Part shown: positions 1-32,000 of the stretch, piece by piece | Position numbering within the stretch: the first letter of the stretch is position 1 | Layout of the letters: the number at the start of each line of letters is the position of its first letter | DNA from: Methylorubrum extorquens | Lineage (GTDB): Bacteria > Pseudomonadota > Alphaproteobacteria > Rhizobiales > Beijerinckiaceae | Length of the DNA: 32,000 nt | NCBI GenBank assembly: GCA_900234795.1 | Contig: LT962688.1 | Location: 3,210,001 to 3,242,000 of the forward strand | Reading direction: 5' to 3' | The notes under the pieces: model-generated | Told to the model about the DNA's origin: nothing | Seen by the model: only the letters and a program-made list of their open reading frames with translations | Database searches by the model: none | Made by a program: the position numbers and the translations under genes

Positions 1-3000
1 GAGCCGACGATGTTGGCCTGTCCGAGCTGCGGCTTGTTCACGGTGTTCGTCGCAGTCGCGAGGATATCGCGGGCCGTGACGCGGGAATTGACCCCGAACG
101 TGGCTGTCACCGCGTGCGTGATCGTGTTGTTCACGATGGCGCCCGCACCGGCGAGGGCGCCGTAGCTGTCGGTGATGATCTGCCCGTTCATCGTGCCGAC
201 GTGATCGGCGGAGAGATAGAACAGACCGGTGCTGTCGCCGCTCTTCGTCAGGTCGATGGTGACACCGGTGCCGAGTTCGGCCCGCGTGCTGCCGCCCATG
301 CTGGTGCTGGCGCTGGCGGCGGTGCCCGAGACGAGGCCGCCGCTGCCGGAAATGCCCTTGGCGAAGTTGTCGTCGATGCCGGAGGCGGTGACGGTCATCG
401 AGCCGGCATTGAGCGCGCCGAGGGACACCACGCGGGCGCTGGTCACGGTCGCCGAATTCGCCGACGAGACGGTCGCACCGGCCGCGACGAGGCCGATGCT
501 GGCGCTGCTGGCGGTCGAGGTCTGCCGCGTGCTGCTCGTCGCGCTGACGGCGACCGCGCCGCTGACGGCCAGCACCGTGCCAACATCGATGAGGCCGCTG
601 ACCGTGCTGCTGTTCTCGGCCAGGGTCACGGTCGAGTTGAGGCCGATCAAGCCGCCGACGGAGCCGGAGGCGGTCGCCGTCGCGGAGTCGCGGCCCGCCT
701 GACGGGCGAGGTTGCCGAGCACCGACAGGCTTCCGGCCGTGATCGAGACGTTCTTCGTCGAGGCTCCGACCGTGGCGGCGACCTTGGCCTCGGCCACCGA
801 GGCACCGATCGCGGCGGTGCCGGCATTGATGCCGTGGGCCGCGGCGTTGACGGAGGGAAGCGCCGTGGCGACCACGCTCACATTCGCGGCGGAGACCGAG
901 CCGCCCTCGATGGCGGCGGTGACCGTCGGGCGCGCCTCGACCTTGGCGACGGAGCCGCCGGCCGCGAGGGCGAGCAATCCGCCGGCGACGGAGATGCCGA
1001 GCACCTGCGAGTCGATCGACGTTGTGTCACTGGCGCTGACGGCGACGTCGCCCGCGGACGTGACGCGGCTGTTGCTGATGCTGGCGCCCGTCGTGCTGGT
1101 GACGGTGTCGCCGGTGCCGGCGCCACCACCCGAAACCGAGACGCTGAAGGCCGAGACGCTGCCGGACATGGCCGCGGCCCGCGCCCGGCTCGTCAGGGTC
1201 GCGCTCTCCGTCGCGGTGACCGCGACGGAGCCGCGGGTGATGAGACCGCCGGTCGTGCCGAGATTGCGGATCGCCGCCGTGACGTTGTTGGCGATCACAT
1301 TGTCCGCCGCCGCGACGGCGAGGGCGAACGAGCCGCTGCCGAAAACGCCGAACGAGGCGGCCACCGAGGCCGCGCCGGTCTCGACGCTGAGGCTGGAGGT
1401 GTCGCGTGCCGAGACGGTCACGGTGCCGGCGGTGATCTTGTCGCCGGCTCCGTCGCCGTCGATCGCCGCGCTCACGATCGCGCCGATCCGGTTATGGGTG
1501 CCGGCACCCGCGCCTGCGGCGCTGACGGCGATGGCGCCGCCCGAGATCGCCACGGAACCGGCCGCGACCGTCGCCCGGATGGTCTGACCGGAATTGGCCG
1601 TCACGGACAGGTTGCCGCCCGCCTCGATCGTCGTGTTCTGCGATAGAGCCTCGATGAGGAGTGCGGCCGACTTCGTCGTCTTGTCCTGGCCGTTGACCCG
1701 CTGCGTGATCTCGCTGCCGATCAGGTTGGTGGCGACGCCGGTGCCGATGCTGGCTCCGACCGCGACACCGCCGATGCTGACGCCGGCCGCGAGTGCAGCG
1801 ACTTCCGCTACGATCCGGCTGTTGTTCGCGGCGGCGACCGCCACGTCACCGGCAGCATTCAGGCGGGCGTTGCTGACCCGCGCGCGGGTGGAGCCGCCGA
1901 TCATGTTGGTGGCGATGGCACCGCCGCCGGCCACCGAGACGGCGACGCCGCCGCCCGAGAGCGCCACGGCGGCCGCGGCGACGCGGGCGTTGATGCTGGA
2001 CCCGCCATTGTCGGACGGAACCGTGGCTTCGACGCGGATTCCGCCTGTGCGCGTCGTCACGGAGGCCCCGTCGACGATTGCGGTCACGGCATTGTTGATC
2101 ACGTTCAGGGCCACGGCGACGCCGATCGCCGGCGCCACGCCGACGGCGCCGCCCGCGGCTGCAATGGCCGCCGCGCCGACATCGACGTTGATCGTGGCCT
2201 GATCCTTGGCGCGAACCGTGACGTCTCCGGCGGTGACGCTCGTAGCGCTGCCGGTGATCGCCGCGTTGGTGGCAAAGCTGATCGCGTTGCCCGAGTAGCT
2301 GCCCGAGCCGGCCACACCCACCGCGACGGCCGCGCCCGTGACGACGGCGGAGGCCGCCGCGACAATTGCGTCGATGGTGCTGGAGGAGGTCGCGGTGACC
2401 GCGACCGACCCCTGTGCCGTCGCGATCGTGTCGGCGATCAGGGCCTCGACCCGGGCCCCGCCATCGGTGTCGAGCGTCGGCTGATCGAGCCGGTTGCCGT
2501 TCGCGTCGGTGGTCTTCCAGCTTCCGATGATGTTCTGGGCGCCCGAGAGACCGATCGCCACCGGAACGCTGGCGATACCCGCGCCGCCGCCGGCCGCGGA
2601 GAGCGCGACCACCTTGGCGTCGATTTCCTGGCTGCTCTTGGCGCCGACCCGCAGGCCCGCGCCGCTCGTGACACGGTTGAGGGCCGATTGCCCGGTCGCC
2701 CGCTCGATCGCCGCGCGGGTGCTCGTGGTGATGACGTTGAGGGCGCCTGCGCCGCCGCCGGCCACCTGCACGCTGACGGCGCCGGCACCGCCGACGCTGA
2801 CGGAGGCGGCCGTGGCGATCGCCTGGATCGACCCGCTGCTCTCGGCCTCGACCGCGATATCGCCGGAGGTCGTGGTGACACCGGTATCGGCGTTGCGGAC
2901 GAGCGCTTCGACCGTGTTGCCGATGCGGTTGGTCGCCATCGAGACCGAGACCGTGACGCCGACGCTGACCGCTCCGGCGCCGCCGCCCGCGATGCCCGCC

Positions 3001-6000
3001 GAACTGACGGAGGCGGTGATCGCGGAGGTATCCTTGGCGGACACGGCGATCTGCGTCGCCGTGATGCCGGTCGCGCCGTCGCCGTCGATAAAGGCGCGCG
3101 TCGCGACCGCGATGGCGTTGGAGGCGCCGGTGCCGGAGCCCGCCACGCTGACGGCCGCCGCGCCGCCGCCCTGGATCGAGGCGGACACAGCCCCGACATC
3201 CGCCCGGATCGTCTGGTTCGAGACCGCCGTCACGTCGAGCGCGTTATCGGAATTGACGCTCGCATTGCTGAGATAGGCTTGGATCTCGTTGCCGGCACCG
3301 ATGGTGTTCGCCGCCGCACCGACGCCGACCGAGACACCGACGCCCGCCGCGCCGCCGCCGCCGGCGGCCGCAGCCGCCGCGACGATCAGGGCCTGGATGT
3401 CGGCGTTCGAGCCGGCCGACACCGTGGACCTGCCGCCACGCACGATCAGCGCGCTGTTGGCGACGAAGGCATTCGTGCGCACCGTGATGACGTTCGACGC
3501 ACCGGCGCCGCCGCCGCTCACCGAGACGCCCGCGGCACCGCCGCCGCCGATGGAGACGGCCGCCGCCGCGGAGGTGGCGCGGATGCGCGCATCGTTGCGC
3601 GCGCCGACCGAAACGCCGCCGCTGCGGGTGGTCAGGCCGGCATCGACGTTAGAGATCGACGCCTGAATGCCACCCGCGATGCTGTTGATGGCGAGCGCGA
3701 AGCCGATCGCCACGCCGACGCCGGCCGCGCCGCCGCCCGCCCCGGAGAGCGAGGCGGCGCCCGTGAAAGCGGTGATCTGGGCCGTGTTGGCGGCCGAGAC
3801 GGTCACGCTGCCCGCCTTGATGCCGTCCGAACCGGCGCCGTCACCGTCGATCGTGGCCGAGGTCTCGACCCCGATGGCGTTGGCGGCCACTGAACCGGCC
3901 GCGGCACCCGCGACACCGGCCGCGCCGCCGCCCTGGATCGCGGCGGATGCCGCCACGACGGTCGCGGTGATCTTCTGGCTCGCCGTGGCCTGAACCGTCA
4001 GGGCCGCGGCGATGTCGAGGGGAGAGTTCCTGACCGAGGCCTGGACGGCCGTGGCACCGCTGCCGCTGAGGGTGTCCACGCGCTCGGCGTTCTGGCCCGT
4101 GCTCGACCATTCGCCGATGCGGTTCTCGGCACCGCTGACGCCCAGCGCGACGCCGACGCCGGCTGCACCGCCACCGCCGCCGGACGCGGCCAATGCCGAG
4201 ATGATCGCCGTGATTTCGGACGAGCCGGCCGCCGTCACCGTGAGGCCGCCGCTGCCGGTCGTGGTGATGCGGCTCGCATCCACTGTTGCGCTGACCGAGC
4301 CGAGGATCCGGTTCGAGGCGTAGGCGCCGCCGCCGGAGACGCCGACGCCGGCCGAACCGCCGCCCGCGATGCTGATCGCCGCCGCCGCTGCCGCCGCGTT
4401 GATGCGGCCGGCGCGCGAGGCGCTGACCGAGACGCCGAGCGGTCCGGTCGTGCGCAGGAGGGTGTCGGCGTTCTTGATCCCCGCTTCGACATTGCCGGCG
4501 ATGCTGTTGAGCGCCAGCGTGAAGCCGACCGCCACGGAGACACCGGCCGCGCCGCCGCCCGAGCCCGCGAGCGAGGCGGACCCTGCGAAGGCGTCGATCG
4601 TGGAGATGTCGGAGGCGCGCACCGAGACGCTGCCGGCCTCGATGCCGGTCGCACCGTCGCCGTCGATGACGGCGCGGGTTGCCACCGCGATGGCGTTCGT
4701 GACCGAGACGCCGGCCGCCGAGACGCCGACGCCGGCCGAACCGCCGCCGCCGATGGAGGCCGCCGCAGCGGCCACCTGGGCGGAGATCGCCTGAGCGGAG
4801 CTGGCCCCGACCGTCAGCGCGCCGCTCGTCTTGACGCTGCTGCCCGTGAGAAGCGCCTCGACGACGGAGCCCTGGCTCGCGGCCGCGGTATCGACGCGGT
4901 TGCGTCCTTCGCCGGACGACGTCCAGTCGCCGATCTGGTTGCCGGCAACGGACACGCCGATCGCCACGCCGACGCCGGCCGAACCGCCGAGGCCGACGGC
5001 GAGGGAGGCGGCCGCAACGAGAGCCGAGATCTTGGACGTCGCCGCGGCGGTGACGGTGACGGTGCCGCTCTGCGTGATCGCACTGGCGGCCATGACGGCC
5101 CGGGTGACGGGGCGAATGGTGTTGAAGGCGAGCGCACCGCCACCGGCGATGGCGATGCCGCCCGATCCGCCGCCGCCGATGCTGACGGCGGCCGCCGTCG
5201 TCGTCCCCGTGATGGTCGCATTGCTGAGGGCATCGACCAGGACCGCACCGGTGCCGGCGTCGATCCCGTCGCCGACATTGTTCACGCTGGCCCGGGTGGC
5301 CGCGTTGATGGTGTTGAGCGCAAGCGCGAAGCCGATCGAGACCGCGACACCGTTCGAGCCGCCGAAGGCGGCGCTGACCGCGGCGGTGAGCGCGTTGGCG
5401 GTGATGCTCGACGTATCGGCCGCCTTCACGGTGACGGCGCCGGCCTTGATCGCGTTGCTCGCGATCACGCTGCCGCCCACGCCATTGCCCTCGATGAAGG
5501 CCTGCGTGGTGACACCGATGGCGTTGATGACGGCCGTGGCGCCGCCGCTGATACCGACGGCGTTCGAGCCGCCGCCGGCGAGGCCGGCCGAGATCGCCGC
5601 GATATTCGCCTTGATGACGTTCTTTGACGTCGCCTCGACCGCCAGAGCGCCCCGCGCATCGACGCCGACGCGGGTGAGAGACGCCTCGACGACGGTGCCG
5701 CCGTTCGTGGCCAGGGCATAGCTGGTGGTGGCATCGGTGCCCGACGACGACCAGACGCCGATACGGTTTTCGGCAATGGCGGCGCCGAGCCCGACGCCGA
5801 CGGCATTGCTGCCACCGACGCCCGCGGCCAGCGACGCCGCCAGGATCGCAGCGTTGATCGCGGCCGAGGCCTCCGCCTTGACGCTGATGTCACCGCCCGC
5901 GCCGGTCGTGGTCAGCTTGCTCTCGCTCGCCTGCGCACGGGTGCTGGTGGTGATGACGTTGCGCGCATAGGTCACCGCCGCGCTGACGGGAACGGCGTTC

Positions 6001-7502
6001 GAGCCGGAGCCGGCCACGGCGATCGCGGCCGAGGCGGCGTTCGCCGTGATGGTGCCCGCCGATTTCGCGGAGATGAGGATCGCGCCGACGGTCTGCAGGC
6101 CGCGATCGACGTTCTTCACAATCGCCGAGACATCGTTGGCAATGGCGTTGAGCGCGATGCTGCCGCCGACGGCGATCGAGACGGCGTTGCCGGACGCGGC
6201 GGCGAGCGAGAGGCTCGCCGAGAGCGCCTGCGTCGTGATGGTCGAGATGTCCTGGGCCGAAATGGTGGCGCTCGCGGCCTGGAATCCGGGCGTCGCGCCG
6301 GTCTTGTCGCCGTCGATCGAGGCCGCGACCGCGAGGCCGATATTGCTCATCGCGAAGGTGCCGCCGACGCTCACCGCGCCGGCCTTGCCGCCGGCAACGG
6401 TAACGCCGGCCGCGATCGCGACGATGTCGGTCGTGATGGAGTTGTTGGCGCTCGCCGCGACGGAGAACGCCCCCGTCGTCGTGACCGGGCTGCCCACCAG
6501 CGTGGCCGAGACGTTGGCGCGGCTTCCGAGCGAGGGCGCCTCGCTCAGCGTGTGGGCCGTCTCGTCGTAGGCGGTCCAGGCACCGATCTCGTTATAGGCG
6601 ATGGCGATGCCGAGCGCGCCCGCGCCGCCATCGCCGGCCCCGCCGCCGATGGAGGCCGCGGCGCCGACGACCAGGGACTTGATCGTGGCATTGCTGCTTG
6701 CCGAAACGGTGACGTCGCCCTTCGCGTCGATCGACGCGTTCTGGCCTGTGGCCGTGGTGCTGCTGTTGATCTTGTTGACCGCGGCGACGCCGGCACCGGA
6801 CACGGCGATGCTCTTGTCGGCGCTCGCGCTCGCCGCGACGCTGGCCGCCGCGGCACGCGTCTCGATGGTGCCCTGCCGCGTCGCGTCGATGGTCACGCCG
6901 CCGGTGAGGGTCGTGACATCGGCGTTCTTCACGGTCGCCGTGACGTTGCCGCTGATCTCGTTGATCGCGACGCTGGCCGCGAGTGCGACCGCGACCGACT
7001 TGCCCTGGCCGAACGAGCCGGCCACCGAGGCCGCGCCGACATCCGACGAAATGGTCGACGCGTTCTTGGCGGTCACCGCGAGGCTGCCGGCCTCGACGGC
7101 GACCGATGCGCCGTCCGTGGCGTAAAGCTCCGCCGTGGTGGCGAGGTTGACGGCGTTGCGCGCACCCGAGCCGCCGAGGCTCGCCGTGCGCGCATCACCG
7201 GTGCCGCTGCCCGAGACGCCGACCGAGACCGTCACGGTCGTCGCATCGATATCGGCCCTGGACTCGGCGCGCACGCCAACGGCACCGGTGGACCGCACCG
7301 CCGTGCCGGCCACTGTCGCCCGCACGGCCGTGCCCGAACCGCCGATGACGTTCTGCGCGGCGGAGACCCCGAAGGCGACGCCGGTGGCCTTCCCGTCGGC
7401 CGAGCCGGCGAGAGAGTGATCGCGGCCGCGCCGGTCAGCGCGGCGATCTTGGCGCTGTCCGTGGCCGAGACCGAGAGAGACTGCCGACCTTGGCGCCGCC
7501 AT
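1..7502 (-). CDS. Giant repetitive extracellular (beta-helix / adhesin- or S-layer-like) protein, downstream part. The 3' end lies beyond the window. Probably the frame-shifted continuation of 7435..19836.
   Basis: I hand-translated the minus-strand frame whose codon first bases fall at coordinates = 2 mod 3 at more than 12 places between 1 and 7420. It always gives the same protein-like text, for example THAVTATFGVNSRVTARDILATATNTVNKPQLGQANIVG (2-119), NAIAVATRAFIDGDGATGI (~3061-3120) and ENRIGEWSSTGQNAERVDT (~4060-4125). The landmark Trp codons at 2519, 4109, 4925, 5753 and 6578 are all in this one frame. No complete ORF is listed in this frame, consistent with it running open off the left edge. 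The first in-frame ATG is at 7502, but the ~30 codons after it (MAAPRSAVSLGLGHGQRQDRRADRRGRDHS) look non-native, so the real start is probably the upstream ORF. Confidence 0.8.
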   Translation of the reverse strand, partial: MAAPRSAVSLGLGHGQRQDRRADRRGRDHSLAGSADGKATGVAFGVSAAQNVIGGSGTAVRATVAGTAVRSTGAVGVRAESRADIDATTVTVSVGVSGSGTGDARTASLGGSGARNAVNLATTAELYATDGASVAVEAGSLAVTAKNASTISSDVGAASVAGSFGQGKSVAVALAASVAINEISGNVTATVKNADVTTLTGGVTIDATRQGTIETRAAAASVAASASADKSIAVSGAGVAAVNKINSSTTATGQNASIDAKGDVTVSASSNATIKSLVVGAAASIGGGAGDGGAGALGIAIAYNEIGAWTAYDETAHTLSEAPSLGSRANVSATLVGSPVTTTGAFSVAASANNSITTDIVAIAAGVTVAGGKAGAVSVGGTFAMSNIGLAVAASIDGDKTGATPGFQAASATISAQDISTITTQALSASLSLAAASGNAVSIAVGGSIALNAIANDVSAIVKNVDRGLQTVGAILISAKSAGTITANAASAAIAVAGSGSNAVPVSAAVTYARNVITTSTRAQASESKLTTTGAGGDISVKAEASAAINAAILAASLAAGVGGSNAVGVGLGAAIAENRIGVWSSSGTDATTSYALATNGGTVVEASLTRVGVDARGALAVEATSKNVIKANIAAISAGLAGGGSNAVGISGGATAVINAIGVTTQAFIEGNGVGGSVIASNAIKAGAVTVKAADTSSITANALTAAVSAAFGGSNGVAVSIGFALALNTINAATRASVNNVGDGIDAGTGAVLVDALSNATITGTTTAAAVSIGGGGSGGIAIAGGGALAFNTIRPVTRAVMAASAITQSGTVTVTAAATSKISALVAAASLAVGLGGSAGVGVAIGVSVAGNQIGDWTSSGEGRNRVDTAAASQGSVVEALLTGSSVKTSGALTVGASSAQAISAQVAAAAASIGGGGSAGVGVSAAGVSVTNAIAVATRAVIDGDGATGIEAGSVSVRASDISTIDAFAGSASLAGSGGGAAGVSVAVGFTLALNSIAGNVEAGIKNADTLLRTTGPLGVSVSASRAGRINAAAAAAAISIAGGGSAGVGVSGGGAYASNRILGSVSATVDASRITTTGSGGLTVTAAGSSEITAIISALAASGGGGGAAGVGVALGVSGAENRIGEWSSTGQNAERVDTLSGSGATAVQASVRNSPLDIAAALTVQATASQKITATVVAASAAIQGGGAAGVAGAAAGSVAANAIGVETSATIDGDGAGSDGIKAGSVTVSAANTAQITAFTGAASLSGAGGGAAGVGVAIGFALAINSIAGGIQASISNVDAGLTTRSGGVSVGARNDARIRATSAAAAVSIGGGGAAGVSVSGGGAGASNVITVRTNAFVANSALIVRGGRSTVSAGSNADIQALIVAAAAAAGGGGAAGVGVSVGVGAAANTIGAGNEIQAYLSNASVNSDNALDVTAVSNQTIRADVGAVSASIQGGGAAAVSVAGSGTGASNAIAVATRAFIDGDGATGITATQIAVSAKDTSAITASVSSAGIAGGGAGAVSVGVTVSVSMATNRIGNTVEALVRNADTGVTTTSGDIAVEAESSGSIQAIATAASVSVGGAGAVSVQVAGGGAGALNVITTSTRAAIERATGQSALNRVTSGAGLRVGAKSSQEIDAKVVALSAAGGGAGIASVPVAIGLSGAQNIIGSWKTTDANGNRLDQPTLDTDGGARVEALIADTIATAQGSVAVTATSSSTIDAIVAAASAVVTGAAVAVGVAGSGSYSGNAISFATNAAITGSATSVTAGDVTVRAKDQATINVDVGAAAIAAAGGAVGVAPAIGVAVALNVINNAVTAIVDGASVTTRTGGIRVEATVPSDNGGSSINARVAAAAVALSGGGVAVSVAGGGAIATNMIGGSTRARVSNARLNAAGDVAVAAANNSRIVAEVAALAAGVSIGGVAVGASIGTGVATNLIGSEITQRVNGQDKTTKSAALLIEALSQNTTIEAGGNLSVTANSGQTIRATVAAGSVAISGGAIAVSAAGAGAGTHNRIGAIVSAAIDGDGAGDKITAGTVTVSARDTSSLSVETGAASVAASFGVFGSGSFALAVAAADNVIANNVTAAIRNLGTTGGLITRGSVAVTATESATLTSRARAAAMSGSVSAFSVSVSGGGAGTGDTVTSTTGASISNSRVTSAGDVAVSASDTTSIDSQVLGISVAGGLLALAAGGSVAKVEARPTVTAAIEGGSVSAANVSVVATALPSVNAAAHGINAGTAAIGASVAEAKVAATVGASTKNVSITAGSLSVLGNLARQAGRDSATATASGSVGGLIGLNSTVTLAENSSTVSGLIDVGTVLAVSGAVAVSATSSTRQTSTASSASIGLVAAGATVSSANSATVTSARVVSLGALNAGSMTVTASGIDDNFAKGISGSGGLVSGTAASASTSMGGSTRAELGTGVTIDLTKSGDSTGLFYLSADHVGTMNGQIITDSYGALAGAGAIVNNTITHAVTATFGVNSRVTARDILATATNTVNKPQLGQANIVG
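1100..7300 (-). repeat. Tandem coding repeats, period about 0.8 kb (~270 aa), roughly 7-8 diverged copies inside the giant gene
   Basis: The landmark I-G-x-W (ccaNNNccgat on the + strand) recurs at 2517, 4107, 4923, 5751 and 6576, with W-less equivalents near 1720 and 3296. The landmark I-(D/E)-G-(D/N)-(G/K) recurs at 1449-1463, 3075-3089, 3837-3851, 4653-4667, 5481-5495 and 6303-6317. Spacings are 760-830 nt or twice that. Copies are conserved at protein level and diverged at nucleotide level. Confidence 0.75.
7410..7480 (-). other. Reading-frame junction of the giant gene: two successive frame changes at C(TC)3 (7410-7416) and (TC)4 (7473-7480) tracts of the coding strand
   Basis: Frame A ends ...GGAKVGS and then gives LSRSRPRTAPRSPR-stop. 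The second frame between the tracts reads SLSVSATDSAKIAALTGAAAITL. The third frame after 7410 reads AGSADGKATGVAFGVSAAQNVIGGSG... and stays open to position 1. Removing one TC unit (or adding 1 nt) at each tract restores one continuous protein. Confidence 0.7.
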
Positions 7503-10500
7503 TGGCGCTGTCCCCGACCTTGGAATCGGTGATCTCGGCGATCGTCGATCCCTTGACCGTGTTGATCGAGAGCGCGCCGCCGCCGCTCACCGAGGCGCCA
7601 TCGCCCTTCGAGGAGATCTGCGCACCGACGGCGGCCGCGTAGGTCTGCGCGAAGATGTCGGCGCTGCGGTTCGCCGCCACGGTGACATCACCGAGGGTCG
7701 CGAGATTGGCGACCTGCGTGATCCGCGCGGCCACTTCGCTGGTGATCGCGTTGTCGGCGAGCGACAGGGCGATGGCGAGGGTCGACTTCGAGGCCGTGTT
7801 GCTCGCATCCGCGCTCAGGTTGGCCGAGAGGCCGAGGGCGACGGAGGTCGCCCGGATGACGGCGGTGTCCTTGGCCGAGACATTGATCCCGCCCGTACCG
7901 GCGGTGACCGCGTCGTCGCTGCTGCCGGTGCCGTCGATGACGGCGGAGGCCGAGGTGACGACCTTGTTGCGCACGAACAGGCCGCCGCCGGACAGCGCAA
8001 TGTTACCGTCGGTGCTGGTGCCGCCGCTGCCGCCCGTCGAAACGCCGACCGCCATGGCGGTGGCGAGCGTCCGGGCTTCGATCCGGCCGCCCGATTCGGC
8101 CTCGACCGACACCCGGCGCCCGGCGCTCAGCCGCGACTTGGTGACGTTCGCCTTCACGTCGAGCGAGCGCGCCTTGTCGGCGGCGAGGCTGCTGGTGCCA
8201 TCGACCGGGATCAGGCTGAGATTGTAGCCGATCATGTTGAAGGCGAGCGAGACGCCGATCGCCACCGCCTGGGCCGTGCCCTTGCCGACGATGACGGCCG
8301 CCGCTGCGGCCTCGACCGAGGCTGTGATGGTGGCCGCGCTCTTGGCGGAAACGGTGATGTTGCCCTGACCGCCGGTTCCATCGGTGACGCTCGGAGCCTG
8401 GCTGCCGGATGCGGTGATCCGGCTGTCGGCGATCCGCGCCTCGACGCCGCCGAGGATCGTGTTGACGCCGAAGGCGCCGCTGCCGGAGACGCCGAGATTC
8501 TTGCCGTCTTCGGTGCTCAGCAGCACGGCGATGGCGGTGGCCGCGACCTTCGCGGTGATGGTGGCGGTGTTGGCGGCGGTGACGCTGACATCGCCCGCGC
8601 TCGCCGTGAGATCGCCGATCCGGTCGAGGCCGGCTTCGAGCACGACGTCGAGGATGGTGTTGCGGGCAAAGCTGGCAGCGACGGAAATCGAGCGCGTGGT
8701 CGTCGCGGTGCCGGTCCCGCCCGCGTTGCCCGTATTGCCCGAGGTGTTCGTGCTGCCAGGGGCGCTGGTCGTGTCGGGCATGTTGTAGACCACCGCCGTG
8801 ACGGGGGCCTTCACCACGGCATTGATGGTGGACGCACTGAGGGCGTTGACGGCCACGCCGCCCGCTGCCTTGAGGCTCGTCACGTCGGCGATGGTGGCGG
8901 AGGTGCCGACACGCACGAAGTTCAGGCCGGCGACGGCGCCGACGGTGGTCGCGGCCGAGCCGATCGAGGTGACGGCGTTCTCGATGGTGGCGTTGATGGT
9001 CGCCTTGGACAGAGCCTCCACCGAAACCTTGCCGGTGGCGTTGATCGGCTGGCCCGAGATCGAGGCGGTCGCGGCGAACTGGCCGCCCTTGGCCATCTGG
9101 CTGTCGAGATCGATCCCGGCCAGCAGTTCGGCGAGGTCGAACACCGCGTTGGTGCTCGGGCTGCCGATCTTGTTGAAGGCGGCGGTGATGCCGACGGCGG
9201 TCTCGCTCGAATCGACCGTGCTGTCGATCGTGGCGGTGATCGCGCCGGTGTTGCGGGCGCCCACCGCGACATTGCCGACGGTCGCGTTCGCGGTGGCGTC
9301 GCCGAGCGGGCTGCGGTCGATCGTGGCGGTGCTCGCGCCCATCACGACGTTCGAGGCGATCACCGCCTGAGCCGCGATGGATTTCTTGTCGCCGGCCTTG
9401 GTGCCCGGCTTCAGCTTCGACTCGACCTTGCTGTTCACCGTCGCGGTGATCGTCCCGCTCTGCTCCGCCTGGACGCTGATATTGCCGGCCTTGGCGACGG
9501 TCATGCCCGTCAGCGTCGCCGTGGCGGCGCTGCGCACGTCGTTGGTCACGAGGATGCCGCTGACGGCGACGGCGTAGGGCTTCGCCGGGGTCTGGCCGCT
9601 GGTGGTGTTCGTGTTGTCGGCCGGCGGCGTCGCCGAGCCGGCGATATCCTTGCTGTCGCCGAGGTTGAGCACACCCGGCGGCAGGAATTTTACGAACTCG
9701 CGGAGATTGTTTTCCCGCCAGCCATTCGCCTCCGTATAGGCTTCGGTCTTCAGGTCGGCGACGAGCTTGGTATCGCCGAAATAGACGTAGAGCTTCTCGA
9801 CACCACCGACCTTCGCGAACACGATGTCGCCGAACGTGACGGTCTTCGAGCCCGATTCAGTCGTGTAGGTATAGTTGCCGAGGATCTTGTCGGCGAAGTC
9901 CTGCAGCACGCTCGGCTTGGTCAGGCTGGCGATCGCCGAGAGGTTGTTCAGCGAAGTGATGCTGCCGTTGCTGGTCGCCGCGATCGTCACCGCGCCGGCG
10001 GCATTGAGCGTCTTCGTCGGGTCGATGGCGGTGCCGGCCGTGTTGCTGCTGTCGATCCGCGCCACCGCCTCGGAATTCACGAGGTTGCCGGAGAGCGCGA
10101 AGCCGATCGCGTAGGCGCTCGCATCCTTGAGCACCGCCTGCGACGCACTGGCCTTGTTGGTCAGCTGGGCGTTGATCGACGCGTCCGATCGCGCGGTCAC
10201 GGCCAGCGTGCCGCTGGCGTCCGTCGTCGTAATACTGCTGCGCAGGATCTGAGCGCGCGCCCCCGACGGATCGGCATCGTTGCCGCTGCCGGCGGCGATC
10301 AGCGGCTGCCCCGTGATCGTGTCGGCGGCGCGGAACAGGATGTTCTGCTCCTTCCAGCCGATGGTGTTGAAGGCGAGCGTGATCGACACCGCGCCCTGGT
10401 CGCTGGAGGTCGCGGTCTTGGCCGTGGCGTCGATGGTCGCGGTGTTGGCCGCATCGACCTTCATTCCGCCGCCGGTGACGGTGCTGTCGACGATCTCGGC

Positions 10501-13500
10501 CCGCGCCGTACCGAGGACGGCGTTGGTGGCGATGATGCCGCCGAGCGCGAGGCTCGTCGGCTGGCTCTTCGTGCCGAGGGTCCGGTCCGTGGACGGGTCG
10601 GCCGGCGTGGTCGGAGCCGGGGCGGTGACGTCGGTCGTCGGCTTGTAGGAGGCGGCTGATTTGACGGAGGCGGCGCTGTCGGCGGTCGCCTTGATCGTGG
10701 CGGTCTCGCTCGCCTGAACCGTGACCGTGCCACCCGCTGTGGTGGTGACGCCGGTGATGCGCGCGACGGCGTCCGCGTGGACGCTGTTGAGCACGACGAG
10801 GCCACCGATCGCCAGCGAGGCGGAAGGCTGCGCCGCGACCGTGCCGAGTTTGGACGCGTTGTTGGCCGACGGGTCGCCCGTGGGAGCCACCGTCTCGGTC
10901 GAAGACGTGGCCGGGGCGGGCGTCGTGGTACCTGTCCCCGTGCCCGTGCCTGTCCCTGCGCCGGTGGTCGGCAGCTTCACGCCATCCGGGATGAAGTTGG
11001 ACTCGAGCGCGCGCTTCCAGAGGAGCTTGTCGGTGTAGTCGGTGGCCGCGAGATCGATCTTCGCGTTGCCGCCCATGTAGATGAAGATGTCGCCGGCCTT
11101 ATAGGCGCCGGACTTGTCGGCGATCAGCGTCCACAGCTTGTCGTTTTTGAAATCCGGATCGAGCGAGTTGATCCCGTCCAGGGTAGCGGCGCCGATATAC
11201 TTGTAGATCTTCTTGGTGAGATCCTCGATGGTCTCGCCGGTCTTGACCGTGATCTCACCCTGCCCGGCCTTGTAGGTCGGCTTGGCGTAGCCGTCCGCGA
11301 TCCGCACACGCGTGCCGAAGGTGACGTCCTGCGCATTCGCGGTCTTCGAAAGTTCGCCGTAGGCCGAGAGGTCGATGGCGCCGATGCTGTCGGTGCTGAG
11401 GCCGAACGGCTTCAGGAAGCTGTTGAGGCCGTCCTTCAGCTCCACGATCTTAGCCGCAGTCTCGATGACTGCGCGATCGACAGCGACTTGCAGACGGATC
11501 AACTGGCCGACGCTCTTCTCGGCCAGATCGGTGCTGTTGCGCAGCGCGGCCTCGTCGAGATAGCCGAAGCGCGCCGCCTCGGCGGCGACCTTCAGCGCCT
11601 CGAGCCGCGCCTCGTCGACGGCAGCCGTGTCGAGCGAGGGCGTCTTCATGGCATCGGCGAGCGCGCCGGCCGCCTTCCCGATCCGTGTCTTGAGATCGGT
11701 CTCATCGTCGCTCGGGATCTTGGTGGTATCAATCGCCTTGAGCTGATCGACCAGGGTCTGGTTGACCTTGTCCAGATACTCCTGGGTGACTTTGCCGATC
11801 CTGAGTTCGAGCAGCTTGGTCTCGACCTGCTTGAGCAGCGTTGCGGGGCCGGCCTGAAGCTCCTCGACGAGCCCCTTCACGCGGGTGATCTGTGCGGTGA
11901 CCTTCTCCTCGAAGGCCAGCAATTCGGCCGGCGCCCAATCGGCGCGGTTCTTGATGATGTTCGACTGAATCGTCGCCGACTGAACTTCGTTCGGGTTGGT
12001 CGAGAAGTCGGACGGCAGGTACTTGTTGAGCTTGGACTGGTTGGTGACGGCGCCGCCGTCGCTCTTCGTGACGGTCGAACTCGTCACGATCTGAACGTTC
12101 GAGGTAATGCCGGCCGCATCCGTCGCCGTGACGGCCAGGGCTCCGCCGGCCGTAATGTCACGGGTCACGCCGGTATTGTCGATGAGGGCGAAGGCGCTGC
12201 CGCTCACCTTGTTCGAGGCAAGAACGACACCGAAGCCGGTGCCGCCCGAACCGCTCGCGAGGTCGGCCGTGGAGGTCGCGGCATTGCTGACGGTCGCGTT
12301 GATCTTGGCCGCCGACGTCGCCGTGACGATGAGGTCGCCGCCAGCCTTCGCCGAGGATTGGACGATCGTCGCCTTGGCGCCCGTGCCGATTTCGCCGCCG
12401 AAGGCCTTCGAGATGGCCGACTGCCCGATCAGCGTGTCGATGGTGTTGAAGAGCAGGTTCTGGGTCTCGTAACCCACCGAGTTGAAGGCGAGCGTCACCG
12501 CGCCGGAGACGCCCTCGCCGCCCGACGTGGTCGATGACGCCCGGATGCGCGCATCGACGCCGGATTCGTTCTCGGCGCTGACTTCGAGATTGGCGGTCGT
12601 GGATTCCACCGTCGAACGCAGGACGCTGGCATCGGCGCCGCTGCGCACGACGTTGGTCGCCGCGATGCCGTTGGCCGCGATGAGCGTGCCGCCACCGGCG
12701 CCGCCGCTGGTGCCGGCCGTGCCGGTCTTCGACTGGAAGGAGGTGCCGCCGGACGATGTGACGGTGCTGAGGAGGGTGGCCGAGATGTCGGCGGCATCCG
12801 CGGCATGGACCGTCAGGTCGAGAGCGGAGGTGACCGTGGCATCGGTGATGCGGGCGCCCGCGCCGCCGGTGACCTCGTTGAACACGATCAAGCCGCCGAA
12901 GGCCTTGGACGACGAGCCGGGCGTGCGGGCGGTCGGGGTCGGATCCGTCGAGCCCGCGGCGGGCGCCGGGGCCGCTGGCGGGTTGGCCACCGTGTCGAGC
13001 TTCGGCATGACCGTCTTAGCCGCCGCGGGAAGCCAGTTCGCGCTGGTGTAATCCTCGCCGTGGAGCGTGACCTTCGTGTTGTCCGCCCCGCGCCAGATGT
13101 AGATCGTGCCCGGCTCGCCCTTCGAGAGGGTGTCGGTCTTCGAGAGCAGGACGCCCTGGCCGGCCATCATGTACTGGAAGCCGCCGTTCGACGTGTAGCG
13201 CGCCTTCTGGCGCGTGATCGTCGTGGTGCCTTCCGCGGTCTTGATGGTGGTCGTGTCTTTGTCCAGCGTGTCGCCGGCCGTGGTGCCGGGCGTCGTGCCG
13301 GCCGCCGTCGGCTTGGTGGACACGATGGCCCCGTCATCGACCGCGAACCAACGGGCGGCGTTGGTGTAATCCTCGGTCGCGAGGTTGACCGAGGCGTCGG
13401 ACGCAGCGACGAAGATGAACACCCGGCCCTTCAGCGCGGGCTCTTCGGTCCGCTTGGCGTCGGTGTTCGAGCTCGATCCGGCCGGAGTGGTGAAATCGGC

Positions 13501-16500
13501 AGCCAGCCGTACGCGGTCACCGACCTTCAGCGCCTTGGTGCCGGATTTCGAGGTGTAATCGTAGATGTTGAGGGCGGTGGCGACCGCCTTCTTGGCCAGT
13601 TCGGCGACACTGCCGGAAACCGACGACGCACCGATCATCGTGCTGGTCGATTCGATGCCGGCTTGGTTCTTGGCCGAAACGGTCACGGCGCCATCGGTCG
13701 AGGCGACGGTGGCGGCGGTCTGAGCCGGGGCCTGAGCGGCGACGGTTTCCGCGCCGATGAACGCCTCGGCGCGGGCGCTGACCTTGTTCAGGGCGAGCAC
13801 CGCGCCCGCGGAAATTCCGCGCGCGCCGGTTTCCGCCTTGTGGACGGTTTCTTCGGAATCCGCCTGCTCGGCCTTGTTGCCGGCCTCGGCCGTGATCTTG
13901 GCCTGGCTGTCGGCGGTGACGGAGACGTCGCGCTTGGCCGTGACGGTGGAGCCGGTGATGTAGGCCTTGGCGCCGGCCGGGTTTTCCCCGTTGGTGGCGG
14001 TGGCGATGAGCGGATCGCCGACGATCGCGTCGACGGCGTTGAAGAGCGGGTTCTGCTGCCGGAAGCCGACCGTGTTGAAGGCGAGCGTGAAGCCGACCGC
14101 CGTCGTTTCGCCGGCAACGGACCCGGCCGCACTCGCCTCGATCGTCGATGTATTCTCGGCGGAGACGCTCACGCCTCCGTCTTCACTGGTGACGGTGCTG
14201 TCCTTGATGAAGGCGAGCGCACCGTTCTGCACGTTGTTGGAGACGAGCACGCCGTTGGCGGCCGAACCGCCCTCGGCCTCGACCTCGCTCTCGTCGGTGG
14301 CGTTGATGGACGCCTCCGACTTTGCCGTGATGCTAACGTCGCCGGTAGCCTGAACGGTGGTGTTGACGATCGAGGCCTTGGCCTGACCCGACACGTCATT
14401 GCGGGCGAAGATGCCGCCCAAAGCGGTCGCCGAGGATTTCGCCGCCGTGATCTTGCCGGTCGGAGCGGCCGAGCCGCCGGTCGCACCCGGCACGACGTTG
14501 GTGGCGTCGAGCTTCTTCCAGAGCGCGAAGTCGGCAAAGTCCCGCGCCGTGTTGCCGAGATCCTCGGCGGCGGTGAAGTCCGCGCCCATGTACTGGTACA
14601 CGGCGCCCTTCTCGCCCTTGCCGGCCCAGCTGTCGCTGAGGCGGATCTTCTCGCCGAACTTGACCTGCCGGCTGCCGGACGCGGTGGTGTAGGTGTAATC
14701 GCCGAGGAGCGCCGCGGCGTTCTTGCCGAGGCCGCTGACCGAGCCGGTCTTCTCGGCCGAAGCCGAGGCCGCCACGGCGGTCTCCGCCTCGATGCCGACC
14801 GTATCGGTGGCGGACACCGTGACATCCGTGCCCGAGACGGTCTTGCTCCGGGCATCGATCACCGCCTCGGCGGCGCCGCTGACGCGGTTCATCGCAACGA
14901 GACCGGAGACCGCCAGGGAGTTGACGCTCGCGGCCTTGGTCGCGGCGGTGACCGCGTTGCTCAGGGTCGAGGCGATCGTGCCGGATGACTCGGCCGTCGC
15001 GCTGACCGCACCCGTGGCCGTGACCCGCGTGTTGGTGATGCGCGCACTCGCCTGCGCCGTCGCCGGGTTGCCGAGATTGGTTCCGACCAGGGCGTTGAGG
15101 GTGTCGAATCCGAGATTGCTGCTCTCGTAGCCGATCGCATTGAAGGCGAGCTGGATGCCGCCCGCCCGTGCCGAGGTGGTCGGCGCAGTCGTTTGCCCCG
15201 ATCCCGTCGTCGGCGTGGTGGTGCCCGTCGTCGGCGTCGTGGTACCGCCGGTCGAGCCGCCGGCGGCGGGATCGGCCGCGGCGTCTTCCGTGCCGGCGGG
15301 GCCGCTCGACAGGGCGGTGATCTGCGCCTGGACTTCGGCCTCGATCGAGCCGGTCGTCTTCGCTTCGACCGCGACCGCGCCGTCCTTGCCGGTGGTCGTG
15401 ACCTCGGCATCGGTGATGGAGGCGTCGGCCACCGACTGGATGGTGTTGGTCGCGATCACCGCGTTGATCGCGAGCGCACTCGAATTCGACGTGCTGGACT
15501 TGTCGAAGGCCGAGGTCTGCCCCGGAACCGTGCTCGCCGTCCCGCTCCCGGCCGTGCCTTCCGCCGTCTCGCCGGTCTGTTCCCGGATCGTGGCGATCGC
15601 CTCGACGGTGGCATCCGCCTTGGACGTGATCGTCGCGCCGCGCTCGGCGGAGACCACGACGCTGCCGGCATTCACCGTCGTCGTGGCGGAGGAGCTGCTG
15701 ATCGCGGCACTCACGCCGCCCTTGATCTCGTTGCGCACGATGATGCCGCCGGCCGAGGTGCCGCCGGATCCGGTCGTCTTGGCCGGCGCGGCCTCGGTCT
15801 CGCTGACCCGGCGCCAGAGATCCCGATCCGTGAACTTGACCGTCTTGAGGTCGAGCTTGTTCGCAGCGGTCCGATCCGCGCCCATATAGGCGTAAACGTC
15901 GCCCTTAGCGCCGATCAGTTCCCAGCTCGGGCCGGTGAAGTTCTCTTTCGACAGGTCGATCGAAGTCGACGTCGCCGGTGCGGTCGGCGTCTTGATGTAG
16001 CGGTAATAGGAGCCGACCTCGCCGCTGCCGGCCGGATGGCCGGGGCTCACGAGGACGATGTCGCCCGTCTTGACCGCCTTCAGGGTCGGAGCCTTGCCCG
16101 GCGTCGTGCCGCCCTGGGCCTGCTTCGTCGTCGAGGGAAGGTTGGACTTGATCGCGTCGAGGGTGCTGACGGTCTTGATCGCCTGCTCACCGAGCAGCGT
16201 CGAGAAATCGACGGCCACGCGCTGGCCGAGGGTGATCGCCACCGGCTGGCTTTCGCTCAGCTTGTAGTCGGACTTGATCTGCGGCTGCTTCGTCGGCAGG
16301 CCGCCATCGCTGGCCGCCTGGCTCGACGCCACGAGCTTCACGTTGGCGTTGATCGTCGAGAGGTCCGTCGCGCGGACGCCGAGTTCACCCCCGCTCGTGA
16401 TGGTCGCGCCGCTGATCACCTCGGCGGTGGCCGAACGGTTCATGCGGTTGGTCGCGATCAGACCGCCGATGCTGCGCGAGCCCGCGCTCGTCACCGCGCC

Positions 16501-19500
16501 GGGCTCGCTGCTCAAGGTCGCCTTGCCGAGGAAGGTCCGGGCCTTGTTGATCGCCGTGCGCGTCGCCTGCGTCTTCGCTTCGTCGAGACGCGTCTGTTCC
16601 GGGGTCGAAACGGTCACGGTGTTGCTGACCGTGGCGTTCACCGTGCCGGCACTGATCGCCTTCACCCCGACGCCGCCGGCCGTGGCCGTGGCGGTCGCTG
16701 CCTCGATCCGGGCACGGGTCGCCTGGGCGGCGGCAAAGGTGAAGAACCCGCTGCCGAGAATGGCGTCGATGGCCATCCCGACGACCTTGTCGGCCAGCTT
16801 ATCGCTGCCGGTCAGGCCGTCCGGCCGGTAGCCGACGATGTTGAAGGCCGCTGCACCGCCAATGGCCGTACCGCCGGACTTGCTCTCACCCGCGACCGAG
16901 GTCTGCACCCGCGAATCGATATTGGTCACGTCGGACGCGTTGACGGAGATGTCGCCGGTCGCGGCGCTCACGCTTCCGCCCTGGACGGTCGCCGTGGTGC
17001 TGCCGAGGACGATGTTGACGGCGTAGGAGCCGGCCACGCCGAACTTGCTCGCCGCGACGACGGCCTTCGCGTTGGTGGTCAGATCGAGGGCGTTCTGTGC
17101 GGTCAGCGCGACGCCCTGCGCGCCCGTGACGACCGAATTCGTGACGGTCGCCGTGATGTCGCGCTCGACCGTGTTGACGGCGGAGCTGCGGGCAATCCCG
17201 ATCTGCTCGCGCTTCGCCTCCTCGGCGTCGCTCTCCTCCTCGAGGGTGTCGGTCCGGATCGGCTCGACGATGGCCTGCGCCTTGGTCGCATCCATCGCGA
17301 CGACGGAGACAGCGCCGCCGGTCGCGGTCAGGCGCGCTGTCTCGACGACGGCCTTGGTGGAGCCGGTCAGCAGGTTGCGGGCCTGGACGGCGCGCGACTC
17401 GATCGTGGTGTCGTTGGTGGCCGCGACAGCGAGGGACGCGGCGGTGACGGACACGCCGCGCACGGCGACCCGCACGGTGTCGTTCACGTTGATCTGGGCC
17501 GCACCCGCCTTCATCGGTGCGGGCAGCGAATTGTCGGTCTCGCCGTCGCCCGCGACGAGGCCCGTCTCCGGGTTGGCCGGATCGGTCGCATCGGTGGCGG
17601 CGCGGATGCGCACGGCCAGGGTGCCGGCGTTGGCGGCATGGATCCCGGCAACGCCCTCCGCCGAAACGAGGGCGATATCGCCCGCGGCGGGCGCGCCAGC
17701 GGGAAGGCTTCCCGCGGCCGGCACGCCGAGATCGACGCTCGTGAGGCGCGTGACGGTCTGCGTGCCGCTCAGGCCGAACAGGTTGAGGATGTTGATGGCG
17801 GCAGCGGCTTTCGCGGCCGCGCTCGCCGCGCCGTCCAGCGCCGGGTCATCGAACTGGAACCCCGGCACCGATGCGGCATCCCGTGCGACGAGCGTGATCG
17901 TCGAGTCGGTCTTGTCGTCGGCCGAGATCTGAAGCGCGAGGGCAGGATCGCTGCCGGCAAGGGTGCCGGCGCCGGTCTGCTTGATCCTCGGGTCGGTGCT
18001 CACCGCACTCAGAGCGACCGTCACCTGGGTCGTGTTGTTGATCGTCGTTTCGGCCGATTTGATCAGGGCCTTGGCGGCCAGTTCGGCGGGCGTGAAGATG
18101 TCGCTGAAGCTGCCTTCGCCCTTGATCGCGCTCTTGACCTTGTCGAAGGTGCCGGCCGCGGCGTCGGTCACCGTCAGGAGGCCGGGCAGAACGAGCCCGA
18201 TGGCCTTCACATCGACCTTGGCCACCGTGTTGGCGGCGATCTTCACGGTCCCGCCGTTCACCGCCCCCTTGGCGCCGACGGTGATCGTCGAGCTGTTGGT
18301 CTGCTTCGGCGCGACGCTCTTGAGCTGCGACGTCAGGGTCGAGGTCAGCGTGACGGCGTTGTTGACGTCCGTGGTCAGGACGGCATCGCCCGTCCCCGCA
18401 TCAACCGTACCGGCGAGGGTGATTCCGGCAAGCCCGTTGGCGGTGACGCTGATGGTCGAGGTGTCGGCCGGCGCAATATCGGCGATGGCGATGTCGCTGC
18501 GGACGGCGACCCTCACGCCGGTTCCGCGGATGACGGCCCCGTCGTTGACGGTGACGGCCATCTGCGCCGTCGCGCTGCCGGAACGATCGAATCCGGATGT
18601 GGTGAGGACGGGCGTCACGGTCGCGTCGGCCGCGATGGTGACTTGGCCGCTGGCGGACAGCGTCTTGCCCGATGCGACGCTCAGGGTGTTGGCACCCTCG
18701 CCGCCCTTGAAGACGATGCCGAGATCACCCGCCAGCGCGCTCAGGTTGGCCGATACGGCGATGCTGTCATTGCCCGCCCCGCCATCGAAGGTGACGGCGA
18801 GATTTCCGGATGTGGCAGAGAGATCGGTGTCGAAGACGATTCTATCCGCGCCCGCGCCGCCGCTGACCGTGAAGGAGGGTGCCGGCGGCAGGCTGGCCAG
18901 GTGGAGCGTGTCATCGCCGCTGCCCAGGATCACGCCGAGGCTCGTCATCGGCGCGGTAAAGGCGAGGCTGCCGAAGGTCGCCGCCGAGGAGCCGCTGGTC
19001 CTGGCCAGGGTGTAGCTGCTTCCGCCGCCGGACAGCGTCGCATCGATGCTTCCCGCCACGACCGACGAGATGTCGAGCTGCAGGCTCTTCTTGCCGCCGC
19101 CGAACGTTCCGCTGAGGCTGCCGTTCGCGCCGATCGTCAGCTTGTCGTCGGCCGAAGCCGCACCGACGAGGTTGGCGACGTTCGAGAAGCTACCCGCGAA
19201 CTTGCCGGATGCGATCTCGCCGGCATTGGCGCCCGTCAGCTTGAACTCCGCGCCCGATTGCGCGGACCCGGTCGGCGTGTTCAGGAGGGCAAGGGTGTTG
19301 TCGAGATTGTTGCCGGGACTGGTCGGATCGGTGAAGGCGAGAATCGGCTTCTGAGTGGCGCCGAGAAGCTTGAAGGAGTCGGCATCGACCGTAATGGTCT
19401 CTTTGCCGCCCGACCCTTGAAGTGTGTAAGCTTGGTTTGAATTGGCATCGATGATGCCGAACGTGTGGAGCGGGTTCGTGCCCTGTGTCCCGTTCGTGTA

Positions 19501-19836
19501 ATCGAAGACCTGAATGCGCTGCACCGCCTTCGTGGCGCTGTTGATGGTCTCATTCTGCTCGATCAGCTTGACGAGAAGCTGATGCTCGACGGTCGCAGCG
19601 TCGGACGGTGCGCCGATCTGATAGGTGATGTCGGAGTTGAGAAGAACGCGCGGCTCCAACGGATCGAAGATCAATCGATCGCGGTTGAAAAGTTTTCCGG
19701 CCTTGGTCTTCAGGTGCAGGACGAGCTGACGCTTCGACGGGCGCGTGGCGCGCGGCGTCTCCACGGCCATGCGCGCACGGTCACGGCGGCGGAACAGGGG
19801 ACCCCAGAAGCCTTCCGACTTGAACGGAAAAGCCAT
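7435..19836 (-). CDS. Giant repetitive extracellular protein (4133 aa) with an LEPRxLL-type N-terminus; likely a non-Sec (type I-like) secreted adhesin or S-layer-like protein
   Basis: Single uninterrupted 12.4-kb ORF. The ATG at 19836 has GGAGAG 6 nt upstream. There is no hydrophobic signal peptide. FDPLEPRVLLNSD lies at 19630-19668. Three GGxGxD nonapeptides lie at 18679-18863. I saw no Cys on a visual scan. Recurrent LAFN(T/S)(I/V)G and GG(L/I)(I/V)xxNxV...A.I... strand-like motifs are present, plus Thr/Pro/Gly linkers. The last ~14 codons look out of frame (see the junction feature). Confidence 0.92.
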   Translation of the reverse strand: MAFPFKSEGFWGPLFRRRDRARMAVETPRATRPSKRQLVLHLKTKAGKLFNRDRLIFDPLEPRVLLNSDITYQIGAPSDAATVEHQLLVKLIEQNETINSATKAVQRIQVFDYTNGTQGTNPLHTFGIIDANSNQAYTLQGSGGKETITVDADSFKLLGATQKPILAFTDPTSPGNNLDNTLALLNTPTGSAQSGAEFKLTGANAGEIASGKFAGSFSNVANLVGAASADDKLTIGANGSLSGTFGGGKKSLQLDISSVVAGSIDATLSGGGSSYTLARTSGSSAATFGSLAFTAPMTSLGVILGSGDDTLHLASLPPAPSFTVSGGAGADRIVFDTDLSATSGNLAVTFDGGAGNDSIAVSANLSALAGDLGIVFKGGEGANTLSVASGKTLSASGQVTIAADATVTPVLTTSGFDRSGSATAQMAVTVNDGAVIRGTGVRVAVRSDIAIADIAPADTSTISVTANGLAGITLAGTVDAGTGDAVLTTDVNNAVTLTSTLTSQLKSVAPKQTNSSTITVGAKGAVNGGTVKIAANTVAKVDVKAIGLVLPGLLTVTDAAAGTFDKVKSAIKGEGSFSDIFTPAELAAKALIKSAETTINNTTQVTVALSAVSTDPRIKQTGAGTLAGSDPALALQISADDKTDSTITLVARDAASVPGFQFDDPALDGAASAAAKAAAAINILNLFGLSGTQTVTRLTSVDLGVPAAGSLPAGAPAAGDIALVSAEGVAGIHAANAGTLAVRIRAATDATDPANPETGLVAGDGETDNSLPAPMKAGAAQINVNDTVRVAVRGVSVTAASLAVAATNDTTIESRAVQARNLLTGSTKAVVETARLTATGGAVSVVAMDATKAQAIVEPIRTDTLEEESDAEEAKREQIGIARSSAVNTVERDITATVTNSVVTGAQGVALTAQNALDLTTNAKAVVAASKFGVAGSYAVNIVLGSTTATVQGGSVSAATGDISVNASDVTNIDSRVQTSVAGESKSGGTAIGGAAAFNIVGYRPDGLTGSDKLADKVVGMAIDAILGSGFFTFAAAQATRARIEAATATATAGGVGVKAISAGTVNATVSNTVTVSTPEQTRLDEAKTQATRTAINKARTFLGKATLSSEPGAVTSAGSRSIGGLIATNRMNRSATAEVISGATITSGGELGVRATDLSTINANVKLVASSQAASDGGLPTKQPQIKSDYKLSESQPVAITLGQRVAVDFSTLLGEQAIKTVSTLDAIKSNLPSTTKQAQGGTTPGKAPTLKAVKTGDIVLVSPGHPAGSGEVGSYYRYIKTPTAPATSTSIDLSKENFTGPSWELIGAKGDVYAYMGADRTAANKLDLKTVKFTDRDLWRRVSETEAAPAKTTGSGGTSAGGIIVRNEIKGGVSAAISSSSATTTVNAGSVVVSAERGATITSKADATVEAIATIREQTGETAEGTAGSGTASTVPGQTSAFDKSSTSNSSALAINAVIATNTIQSVADASITDAEVTTTGKDGAVAVEAKTTGSIEAEVQAQITALSSGPAGTEDAAADPAAGGSTGGTTTPTTGTTTPTTGSGQTTAPTTSARAGGIQLAFNAIGYESSNLGFDTLNALVGTNLGNPATAQASARITNTRVTATGAVSATAESSGTIASTLSNAVTAATKAASVNSLAVSGLVAMNRVSGAAEAVIDARSKTVSGTDVTVSATDTVGIEAETAVAASASAEKTGSVSGLGKNAAALLGDYTYTTASGSRQVKFGEKIRLSDSWAGKGEKGAVYQYMGADFTAAEDLGNTARDFADFALWKKLDATNVVPGATGGSAAPTGKITAAKSSATALGGIFARNDVSGQAKASIVNTTVQATGDVSITAKSEASINATDESEVEAEGGSAANGVLVSNNVQNGALAFIKDSTVTSEDGGVSVSAENTSTIEASAAGSVAGETTAVGFTLAFNTVGFRQQNPLFNAVDAIVGDPLIATATNGENPAGAKAYITGSTVTAKRDVSVTADSQAKITAEAGNKAEQADSEETVHKAETGARGISAGAVLALNKVSARAEAFIGAETVAAQAPAQTAATVASTDGAVTVSAKNQAGIESTSTMIGASSVSGSVAELAKKAVATALNIYDYTSKSGTKALKVGDRVRLAADFTTPAGSSSNTDAKRTEEPALKGRVFIFVAASDASVNLATEDYTNAARWFAVDDGAIVSTKPTAAGTTPGTTAGDTLDKDTTTIKTAEGTTTITRQKARYTSNGGFQYMMAGQGVLLSKTDTLSKGEPGTIYIWRGADNTKVTLHGEDYTSANWLPAAAKTVMPKLDTVANPPAAPAPAAGSTDPTPTARTPGSSSKAFGGLIVFNEVTGGAGARITDATVTSALDLTVHAADAADISATLLSTVTSSGGTSFQSKTGTAGTSGGAGGGTLIAANGIAATNVVRSGADASVLRSTVESTTANLEVSAENESGVDARIRASSTTSGGEGVSGAVTLAFNSVGYETQNLLFNTIDTLIGQSAISKAFGGEIGTGAKATIVQSSAKAGGDLIVTATSAAKINATVSNAATSTADLASGSGGTGFGVVLASNKVSGSAFALIDNTGVTRDITAGGALAVTATDAAGITSNVQIVTSSTVTKSDGGAVTNQSKLNKYLPSDFSTNPNEVQSATIQSNIIKNRADWAPAELLAFEEKVTAQITRVKGLVEELQAGPATLLKQVETKLLELRIGKVTQEYLDKVNQTLVDQLKAIDTTKIPSDDETDLKTRIGKAAGALADAMKTPSLDTAAVDEARLEALKVAAEAARFGYLDEAALRNSTDLAEKSVGQLIRLQVAVDRAVIETAAKIVELKDGLNSFLKPFGLSTDSIGAIDLSAYGELSKTANAQDVTFGTRVRIADGYAKPTYKAGQGEITVKTGETIEDLTKKIYKYIGAATLDGINSLDPDFKNDKLWTLIADKSGAYKAGDIFIYMGGNAKIDLAATDYTDKLLWKRALESNFIPDGVKLPTTGAGTGTGTGTGTTTPAPATSSTETVAPTGDPSANNASKLGTVAAQPSASLAIGGLVVLNSVHADAVARITGVTTTAGGTVTVQASETATIKATADSAASVKSAASYKPTTDVTAPAPTTPADPSTDRTLGTKSQPTSLALGGIIATNAVLGTARAEIVDSTVTGGGMKVDAANTATIDATAKTATSSDQGAVSITLAFNTIGWKEQNILFRAADTITGQPLIAAGSGNDADPSGARAQILRSSITTTDASGTLAVTARSDASINAQLTNKASASQAVLKDASAYAIGFALSGNLVNSEAVARIDSSNTAGTAIDPTKTLNAAGAVTIAATSNGSITSLNNLSAIASLTKPSVLQDFADKILGNYTYTTESGSKTVTFGDIVFAKVGGVEKLYVYFGDTKLVADLKTEAYTEANGWRENNLREFVKFLPPGVLNLGDSKDIAGSATPPADNTNTTSGQTPAKPYAVAVSGILVTNDVRSAATATLTGMTVAKAGNISVQAEQSGTITATVNSKVESKLKPGTKAGDKKSIAAQAVIASNVVMGASTATIDRSPLGDATANATVGNVAVGARNTGAITATIDSTVDSSETAVGITAAFNKIGSPSTNAVFDLAELLAGIDLDSQMAKGGQFAATASISGQPINATGKVSVEALSKATINATIENAVTSIGSAATTVGAVAGLNFVRVGTSATIADVTSLKAAGGVAVNALSASTINAVVKAPVTAVVYNMPDTTSAPGSTNTSGNTGNAGGTGTATTTRSISVAASFARNTILDVVLEAGLDRIGDLTASAGDVSVTAANTATITAKVAATAIAVLLSTEDGKNLGVSGSGAFGVNTILGGVEARIADSRITASGSQAPSVTDGTGGQGNITVSAKSAATITASVEAAAAAVIVGKGTAQAVAIGVSLAFNMIGYNLSLIPVDGTSSLAADKARSLDVKANVTKSRLSAGRRVSVEAESGGRIEARTLATAMAVGVSTGGSGGTSTDGNIALSGGGLFVRNKVVTSASAVIDGTGSSDDAVTAGTGGINVSAKDTAVIRATSVALGLSANLSADASNTASKSTLAIALSLADNAITSEVAARITQVANLATLGDVTVAANRSADIFAQTYAAAVGAQISSKGDGASVSGGGALSINTVKGSTIAEITDSKVGDSANGGAKVGSLSRSRPRTAPRSPR
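15203..15244 (-). repeat. 21-nt tandem duplication (2 copies, 2 mismatches) encoding TTTPTTG x2 in a Thr/Pro/Gly linker of the giant protein
   Basis: Plus strand cccgtcgtcggcgtggtggtg / cccgtcgtcggcgtcgtggta are adjacent. The minus-strand translation is TTTPTTG TTTPTTG. Confidence 0.8.
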
Positions 19837-19980
19837 GCCGCTCTCTCCAACCGGAACCTGCGCGGCCTGACCGGGCGCGCAAAGACATAGAGTCCCGGCA
19901 GGCTCCCTGAGCCGCCGGGATCGTTGTCACCGCTATTTTCGATTTCGGCCGGCGCTCAGCGGCTGCGCGTCGGCTCATGG

Positions 19981-20000
19981 CTCCCGGCCTCGACCGGGAG
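19981..20000 (-). terminator. GC-rich hairpin 11 nt after the SapC-family stop codon; possible partial terminator or attenuator between the SapC gene and the giant gene
   Basis: ctcccgg-cctcga-ccgggag gives a 7-bp perfect stem with a 6-nt loop. No U-tract follows on the minus strand, so its function is uncertain. Confidence 0.3.
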
Positions 20001-20010
20001 CGCTTCGGGA

Positions 20011-20811
20011 TCAGGCGTTGCCCGAAGTCTCGAAGTCGGCCGGAGACGCCGGCGCGGTCTCGTCCGCCTGCGCAGACTCGGCCGGAGCACCGATGCGCTC
20101 GGCGATCGGCGCAAGGTTCCGCAGCGAGGCGAGATGCAGATAGATCAGCTCCATCTCGTCCGCCTGCATCAGCTCGGCGAGCTGCTCGGCCGACAGAGCC
20201 TTCAGGCGATCACGGCTGACCACGCTGAAGCCGGAGAGCGTCGAGCGCTGACCGCTGCGCAGCGTGAACTGCGCCTGCATCGGCTCCAGGAGGCCGAACT
20301 CCTGCAGGCGCTTCACGAACAGTTTCGTGCGCTGGAACTGCACTTGATAGGCCTGAAGGAAGCCCAGGACGTTCTGCAGATACTGCGTCCGCTCGCCGTC
20401 GGCGTCGAACAGGCGCTCGCCGCGGCCCTCGTCGTTGCAGCCCGAGAAATCCTCATCGACGCAGAGCGTGAAGGTGGCATCGGCGTCGTTCGCGTTGTCG
20501 CTGGAAAACACGAACGGGTAGCGGCGCAGGAAGGCCGGGACGTACGAACCGGACCACGAACCCGATTCCGATACGTACAGGTTCTCGTTGTCGCGAATGC
20601 CGAGGAGCGCCACCGGAATGATCTCGTCGGCAGCCCCGCCGAACACGATGGAGTACTCAGCCGCCGAATTCGGAAACTCGGCGACCATGAGCGGCACCGA
20701 ATTGACGCCGCGCGCGAAGTCGAACGACGCACCGGCCTTCACGGACCATGACCCGTGACGCTGCCGGGTGACCGGTACGGCACGCTCGTAGATGAGAAGC
20801 TGCTTACTCAT
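20011..20811 (-). CDS. SapC family protein (266 aa)
   Basis: The motif string ...VPLMVAEFPNSAAEYSIVF...IPVALLGIRDNENLYV...GSWSGSYVPAFLRRYPFVF... matches the SapC (PF07277) consensus as I remember it. Codon usage has high GC3. It lies directly upstream of the giant gene on the same strand. Confidence 0.85.
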   Translation of the reverse strand: MSKQLLIYERAVPVTRQRHGSWSVKAGASFDFARGVNSVPLMVAEFPNSAAEYSIVFGGAADEIIPVALLGIRDNENLYVSESGSWSGSYVPAFLRRYPFVFSSDNANDADATFTLCVDEDFSGCNDEGRGERLFDADGERTQYLQNVLGFLQAYQVQFQRTKLFVKRLQEFGLLEPMQAQFTLRSGQRSTLSGFSVVSRDRLKALSAEQLAELMQADEMELIYLHLASLRNLAPIAERIGAPAESAQADETAPASPADFETSGNA

Positions 20812-21110
20812 TCCGACCCCATTTGGCGGCGCTTGTGCGATTTCCGCATCTTCGCCTCCTGCTGCATATCAGTACCGCCCACCGCTGCGGAGGGATGGTT
20901 CCATTTTTTCGATTGATCCAGCGTCTCAGATGCTGAACTCGCCGCCCCGGCCGCGACGGCCTCACCCGAGAGGATCAATCCTGGCGGCCCATTCTCGAAT
21001 GCGCGGGTCTCGGAAGCCATCGTGATCGGGGTCGGCGCGAAAATAATCATAGGCTGTACCCGGTTCGACACGACGTCGAAGCTGGGCTTGGCGCTCCGAT
21101 AGACTGCCAT
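20808..21110 (-). CDS. Hypothetical 100-aa ORF whose stop overlaps the SapC start (ATGA)
   Basis: ATG at 21110 and TGA at 20808-20810 overlapping the SapC ATG (20809-20811). My hand-counted GC3 is roughly 70 percent, higher than the overlapping alternative frame. I recognise no family. Confidence 0.3.
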   Translation of the reverse strand: MAVYRSAKPSFDVVSNRVQPMIIFAPTPITMASETRAFENGPPGLILSGEAVAAGAASSASETLDQSKKWNHPSAAVGGTDMQQEAKMRKSHKRRQMGSE

Positions 21111-21653
21111 ACCATGACAGCAAAGCTTCGCGATTGATGGGCCTGACCGCTCCGCCAGCGTGGCATTCGTCGATCATTTGAAGCAACGGCATCAGCCGAA
21201 AATAGGAAAACACCGAAAATCGACCTCAATCGACATGGCACTGCAGATTTATTTTACAATCGATCCGGCAAGCGCCATTCGGCAAACGGTTTTATTCGAA
21301 TCCATGCGGTTTTGCGAGGACATTTACTTCGAGCGAAGGAATTTCAGCCGATATGTCAGCGGCTACGAATACCCCGGCGATCGTCCAAGCTATCACTGTT
21401 GAGGAGGTTGCCTCTTGAAACCTCCACGGGCGACTTTAGCTGTACCGACGCTTCGACGGCGCCGGACAGCTCAGAGTTATTTTTAGCAGGGACGCGAATG
21501 GTATTTTGCATCCTATGTTGGAGTAATCTGCAATATCACTCGCATCTCTGCTGATAAATTTCATTCGGAACAGATGTTTCTACTAAGCCCCCCTCCTTTT
21601 CCGCGAATGTCGGCGGCCATTACCGGAATAGGAAAAGGCGCCCGATCGCTTTC

Positions 21654-22676
21654 TTGGAAGTCGATTGTCCCGTGACCTCTCTCCAGCGTCTGGATTATCT
21701 CACGACCGGGCTGCCCCACGCGACCGCAGCCGAAATCTGGAGAGGCATGGTCGGCCCCCTGTTCGAACCGCGGGCCTTCCATCCCGGTCAGCAAAATCCG
21801 ACCGGCTCGGCGAGCGGTGCCATCATCGGCGACATCATGGTGGCACGGGTGGTGTTCGGGGCGCAGAGTTATCGCCGCGACCGGGACCTCATCGCCCGCA
21901 CGCCGGATCACATCCTCTTCCATCTCTACAACGTTGGCGGCTTCAGCGGCCTCATCAGCGGGCAGCAAACCACGATCTGGTCGTCGCAGGTCGCGATCAT
22001 CGACCTCGCCCAGGAGATCGATACGCTCGCGGCCTCGTCGGACACGGTCGCGCTGATCGTCCCGCGGGCCTTGCTGCAGGGCCTGGCCGACAACCCGTTG
22101 CCGCCGCGGCTCGATGCCGGACGCAACCGGCTCCTGGCCGCCCATCTGATCGCGCTGCGTGAACGCAGCACGCTGATCGAAGAACCGGATGTCGAGGAGG
22201 TCGTGACGCAGACGCTCGATTTCCTGCGCGCGCTGCTCGATCCCTCCCGCGCCGAGGAGACCGCCGCGACGCCGGCGCTCGCCACCTGTCACCTCACTCT
22301 CGCCGAGCAGACGATCCGCACCCATCTCGCCTCGCCGGACCTGTCGCCGGAGATGATCGCCAACGAGATCGGCGTGTCGCGCGCGACCCTCTACCGGATG
22401 TTCGCCCCCTATGGCGGCATCATGCGCTCGGTCCAGGAACGACGGCTCCTGGCCGTCCGGGCCGCCCTCAGCGACCCGCTGGAGACCCGCCGCCTCTCCC
22501 GGCTCGCGACCGATTTCGGGTTTCGCGGCAAGGTCCATTTCAGCCGCAGCTTCCGCGCCCAGTTCGGCATCACCGCGAGCGAGTTCCGGGCCGAGCAGGT
22601 GGCCCTTGCCCAGCGGGATGCGCGGAGCGATCTTGGCGTCCTGCACGACTGGTGGCCCCGGCTCGGGAACCGATAG
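21654..22676 (+). CDS. AraC family transcriptional regulator (340 aa from TTG 21654; an alternative GTG start is at 21672)
   Basis: The C-terminal double-HTH text ...LSPEMIANEIGVSRATLYRMF...RRLLAVRAAL...LSRLATDFGFRGKVHFSRSFRAQFGITASEFR is typical AraC/XylS. The N-terminal ~200 aa is a non-conserved sensor domain. Confidence 0.88.
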   Translation: MEVDCPVTSLQRLDYLTTGLPHATAAEIWRGMVGPLFEPRAFHPGQQNPTGSASGAIIGDIMVARVVFGAQSYRRDRDLIARTPDHILFHLYNVGGFSGLISGQQTTIWSSQVAIIDLAQEIDTLAASSDTVALIVPRALLQGLADNPLPPRLDAGRNRLLAAHLIALRERSTLIEEPDVEEVVTQTLDFLRALLDPSRAEETAATPALATCHLTLAEQTIRTHLASPDLSPEMIANEIGVSRATLYRMFAPYGGIMRSVQERRLLAVRAALSDPLETRRLSRLATDFGFRGKVHFSRSFRAQFGITASEFRAEQVALAQRDARSDLGVLHDWWPRLGNR

Positions 22677-22807
22677 GGCCTCGTCCCCAAGGGTGGCTGG
22701 CGGGATGCGATGATCGGGCCGCGAAGGGTCCGTGTTTCGACACGTCCTTTGCCGGCGAACCGTCCTCTCTCTTCAGAAAAGCATGCCGGAGACGCGGCAC
22801 CGCCGGT

Positions 22808-23740
22808 TCAAGCCGGAGCCCGGCTCCAGGCCTGCCGCCGGGGCGCGGGCAAGGGGTGGACGAGATCGGCTTCGAGCCCGAATTTCGTGACATAGGCCGT
22901 GTTCAGGCCGAGGCATTCACGGGAGCTGCAGCTCTCCCGATGGGCGCATTGATAGAAGCCGTTGCGCTCGAATTCCCGCCAGAAATCCGGGTCGATGTGC
23001 AGTTCGGGCTGGCCGTTGACGAGGGCATTGCCGAGATCGCCGAGCAGGCATTCGGGGAAGTTCTTCACCTCGACGGCGCGTCCGAGCGCACGGGCGCGCA
23101 GGACCGCCTCGCGCAGATAGGGCAGGACGTCGGCGTGGCGGGCAACGAGGCCCTTCTCGTCGCGCTCGGACATCGGGAAGTAGACCCAGAACTCCATCTG
23201 GGTCAGGCGCTGGAGGTGGGCCAGCCGCGTGACGAGATCGGGCAGCAGGCGGTAGCTCCGCTCGGTCACCACGGTGTTGGTGAGGGTCTCGACGCCCTCC
23301 ATCGCGTCGAGGGTCTCCAAGCCGCGCAGCGCGCGCTCGAACGAGCCCGGCACCAGGGTCAGCGCGTCGTGGCTCGCCGCATCGCTGCCGGCGATGGAGA
23401 CGAAGAACTCGTCGACGCCGGCCTCGACCAGCCGGCGGCAGTAGCTCGGCTGGCCGAGATGCATGCCGTGGGTCTGAATGCGGACATGCGCGAAGCCGCT
23501 GGCTCTCGCCCGCCGGGCGAGTTCGGGCAGGTCGCGCCGCAGGGTGATCTCGGACCCGGTCAGGATCAGGCCGGTCCAGCGCCGCTCGCGGGCGTTCTGG
23601 CTGAGAATTTCCTCGAAATGCGCGTCCGATTCCGGCGCGAGCCGGTCCATCGTGCCCTCGATCATGCAGTGGACGCATTTGAGGTTGCAGCGAAACTCCA
23701 TCGTCAGGGAGACGTAGGCGGCGTGGTCGTAGCGTCCCAT
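22808..23740 (-). CDS. Radical SAM enzyme (310 aa) with a C-terminal Cys cluster
   Basis: The start is set at ATG 23740 (MGRYDHAAYVSLTMEFRCNLKCVHC...). The CxxxCxxC motif lies at ~23669-23692, and GSEITL plus a TIM-barrel-like core follow. The C-terminal QCAHRESCSSREC lies at 22913-22951. The tracked 587-aa ORF extends upstream only as Arg/Pro-rich junk overlapping the neighbouring gene. Confidence 0.85.
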   Translation of the reverse strand: MGRYDHAAYVSLTMEFRCNLKCVHCMIEGTMDRLAPESDAHFEEILSQNARERRWTGLILTGSEITLRRDLPELARRARASGFAHVRIQTHGMHLGQPSYCRRLVEAGVDEFFVSIAGSDAASHDALTLVPGSFERALRGLETLDAMEGVETLTNTVVTERSYRLLPDLVTRLAHLQRLTQMEFWVYFPMSERDEKGLVARHADVLPYLREAVLRARALGRAVEVKNFPECLLGDLGNALVNGQPELHIDPDFWREFERNGFYQCAHRESCSSRECLGLNTAYVTKFGLEADLVHPLPAPRRQAWSRAPA

Positions 23741-23757
23741 GGCGTCGTCCCAGCCCT

Positions 23758-24633
23758 TCAGAGCAGACCGTAATACGCGCTCTTCGTCACCGTCAGCCTG
23801 CCGTCGATCATCGCGTAGTCGATCCCGACATCGAACAGCAGATGTGACAGGCGCCGCCGCTCCGACCGCACGAAGTCGCGGATCGCGGGCGGATAGGCGA
23901 GCCGGTCGAGGAAGGCGATGAGCCCGTCGATGCCGACCCGCGAGAAATAGACGCCGTCGCACAGGCGCTTGTTGGCCACGACCACGACGCCGCAGCGCAT
24001 CAGTTCGGGCCACAGGATCGCGTCGAGATCGAGGCCGGGCAGATCGAAATGGGCCGAGCAGGCGGCCTTGGCCGCAATCGCGTCGCGCTCGCGGGCGGCG
24101 TCGAAGAAGCTGTAGAGGTTGTCGAAGACGAGGCCGTCGGCGGTGAGTCCGTAGCTGAGCCCGGACGAGACGCTGCTGCCGGGATTGCCGACATAGATGT
24201 TGAGGCGGTCGAGGCTCCGCGCGCCCCGGGCCAGGGCGTCGTCGAGATCGAGCGAGAACATGAAGTAGGGTCGCGCGCCCGCATAGCGCAGATCGCAGGG
24301 CACGAACGGCGCCAGGATCGCCAGGACGCGCTCGATAGAGACCGTGCGGTCGAGCCGGGCGTAGTCGTAGAAGTAGAACTCCCAGGTCGTGACGCCGTCC
24401 CGGAGCTTGGCGCCCCAGACGCTGCGGCCGGGGCCGAGGCCGTCGCGCAGCGCGTCGCAGATCGTGAACAGCTTCGGATCCGCACCCGCGCAGGCCAACG
24501 AGTGCCAGAGCAGGCTCGCTTGCCGCAGGCGTCCCGCCGTCGGCCCGACCGGCTCGTAATCCCACAGGCAATAATCGGCGTAGCGGTCACCCGGCGCGGA
24601 CAGTTCCAGGCGGGCGGGGTCGAGGCCGGTCAT
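23758..24633 (-). CDS. Hypothetical protein (291 aa), family not recognised; appears related to the C-terminal extension of the upstream flavoprotein
   Basis: The ATG at 24633 overlaps the upstream stop (ATGA, 24630-24633). The text is protein-like with repeated strand-like segments (TWEFYFYDY, YFMFSLDLD, LNIYVGNP, LLFDVGIDYAMIDGRLTVTKSAYYG). GC3 is high. The upstream part of the tracked 401-aa ORF is junk. Confidence 0.75.
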   Translation of the reverse strand: MTGLDPARLELSAPGDRYADYCLWDYEPVGPTAGRLRQASLLWHSLACAGADPKLFTICDALRDGLGPGRSVWGAKLRDGVTTWEFYFYDYARLDRTVSIERVLAILAPFVPCDLRYAGARPYFMFSLDLDDALARGARSLDRLNIYVGNPGSSVSSGLSYGLTADGLVFDNLYSFFDAARERDAIAAKAACSAHFDLPGLDLDAILWPELMRCGVVVVANKRLCDGVYFSRVGIDGLIAFLDRLAYPPAIRDFVRSERRRLSHLLFDVGIDYAMIDGRLTVTKSAYYGLL

Positions 24634-27014
24634 CCGCCGGCCACGCCGGAATACACGGTGACGAAGGGCTGGCCGTCCCGCCCGACGCCGCCGGCGACAT
24701 GCCCCAGCGTCTCCTGAAGCCGCTCTCGCAGAACCATCGCGGCCGCGTCGCGCGGCACGCCGAGATCGACGAAGGCTTGGCCGAGCAGCGGCTCCGCATC
24801 GGCCACGGTCAGGCCGCAGGCATAGAGGTTGAGGTCGTAGGACAAGCGTAGCCCCGGCTCCTCGCGGGCTTCGAGATAGTGGACCGCACCGCGCCCCCTC
24901 TCCTGCGCCAACCGGAGGATCGCATGGGCGGTGTCGCGCGCGGGCGCGCCGGCCGGCCCCCACTCACCGGCCATCCGGGTCAGCCGCGCCGCGATCTCCT
25001 CGGGGCCGCGCACCCGTGGCCAGTGGTAGAGGGTGACGACGGGCGGATGCGTTCCCCCTAGCTTCCACTTATAGGCGCGATGGACCAGCATCGGCTCCGC
25101 GCCCGCCTCGTCCGCCCCGGTCCAGGCCGCGTCAGTGCGCGACGACCATTCGACGTAGAGCTTGTAGAGCGCGCCCGACGGGCCGTCCTCGTAGCCGAGA
25201 TGAAGGATGTCCGCCCCGCCGATCACGCCGGCGGCCTCCGCGCGCTCCCGCTCCGGCAATCCGAGCCCGGCGGCCAGCCGGTCGAGCGTCGCCTCGGGTG
25301 TGAGGCCGAGGCTCGCGCGGTGCAGGCTCATGAGGAAGCGGTCGGTCTGCAATCCCGCCGGGGAGGCCTTCACCGAGCGCTCGTAGCCGAAGGGCTGGCC
25401 GAGCCCCGCCACCAGATCGGCGAGACGGGCGCCCTCCGGCGTCCTGCGCAGAGCCGCCGGGCCGGCCGGCGCCGAAGCCGCCGCGATGCGCACCGCAGGC
25501 GCGGCGACGGGGGCCTCGCCGTGCAACGCGTCCATCAGACGGACATGCGGCGCCATCGCCCCGGCGATCTGGGCCGACTGCGCACGGATACTGGCGAGCA
25601 GACGGGCGATCTCGCGGCCATCGGCGACATCGACCGGAGCGAAGGGCCGACGCGGCAGGAAATCGGCGCCGGAGAATAGGAGGTAATGATCGCCCTCGCT
25701 GAACGGCGCCTCCTCGTTCAACGCGACATGCCCGGCCAACTCGTAGAGGTCGAGGCGGTCGGCGAGCCGGTCGGGGATCATCACCGCGCGGGCCGCCGCC
25801 CAAAACGGCTCCGACCGCCGGCCGAGAACGTAATGCGCGGCCACCGCCTCGGCCGCATCGTCGTGGAAGCGGTTCAGGCGCGCGGCATAGGCACGGCGCA
25901 GCACGTCACCGCCTTCCCCCTGGCGCGGCAGGTAGGCGAGGAACGTTTCGAGTCCGGCCAGGACGAGATCGAGATCGAAGCCGAGGAGCGGCTCGACCGC
26001 TCCGGCCGCCCCCATGGCGACGACGTTGCGCTGCCACGGTGCGGCGCGGCGACCGTGACGCAGTTCCGCATCGACGATGCCCGCCTGCCCATCGAAGGTG
26101 CGGCGCAGGGTGGCCGCCGCCGCATCCGGCGGCGTGGTCCGGATGTCGTAGACGAACAGATGCTCCGTGCGATCGGCCAGCGGCAGCGACGCCGTCCATC
26201 CCTCCGCCCGGCCGCGATAGGCGGTGAAGGGCGGCACCTCGGGCGATCGCGGCAAGGACAGGCGGGCCACGCGGTCTCCGGGGCCGCTGCCCGCGACCCA
26301 GGCCTCGCCGAGCGCGGTGCCGATGAGCTGCGCGGCCGCGCCGGTACAATCGAGGAAGATGTCGCCCTCGACCGTCTGTCCTCCGTCGAGGACGAGGGCG
26401 CCGACATCGCCGTACAGGTTGCGCTCGATCTCGCGGACCCGCCCGGTCACCCCGCGCACGCCTTCGGAAAGCGCCAACTCGCGCAGGAAACGGACGAGAG
26501 CAGTTCGGTCGAGGTGATAGCCGTAATCACCGGATTCGGTGAGCGAGGACCGATCCGCCAAGGGGCGGGGTCCGCGCCCCTCGGCCGCCATCAGCGCCTG
26601 GGGCGCGTAATCGGCGTAGCTCCCGGCCTCGTCCTCGGCGCCCTCGCCGCGAAGCTTCATCCAGTAGTGGAACAGGTCGCGGCCGGCGATCCGCGGGCCG
26701 CAGGCACCGAAGGGGTGCCAGTGGCCCTGGCCCTCGGCGAACCAGTCGTCGTAGCGGCTGGCGAGCCGATAGGTCGCCGCGCAGCGGCGCATGAAGATCG
26801 CCTCGTCGATGCCGAACCCCTTGAGGAAACGGGTGAAGGCCGGGCGCGTCGCCAGGGCGGCGGAGGCCCCCGCAGCCGGGGCCGACCCGACGAGGGTGAT
26901 CGTCCAGCCCGCCCGGCGCAGGACGCGCTTCAGATAGAGCGCGGCCATCCAGCCGGCGGGACCGCCGCCGGCGACGACCAGGCGCGGAGGCGCGGAGCGT
27001 TCGGACCTGAACAT
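24630..27014 (-). CDS. Tryptophan-halogenase-family FAD-dependent protein (divergent motifs) fused to a ~280-aa C-terminal domain of unknown function (794 aa)
   Basis: The start is set at ATG 27014 (MFRSERSAPPRLVVAGGGPAGWMAALYLKR...), with GGAG ~12 nt upstream. GGGPAGWMAA and GHWHPFG resemble the Trp-halogenase family N-terminus. The site expected for WxWxIP reads GWTASLPL (26178-26201). The tracked 972-aa ORF is an upstream junk extension across the kinase gene. Confidence 0.8.
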   Translation of the reverse strand: MFRSERSAPPRLVVAGGGPAGWMAALYLKRVLRRAGWTITLVGSAPAAGASAALATRPAFTRFLKGFGIDEAIFMRRCAATYRLASRYDDWFAEGQGHWHPFGACGPRIAGRDLFHYWMKLRGEGAEDEAGSYADYAPQALMAAEGRGPRPLADRSSLTESGDYGYHLDRTALVRFLRELALSEGVRGVTGRVREIERNLYGDVGALVLDGGQTVEGDIFLDCTGAAAQLIGTALGEAWVAGSGPGDRVARLSLPRSPEVPPFTAYRGRAEGWTASLPLADRTEHLFVYDIRTTPPDAAAATLRRTFDGQAGIVDAELRHGRRAAPWQRNVVAMGAAGAVEPLLGFDLDLVLAGLETFLAYLPRQGEGGDVLRRAYAARLNRFHDDAAEAVAAHYVLGRRSEPFWAAARAVMIPDRLADRLDLYELAGHVALNEEAPFSEGDHYLLFSGADFLPRRPFAPVDVADGREIARLLASIRAQSAQIAGAMAPHVRLMDALHGEAPVAAPAVRIAAASAPAGPAALRRTPEGARLADLVAGLGQPFGYERSVKASPAGLQTDRFLMSLHRASLGLTPEATLDRLAAGLGLPERERAEAAGVIGGADILHLGYEDGPSGALYKLYVEWSSRTDAAWTGADEAGAEPMLVHRAYKWKLGGTHPPVVTLYHWPRVRGPEEIAARLTRMAGEWGPAGAPARDTAHAILRLAQERGRGAVHYLEAREEPGLRLSYDLNLYACGLTVADAEPLLGQAFVDLGVPRDAAAMVLRERLQETLGHVAGGVGRDGQPFVTVYSGVAGG

Positions 27015-27043
27015 CGAGTTGTCGGCTCCGCGAGCGTCGCCCC

Positions 27044-27703
27044 TCACGCCGTCGGCGTCGGGAGGGCCGTAAGGGTGGCGTGGAGAGTGGATTGGATTGC
27101 GGACTGAATGGCGTCGAGGTGCGCGGCGAGCGTGCCGGCGCCGAGAATCTGGTCGGCCGCCGGCCGGACCCGTTCGCGCTGCAGCGCGTAGGTCGGGTGC
27201 AGCAGGGCATCGTAGCGCCCGAGATAGGCATCGAGCGCCTCGAGAAGCCCGGGGGCGGCCGTCGGATCGCGCCCCGCCGCCTCGGTGAAGCTGCGCAGCT
27301 TGCGCGCCAGCGCGACATCCAGGGGCAGATCGAGCCAGACCAGATGGTCGATCTGCGCGCCCGTTCCGGGATGGGCCCGGCCGAGCAGGGTGTCGAGAAC
27401 GATCACGGGCCGTGCCGCGCGCCGCGACAGGCGCAGCGTGCCGCCGCGCTCCCGGTCCGGCACCGGCTCGCCGCGCCGCAGCCGGGCCAGATCCTCGGCG
27501 AGCCCCGGCACGGGCACCGCGTCGAGGGGTGCGCCGCCCGCGAGCCATGCCGCCACCCGCTCCGGCGGCCAGCCGGTGATTTCCTCATAGGCGTCGTAGG
27601 CGAGCACGGGCGCGCCGCCGAAGCGCTCCGATAGGGCGTGGGACAAGGTGGTCTTGCCGCTGCCCGGCGGTCCGCTGACCGCGAGAACGAAGGGCGCGCT
27701 CAC
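27044..27703 (-). CDS. P-loop NTPase / small-molecule or nucleotide kinase-like protein (219 aa)
   Basis: Walker A VSGPPGSGKTT lies at the N-terminus, and the size and layout are those of uridine-kinase/AAA-kinase-like proteins. The GTG start at 27703 overlaps the methyltransferase stop (GTGA). Confidence 0.75.
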   Translation of the reverse strand: MSAPFVLAVSGPPGSGKTTLSHALSERFGGAPVLAYDAYEEITGWPPERVAAWLAGGAPLDAVPVPGLAEDLARLRRGEPVPDRERGGTLRLSRRAARPVIVLDTLLGRAHPGTGAQIDHLVWLDLPLDVALARKLRSFTEAAGRDPTAAPGLLEALDAYLGRYDALLHPTYALQRERVRPAADQILGAGTLAAHLDAIQSAIQSTLHATLTALPTPTA

Positions 27704-28752
27704 CGGGCACCGCCGGGCTTGCGCGCCGCGATCAGGTGGAACGGCGTCTCAAACGCAAGGCAGCGGACGCTGCAATCGACGAAGCCGAGAGCGGCCAGCG
27801 TCTCGGTATAGAGGTCCGCATCCCGGAAGAAGGGCTGGAACACGAGGTCGGCGGATTGGACGTAGCCGAGGGGGCGCTCGCGCAGAGCCATGGGTGCCCG
27901 CTCATAGATCGCGAGACGCCCGCCGGGGGCGAGCGCGCGGGCGGCGCGTTCGAGCAGGGCACGGGCCTCGCCGGCCGGCCAATCGTGCAGGACCGACTTG
28001 AAGGTCACGAGGTCGTGCCCCTCGGGCAGGGGATCGCGCCGCATGTCGCCGGCCTGGAACGCGACGCGGGCGCCTTCCGGCCGGTCCGCGAGGTTCTCGC
28101 GGCCGAGCGCGCAGACGACGGGCAGGTCGAACACCGTCGCGGTCAGGTCCGGCGCGCGGCGGCAGGCCTGGGCGGCGAACTCGCCGCTATTACCGCCGAG
28201 ATCGAGCAGGCGCCGATGCCGGCCCGGCTCGATCCGGTCGAGGCCCGGCCCGGCCTCGTAGCGGGTCAGGCAGGTGGTGTAGGCGACCCAGCGCCGGGTC
28301 GCGTCGAGGTTGTCCGGCGTGATCTCGAAGCAGCGGTCGTAGCGGAACAGCTCGAAGGTGCGCGAGGCCGCCATGAAAGCCGGAAGGTCGGCGACGAAGG
28401 CGGGGAAATGCCGGCGCAGATCCTCGGACGCGGCGGCAGCGAAGGCGAGCTTCGCCTCGATGAGGTCGCGGCAGGGCAGCACGGCGCGGAACGCCTCGCT
28501 CAGCCCGATCCGGCCCGGCGCGGGCTCGGCGGCGATGCCGGCACCGACGAGGAGGCCGGTCAGGGAGGCAAGTTGCGGCCGCTCGAGCCGAAACTCCTCG
28601 GCCAGCCCCGAAATGGTGGTGTCCGCGCGGCGGGCGAGCCGGTCGATCAGACCCGATGTGAGGGCGAAGCTGAGGGCGTGCGCGGCGGCTTCGCTTTCGA
28701 GGAAGCGGTCCACGCGCGGAAACTCCGGGCCCGGCAGCTCCGGCGCCGACAT
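27700..28752 (-). CDS. Class I SAM-dependent O-methyltransferase, family-2 type (350 aa; an alternative ATG at 28776 adds 8 aa)
   Basis: LLDLGGNSGEFA (SAM motif I), ...FDLP..., ...FKSVLHDWP... and ...PGGRLAIYE are typical of PF00891-type O-methyltransferases. A winged-helix/dimerisation-like N-terminus is present. GGAGGGGGGAGGG lies just upstream of the ATG at 28752. Confidence 0.85.
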   Translation of the reverse strand: MSAPELPGPEFPRVDRFLESEAAAHALSFALTSGLIDRLARRADTTISGLAEEFRLERPQLASLTGLLVGAGIAAEPAPGRIGLSEAFRAVLPCRDLIEAKLAFAAAASEDLRRHFPAFVADLPAFMAASRTFELFRYDRCFEITPDNLDATRRWVAYTTCLTRYEAGPGLDRIEPGRHRRLLDLGGNSGEFAAQACRRAPDLTATVFDLPVVCALGRENLADRPEGARVAFQAGDMRRDPLPEGHDLVTFKSVLHDWPAGEARALLERAARALAPGGRLAIYERAPMALRERPLGYVQSADLVFQPFFRDADLYTETLAALGFVDCSVRCLAFETPFHLIAARKPGGAR

Positions 28753-28845
28753 CCCGCGCCCTCCCCCCTCCGGCATCAGCGTGACGCCAAGCTCAGGCTG
28801 CGGCGCGGGACTCGGTCAAACCTCTGGAATGAAGGAGGCTTTGAA

Positions 28846-28908
28846 TTGAGACGCTGGATCAACGCATTTTTCTTCGTGGCCATTGCCGCCGCCACATTCC
28901 ATTCGTGA
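28846..28908 (+). CDS. Candidate 20-codon small ORF (M/L)RRWINAFFFVAIAAATFHS: leader peptide or small hydrophobic membrane peptide
   Basis: The strong SD GAAGGAGG (28831-28838) lies 7 nt before TTG 28846. The ORF sits in a low-GC intergenic region, and an intrinsic terminator follows about 85 nt downstream. No homology is claimed. Confidence 0.3.
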   Translation: MRRWINAFFFVAIAAATFHS

Positions 28909-28993
28909 TCGAATCGCACAAACCGTGCAATAGCTCCTATCGCCCTGTGTGCCATAAATGCAAGGCGACTTGGTTTCGCTGGGTTCGCAAGGC

Positions 28994-29020
28994 AAGCCGT
29001 CGTTCAACGACGGCTTTATT
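28994..29020 (+). terminator. Rho-independent terminator-like hairpin (plus orientation)
   Basis: aaGCCGTCG-ttcaa-CGACGGCtt followed by TTTATT gives a 7-9-bp stem, a 5-nt loop and a T-rich tail on the plus strand only. Confidence 0.6.
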
Positions 29021-29114
29021 CGTGCAATGTCTTGACGAGGACTTCAGCTTCGCGATCCAGCCCGGCATCGGCCCGGCGGTGATGTCGAGGAGCGCGAGGT
29101 CACGTCGCGCGGTA

Positions 29115-29435
29115 ATGCGTGCAGATGAGGGAGCAGTCGTGAGCGAGAGCAGCAAGCCCGGTGCCGCCGATCAGGTGCGTGCGATCGAATGGCGTGAAGA
29201 CAGCATGTCGACACAGTTCGCCAACGTCGTGAACGTGCAGGGCACCCGCGAGCAGGTGGATCTGTTCTTCGGCACCAATCGGACCTGGAACCTCGCCGAG
29301 ACAGAGAGCGTGGTGGTCGATCTCTCGAACCGCGTGATCCTCACGCCGCTCGCAGCCAAGCGCCTCCACTCCGTCCTCGGCGGCGTGCTGACCGAGTACG
29401 AGAACCGCCACGGGCGCCTCGACCTCGACGCCTGA
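29115..29435 (+). CDS. DUF3467-like small protein (106 aa from ATG 29115; 98 aa from GTG 29139, which has the better SD, AGGGAG)
   Basis: ...QFANVVNVQGTREQVDLFFG...NRVILTPLAAKRLHSVLGGVLTEYENRHGRL matches my memory of the DUF3467 pattern ((Y/F)xN...E..lDFg...R.imtP..AKrL...L...l..YE..fG.i). The upstream part of the tracked 176-aa ORF lies in low-GC intergenic DNA and is unlikely to be coding. Confidence 0.7.
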   Translation: MRADEGAVVSESSKPGAADQVRAIEWREDSMSTQFANVVNVQGTREQVDLFFGTNRTWNLAETESVVVDLSNRVILTPLAAKRLHSVLGGVLTEYENRHGRLDLDA

Positions 29436-29436
29436 C

Positions 29437-29463
29437 CCGTAATGCCCCGCCGCCGCATTACGG
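29437..29463 (+). promoter_or_regulatory. Intercistronic hairpin between the DUF3467-like gene and the HlyD-family gene
   Basis: ccgtaatgc-cccgccgcc-gcattacgg gives a perfect 9-bp stem and a 9-nt loop, starting 2 nt after the stop codon. No clear U-tract follows. Confidence 0.5.
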
Positions 29464-29521
29464 CGGCCGGGCCCTTCTGCAACGAGACCCTGAGCGCCGT
29501 CAGTCAAGGAATCCGGGGGCC

Positions 29522-31408
29522 ATGAGCGAGCGTTTGGCGGTGGAGGGCGCGTCCGCAGCGAGCCCGGCCGCGCGCCTGTCCCTGCTGGAGCCGGCCCTGT
29601 GGCAGGTGCTCCGGACCTCCCAGACGCTTCAGGCCGCGGCGGAAGCGTGGCTCACGCTCCAGGCGCCGATGCTCGGCGCCCCGCGGGCCTGCGTCCTGCT
29701 TCCGGGCACGTCGGTGGGGCTCGCCCCGCTCGCCGTGTTCCCGGCTCAATCCGAGTGCGAAGCCGGCCTGCGCGAGACCGCCGAGGCCGCCTTTCGCGAG
29801 AACCGCCCGGTCGTGCAGGCGATGGCGGAGGCCGGGCCGCATCCGGGCGCCGCGCCGCAGGGGTCGGGCGCGTGGATCGCGCTGCCGCTGGTTCTGGACG
29901 AGGCGTGTTTCGCCGTCACCGCCTTCGCCCTCGACAGCCTCGACAAGGACGAGCTGCGCGCGGCGATCCGTCAGGTGCAGTGGGGCAGCGCGTGGCTCGT
30001 CGCCAAGCAGGCCGAACTGATCGGGCGGGGCGAGCGCCGGACGCTGGCCCGCTCGCGCTCCGTCCTCGACCTGCTCGCCGGGGTGCTCGAGCAATCGCGC
30101 TTTTCCGCCGCCTGCACCGCCGCGGTGACGGACCTTGCCATCGCCTTTTCCTGCCAGCGCGCGGCAATCGGCTTCGTGCGGCGCGGCAGCACCCGGATCG
30201 CGGCGATCTCGCACTCGGCGCAGTTCGGCCGCGAGATGAACCTCGTGCGCCGCCTCGGCGCCTGCATGAACGAGGCGATCGACCAGCGCAGCCTGATCCT
30301 GTTCCCGCCGCCCGAGAACGAGGCCACCGTCACGACGGCGCATGCCGACCTCGCCCGCCTGCAATATGGCGGCCGAGTGCTGACCGTGCCGATGCTCGTC
30401 GATGACCGCTTCGTCGGCGCCATCACCCTGGAGCGGCCCGCCGACCAGCCGTTCAGCCTCGAGATCGTCGAGCAGGTGAGCGCCTGCGCCGCCGCCATCG
30501 GCCCGGTGCTGGAAGACAAGCGGCAGAACGACCGATGGCTGGTGCTGAAGGCCACCGACGCCGTGATGAACGGCGCGCGGCTGGTCTTTGGCCCGAACCA
30601 TACCGGGCTCAAGCTCGGCCTCGCCGCGACGCTGGCCGTGGTCCTGGCGCTCTCGGTGATCAAGATCGATTACCGCGTGACTGCGGACGCCCGCGTCGAA
30701 GGCCTCGTGCGCCGTTCCGTCGTCGCCTCCTACGACGGCTACCTGAAGACCGCCGGGCACCGCGCCGGCGACACGGTGCGCAAGGGCGATCTCCTCGCCG
30801 CCCTGGAAGACCGCGATCTCGCCCTGGAGCGCCTGCGCTGGGTCACCGAGCGCCAGCAGCGCACCTACGAGTACGACAAGGCGCTCGCCACCCGGCAGCC
30901 CGCCACGATCAACGTGGTGAAGAGCCAGATCGATCAGGCCGACGCGCAGATCCGCCTGCTCGACGAGCAGATCGCGCGCTCGAAATTCACCGCGCCCTTC
31001 GACGGCTTGATCGTCTCCGGCGACCTTTCGCAATCCATCGGCGGCGCCATCAGCCGCGGACAGGTGCTGTTCGAGATCGCTCCGCTCGACAGCTACCGCG
31101 TCGTCCTCAGCGTGGACGAGCGCCTGATCGCCGACCTGCGCGAGGGCCAGACCGGGCACGTGCTCGCGACCTCCCTGCCCGACCAGCCGCAAGTGCTGAC
31201 GATCCAGACCATCACCCCCGTGGCCGAGGCCAAGAACGGCCGCAACCTGTTCCGGGTCGAGGGCCGGATCGAGGACGGCGCCACCCGGCTGCGGCCGGGC
31301 ATGGAAGGCATCGCCAAGGTCGATGTCGACCGGCGGCTGCTCGCCTGGGTCTGGGCCCGGCCGATCGTCGATTGGGTGCACCTCGCCCTCTGGCACTGGT
31401 GGCCGTGA
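29522..31408 (+). CDS. HlyD-family membrane fusion / periplasmic adaptor protein with an N-terminal cytoplasmic GAF-like region (628 aa)
   Basis: The N-terminal ~330 aa end with GAF-like text (...VLTVPMLVDDRFVGAITLERPADQPFSLEIVEQVSACAAAIGPVLE). One TM segment (LKLGLAATLAVVLALSVI) follows. Then comes an HlyD-type lipoyl/coiled-coil/beta-barrel region (YDGYLKTAGHRAGDTVRKGDLLAALEDRDL...FTAPFDGLIVSGDL...RPGMEGIAKVDV). Confidence 0.85.
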   Translation: MSERLAVEGASAASPAARLSLLEPALWQVLRTSQTLQAAAEAWLTLQAPMLGAPRACVLLPGTSVGLAPLAVFPAQSECEAGLRETAEAAFRENRPVVQAMAEAGPHPGAAPQGSGAWIALPLVLDEACFAVTAFALDSLDKDELRAAIRQVQWGSAWLVAKQAELIGRGERRTLARSRSVLDLLAGVLEQSRFSAACTAAVTDLAIAFSCQRAAIGFVRRGSTRIAAISHSAQFGREMNLVRRLGACMNEAIDQRSLILFPPPENEATVTTAHADLARLQYGGRVLTVPMLVDDRFVGAITLERPADQPFSLEIVEQVSACAAAIGPVLEDKRQNDRWLVLKATDAVMNGARLVFGPNHTGLKLGLAATLAVVLALSVIKIDYRVTADARVEGLVRRSVVASYDGYLKTAGHRAGDTVRKGDLLAALEDRDLALERLRWVTERQQRTYEYDKALATRQPATINVVKSQIDQADAQIRLLDEQIARSKFTAPFDGLIVSGDLSQSIGGAISRGQVLFEIAPLDSYRVVLSVDERLIADLREGQTGHVLATSLPDQPQVLTIQTITPVAEAKNGRNLFRVEGRIEDGATRLRPGMEGIAKVDVDRRLLAWVWARPIVDWVHLALWHWWP

Positions 31409-31419
31409 GGGGTTGAGGC

Positions 31420-32000
31420 ATGTCCCAGTCCCTGTTCAGCCAATCGTGGTACCGCGTCGCGGCCCTGCGCCCGCGCCTGCGCCGCCATGCCGAGATCCAC
31501 CGGCAGAGCTTTCGCGGCGAGGTCTGGTACGTCCTTCAGGATCACCAGACCGGGCGCTTCCACCGCCTCTCGCCCGCCGCCAACCTCATCCTGTGCATGA
31601 TGGACGGGCGCCGCACCCTGCAGGAGGTGTGGGAGGCGGCCGCGCGCCGCAACGAGGATGACCCGCCGACCCAGGACGACACGATCCGTCTGATCTCGCA
31701 GCTCCACGGCTCGGACCTGCTCCAGGGCGACCTGCCGCCCGATCTCGCCGAACTCGCCGAGCGCTCGGAATCGACCGCGCGCCGCACCCTGATCGCCCGG
31801 GTGAAGAACCCGCTGGCCCTGCGCTTCCCGCTGTTCGACCCCGATCCGTTGCTCGACCGGGTCGCGCCGTATTTCCGGCCGCTCTTCTCGGTCTGGGGGC
31901 TCGCGGTCTGGCTCGCGGTGGTGATTGCCGGCCTCGTCGTGGCCGGGTTGCACGCGGGCGAGCTGACCGGCGACGTCGCCGGTCAGATGCTCTCGGCGCA
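31420..32000 (+). CDS. N-terminal part of a 'putative peptide zinc metalloprotease' type protein (PqqD-like N-domain, then membrane region; M50/HlyD-fusion family). Truncated by the window edge.
   Basis: ATG at 31420 follows GAGGGGTTGAGG. MSQSLFSQSWYRVAALRPRLRRHAEIHRQSFRGEVWYVLQDHQTGRFHRLSPAANLILCMMDGRRTLQEVWEAA...DDPPTQDDTIRLISQLHGSDLLQGD... is the conserved N-terminus I remember for this family. A first TM segment (VWGLAVWLAVVIAGLVVAGL) follows. It is absent from the ORF track because there is no stop codon within the window. Confidence 0.8.
   Translation, partial: MSQSLFSQSWYRVAALRPRLRRHAEIHRQSFRGEVWYVLQDHQTGRFHRLSPAANLILCMMDGRRTLQEVWEAAARRNEDDPPTQDDTIRLISQLHGSDLLQGDLPPDLAELAERSESTARRTLIARVKNPLALRFPLFDPDPLLDRVAPYFRPLFSVWGLAVWLAVVIAGLVVAGLHAGELTGDVAGQMLSA

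What the first reader, a model, noticed from the sequence alone, without database searches (positions are those of the whole stretch)
22808..32000. Divergent two-operon locus: a modification cassette facing a peptide-type export/processing cassette, with no recognisable precursor gene
- The minus-strand operon encodes an O-methyltransferase, a P-loop kinase-like protein, a halogenase-family flavoprotein fusion, an unknown protein and a radical SAM enzyme.
- The plus-strand operon encodes a DUF3467-like small protein, a GAF-HlyD adaptor and a PqqD-like/M50-type protein.
- The two operons share one 340-nt low-GC control region.
- M50 proteases and PqqD-like (RRE-type) domains are established components of RiPP maturation; the Bacillus yydFGHIJ epipeptide operon, for example, pairs a radical SAM enzyme with an M50 protease.
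- Radical SAM, methyltransferase and flavoenzyme genes are standard tailoring enzymes.
- I see no known precursor family (lanthipeptide, NHLP/Nif11, SCIFF and similar), no ABC transporter and no YcaO or LanM-type core enzyme.
- The gene combination does not match any named cluster type I know.
- It is therefore a candidate for an undescribed peptide or small-molecule modification and export system.
Basis: partly seen in the sequence, partly recalled or inferred. Interest (0 to 1): 0.8.

Follow-up and report, generated by a model that had tools for sequence, protein, structure and literature searches.

The report
Giant-protein tailoring and export locus
The two facing operons are real and travel together in many bacteria, but they most likely serve a giant surface protein encoded 3 kb to the left rather than a small peptide: one operon looks like a tailoring module, and the other is the start of an apparently undescribed export machine that uses a SecA-like motor where an ABC transporter would be expected.

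Summary
The gene calls are confirmed.

- **Organism and conserved partners.** The window is from Methylorubrum. The conserved partners of both operons are SapC (20011-20811) and a giant gene (1-19836, minus strand). The giant protein has no signal peptide. It starts with a leader of the form MAFPF, about 50 basic residues, then FDPLEPRVLL (NCBIfam LEPR-XLL).
- **Minus-operon core.** In 80 genomes seeded on the 291-aa unknown, the core is a 270-aa domain (here fused to the flavoprotein), the unknown, and the radical SAM enzyme. SapC and a giant LEPR-XLL gene usually follow. Both unknowns model confidently as prenyltransferase-type (ABBA) barrels.
- **Halogenase domain.** In this window it has lost every catalytic motif.
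- **Plus operon.** It continues past the window end as a five-gene cassette: DUF3467, GAF-HlyD, a PqqD-M50-HlyD fusion, a truncated SecA paralogue and a second HlyD. This cassette is far more widespread than the tailoring module. It usually sits next to giant genes and never carries an ABC transporter.
- **Link between the operons.** DUF3467 is fused to the barrel domain in three lineages.
- **Literature.** I found no description of the cassette. A 2026 preprint notes sapC, tolC and LEPRxLL giants in Chlorobium.

Mechanism is inferred, not shown.

The parts
1..7586 (-). Distal continuation of the giant gene. It is an open reading stretch of 2528 codons in another frame that runs off the window start.
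   Evidence: Six-frame scan. The eight other ORFs of 150 aa or more tested in 1-7532 have no Pfam match. The orthologous gene is called at 10,864 and 15,714 aa in related assemblies.
7435..19836 (-). Giant protein gene, proximal 4133 codons. The N-terminal leader reads MAFPF, then a basic stretch, then FDPLEPRVLL, with no hydrophobic signal peptide. Filamentous repeats follow.
   Evidence: Translation. NCBIfam LEPR-XLL domain NF012209, 24.1 bits against a cut-off of 17, at residues 55-77. LktA_tand_53 repeats in 10 stretches. Leader conserved in 44 of 46 related loci. No TM segment in the first 200 aa.
20011..20811 (-). SapC family protein, directly upstream of the giant gene.
   Evidence: Pfam PF07277, 241 bits. 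Found in 55 of 80 loci seeded on the 291-aa unknown. Lies downstream on the same strand in 50 of 67 loci with enough flank.
21747..22676 (+). AraC-family regulator, found only in the Methylobacterium/Methylorubrum/Bosea lineage.
   Evidence: Pfam HTH_18. tblastn hits only in L003-L013 and L017.
22808..23740 (-). Radical SAM enzyme with a C-terminal four-cysteine auxiliary-cluster region.
   Evidence: PF04055. CX3CX2C and C231/C265/C271/C276 are invariant in 65 of 65 orthologues. Lies directly downstream of the 291-aa gene in 66 of 75 loci.
23758..24633 (-). The 291-aa unknown: a prenyltransferase-type (ABBA) barrel protein.
   Evidence: No Pfam, NCBIfam or PDB sequence match. AF2 model with pLDDT 87.7 and pTM 0.88. 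The top 39 Foldseek hits are all aromatic prenyltransferases, best E 4e-7. At least 911 homologues found, present in 270 GTDB species genomes.
24633..25445 (-). C-terminal extension of the flavoprotein: a second, unrelated-in-sequence prenyltransferase-type barrel domain ('halC').
   Evidence: AF2 model with pLDDT 94.3 and pTM 0.91. The top 50 Foldseek hits are all prenyltransferases, including the peptide prenyltransferases PagF, PirF, LimF, KgpF and DciF. It is a standalone protein of about 270 aa in most genomes. hhalign shows no similarity to the 291-aa family.
25524..27014 (-). Flavin-dependent halogenase-family domain with degenerate catalytic motifs.
   Evidence: PF04820, 286 bits. The catalytic Lys is Arg. 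WxWxIP reads WTASLP, EPLEST reads EPLLGF and GEATIP reads ALATRP. Orthologues outside this lineage keep all these motifs.
27044..27703 (-). P-loop kinase-like protein (uridine-kinase/PRK08233-like).
   Evidence: It is fused to the halC-type barrel in Mesorhizobium and Aquamicrobium loci (477-480 aa).
27700..28776 (-). Class I O-methyltransferase (PF00891). The alternative start at 28752 gives 350 aa.
   Evidence: The nearest solved structures are natural-product O-methyltransferases such as DnrK.
28777..29138 (.). Divergent intergenic region at 58% G+C. It contains a perfect 11-nt palindrome at 28994-29016.
   Evidence: No sigma-70 consensus match was found.
29139..29435 (+). DUF3467 protein, first gene of the export cassette.
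   Evidence: PF11950, 59 bits. It is fused to the halC-type barrel in L072, L078 and L082.
29522..31408 (+). GAF-HlyD adaptor: cytoplasmic GAF domain, one TM segment (residues 361-384) and a periplasmic adaptor domain.
   Evidence: Pfam GAF and HlyD_3. NCBIfam RND_mfp 98.5 bits against a cut-off of 94.9. TM scan.
31420..32000 (+). First 193 codons of a 715-aa PqqD-M50-HlyD fusion protein, cut by the window end.
   Evidence: PqqD at residues 37-101. The full-length copy has HEAGH and NPLLRFDG motifs, about 5-6 TM segments and a C-terminal HlyD-like region.

Best explanation
The finding covers about two-thirds of a larger conserved system for maturing and exporting a giant surface or extracellular protein.

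**Substrate (inferred from gene association).** The giant gene at 1-19836 encodes a protein with no Sec signal. It carries a roughly 70-residue N-terminal leader: MAFPF, a basic stretch, then FDPLEPRxLLNAD.

**Plus operon.** It is the start of a five-gene export cassette: DUF3467, GAF-HlyD, a PqqD-M50-HlyD fusion, a truncated SecA paralogue (NBD1, preprotein cross-linking domain, NBD2) and a second HlyD-type adaptor. A TolC-type outer-membrane channel is encoded in the same operon in other genomes.

**Proposed export mechanism (inferred, not shown).**
1. DUF3467 holds the nascent substrate.
2. The cytoplasmic PqqD (leader-recognition) domain docks the LEPR-XLL leader.
3. The SecA-like ATPase drives the unfolded chain through an inner-membrane assembly built from the M50 protein and the adaptor anchors.
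4. The three HlyD-type periplasmic domains bridge to TolC.
5. The intact M50 site removes the leader.

The logic resembles a peptidase-containing ABC exporter, but it is split over a SecA-like motor and a site-2-type protease.

**Minus operon.** It is an optional cytoplasmic tailoring module whose conserved core is two prenyltransferase-fold barrel proteins and a radical SAM enzyme with an auxiliary cluster. The O-methyltransferase, the kinase and a flavin halogenase (catalytically dead in this window) are lineage-specific additions.

The barrel domain is found fused to DUF3467, to the kinase, to a methyltransferase and to the flavoprotein. I therefore infer that the module works in a complex with the chaperone-like DUF3467 on the export substrate. 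Which residues are modified is unknown.

**SapC.** It tracks the extreme N-terminal M-x-[F/Y]-P-F motif and probably reads or acts on it.
For: **Synteny seeded on the 291-aa unknown (80 genome loci).**
- halC-type barrel in 74 loci, directly upstream in 66. Radical SAM in 76, directly downstream in 66 of 75.
- SapC in 55, O-methyltransferase in 62, kinase in 41, flavoprotein in 37, M50 fusion in 48.
- 44 of the 55 loci with at least 8 kb on both sides hold a giant ORF.

**Minimal operon.** Gammaproteobacteria carry TolC, barrel, 291-aa unknown, radical SAM, SapC and a giant LEPR gene in one operon.

**Giant protein.** LEPR-XLL domain scores above the NCBIfam cut-off. The leader is conserved across Alpha- and Gammaproteobacteria.

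**Export cassette.**
- The full cassette was read on identical contigs and its domains confirmed.
- The HExxH and NPxxxxDG motifs are invariant in a seven-sequence alignment of the M50 fusion.
- 18 loci show a giant ORF ending just upstream of the cassette. That includes 14 of the 21 loci with at least 6 kb upstream.

**Annotated plasmids.**
- Pseudosulfitobacter: a 12,918-aa 'LEPR-XLL domain-containing protein', then HlyD, site-2 protease, SapC, the SecA-like gene and an adaptor.
- Alisedimentitalea: an 8,148-aa giant, then HlyD, M50 and SecA.
- Methylosinus: an 8,848-aa giant, then DUF3467, HlyD, PqqD protein, SecA-like gene, adaptor and TolC.

**Other lines.**
- Domain fusions of the barrel.
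- Folds of the two unknowns.
- All tailoring proteins lack TM segments.
- Literature: in Chlorobium chlorochromatii, LEPRxLL giants are flanked by sapC and tolC, are co-expressed with a horizontally acquired secA, and reach the partner cell (bioRxiv 10.64898/2026.03.19.712371).
Against: - No experiment supports any step. Nothing shows that the giant protein is modified, that the leader is cleaved, or that the SecA-like protein acts with the M50 and HlyD proteins.
- The accessory enzymes look like small-molecule enzymes. The O-methyltransferase is nearest to DnrK-type enzymes and the radical SAM enzyme is nearest to BlsE. ABBA barrels mostly act on small aromatics.
- The tailoring module itself has no leader-recognition domain.
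- The barrel folds match known prenyltransferases only moderately (TM-scores 0.44-0.61), and active-site residues could not be compared.
- 11 of the 55 well-flanked loci show no giant ORF within 10 kb.
- The Pontibrevibacter variant pairs the 291-aa and radical SAM genes with a giant that has an ordinary Sec signal and no LEPR motif.
- The giant gene of this window carries a frameshift near 7435-7586, so it may be inactive here or mis-sequenced.
Confidence: 0.6

Rival explanations
1. The minus operon makes a small molecule, for example a prenylated, methylated and elsewhere halogenated aromatic compound. That compound would serve as a ligand, anchor or signal for the giant-protein system, or be exported itself. 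On this reading the giant protein is not the enzymes' substrate.
For: - The O-methyltransferase belongs to the natural-product class (PF00891), and its nearest solved structures are DnrK, RdmB and hydroxyindole O-methyltransferase.
- The radical SAM enzyme is nearest to BlsE and a lipid synthase.
- The Foldseek matches of the barrels are mostly small-molecule prenyltransferases.
- Orthologous flavoproteins elsewhere keep all motifs of free-tryptophan-type halogenases.
- Iyer et al. 2010 (PMC2938197) predicted a halogenated metabolite for SapC-halogenase-TonB receptor neighbourhoods.
- The GAF domain of the adaptor could bind a small ligand.
Against: - The core genes sit between tolC and sapC plus the giant gene in single operons.
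- The barrel domain is fused to DUF3467, the first protein of the export cassette, in three lineages.
- The export cassette, including its GAF domain, is common without the tailoring genes, so it does not depend on their product.
- The Foldseek matches also include peptide prenyltransferases.
Confidence: 0.25
2. One reading: a RiPP-type cluster whose small precursor gene has not been recognised. The M50 protein would be the leader peptidase and the HlyD proteins the peptide exporter.
For: - A PqqD domain is fused to an M50 protease, and the nearest families are the daptide and YydH/LiaK RiPP proteases.
- Radical SAM and methyltransferase genes are present.
Against: - No conserved small ORF was found. 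The 100-aa ORF at 20808-21110 is found only in close Methylorubrum relatives.
- DUF3467 has a short, variable tail, and in some genomes an enzyme domain is fused to its C-terminus.
- The cassette carries a SecA paralogue that keeps the preprotein cross-linking domain, which points to a long polypeptide substrate.
- The conserved neighbour is a giant gene with its own conserved leader.
Confidence: 0.05
3. DUF3467, not the giant protein, is the target or carrier that the barrel and radical SAM enzymes modify. It would then act as a modified plug, cofactor carrier or chaperone for export.
For: - DUF3467 is fused to the barrel domain in three lineages.
- It is small (about 100 aa) and is always the first cassette gene where detected.
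Against: - DUF3467 occurs in most cassettes that lack the tailoring genes.
- The conserved part runs up to a variable tail of only a few to a few tens of residues.
- Enzyme-substrate fusions are unusual.
Confidence: 0.07

Closest known systems
Type I secretion systems for giant adhesins and S-layer proteins (HlyBD-TolC, LapBCE, Campylobacter fetus SapDEF with SapC)
   Same: - HlyD-family periplasmic adaptors and a TolC-family outer-membrane channel.
- The substrate is a very large repetitive protein without a Sec signal.
- A SapC gene is present in the locus.
   Different: - No ABC transporter appears in any of about 160 loci examined.
- The ATPase is a truncated SecA paralogue.
- A PqqD-M50 protease is fused to one of three adaptor modules.
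- The conserved signal is N-terminal (LEPR-XLL leader), not a C-terminal RTX-type signal.
Giant LEPRxLL symbiosis proteins Cag_663 and Cag_665 of Chlorobium chlorochromatii (bioRxiv 10.64898/2026.03.19.712371)
   Same: - An N-terminal LEPRxLL domain on giant proteins.
- sapC directly upstream and tolC adjacent.
- A horizontally acquired secA that is co-expressed with the giant genes.
- Experimental evidence that those proteins leave the cell.
   Different: - The preprint proposes a sap-like type I route, C-terminus first.
- It does not mention an M50, PqqD, DUF3467 or SecA-like cassette, and it does not mention radical SAM or prenyltransferase-like genes.
- I could not inspect that genome.
RiPP maturation with leader-recognition domains and M50 leader peptidases (daptides; YydFGHIJ and LiaK epipeptides; PqqD/PqqE)
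   Same: - A PqqD-type domain is fused to an intramembrane M50 protease with intact HExxH and NPxxxxDG motifs.
- Radical SAM and methyltransferase tailoring genes lie nearby.
- The presumed substrate carries an N-terminal leader.
   Different: - Scores are far below the family cut-offs: 166 against 300 bits for the daptide protease and 39 against 225 bits for YydH/LiaK.
- The presumed substrate has thousands of residues.
- There is no small precursor and no ABC exporter.
ABBA (PT-barrel) aromatic prenyltransferases, including the cyanobactin peptide prenyltransferases PagF, LimF and KgpF and the fused methyltransferase-prenyltransferase AgeMTPT (the last recalled from my own knowledge)
   Same: - Both unknowns are predicted to adopt this fold, with only prenyltransferases among the top hits.
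- One homologue of the barrel is fused to a methyltransferase.
   Different: - No sequence-level membership: no Pfam or NCBIfam hit.
- TM-scores are only 0.44-0.61.
- The donor, the acceptor and even prenyl transfer itself are untested.
SapC, tryptophan halogenase and TonB-receptor neighbourhoods (Iyer et al. 2010, PMC2938197)
   Same: SapC co-occurs with flavin-dependent halogenases. SapC was predicted there to be an enzyme.
   Different: - Here there is no TonB receptor and no JmjC or 2OG dioxygenase.
- SapC is instead tied to a giant gene and an export cassette.
- In this window the halogenase is degenerate.

Membership tests
RiPP biosynthetic gene cluster | A small precursor gene with a leader and a core | tested here: not met
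   No conserved small ORF was found. The 100-aa ORF at 20808-21110 is restricted to close relatives. DUF3467 has no core-like tail.
RiPP biosynthetic gene cluster | A leader-recognition (PqqD/RRE) domain and a leader peptidase | tested here: met
   PqqD PF05402, 29.9 bits against a cut-off of 23.4. Peptidase_M50, 29.7 against 27.2. HEAGH and NPLLRFDG motifs are present.
Type I secretion system | An inner-membrane ABC transporter | tested here: not met
   None lies in or beside the cassette on CP021054.1 or on the annotated plasmids. The conserved cassette genes leave no room for one in the metagenome loci.
Type I secretion system | A HlyD-family adaptor and a TolC-family channel | tested here: met
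   RND_mfp scores exceed the cut-off for two adaptors (98.5 and 137.3 against 94.9). TolC/OEP genes lie in the operon in Methylosinus, Maricurvus and Kistimonas. No TolC gene lies in the stretch read for this organism.
Type I secretion system | A C-terminal secretion signal or RTX repeats on the substrate | not tested
   The C-terminus of the giant protein lies outside the window.
LEPR-XLL domain proteins (NCBIfam NF012209) | An N-terminal LEPRxLL motif scoring above the curated cut-off | tested here: met
   24.1 bits against a cut-off of 17, at residues 55-77.
Flavin-dependent (tryptophan-type) halogenases | GxGxxG FAD motif | tested here: met
   AGGGPAGW.
Flavin-dependent (tryptophan-type) halogenases | Catalytic lysine, conserved glutamate (EPLEST) and WxWxIP motif | tested here: not met
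   The window reads ATYRLAS (Lys to Arg), EPLLGF and GWTASLPL. Solved halogenases and orthologues from other lineages keep all three.
ABBA / PT-barrel prenyltransferases | The alpha-beta-beta-alpha barrel fold | tested here: met
   AF2 models have pLDDT 87.7 and 94.3. All top Foldseek hits are prenyltransferases, with E down to 4e-7 and 6.5e-7.
ABBA / PT-barrel prenyltransferases | A diphosphate-binding basic/tyrosine ring and prenyl-transfer activity | not testable with these tools
   Invariant Lys, Arg and Tyr residues exist in both families, but their positions in the barrel could not be inspected.
Radical SAM / SPASM maturases | CX3CX2C cluster motif | tested here: met
   C18, C22 and C25 are invariant in 65 of 65 orthologues.
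Radical SAM / SPASM maturases | The seven-cysteine SPASM domain | tested here: not met
   Only four C-terminal cysteines are invariant (C231, C265, C271, C276). Every NCBIfam match is far below its cut-off, the best being HxsC4 at 93 against 500 bits.
SecA (housekeeping or accessory SecA2) | Full-length score above the equivalog cut-off and the complete domain set | tested here: not met
   590 bits against 814. Only model positions 15-492 of 814 are matched. The protein is 678 aa and lacks the C-terminal part. SecA_DEAD, SecA_PP_bind and P-loop_SecA are present.
Daptide or YydH/LiaK M50 proteases | A score above the NCBIfam equivalog cut-off | tested here: not met
   166 against 300 bits, and 39 against 225 bits.

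The most novel reading that the evidence does not exclude
The plus operon belongs to a distinct, widespread class of envelope-spanning protein secretion system. Its parts would be a SecA-like ATPase, a fusion of a leader-recognition domain, a site-2 protease and an adaptor, two further HlyD-type adaptors, DUF3467 and TolC. It would export giant proteins by an N-terminal LEPR-XLL leader, not by a C-terminal type I signal. The minus operon would then be RiPP-style tailoring chemistry (two prenyltransferase-fold enzymes and a radical SAM enzyme) applied to a protein of many thousands of residues.
Probability: 0.35. Interest if true: 0.9.

Novelty: new variant of a known kind. Interest (0 to 1): 0.78.

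Why it matters
- **Open question.** Giant bacterial proteins of 5,000 to 36,000 residues are among the least understood gene products, and how cells export them is largely unknown.
- **What this locus offers.** It gives a concrete, testable parts list. A conserved N-terminal leader sits on the giant protein, and a dedicated five-gene cassette replaces the usual ABC transporter with a SecA paralogue and a site-2-type protease.
- **Payoff if the proposed roles hold.** They would add a new energising module to the tripartite exporter family. They would explain the curated but functionally blank LEPR-XLL domain. They would give roles to SapC, DUF3467 and two large families of unannotated prenyltransferase-fold proteins.
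- **Link to experiment.** The system connects to the experimentally observed transfer of LEPRxLL giants between partner cells in the Chlorochromatium consortium.
- **Tractability.** Methylorubrum is genetically tractable, so the predictions can be tested directly.

Tried and rejected
- **Rfam.** The whole window gave no match, so no riboswitch lies in the control region.
- **Are the two barrel proteins paralogues?** Pairwise BLASTP and profile-profile comparison gave no signal. Only structure prediction revealed the shared fold.
- **First homologue search with the window's barrel domain alone.** It returned only 3 hits, probably because candidate collection relies on shared exact words. A second search with a 14-sequence alignment returned 21.
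- **Conserved small precursor ORF.** The 100-aa ORF upstream of SapC is confined to close relatives. DUF3467 was rejected as a precursor.
- **Does MAFPF mark the enzyme trio?** No. It also occurs in two plasmid giants that have SapC but no trio, and it is absent from a trio-bearing locus without SapC (L078). It tracks SapC better: 46 of 49 against 0 of 5. This tally is my own count over, and the sequences are not phylogenetically independent.
- **PDB searches.** Sequence searches for the 291-aa protein, SapC and DUF3467, and a profile search for SapC, gave nothing useful.
- **Sigma-70 promoter scan of the intergenic region.** No match.
- **Pfam on ORFs in 1-7532.** Eight ORFs of 150 aa or more gave nothing, because the real coding frame there is the continuation of the giant gene.
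- **Literature.** Searches for LEPR-XLL, DUF3467 and SecA with HlyD and M50 found no description of the cassette.

Full report
**1. Observation**

The window has about 69% G+C. The 291-aa protein is 90-97% identical to proteins of Methylorubrum species, so the window comes from that genus.

On the minus strand the genes are an O-methyltransferase, a P-loop kinase-like protein, a halogenase-family protein of 794 aa, a 291-aa protein with no family, and a radical SAM enzyme. Their junctions overlap by 4 nt or are 17-29 nt apart. On the plus strand lie DUF3467, GAF-HlyD and the first 193 codons of a PqqD-domain protein. The shared intergenic region is 362-386 nt at 58% G+C, against 71% in the flanks. 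Rfam finds nothing in the window.

**2. What lies around it**

Immediately to the left are four features:

- an AraC-type regulator;
- a SapC gene (20011-20811);
- a 4133-codon ORF (7435-19836, minus strand);
- an open stretch of 2528 codons in another frame that continues the ORF off the window start.

The same gene is called at 10,864 and 15,714 aa in related assemblies.

The giant protein has no hydrophobic signal peptide. It scores above the curated cut-off for the NCBIfam LEPR-XLL domain (24.1 against 17 bits, residues 55-77) and carries filamentous tandem repeats.

To the right, contigs that encode an identical GAF-HlyD protein show how the plus operon continues. After GAF-HlyD come a 715-aa PqqD-M50 protein, a 678-aa SecA-like protein, a second HlyD-type adaptor and a small unknown protein.

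- **The 715-aa protein is a triple fusion.** It has a PqqD domain, an M50 intramembrane protease with HEAGH and NPLLRFDG motifs and about 5-6 TM segments, and a C-terminal HlyD-like region. Its best curated match is the daptide RiPP protease, below the cut-off.
- **The SecA-like protein is truncated.** It keeps the DEAD motor, the preprotein cross-linking domain and the second nucleotide-binding domain. It matches only the first ~490-550 positions of the ~790-814-position SecA models and scores 590 bits against a cut-off of 814.

**3. Do the genes travel together?**

The 291-aa family has at least 911 homologues, no Pfam domain, and members in 270 GTDB species genomes. I compared all window proteins against the 80 best loci, each with 10 kb of flank on either side.

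| Gene | Loci with it (of 80) | Position |
|---|---|---|
| C-terminal extension of the flavoprotein ('halC') | 74 | directly upstream in 66 |
| Radical SAM | 76 | directly downstream in 66 of 75 |
| SapC | 55 | downstream, same strand, in 50 of 67 |
| O-methyltransferase | 62 | |
| Kinase | 41 | |
| Flavoprotein | 37 | |
| M50 fusion | 48 | |

- Of the 55 loci with at least 8 kb on both sides, 44 hold a giant ORF. Where its start is visible, the giant ORF begins with a LEPRxLL motif.
- The taxa span Alpha-, Beta-, Gamma- and Deltaproteobacteria, Chitinivibrionales and a Nostoc.
- In Maricurvus and Kistimonas the operon is reduced to TolC, halC, the 291-aa gene, radical SAM, SapC and the giant gene.

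**4. The export cassette stands on its own**

Where contig length allows, the 80 loci kept show GAF-HlyD, the M50 fusion, the SecA-like gene and the second HlyD in the same order. DUF3467 was detected in 34 of them. Only three loci (L092, L105, L159) carry barrel, 291-aa or radical SAM genes.

Eighteen loci show a giant, threonine/serine/glycine-rich ORF ending just upstream of the cassette. That includes 14 of the 21 loci with at least 6 kb upstream.

Annotated plasmids agree:

- **Methylosinus:** an 8,848-aa giant, then DUF3467, HlyD, a PqqD protein, the SecA-like gene (annotated 'prepilin peptidase'), an adaptor and TolC.
- **Pseudosulfitobacter:** a 12,918-aa 'LEPR-XLL domain-containing protein', then HlyD, a site-2 protease, SapC, the SecA-like gene and an adaptor.
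- **Alisedimentitalea:** an 8,148-aa giant, then HlyD, M50 and SecA, with SapC divergent.

No ABC transporter appears in any of these cassettes.

**5. The leader**

Forty-four of 46 giant genes next to the tailoring core start MA[F/Y]PF. About 50 mostly basic residues follow, then (L/I)xF(D/E)xLEPRxLL(N/S)AD. This holds in both Alpha- and Gammaproteobacteria.

A search of 1.84 billion representative proteins with the first 159 residues found 81 clusters, with members up to 7,804 aa. Nearly all carry a LEPRxLL motif near their N-terminus, and about half start M-x-x-P-F.

The MAFPF motif tracks SapC rather than the enzyme trio:

- It is present in the Pseudosulfitobacter giant.
- It is present as (V)SFPF upstream of the mis-annotated start in the Alisedimentitalea giant. 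Both of these have SapC but no 291-aa or radical SAM gene.
- It is absent from Methylosinus, L156, L160 and L163, where no SapC is seen.
- It is absent from L078, which has the trio but no SapC.

My count is 46 of 49 with SapC against 0 of 5 without. These cases are not phylogenetically independent.

**6. The unknowns**

AlphaFold models were built from alignments of homologues and were confident: pLDDT 87.7 for the 291-aa protein and 94.3 for halC. In both cases the top Foldseek hits against the PDB were exclusively ABBA/PT-barrel aromatic prenyltransferases. For halC they included the peptide prenyltransferases PagF, PirF, LimF, KgpF and DciF. TM-scores are moderate (0.44-0.61). The two families show no sequence similarity to each other.

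halC is a standalone protein of about 270 aa in most genomes. It is found fused to different partners in different lineages:

- to the flavoprotein, only in the Methylobacterium, Methylorubrum, Bosea and Enterovirga loci (L003-L018);
- to the kinase in Mesorhizobium and Aquamicrobium loci;
- to a methyltransferase in one metagenomic protein;
- to DUF3467 in three Deltaproteobacteria-type loci, with Pfam scores of 35-53 against a cut-off of 25.

The DUF3467 fusion physically links the two operons. It is my main reason to favour action on the export substrate.

**7. The other enzymes**

- **Halogenase domain.** The window's copy and its Methylobacterium, Methylorubrum and Bosea orthologues (L003-L017) have lost the catalytic lysine (to arginine in all but one, which has alanine), the EPLEST glutamate, the WxWxIP motif and the GEATIP motif. 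All other orthologues, including the Enterovirga fusion, keep every motif. In this organism it is not a halogenase. Elsewhere in the family it probably is one.
- **Radical SAM enzyme.** It has an invariant CX3CX2C motif and four invariant C-terminal cysteines. That suggests an auxiliary cluster but not a full SPASM domain. Its nearest curated and solved relatives are distant: HxsC4, AhbD, BlsE and PqqE.
- **O-methyltransferase.** It resembles natural-product enzymes.

These small-molecule affinities keep the rival explanation alive.

**8. Mechanism (inferred)**

I propose a leader-dependent export route.

1. DUF3467 binds the nascent giant protein.
2. The PqqD domain docks the LEPR-XLL leader.
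3. The SecA-like motor pushes the chain through an inner-membrane assembly of the M50 protein and the adaptor anchors.
4. Three HlyD-type periplasmic modules connect to TolC.
5. The M50 site removes the leader.

The tailoring module acts in the cytoplasm before or during export, and SapC reads the extreme N-terminus. Only the gene content, motifs, folds and associations are shown. Every functional step is inference.

**9. Comparison with the known**

- The system shares adaptors and TolC with type I secretion. It fails the defining ABC-transporter test.
- It shares a leader-recognition domain and an M50 protease with RiPP pathways. It has no small precursor.
- The only literature I found touching it is a 2026 preprint on Chlorobium chlorochromatii. 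There, two LEPRxLL giants (36,806 and 20,647 aa) are flanked by sapC and tolC, are co-expressed with a horizontally acquired secA, and are detected in the partner cell.
- That preprint mentions neither the M50, PqqD and DUF3467 cassette nor radical SAM or prenyltransferase-like genes.
- Iyer et al. 2010 noted SapC-halogenase neighbourhoods in a different, TonB-receptor context.
- NCBIfam (June 2026) has no model for the M50 fusion, the SecA-like protein, the barrels or DUF3467.

**10. Verdict**

It is wrong on the key point of the missing precursor.

I rate it a new variant of the tripartite exporter kind, with an attached tailoring module. Interest is 0.78. Confidence in the overall explanation is 0.6. 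The association itself is close to certain, while the biochemical roles are much less so.

Noticed in passing
window 7435-7586: The giant gene changes reading frame here. The 4133-codon ORF stops at 7435, while an overlapping open stretch (3-7586, another frame) carries on off the window. This is either a sequencing or assembly error in a repetitive gene, or a real frameshift or pseudogene.
   Followed up: partly
window 28994-29016: A perfect 11-nt inverted repeat, AAGCCGTCGTT-C-AACGACGGCTT, sits in the divergent intergenic region. It could be an operator, for example for the neighbouring AraC-type regulator. Its conservation in related strains was not checked.
   Followed up: no
window 20808-21110 (minus strand): A 100-aa ORF overlaps the SapC start by 4 nt and is called as a gene in related assemblies. 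It has no family match and is detected only in close Methylorubrum relatives.
   Followed up: partly
L083/L084 17832-21375 (beyond the window's right end): A complete dTDP-rhamnose set (rmlA, rmlD, rmlB and rmlC-type domains) lies directly after the export cassette. This hints at a link to surface polysaccharide, to which S-layer-type proteins are often anchored.
   Followed up: no
L001/L087 (Pontibrevibacter plasmid NZ_CP049813.1): A variant arrangement reads DUF3467, a 536-aa protein, a divergent PqqD/M50-like protein, a giant protein of about 3,900 aa, a homologue of the 291-aa gene and a radical SAM gene. This giant has an ordinary Sec signal peptide and no LEPR motif. A canonical M50 fusion and SecA-like pair lies elsewhere on the same plasmid.
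   Followed up: partly
L171 (Alisedimentitalea plasmid NZ_CP123586.1, record about 183224-183400): The annotated start of the 8,148-aa 'calcium-binding protein' is probably wrong. An in-frame upstream GTG gives (M)SFPF...LEPRLLLAAD, the same leader type, which the annotation omits.
   Followed up: yes
L002 and L169 (Methylosinus and Pseudosulfitobacter plasmids): The SecA-like gene of the cassette is annotated 'prepilin peptidase' by the automated pipeline in two records, and 'DEAD/DEAH box helicase' or 'preprotein translocase subunit SecA' in others. This inconsistent naming hides the cassette.
   Followed up: partly
L078 6957-9041: A single 695-aa protein joins DUF3467 to two tandem halC-type barrel domains.
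   Followed up: partly

Follow-up and report, generated by a model that had tools for sequence, protein, structure and literature searches.

Gene neighborhoods in which SapC occurs with tryptophan halogenase, TonB-receptor, and JmjC genes have been described by Iyer et al. 2010 (PMC2938197), and in Chlorobium chlorochromatii the giant LEPRxLL proteins Cag_663 and Cag_665 have SapC and TolC as flanking genes (bioRxiv 10.64898/2026.03.19.712371). The locus analyzed here, contained in a 32,000-nucleotide stretch of Methylorubrum extorquens DNA (hereafter, the window), resembles the former in its association of SapC with halogenase-family genes, but the TonB receptor and JmjC are absent; its likeness to the latter lies in such giant proteins and their SapC and TolC flanks. 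A pair of PT-barrel proteins, a radical SAM enzyme (rSAM), an O-methyltransferase (OMT) and kinase, and an apparatus of SecA paralogue, M50 protease, and GAF-HlyD protein are described in neither source, and a literature search found no publication on the cassette. The five-gene operon examined below is the enzyme half of this widespread, undescribed system, at whose center stand a giant surface-filament protein and an export apparatus of its own.

The operon and its neighbors

An earlier note, made from sequence alone, had described a single tightly coupled operon for an O-methyltransferase, a P-loop kinase, a flavoprotein fusion, an unknown protein, and a radical SAM enzyme. Five minus-strand ORFs were confirmed at 22808-28776, and all four junctions proved exact: the GTG start of the kinase gene overlaps the OMT stop in a GTGA (27700-27703), 29 nt lie between the kinase and fusion genes, the fusion gene and the gene for a 291-aa protein share an ATGA (24630-24633), and 17 nt lie between the latter and the rSAM gene. 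Codon-position GC is coding-like in each of the five genes (GC3 0.87-0.90), and predicted TM-like segments are absent from all five proteins. Profile searches against Pfam and NCBIfam bore out the four named enzyme classes, but gave no pathway-level assignment, with only generic Pfam domains passing curated HMM cut-offs, in agreement with the note's view that the set fits no known pathway. Since the same gene order was seen again in 80 loci of other genomes, the five-gene arrangement is not a product of chance.

The operon is convergent with an AraC-family regulator gene (21654..22676, plus strand; PF12833, PF00165) across a 131-nt gap, as the note had stated, and the weak cgtgt-ttcg-acacg hairpin it had pointed out there was recovered, with 5 bp, at about 22730-22744. 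A better, terminator-like hairpin is found at 22783-22800 (minus strand), 8 nt past the rSAM stop. Because shuffling predicts as many terminator-like hairpins as the region contains, little weight can be put on either one. The AraC gene is present in 12 of the 80 loci, all from Methylobacterium, Methylorubrum, or Bosea, and in Methylorubrum it sits with a low-GC stretch between the rSAM and SapC genes; these comparisons mark it as a Methylobacteriaceae-specific insertion into a conserved unit. Where the insertion is lacking, the genes run on one strand in the order OMT-kinase-unkA-unkB-rSAM-SapC-giant, unkA being the C-terminal domain of the fusion and unkB the 291-aa protein. Rather than a self-contained pathway, the operon is the upstream half of this unit, beside a dedicated exporter.

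The SapC-family gene is located at 20011..20811 (minus strand; PF07277, E 2e-71), and a 4133-aa ORF for a giant LEPR-XLL filament protein occupies 7435..19836 (minus strand). The latter scores 26 bits (cut-off 17) against the NCBIfam model LEPR-8K NF012209 at residues 55-77 and carries LktA_tand_53 repeats. A further minus-strand ORF at 3..7586 (at least 2527 aa), which extends past the window edge, is probably the continuation of the same gene, split by a frameshift. The leader-like N-terminus of the giant protein, encoded at ~19606-19836, runs from MA[FY]PF through a spacer of basic character to LEPRxLL, and is conserved across 45 distinct giants, with MA[FY]PF invariant.

Divergent from the operon is a gene for a DUF3467 protein (28905..29435, plus strand; PF11950 at ORF residues 86-173), for which GC3 goes up only past ~29200 and the true start is probably at ~29115-29139. 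Also on the plus strand, a GAF-domain membrane-fusion (HlyD/RND-adaptor) protein was identified by profile search at 29522..31408, and a PqqD match marks the N-terminus (PqqD/RRE) of a PqqD-M50-HlyD membrane metalloprotease at 31417..32000, cut by the window end. A full-length orthologue (L005) contains PqqD, Peptidase_M50, and HlyD_3 domains, and another (L001) matches the daptide intramembrane metalloprotease family NF041824 (E 1.6e-46); leader peptidases of the daptide and YydH/LiaK kinds are thus relatives of this M50 protease. It bears the sole PqqD domain, and none of the tailoring enzymes has an RRE.

Properties of the encoded proteins

The OMT (27700..28776, minus strand; 358 aa) is of the COMT/DnrK type (PF00891, E 2e-23), with DnrK, DsyB, and hydroxyindole OMT as its best solved relatives, and comparison of 62 homologues shows the SAM motif LDLGG and the His of LHDW to be kept in 95% or more. 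The adjoining P-loop small-molecule kinase (27044..27703, minus strand; 219 aa) belongs to the uridine kinase/PRK family; all of its NCBIfam matches fall under the cut-offs, while a search with its family profile finds uridine kinase 3w8r (residues 3-182, E 7e-10), and Walker A G14/G16/K17, D37, H111, D129, and R134 are invariant. The note had offered self-resistance as one role for this kinase, but its in-frame fusion to unkA in at least 8 genomes argues for a step within the pathway and makes self-resistance unlikely. Activation of a substrate by phosphorylation is a possible function.

The fusion gene (24630-27014, minus strand; 794 aa) joins unkA to a tryptophan-halogenase-family flavoprotein domain (25515..27014; PF04820, E 8e-85), the nearest structures to which are 6y1w and 6frl, halogenases active on free indole. 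The domain keeps the FAD motif GxGxxG and the EPLES-region Glu, but Arg (ATYRLAS) stands in place of the catalytic Lys, GEATIP has become LATRP, and WxWxIP has become WTASLP. Retention of the FAD motif with loss of the Lys and WxWxIP points to oxidation or hydroxylation instead of halogenation. Degenerate motifs are found in the window's domain and in ~15 of 39 system-linked homologues. In orthologous systems, canonical halogenases or PHBH-type hydroxylases replace the degenerate flavoprotein.

The unkA domain (24633..25469, minus strand; 279 aa) is homologous to stand-alone proteins of 268-288 aa that adjoin unkB in other genomes. Its family comprises 1151 cluster representatives, with zero Pfam matches among 40 members searched and none in NCBIfam. 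Similarly, unkB (23758..24633, minus strand; 291 aa) is without a sequence match in Pfam, NCBIfam, or the PDB, and its 911 homologues are each unnamed or 'hypothetical'. AF2 models (pLDDT 94.4 for unkA and 91.8 for unkB) searched with Foldseek gave an ABBA/PT-barrel fold for both. For unkA, 58 PDB matches had E at or below 1e-3, the best 50 of which were all ABBA prenyltransferases, as were the best 27 matches of unkB without exception. Among the closest structures are RiPP prenyltransferases of the cyanobactin F family (PagF, PirF, LimF, KgpF, DciF, and PatF). The likeness is one of fold only (TM 0.4-0.6, identity 8-16%), and, judged from the models, both can confidently be placed as new prenyltransferase-fold proteins. 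Positions that do not vary within either family map to strands, spaced i/i+2, and Lys, Arg, Tyr, and His are prominent among them; in the models these likely constitute an active site, which fits a diphosphate-binding lumen. The two genes are translationally coupled and are neighbors in nearly all loci, and elsewhere unkA is fused to the kinase (in frame, at least 8 loci), halogenase, OMT, DUF3467 (very frequently), FAD_binding_3, and FAD_binding_4 plus sulfotransferase.

The rSAM (22808..23740, minus strand; 310 aa; PF04055) contains a CX3CX2C motif (C18/C22/C25) and four further cysteines (C231, C265, C271, and C276), all invariant in 77 of 77 homologues; the sequence pattern makes it probable that the additional four form an auxiliary Fe-S site. 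Similarity to HxsC4, AhbD, and BlsE is below threshold only.

Conservation and possible function of the cassette

The 80 loci come from Alpha-, Beta-, Gamma-, and Deltaproteobacteria and cyanobacteria, and 50 have full 10-kb flanks. Across the set, unkA-unkB-rSAM adjoins SapC and usually the giant LEPR-XLL filament protein, and proteobacterial loci add DUF3467, GAF-HlyD, the PqqD-M50-HlyD protease, a truncated SecA paralogue, and OmpA or TolC. In the full-flank loci, unkA was counted in 47, rSAM in 49, SapC in 41 (where it follows the rSAM gene), OMT in 41, a giant/LEPR-motif ORF in 38, GAF-HlyD in 33, M50 in 32, and a SecA-like gene in 31. Nostoc retains the cassette, SapC, and the giant ORF with the exporter swapped for a C39-peptidase ABC transporter, which implies that the cassette tracks the giant protein and not any one exporter. 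In at least two loci (L068 and L070), OMT-kinase/unkB-rSAM is found amid housekeeping genes, with the giant ORF and exporter absent within 10 kb. The neighborhoods revealed no recurrent scaffold-building genes (NRPS, PKS, terpene synthase) or other families, no linked prenyl-donor supply gene, and no recurrent precursor-supply genes or small-molecule transporter.

From the operon, folds, motifs, synteny, fusions, and conserved leader, we infer a substrate and a set of chemical steps: the five genes may form a soluble, cytoplasmic, RiPP-like cassette that post-translationally modifies the giant LEPR-XLL protein, or its ~75-residue N-terminal leader, before export, which is the reading we favor, at slightly less than an even chance. 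The hub would be unkA, with the remaining enzymes recruited or fused onto it. Together, unkA and unkB would bind a donor in diphosphate-activated form, probably a prenyl diphosphate, for alkylation of an electron-rich side chain; the rSAM, through its 4-Cys auxiliary site, would perform radical C-H functionalization (e.g., cross-link, epimerization, or methyl-type chemistry); the halogenase-derived flavoprotein would oxidize or hydroxylate an aromatic ring with no halogenation; and the OMT or kinase, or in other lineages a sulfotransferase, would cap the new hydroxyl. The modified giant would be passed to the M50-HlyD/GAF-HlyD/SecA-paralogue/OmpA-or-TolC apparatus, perhaps with DUF3467 and the PqqD domain as go-betweens, and the leader would be taken off. 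Synteny, the Nostoc exporter swap, the conserved leader, the PqqD/M50 processing parts, the barrel folds with their likely active sites, the fusions, the lack of scaffold genes nearby, and the lack of TM-like segments support tailoring of the giant protein. Against it, Phe makes up most of the leader motif and is a poor prenyl acceptor; the OMT, the kinase, and the nearest solved halogenases are of families known mostly from small-molecule substrates; the tailoring enzymes have no RRE; L068 and L070 have neither a giant ORF nor an exporter nearby; and the PT-barrel likeness is at the level of fold, with no prenyl-donor supply gene linked. If correct, this reading would extend RiPP-like logic to a protein several thousand residues long.

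The main alternative, itself rather unlikely, is that the enzymes spare the polypeptide and make a small aromatic metabolite, probably indole- or phenol-derived, that is used with the giant filament. It would arise by alkylation, a radical step, oxidation (or halogenation), and either O-methylation or phosphorylation, and could, for example, act as a group attached covalently, as a cross-linker or pigment, or as the ligand bound by the GAF domain of the membrane-fusion protein. The small-molecule COMT/DnrK/ASMT type of the OMT, the full-length uridine-kinase/PRK-like kinase, the halogenases 6y1w and 6frl, the nucleoside-modifying BlsE as best structural relative of the rSAM by sequence, the minimal cassettes of L068 and L070, and a ligand-binding GAF domain on an exporter adaptor are all consistent with this, and a small-molecule role was proposed for SapC-halogenase neighborhoods (Iyer et al. 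2010, PMC2938197). However, scaffold-forming or precursor genes and a small-molecule transporter do not recur nearby, of all partners the giant protein gene, on the same strand, is the strongest and the most portable, and unkA is very often fused to DUF3467, the partner of a protein exporter.

It is improbable that unkA and unkB are non-enzymatic binding or chaperone modules that present the unfolded giant or its leader to the exporter, with the other enzymes peripheral or regulatory. The varied fusion partners of unkA resemble those of a recognition module, unkA-DUF3467 fusions exist and the DUF3467 gene is grouped with exporter genes, and PatF, among the structural matches of unkA, is an inactive PT-barrel protein; yet both families have invariant polar or charged residues at alternate strand positions, as in an active site more than a passive binder, and the rSAM, its cluster motifs intact, is a partner as conserved as SapC. 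A stand-alone secondary-metabolite operon that happens to lie beside giant adhesin genes, essentially the note's implicit view, could account for the AraC gene, low-GC spacer, and terminator-like hairpin that here stand between the operon and the genes for SapC and the giant and for the cassette alone in L068 and L070, but is very improbable, since linkage to SapC, the giant ORF, and the exporter holds over several phyla and different gene orders, far beyond chance adjacency.

Comparison with known enzymes and leader-processing systems

The best structural matches of unkA and unkB are the indole/aromatic ABBA prenyltransferases (DMATS FgaPT2, CymD, IptA, TleC, AmbP1/AmbP3, FamD1, NphB, and EpzP; Foldseek probability 1.00, E down to 1e-6), which likewise have Tyr- and basic-rich strands. 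In contrast with these enzymes, unkA and unkB match no Pfam model, prenyltransferase families included, and they are shorter than the DMATS enzymes. The flavoprotein domain shares with the tryptophan halogenases PrnA, RebH, BrvH, and Xcc4156 a full-length PF04820 match and the retained FAD-motif and EPLES-region residues, but differs in the Lys-to-Arg change, the degenerate GEATIP and WxWxIP motifs, and the fused PT-barrel domain.

The cyanobactin F family offers a parallel: a ten-strand alpha-beta-beta-alpha barrel of ~280-300 aa, among the top structural matches of unkA, whose gene surroundings include a substrate with a leader, an RRE domain, and a leader peptidase. No sequence or profile similarity of unkA or unkB to this family was detected, however, and here there are two divergent barrels in tandem and a presumed substrate of several thousand residues instead of a short peptide. 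The epipeptide (YydFGHIJ) and daptide systems differ in that the protease of this locus carries fused PqqD and HlyD-like domains, export relies on a truncated SecA paralogue with membrane-fusion proteins in place of an ABC transporter, the substrate is a giant protein, and HMM searches gave no match placing the rSAM in the YydG family. Those systems likewise pair a radical SAM enzyme and an intramembrane metalloprotease of M50 type, the latter removing a leader, and the M50 protein here matches their protease families.

Operon structure and enzyme assignments

The earlier note had described five translationally coupled genes at 22808-28776, encoding an O-methyltransferase (OMT), a kinase, a flavoprotein fusion, a 291-aa protein of no recognised class and a radical SAM (rSAM) enzyme. 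This arrangement was borne out, with all five on the minus strand. Each gene displays codon-position GC of the coding type, with GC3 of 0.87-0.90 in a window of ~70% G+C. Direct reading of the junctions confirmed that the OMT stop codon overlaps the GTG start of the kinase gene (GTGA, 27700-27703), that 29 nt separate the kinase and fusion genes, that the fusion stop codon overlaps the ATG of the next gene (ATGA, 24630-24633), and that a 17-nt gap precedes the rSAM gene. The exact protein sequences correspond to SOR30060-62 of Methylorubrum extorquens, and ACS40189-91 of strain AM1 are near-identical to the window proteins, falling in the same 90% cluster. An AraC-family gene is convergent with the operon at a distance of 131 nt, and the hairpin noted between them (about 22729-22742) is indeed weak, with a 5-bp stem. 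A somewhat better terminator-like hairpin lies just past the rSAM stop codon (22783-22800); the frequency of terminator-like sites here does not exceed that in shuffled sequence. Nothing in Rfam matched the window, and a search of 19800-29500 detected no match to a sigma-70-like promoter. The OMT and DUF3467 genes are divergent, with ~340 nt (28777-29114) between the former and the point at which the latter probably begins, and neither type of element was detected there. GC3 remains low until ~29200, so the listed 176-aa DUF3467 ORF, with its start at 28905, is likely to be overlong.

The 794-aa fusion protein joins a flavoprotein domain to a C-terminal domain of 279 residues, designated unkA. 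A tryptophan-halogenase-family domain occupies the N-terminal ~500 residues in complete form (PF04820 match at residues 12-457, E = 8e-85), and its nearest structures are 6y1w and 6frl. Both the PF04820 fold and the FAD-binding GxGxxG motif (GGGPAGW) are retained. Arg (ATYRLAS) occupies the position of the catalytic Lys (K79 of PrnA), WTASLP stands in place of the WxWxIP that is canonical in non-fused homologues, and residue-level alignment pairs GEATIP with LATRP. Lys is present at the catalytic position in the solved homologues compared and in ~24 of 39 system-linked homologues. Among the 39 halogenase-family proteins of related loci, all canonical motifs are found in ~24, while the degenerate pattern is found in ~15, consisting of the unkA-fused proteins of Methylobacterium and Bosea and a few non-fused homologues. 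Given that it is still well conserved, the domain is probably functional, but it is not expected to be a canonical halogenase. Databases annotate the fusion as tryptophan 7-halogenase though the halogenase catalytic residues are gone, and since two defining halogenase features fail, we suggest that this name should be dropped. Assignment as a QhpG/GoxB-type maturase was rejected, the NCBIfam matches (E = 1.5e-11 and 1e-3) being far below cut-offs with partial coverage of the FAD domain.

The OMT has the features of Class I O-methyltransferase family 2 (COMT/DnrK-type), matching PF00891 at 83 bits (cut-off 22.3) and carrying a SAM-binding motif of the DxGxGxG type (LDLGGNSG) together with the catalytic His of LHDW, both of them conserved across 62 homologues at 95% or above. 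For the kinase, Walker A is intact (GPPGSGKT), and the family profile matches uridine kinase 3w8r (residues 3-182, E = 7e-10) and, over the whole length, uridine-cytidine kinase and phosphoribulokinase, which places it in the uridine kinase/phosphoribulokinase P-loop family. No equivalog model that would assign a substrate matched the kinase at its cut-off. Walker A and the whole-length profile match identify it as a predicted small-molecule-type hydroxyl kinase. The rSAM enzyme (22808-23740) falls within its superfamily by PF04055 (56.9 bits against a cut-off of 29.5) and an invariant CX3CX2C motif at C18/C22/C25. Four further cysteines in the C-terminal part (231, 265, 271 and 276) were invariant in 77/77 homologues, which suggests a second cluster. 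No SPASM match was found in Pfam, and the NCBIfam SPASM-family matches were all far below cut-offs.

Two families with a predicted prenyltransferase barrel fold

Profile searches had been proposed in the earlier note for all five proteins, with structure prediction and a Foldseek search for the 291-aa protein (unkB; 23758-24633, minus strand). The profile searches brought rSAM near no curated subfamily cut-off and returned nothing for unkB, which also lacked any sequence match in the PDB. More generally, Pfam, NCBIfam and PDB sequence searches with unkB, unkA and SapC (gene at 20011-20811, minus strand) found no named relative. Alignment-based AlphaFold2 models were confident for both unkB (pLDDT 91.8) and unkA (94.4), and both contain ten strands alternating with helix pairs, conforming to the ABBA/PT-barrel fold, in which ten antiparallel strands in five alpha-alpha-beta-beta units make up a central barrel. 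When the unkB model was compared with the PDB by Foldseek, the top 27 matches were all ABBA/PT-barrel prenyltransferases; for unkA there were 58 matches at E<=1e-3, and all 50 of the 50 listed were PT-barrel prenyltransferases. These matches include AmbP1/AmbP3, FamD1, TleC, EpzP, CymD, FgaPT2 and FunA, as well as PagF, PirF, LimF, KgpF, DciF and PatF, with TM-scores of 0.4-0.6 and 8-16% identity.

Searches for the known prenyltransferase families (DMATS, CloQ/NphB and cyanobactin F), or for any recurrent Pfam family, were negative for 48 unkB and 40 unkA proteins even at E<=5. Paralogy of unkA and unkB was likewise rejected as a demonstrable relationship, as neither BLASTP nor profile-profile comparison with hhalign gave a signal; the fold is common to both, while homology cannot be demonstrated by sequence. 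Given confident models and Foldseek matches, yet no Pfam match or profile match to one another, unkA and unkB are predicted to be two PT-barrel families recognisable by fold only. Their placement with the PT-barrel prenyltransferases follows from the models, the sequence-family test having failed, and prenyl transfer to an aromatic acceptor is putative. Both families have invariant strand residues at i/i+2 positions (in unkA, for example, E30/S32/K34, K103/Y105/E107 and R208/S210/D212; in unkB, E85/Y87/Y89, N172/Y174/F176 and K284/Y288). These residues (K, R, Y, H, E and D) are predicted to face the lumen and would constitute a candidate prenyl-diphosphate site.

The unkA domain is homologous to free-standing proteins of 268-288 aa in other genomes. 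A word-based search with this Ala-rich domain returned only 6 proteins, and related loci and a profile were used instead; among 1.8 billion library proteins, the family so defined has 1151 representatives when clustered at 50% identity. Fusions of unkA are diverse. The halogenase-unkA form occurs in Methylobacterium, Methylorubrum and Bosea, an in-frame kinase-unkA fusion in eight loci (Mesorhizobium, Aquamicrobium, Devosia and an alphaproteobacterial MAG), an OMT-halogenase-unkA fusion in one locus (L072), and DUF3467-unkA and DUF3467-unkA-unkA fusions in Deltaproteobacteria. Further fusions occur in family members from the representative library (P0257, P0331 and P0199), where unkA is joined to an FAD_binding_3 aromatic hydroxylase, to an FAD_binding_4 oxidase with a sulfotransferase, or, as a tandem pair, to a preceding DUF3467. 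DUF3467 may also explain the ~100-residue N-terminal extension of many 370-400-aa members, of which 2 of the 4 scanned matched (P0199 clearly, P0214 below the cut-off). These in-frame fusions to many partners point to unkA as a hub. It follows from them that the flavoenzyme partner is interchangeable, being a canonical halogenase, a degenerate halogenase, a PHBH-type hydroxylase or a VAO-type oxidase, and that the other variable partners (O-methyltransferase, kinase and sulfotransferase) all cap hydroxyls. The pattern is that of a core conserved throughout (the two barrels, rSAM and SapC), to which each lineage adds its own tailoring of an oxidised aromatic position.

A conserved neighbourhood with a giant protein and an exporter

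A scan for unkB relatives with one genome per species yielded 177 stretches, and the best 80 loci, which were examined, derive from Alpha-, Beta-, Gamma- and Deltaproteobacteria, Nostoc/Trichormus and a Chitinivibrionales MAG. All ORFs of the loci were searched with the window proteins. Across the 50 loci with full 10-kb flanks, rSAM was present in 49, unkA in 47, SapC and OMT in 41 each, the kinase in 29 and a halogenase-family protein in 26; a giant or LEPR-motif ORF was found in 38, GAF-HlyD in 33, M50 in 32, a SecA-like protein in 31 and DUF3467 in 30. The outer-membrane gene is typically OmpA-like in alphaproteobacterial loci and TolC in gammaproteobacterial ones. The usual alphaproteobacterial order on one strand is OMT-kinase-(halogenase)-unkA-unkB-rSAM-SapC-giant, with DUF3467, GAF-HlyD, M50 and the SecA paralogue divergent from it. 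The window follows this order, except that the AraC gene (21654-22676) and a spacer of ~56% GC (20812-21653) separate rSAM from SapC, a feature confined to loci of Methylobacterium, Methylorubrum and Bosea. Within this stretch, an ORF of 100 aa (20808-21110, minus strand), whose ATGA overlaps the SapC start, is probably neither a gene nor a precursor; its GC3 is 0.71 and it is found only in the closest relatives. Clustering of unexplained ORFs across 83 loci revealed no further recurrent family, none occurring in more than 11 loci.

The giant gene is represented in the window by two minus-strand ORFs. The 4133-aa product of the upstream ORF (7435-19836) exceeds the cut-off of the NCBIfam LEPR-XLL model (NF012209) at residues 55-77 and contains LktA_tand_53 filament repeats; a megasynthase of the NRPS/PKS type was rejected, as the translation is that of a repetitive filament protein rich in Gly, Ala, Ser and Thr. 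The N-termini of 45 distinct giants from Alpha- and Gammaproteobacteria begin with an invariant MA[FY]PF at residues 1-5, followed by a basic, Arg/Lys-rich spacer of 45-60 residues and then R..F..LEPR.L. In the window this conserved N-terminus (MA[FY]PF, spacer and LEPRxLL) is encoded at 19606-19836 (minus strand), and it looks like a leader. The giant ORFs contain no Cys, and Trp is rare, occurring in recurring motifs: the upstream ORF has D-[FY]-T-x3-L-W, and the downstream ORF (3-7586) has N-x-I-G-x-W at intervals of ~275 residues. These could be acceptor sites or could serve a structural role only. Around 7420-7480 the two ORFs overlap in different frames; the C-terminal ~15 residues of the first and the N-terminal ~55 of the second, rich in Arg, Pro and Ser, seem to be out of frame, and filament-like sequence continues on both sides. 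A single gene of at least 6600 codons, broken by a frameshift, is the probable explanation, and the frameshift could reflect sequencing error, a pseudogene or recoding.

The gene truncated at the end of the window begins with a PqqD domain of the RRE type, and its full-length orthologues combine PqqD, Peptidase_M50 and HlyD-like regions and are similar to RiPP leader metalloproteases of the daptide and YydH/LiaK types. In related loci this gene and that for GAF-HlyD always adjoin the gene for the SecA paralogue (for instance at L002:17135-19123 and L001:1-1548), which lies beyond the 3' end of the window. The paralogue, of ~660 aa, matches SecA over its first ~550 residues (model positions ~15-547 of ~800), retaining the DEAD motor, the preprotein cross-linking domain and the second P-loop domain and lacking the C-terminal third. 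The proteobacterial loci contain no ABC transporter, which sets the system apart from canonical type I secretion, and the SecA paralogue set may represent a non-Sec, non-ABC tripartite exporter. Nostoc keeps the giant ORF, SapC, OMT, rSAM, unkA and unkB; in Nostoc sp. FACHB-152 (L074:14961-20125), two ABC transporters, one of them of the C39-peptidase type, replace the SecA-like, M50 and HlyD genes.

Proposed maturation system and comparison with known systems

We tentatively propose, at somewhat short of an even chance, that the cassette tailors the giant protein or its leader, and we infer the following seven steps jointly. The giant protein or its leader would be modified by the cassette, whose five enzymes are all soluble, in the cytoplasm prior to export. 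The barrel pair would alkylate a side chain using a diphosphate-activated donor, probably prenyl; the rSAM enzyme would carry out radical C-H functionalisation; the degenerate halogenase domain would oxidise rather than halogenate; and the OMT or kinase would cap the product. DUF3467 and the PqqD domain would recognise the leader, which the M50 protease would then remove during export through the HlyD, SecA-paralogue and outer-membrane components.

A reading in which the cassette makes a small molecule is the main rival; it is less likely, but it has several points in its favour. The OMT, the kinase and the nearest halogenase relatives are small-molecule in character, the exporter adaptor bears a GAF domain, and cassette-only loci exist: two Pseudomonadales-type MAGs (L070:7957-11805 and L068) have a minimal OMT-kinase/unkB-rSAM set and, over 10 kb, lack unkA, SapC, a giant ORF and an exporter, and the L070 neighbours examined are housekeeping genes (PEP synthase, chorismate synthase and a GspD secretin). 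Scaffold and precursor genes are absent, however, and the same-strand link to the giant gene is persistent. That the barrels are non-catalytic chaperones or adaptors would fit their many fusions, but it is improbable in view of the invariant polar strand residues. A stand-alone metabolite operon lying next to the giant gene by accident is contradicted by the cross-phylum synteny and can be largely discounted.

A broader proposal, for which the chance is substantial though below even, is that the unit as a whole represents a new kind of system by which giant bacterial surface proteins are matured and exported, in effect a 'giant RiPP' with a dedicated secretion route. The LEPR-XLL giant would bear a leader of ~60-75 residues (MA[FY]PF ... 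LEPRxLL) and be covalently tailored in the cytoplasm by two PT-barrel families, rSAM, SapC, a variable flavoenzyme and methyl-, phospho- or sulfotransferases; export and processing would then fall to a non-ABC tripartite machine driven by the truncated SecA paralogue, along with the PqqD-M50-HlyD protease and the GAF-HlyD adaptor. The LEPR-XLL giants include the largest bacterial proteins known, Cag_663 and Cag_665 being of this class, and the cassette is a concrete, conserved enzyme set linked to them that bears on how such proteins are handled. The system is widespread and holds two unrecognised enzyme-fold families that are missing from Pfam and NCBIfam, unkA alone amounting to ~1150 clusters at 50% identity, and through this neighbourhood SapC, a long-standing orphan family, gains a defined set of partners. 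It is present in both AM1 and PA1 of M. extorquens, a genetically tractable model methylotroph in which these hypotheses are directly testable.

Parts of this neighbourhood have been encountered previously. Iyer et al. 2010 (PMC2938197) described neighbourhoods of SapC, a tryptophan halogenase and a TonB-dependent receptor, in which a JOR/JmjC dioxygenase may or may not be present, and predicted SapC to be an enzyme; SapC and a halogenase-family gene are present here too, while neither the TonB receptor nor the JmjC family is recurrent in the loci, which therefore fall outside that definition. A 2026 preprint (bioRxiv 10.64898/2026.03.19.712371) reported LEPRxLL at the N-termini of the Chlorobium chlorochromatii giants Cag_663 and Cag_665, with SapC and TolC genes on their flanks. 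Neither study describes the cassette, and no description was found in literature on LEPR-XLL, DUF3467, SapC with radical SAM, SecA/HlyD/M50 with giants, or extorquens with halogenase. The likeness to RiPP systems lies in the conserved leader-like N-terminus, the fusion of PqqD to an M50 protease and the daptide and epipeptide relatives of the latter, with cleavage and modification being putative; a difference is that the tailoring enzymes themselves have no RRE. As in type I secretion, there are membrane-fusion proteins and an outer-membrane component (TolC in Gammaproteobacteria, OmpA-like in Alphaproteobacteria), but the truncated SecA paralogue and the PqqD-M50-HlyD protein take the place of the ABC transporter. 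The system therefore resembles a RiPP pathway in parts and type I secretion in its envelope-spanning adaptors, while conforming to the full definition of neither.

Follow-up and report, generated by a model that had tools for sequence, protein, structure and literature searches.

A conserved SecA-like/M50-HlyD operon of Methylorubrum extorquens as a candidate exporter for a giant LEPR-XLL protein

How do bacteria export proteins of 10,000-36,000 residues that carry no known secretion signal? The export of signal-less giant proteins has been named an open question (bioRxiv 10.64898/2026.03.19.712371), and it becomes directly testable at the locus studied here because this pairs a giant gene with a complete candidate machine in the genetically tractable Methylorubrum/Methylobacterium extorquens. 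We analysed a window of 32,000 nucleotides (contig LT962688.1, positions 3,210,001 to 3,242,000) and, judging from gene content and genomic context, think it somewhat probable that the module encoded at its right-hand end is a dedicated envelope-spanning exporter for a giant LEPR-XLL protein encoded 9 kb away.

The three genes at this end of the window, encoding a DUF3467 small protein (29139-29435), a GAF-TM-HlyD adaptor (29522-31408) and a protein with a PqqD-like N-terminus (from 31420), are the 5′ half of a single operon. Contigs matching the window at 100% identity through a shared 12.5 kb extend past its end, and in them the full operon consists of DUF3467, GAF-HlyD, a PqqD-M50-HlyD fusion, a truncated SecA-like ATPase, a HlyD adaptor and, as its last gene, a 219-aa exported protein, with intergenic gaps of 86, 11, –8 and 13 nt in operon order, a layout that agrees with the cotranscription proposed in a preliminary description of this DNA. 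The domain calls of that description (DUF3467, a GAF-fused HlyD adaptor, and a PqqD-like and M50-type protein) are all right, and each element that it named is real and lies at or near the position given for it. It had further envisaged M50 and second HlyD domains or ABC/TolC genes 3′ of position 32000; the sequence there does encode an HExxH/M50 core joined to a HlyD domain in one protein and, 3′ of the ATPase gene, a second separate HlyD gene, but ABC/TolC genes are absent and the ATPase is the truncated SecA-like protein. Pfam and NCBIfam together place HlyD-family domains in three operon proteins.

The GAF-TM-HlyD adaptor (628 aa; 29522-31408, + strand) is encoded in 79 of 80 related loci and contains a Pfam GAF domain at aa 196-331 (nt 30107-30514; 41.5 bits, cutoff 22.4), a single strong hydrophobic helix at aa 362-380 (nt 30605-30661) and periplasmic HlyD/RND-adaptor domains at aa 376-603. 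Because the TM helix lies at aa 362-380, the cytoplasmic part should comprise about 361 residues (aa 1-361); the GAF-like region reported ahead of the helix is thus present, but its length is not the ∼330 residues first estimated. Export might be ligand-gated via the GAF domain, as first suggested. Among the genes reanalysed in M. extorquens AM1 in exponential phase only the first, GAF-HlyD, is clearly expressed (PMC4452313), which counts against an exporter.

The next gene starts at 31420, not 31421, and the window holds the first 193 of its 715 codons (31420-32000, + strand), the HExxH core and the HlyD domain lying past the window end. A Pfam PqqD domain (PF05402) at aa 37-101 (nt 31528-31722) scores 29.9 bits when the window fragment is scanned and 27.7 bits for the full-length fusion (cutoff 23.4), and the PqqD-like motif previously placed at 31558-31640 falls inside it. 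This match is modest, at about 28-30 bits, and counts against our reading, and the specific NCBIfam PqqD models score far under their cutoffs. Still within the window, the block SxSWYRV...LRPRLR...WYVLQD...GRFHRLSP, which had been put forward as conserved, is indeed largely invariant across a 14-sequence family alignment, and the PqqD-like region is conserved as strongly as the protease core. The first TM helix (aa 156-174, nt 31885-31941) is one of at least six predicted hydrophobic segments. The fusion matches Pfam Peptidase M50 (PF02163; 29.7 bits, cutoff 27.2), residues H210, E211, H214 and N306...D312 are invariant in the 14-sequence alignment, and of 80 homologues 76 retain HExGH and all retain NxxPxxxxDG. 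The family as a whole comprises 2,377 clusters at 50% identity, with full-length members uniformly of ∼715 aa.

The SecA-like ATPase (678 aa), just past the window end in the 100%-identical contigs, has SecA_DEAD, SecA_PP_bind and P-loop_SecA domains and can be aligned to B. subtilis SecA over residues 17-556 only, which correspond to NBD1, PPXD and NBD2; coverage of the SecA model ends at about position 547 of 789. Its homologues retain the Walker A motif in 70 of 74 cases and the DEAD box in 73 of 74. Identity with housekeeping SecA or SecA2 was rejected, as the highest-scoring model reaches 590 bits where 814 are required and the SecA2 models also remain under their cutoffs. Accessory SecA2 systems likewise dedicate a second divergent SecA-type motor to special substrates, but no SecY2 or accessory Sec genes are present here. 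SecA_DEAD domains that also lack scaffold and wing are embedded in giant Omnitrophota and Actinobacteria proteins (bioRxiv 10.1101/2023.11.21.568195), whereas in our case the motor is a 678-aa protein of its own whose gene stands among those of its HlyD and M50 partners.

The core gene order is nearly invariant, wherever enough sequence is available per locus, over 80 loci from Alpha-, Beta-, Gamma- and Deltaproteobacteria, Myxococcota, Nitrospira, Flavobacteriales and Phycisphaerae. A four-gene core has been known since 2015 by sequence analysis, including META1p2402-2399 of M. extorquens AM1 (Kamneva, Poudel & Ward, PLoS One, PMC4452313), and its order is the one found here: GAF-HlyD, M50-like-HlyD, SecA_DEAD without wing/scaffold and a HlyD/biotin-lipoyl adaptor. 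With a SecA_DEAD protein that retains the preprotein-binding domain and lacks wing/scaffold, and with co-encoded HlyD proteins, the operon belongs to this module, which the 2015 study terms 'secondary SecA_DEAD / type-I-secretion-like', naming no cargo and calling its role 'completely unknown' (PMC4452313). A term search of that text returned no mention of DUF3467, PqqD, SapC, RTX or giant genes, and the links of the module to these are added by the present analysis.

The probable cargo is encoded in the window itself. The 5′ part of a giant gene occupies 7435-19836 on the – strand (4133 codons) and continues in other reading frames over 1-7586 (– strand), where it runs off the window; the two frame breaks, at CTCTCTC runs near 7435-7590, count against the exporter reading, as does the position of the gene, 9 kb from the operon on the opposite strand with nine genes between. 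Gene calls in a genome 99.8% identical give this gene a length of 15,714 aa, and a 15,831-aa gene, META1_2412, has been reported (PMC2680597), ten gene numbers away from the module genes META1p2399-2402. A basic leader and a LEPR-XLL motif lie at aa 55-77 (nt 19606-19674), and the ORF scores 27 bits against the NCBIfam model NF012209 (cutoff 17), with three other giant ORFs at 24-31 bits. Pfam returned no match on the 6,600 residues visible in the window, the C-terminus being outside it.

This pairing is not peculiar to Methylorubrum. Among the 39 loci that have 5 kb or more of flank on each side, an open frame of at least 1,300 codons adjoins the module in 31, usually co-directional and ending 35-330 nt 5′ of DUF3467 or GAF-HlyD, and in three of the other eight (L011, L012 and L060) a LEPR-XLL ORF begins at the edge of the locus. 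Directly 5′ of DUF3467, gene calls show giant genes of 14,719 and 18,499 aa. The LEPR-XLL motif occurs in twelve flanking ORFs, the window's included; a regular expression gave 14 matches, all N-terminal, where the estimated chance expectation is ∼0.1 and L001-L003 are copies of the window's locus. Every large flanking ORF with a visible N-terminus has the motif except a 1,444-aa ORF in L019. L020 and L047 have giant ORFs with RTX repeats, and many of the other giant ORFs are rich in GGxGxD motifs. LEPRxLL N-termini are likewise described for the 36,806-aa and 20,647-aa proteins of Chlorochromatium, which are encoded next to sapC, 'lack known signals for transport' and share their expression with a secA gained by horizontal transfer (bioRxiv 10.64898/2026.03.19.712371).

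From these linkages we infer a mechanism in which the giant protein is the cargo and bears a basic N-terminal leader of 20-90 residues ending in F/L-x-x-LEPRxLLSAD. In the cytoplasm the leader would be bound by the PqqD-like (RRE-type) domain of the M50-HlyD fusion, and it would be cut off by the intramembrane HExxH protease of the fusion, while the SecA-like motor, consisting of NBD1, preprotein cross-linking domain and NBD2 without the SecY-docking parts, would thread the chain N-to-C via the M50-HlyD membrane component. The three kinds of HlyD-family adaptor would span the periplasm to an outer-membrane channel encoded elsewhere, the GAF domains of one of them may gate or regulate the machine, and DUF3467 could serve the cargo, or cargo-modifying enzymes, as a small and abundant adaptor or holdase. 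Tentatively, LEPR-XLL could be the signal of an unrecognised, widespread export route for the largest bacterial proteins, a possibility we raise with less confidence than the local one: a leader read by PqqD/RRE and clipped by M50, and a chain of 10,000-35,000 residues moved N-to-C, perhaps co-translationally, by a SecY-independent SecA-like motor through an M50-HlyD / GAF-HlyD / HlyD assembly to the surface, with DUF3467 and SapC as cargo adaptors or modification factors. If confirmed, the export proposed here would bring a secretion route in which SecA is put to use apart from the Sec translocon, would extend RiPP-style leader recognition (PqqD/RRE + M50) to giant proteins and would provide the first functional contexts for DUF3467, SapC and the LEPR-XLL motif.

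The proposed machine resembles known ones in part. It shares with classical type I secretion (HlyB-HlyD-TolC; LapEBC for giant RTX adhesins) the HlyD-family periplasmic adaptors and probably a nearby giant, RTX-bearing substrate without signal peptide, and it has the membrane fusion protein of that class but not the ABC inner-membrane motor, in place of which stand a SecA-like ATPase and an M50-HlyD membrane component; it also has three adaptor paralogues, and its conserved signal candidate is N-terminal (LEPR-XLL) rather than C-terminal. The logic we propose is that of the peptidase-containing (C39) ABC bacteriocin exporters, where an exporter-borne protease recognises and removes an N-terminal leader, although here the protease would be an intramembrane M50 metalloprotease with PqqD/RRE, the motor is not of ABC type and the substrates are thousands of residues long.

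RTX repeats fit C-terminus-first classical type I secretion by an ABC transporter encoded elsewhere, and this counts against the exporter reading. In the alternative that survives best, a giant RTX-type protein leaves through such an ABC type I system while the module controls its processing or retention, sensing via GAF and cleaving or anchoring the LEPR-XLL region by a logic like that of LapD/LapG-LapA. The RTX repeats of the giant ORFs, the sensory GAF domain and the conserved M50 protease with its intact catalytic motifs would all suit this model, as would the lack of transporter genes: neither the operon nor the DNA up to 10 kb away has an ABC transporter, the 80 loci show no recurrent ABC exporter family (the single ABC cluster of their flanks is a branched-chain amino-acid uptake ATPase), and no TolC-type gene is found in the window or recurs in the locus flanks. 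That no outer-membrane component was found nearby counts, moreover, against an exporter. However, a pure protease switch would hardly account for the conserved SecA-like translocation ATPase, whose preprotein-binding domain is intact, or for three different HlyD-family adaptors, and Pfam scans of the operon proteins revealed no LapD- or LapG-type domains (periplasmic C93 protease, c-di-GMP receptor). We consider this model unlikely.

The protease itself invites a second alternative, a RiPP pathway in which PqqD/RRE-M50 is the leader peptidase for a small peptide (as for daptide and YydF) that is modified by radical SAM, methyltransferase and halogenase-like enzymes and exported by the HlyD proteins. 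Besides the PqqD domain, the best NCBIfam matches of the fusion point this way, namely the daptide intramembrane metalloprotease NF041824 (1.1e-48), whose alignment covers model positions 1-363 of 379, i.e. the PqqD-like N-terminus and M50 core, and the YydH/LiaK epipeptide protease NF058609 (5e-10). Both scores are nevertheless far under their cutoffs (166.3 bits against 300 and 39.4 bits against 225), and the fusion differs from these peptidases in its extra C-terminal HlyD domain and in its context, a SecA-like ATPase and a giant gene rather than a daptide cluster. Putative modification genes do lie in the window as a divergent block of five on the – strand (22808-28752), encoding a radical SAM protein (22808-23740), a 291-aa protein of no named family (23758-24633), a Trp-halogenase-like protein with an 'X' domain (24630-27014), a P-loop protein (27044-27703) and an O-methyltransferase (27700-28752). 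Parts of this block recur by the module in distant lineages, but only in ∼10-15 of the 80 loci, whereas the giant ORF is adjacent in most of the well-flanked ones. No recurrent precursor-like ORF emerged among ORFs of at least 90 aa, the size range searched, and a SecA-like motor points to a long polypeptide substrate, so that a RiPP pathway appears, if anything, more doubtful still than control of processing.

The small first gene was seen in the preliminary description as a possible cargo, chaperone or immunity gene. It matches Pfam PF11950 (E=2.9e-16, 59.7 bits, gathering cutoff 25), as predicted, and public gene calls place its start at GTG 29139, behind a GAGGGAG Shine-Dalgarno-like run, not at ATG 29115, giving a protein of 98 aa (29139-29435, + strand), in line with the ∼100 aa expected. 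Its linkage to the transporter genes extends to other genomes: it lies directly 5′ of GAF-HlyD in 26 of 69 loci found via the M50 protein and in 3/3 loci found via DUF3467. It is accordingly an accessory in ∼38% of loci and not a core component, and its absence from 43 of the 69 (∼60%) counts against the exporter reading. A SecB-like chaperone role is not supported, hhalign giving a probability of 0.1% against a sequence taken as E. coli SecB. The AlphaFold model (pLDDT 78.9, beta-beta-beta-alpha) has no match in the PDB with E<0.2, SecB not being among the best 50 of 346 matches, and this lack of a significant structural neighbour also counts against our reading.

That DUF3467 is the exported and processed substrate, with structural gene, attenuator and processing/export genes arranged in the style of a lantibiotic operon, is a very improbable alternative. 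The protein does head the operon, has a variable N-terminus of ∼20 residues before its conserved core and is followed by stem-loops in many lineages, some with U-tracts. The perfect 9-bp inverted repeat noted between DUF3467 and GAF-HlyD exists (29437-29463, + strand; arms 29437-29445 and 29455-29463, 9-nt loop), but it has no U-tract and shares nucleotides with a rival 12-nt repeat, and the fold of the intergenic RNA is no stronger than that of shuffled versions (z = –0.24); the hairpin alone is not above chance and is unconvincing as a terminator here. Against DUF3467 as substrate stand its frequent absence, a conservation unlike that of typical cargo (18 invariant columns among 140 aligned sequences) and the lack of LEPR-XLL or any leader-like motif; the likely cargo is instead the giant LEPR-XLL gene of the same window. 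An adaptor role is suggested because in locus L027 DUF3467 is the N-terminal domain of a fusion to an enzyme-like 'X' domain. This 'X' domain is the one found in the halogenase-like gene of the window.

The least credible reading is that the module is a generic tripartite efflux pump that handles a lipid or small molecule, while the M50 protein cleaves a signalling protein by regulated intramembrane proteolysis. GAF-HlyD and HlyD2 both score above the cutoff of the RND-type adaptor model TIGR01730, and M50 proteases are mostly signalling-related, but a pump gene of the RND, MFS or ABC type is lacking, no sigma/anti-sigma genes recur in the 80 loci, and this reading explains neither the SecA-like motor nor the linkage to giant genes.

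Two smaller genes precede the giant gene on the – strand. A 100-aa ORF (20808-21110), which has no family match in Pfam or NCBIfam, overlaps by 4 nt the start of a gene for a SapC-family protein (20011-20811; Pfam PF07277, E=1.9e-71) that lies directly 5′ of the giant gene, and SapC is found beside or within the core operon in ∼25 of the 80 loci.

Within the window the operon comprises three plus-strand genes in a region of 70% G+C: a gene for a 98-aa DUF3467 protein (29139-29435; PF11950, E = 2.9e-16), one for a 628-aa GAF-HlyD adaptor (29522-31408) and a third (from 31420) whose first 193 residues fall inside the window and match PqqD at aa 37-101, above the Pfam threshold. The adaptor carries a Pfam GAF domain (aa 196-331), a single strong hydrophobic helix (aa 362-380) and an HlyD/RND-adaptor region (aa 376-603). 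The preliminary description of these three features was accurate apart from small corrections to each, as the DUF3467 gene starts at a GTG, the cytoplasmic part that does precede the adaptor's transmembrane helix is ∼361 rather than ∼330 residues long, and the start of the PqqD-like gene moves to 31420. Owing to the high G+C, almost all real genes in the window are overlain by long antisense ORFs (e.g. 29504-31396 on the minus strand, opposite GAF-HlyD), and as these frames are even 'conserved' across loci in our clustering, ORF length alone is no evidence of a gene here. Neither PADLOC matches to anti-phage defence systems nor Rfam matches to structured RNAs were found in the window.

Our view of the operon beyond the window end comes from an exact-sequence look-up of the GAF-HlyD adaptor, which returned contigs that match the window at 100% identity across the 12.5 kb they share with it, together with the complete genome GCA_002117815.2, 99.8% identical to the window; close homologues are named Methylorubrum or Methylobacterium. 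The complete third gene encodes a 715-aa protein in which a PqqD-like domain is fused to an M50 intramembrane metalloprotease core (HEAGH at residues 210-214 and the second M50 motif, NPLLRFDGYY, from residue 306) and a C-terminal HlyD-like domain; sequence searches returned no solved structure for this fusion. Overlapping this gene by 8 nt is that of a 678-aa SecA-like protein with a SecA_DEAD domain, a preprotein cross-linking domain and a second P-loop domain, whose alignment with B. subtilis SecA is restricted to residues 17-556 and whose score lies below every NCBIfam SecA and SecA2 cutoff; giant Omnitrophota proteins contain embedded SecA_DEAD domains that likewise lack the scaffold/wing (bioRxiv 10.1101/2023.11.21.568195). 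A 293-aa second HlyD adaptor with a signal-like N-terminal sequence follows, so that both the M50 and the second HlyD features predicted 3′ of position 32000 were indeed found. The last gene of the operon (17040-17699 in L001, a copy of the window's own locus, just past the window end) encodes a 219-aa exported protein whose N-terminus resembles a signal peptide and which matches no family. Among other genomes' loci tblastn detected it only in Methylorubrum populi (L009), and it could be a component of the periplasm or outer membrane that is specific to the lineage. The ABC and TolC genes raised in the preliminary description are absent from these contigs, which carry the SecA-like ATPase instead, and none recurs near the module across loci.

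The M50 fusion has more than 7,000 relatives at 90% clustering; its N-terminal 193 residues match 2,377 clusters at 50% identity, whose full-length members nearly always measure 712-730 aa. Scanning one genome per species gave 80 loci from Alpha-, Beta-, Gamma- and Deltaproteobacteria, Myxococcota, Nitrospira, Flavobacteriales and Phycisphaerae, in which families were counted by tblastn with the Methylorubrum proteins and by de novo clustering of all ORFs. PqqD-M50-HlyD is present in all 80, GAF-HlyD in 79, the SecA-like protein in 74 and the second HlyD in at least 53, with identical gene order wherever the sequence suffices. The M50 motifs HExGH and NxxPxxxxDG are retained in 76/80 and 80/80 loci, the Walker A and DEAD box of the SecA-like protein in 70 and 73 of 74, respectively, and conservation of the PqqD-like region equals that of the protease core. 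The locus belongs to a kind of module already described by sequence analysis. The set of Kamneva et al. 2015 included M. extorquens AM1 (META1p2402-2399), and these authors suggested a type-I-like system with ATPase activity from SecA_DEAD and a pore from the M50 protein, called its biological role 'completely unknown', and made no mention of cargo, RTX, giant genes, PqqD, SapC or DUF3467 (PMC4452313). Our literature search, whose coverage is incomplete and is no proof of absence, turned up no paper in which the module is connected with giant, LEPR-XLL, DUF3467 or PqqD proteins. The preliminary description had overlooked this earlier account, as well as the SecA-like motor and the probable cargo.

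This probable cargo is a giant gene on the minus strand that starts at 19836, just downstream of a SapC gene, and fills the rest of the window. It is called at 15,714 aa in GCA_002117815.2, and the AM1 genome paper reports META1_2412 at 15,831 aa (PMC2680597), whose tag number, ten above that of the GAF-HlyD gene, would match the nine intervening genes in the window. The frame breaks twice within ∼70 nt (7435-7590, minus strand), each time at a CTCTCTC run, and the same repeat-like protein sequence goes on in the new frame; the gene contains no tandem repeats at the DNA level. Exact look-up of the 4,133-aa product of the window's ORF found no record, and another copy of the locus (L003), identical over the shared 12.5 kb, which does not include the frame-break stretch, has an uninterrupted giant gene of at least 10,864 aa. 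The breaks reflect either a misassembly or a pseudogene specific to the strain.

Giant frames also adjoin the module elsewhere. Flanks of 5 kb or more are available on each side in 39 related loci, and in 31 of these an open frame of at least 1,300 codons adjoins the module; most such frames exceed 2,000 codons where they leave the locus. Three of the other eight have a giant gene's start at the locus edge, and three further loci have giant genes called at 14,719, 18,499 and 14,719 aa. These ORFs are usually co-directional with the module, ending 35-330 nt before DUF3467 or GAF-HlyD, and many contain RTX repeats. Twelve module-flanking ORFs, the window's included, begin with a basic leader of 19-93 residues ending in F/L-x-x-LEPRxLLSAD, which is the NCBIfam NF012209 'LEPR-XLL domain' (24-31 bits vs a cutoff of 17) and is found in every large flanking ORF with a visible N-terminus, bar one 1,444-aa ORF in L019. 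Searching all six-frame translations with a LEPR-XLL regex gave 14 matches (those in L001-L003 being copies of the window's locus), all at these N-termini, for an estimated chance expectation of ∼0.1. In Chlorochromatium, N-terminal LEPRxLL domains occur on proteins of 36,806 and 20,647 aa that have a sapC neighbour, are co-expressed with a horizontally acquired secA and lack known transport signals (bioRxiv 10.64898/2026.03.19.712371).

Two C-terminal endings recur among the giant ORFs upstream of the module, a matrixin-like HExxGHxxGLxH zinc-protease motif and a 'GW...basic...RFxRW' tail (e.g. L015, L020, L023, L028, L044, L075 and L078 vs L034, L047, L063, L065, L074, L084 and L086), and each of them could act as a further signal for sorting or processing. 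SapC, for which sequence searches gave no solved structure, neighbours the core operon or sits within it in ∼25 loci and in some lineages occupies the M50/SecA-like or GAF-HlyD/M50 gap (L020, L028, L035, L038, L044, L049, L066). In four loci a 2OG-Fe(II) oxygenase gene (PF13759) directly follows the second HlyD gene (e.g. L024, 15017-15691). In the window, a 100-aa ORF shares 4 nt with the start of SapC, and a stretch of low G+C (window 20808-22700; 56% vs ∼70%) lies between this ORF and a divergent AraC-family regulator gene (21747-22676, plus strand); the stretch has no Rfam match, and one assembly calls a 55-aa ORF in it.

Of the 69 loci with enough upstream sequence, 26 have DUF3467 directly 5′ of GAF-HlyD (HMM search), as do all three loci chosen for DUF3467 proteins on long contigs, so its linkage to the GAF-HlyD/M50 pair is conserved and it is a recurrent accessory rather than a core part. 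The protein is very strongly conserved (18 invariant columns in 140 sequences). PDB sequence searches gave no match; a first AlphaFold model was too weak (pLDDT 59.5), and a second, built with the 140 sequences (pLDDT 78.9), has three strands and a long helix, with only insignificant beta-sheet/helix neighbours in the PDB (PC4/Sub1, MRP1/2, PUR-alpha; E > 0.2). A role as SecB-like chaperone for the SecA-like ATPase is unsupported, as sequence, profile and structure comparisons gave no significant match (hhalign to SecB gave 0.1% probability). In the deltaproteobacterial locus L027, DUF3467 is fused N-terminally to a ∼280-aa domain, here called 'X' (4033-5301 and 279-935, both minus strand). 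The X domain forms the C-terminal extension of the window's tryptophan-halogenase-like protein (24630-25500, minus strand) and occurs as a separate ORF next to the module in L012, L016, L032, L038 and L071; it has conserved ERSxK, YKxYLE, SFDINLY, LGHxSGG and TxYY motifs and no Pfam or PDB match.

Domain content and linkage point to a dedicated exporter for giant LEPR-XLL proteins as the best-supported reading of the module. Such an exporter would be built like a type I system, with a SecY-independent SecA-like motor and the M50-HlyD protein as membrane component. On the same grounds the obvious candidate for recognition of the N-terminal LEPR-XLL motif is the PqqD-like domain, and that for leader cleavage the attached M50 protease, a logic shared with bacteriocin exporters that contain a C39 domain and with RiPP proteases that depend on an RRE. 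The machine may be gated by the GAF domains, and a part in handling or modifying the cargo is likely for DUF3467, SapC and the variable radical SAM, methyltransferase, oxygenase and halogenase-like genes. It is unlikely that the module instead acts as a switch controlling the processing or retention of a protein that a classical ABC system exports. Slightly less probable is a small-peptide RiPP pathway. That DUF3467 is itself the substrate is improbable, as the L027 fusion and the occurrence of X elsewhere hint at an adaptor rather than cargo, and a generic efflux or signalling system is very improbable. With the module read as giant-protein exporter, the value of the locus is that it brings probable cargo and candidate machine together in a tractable organism.

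The perfect 9-bp inverted repeat described between DUF3467 and GAF-HlyD is present. A role as intrinsic terminator found no support, as the hairpin has no U-tract, is absent from a terminator scan and lies in an intergenic RNA no more stable than shuffled sequence. Many lineages have a stem-loop 3′ of DUF3467, sometimes with a U-tract, and in L022, L034, L037, L052 and others DUF3467 is set apart from the remainder of the operon by strong stem-loops, several of them with a U-tract behind. Such elements could yield DUF3467 product in excess of the machine, and an internal terminator was also inferred for the M. extorquens AM1 operon (PMC4452313).
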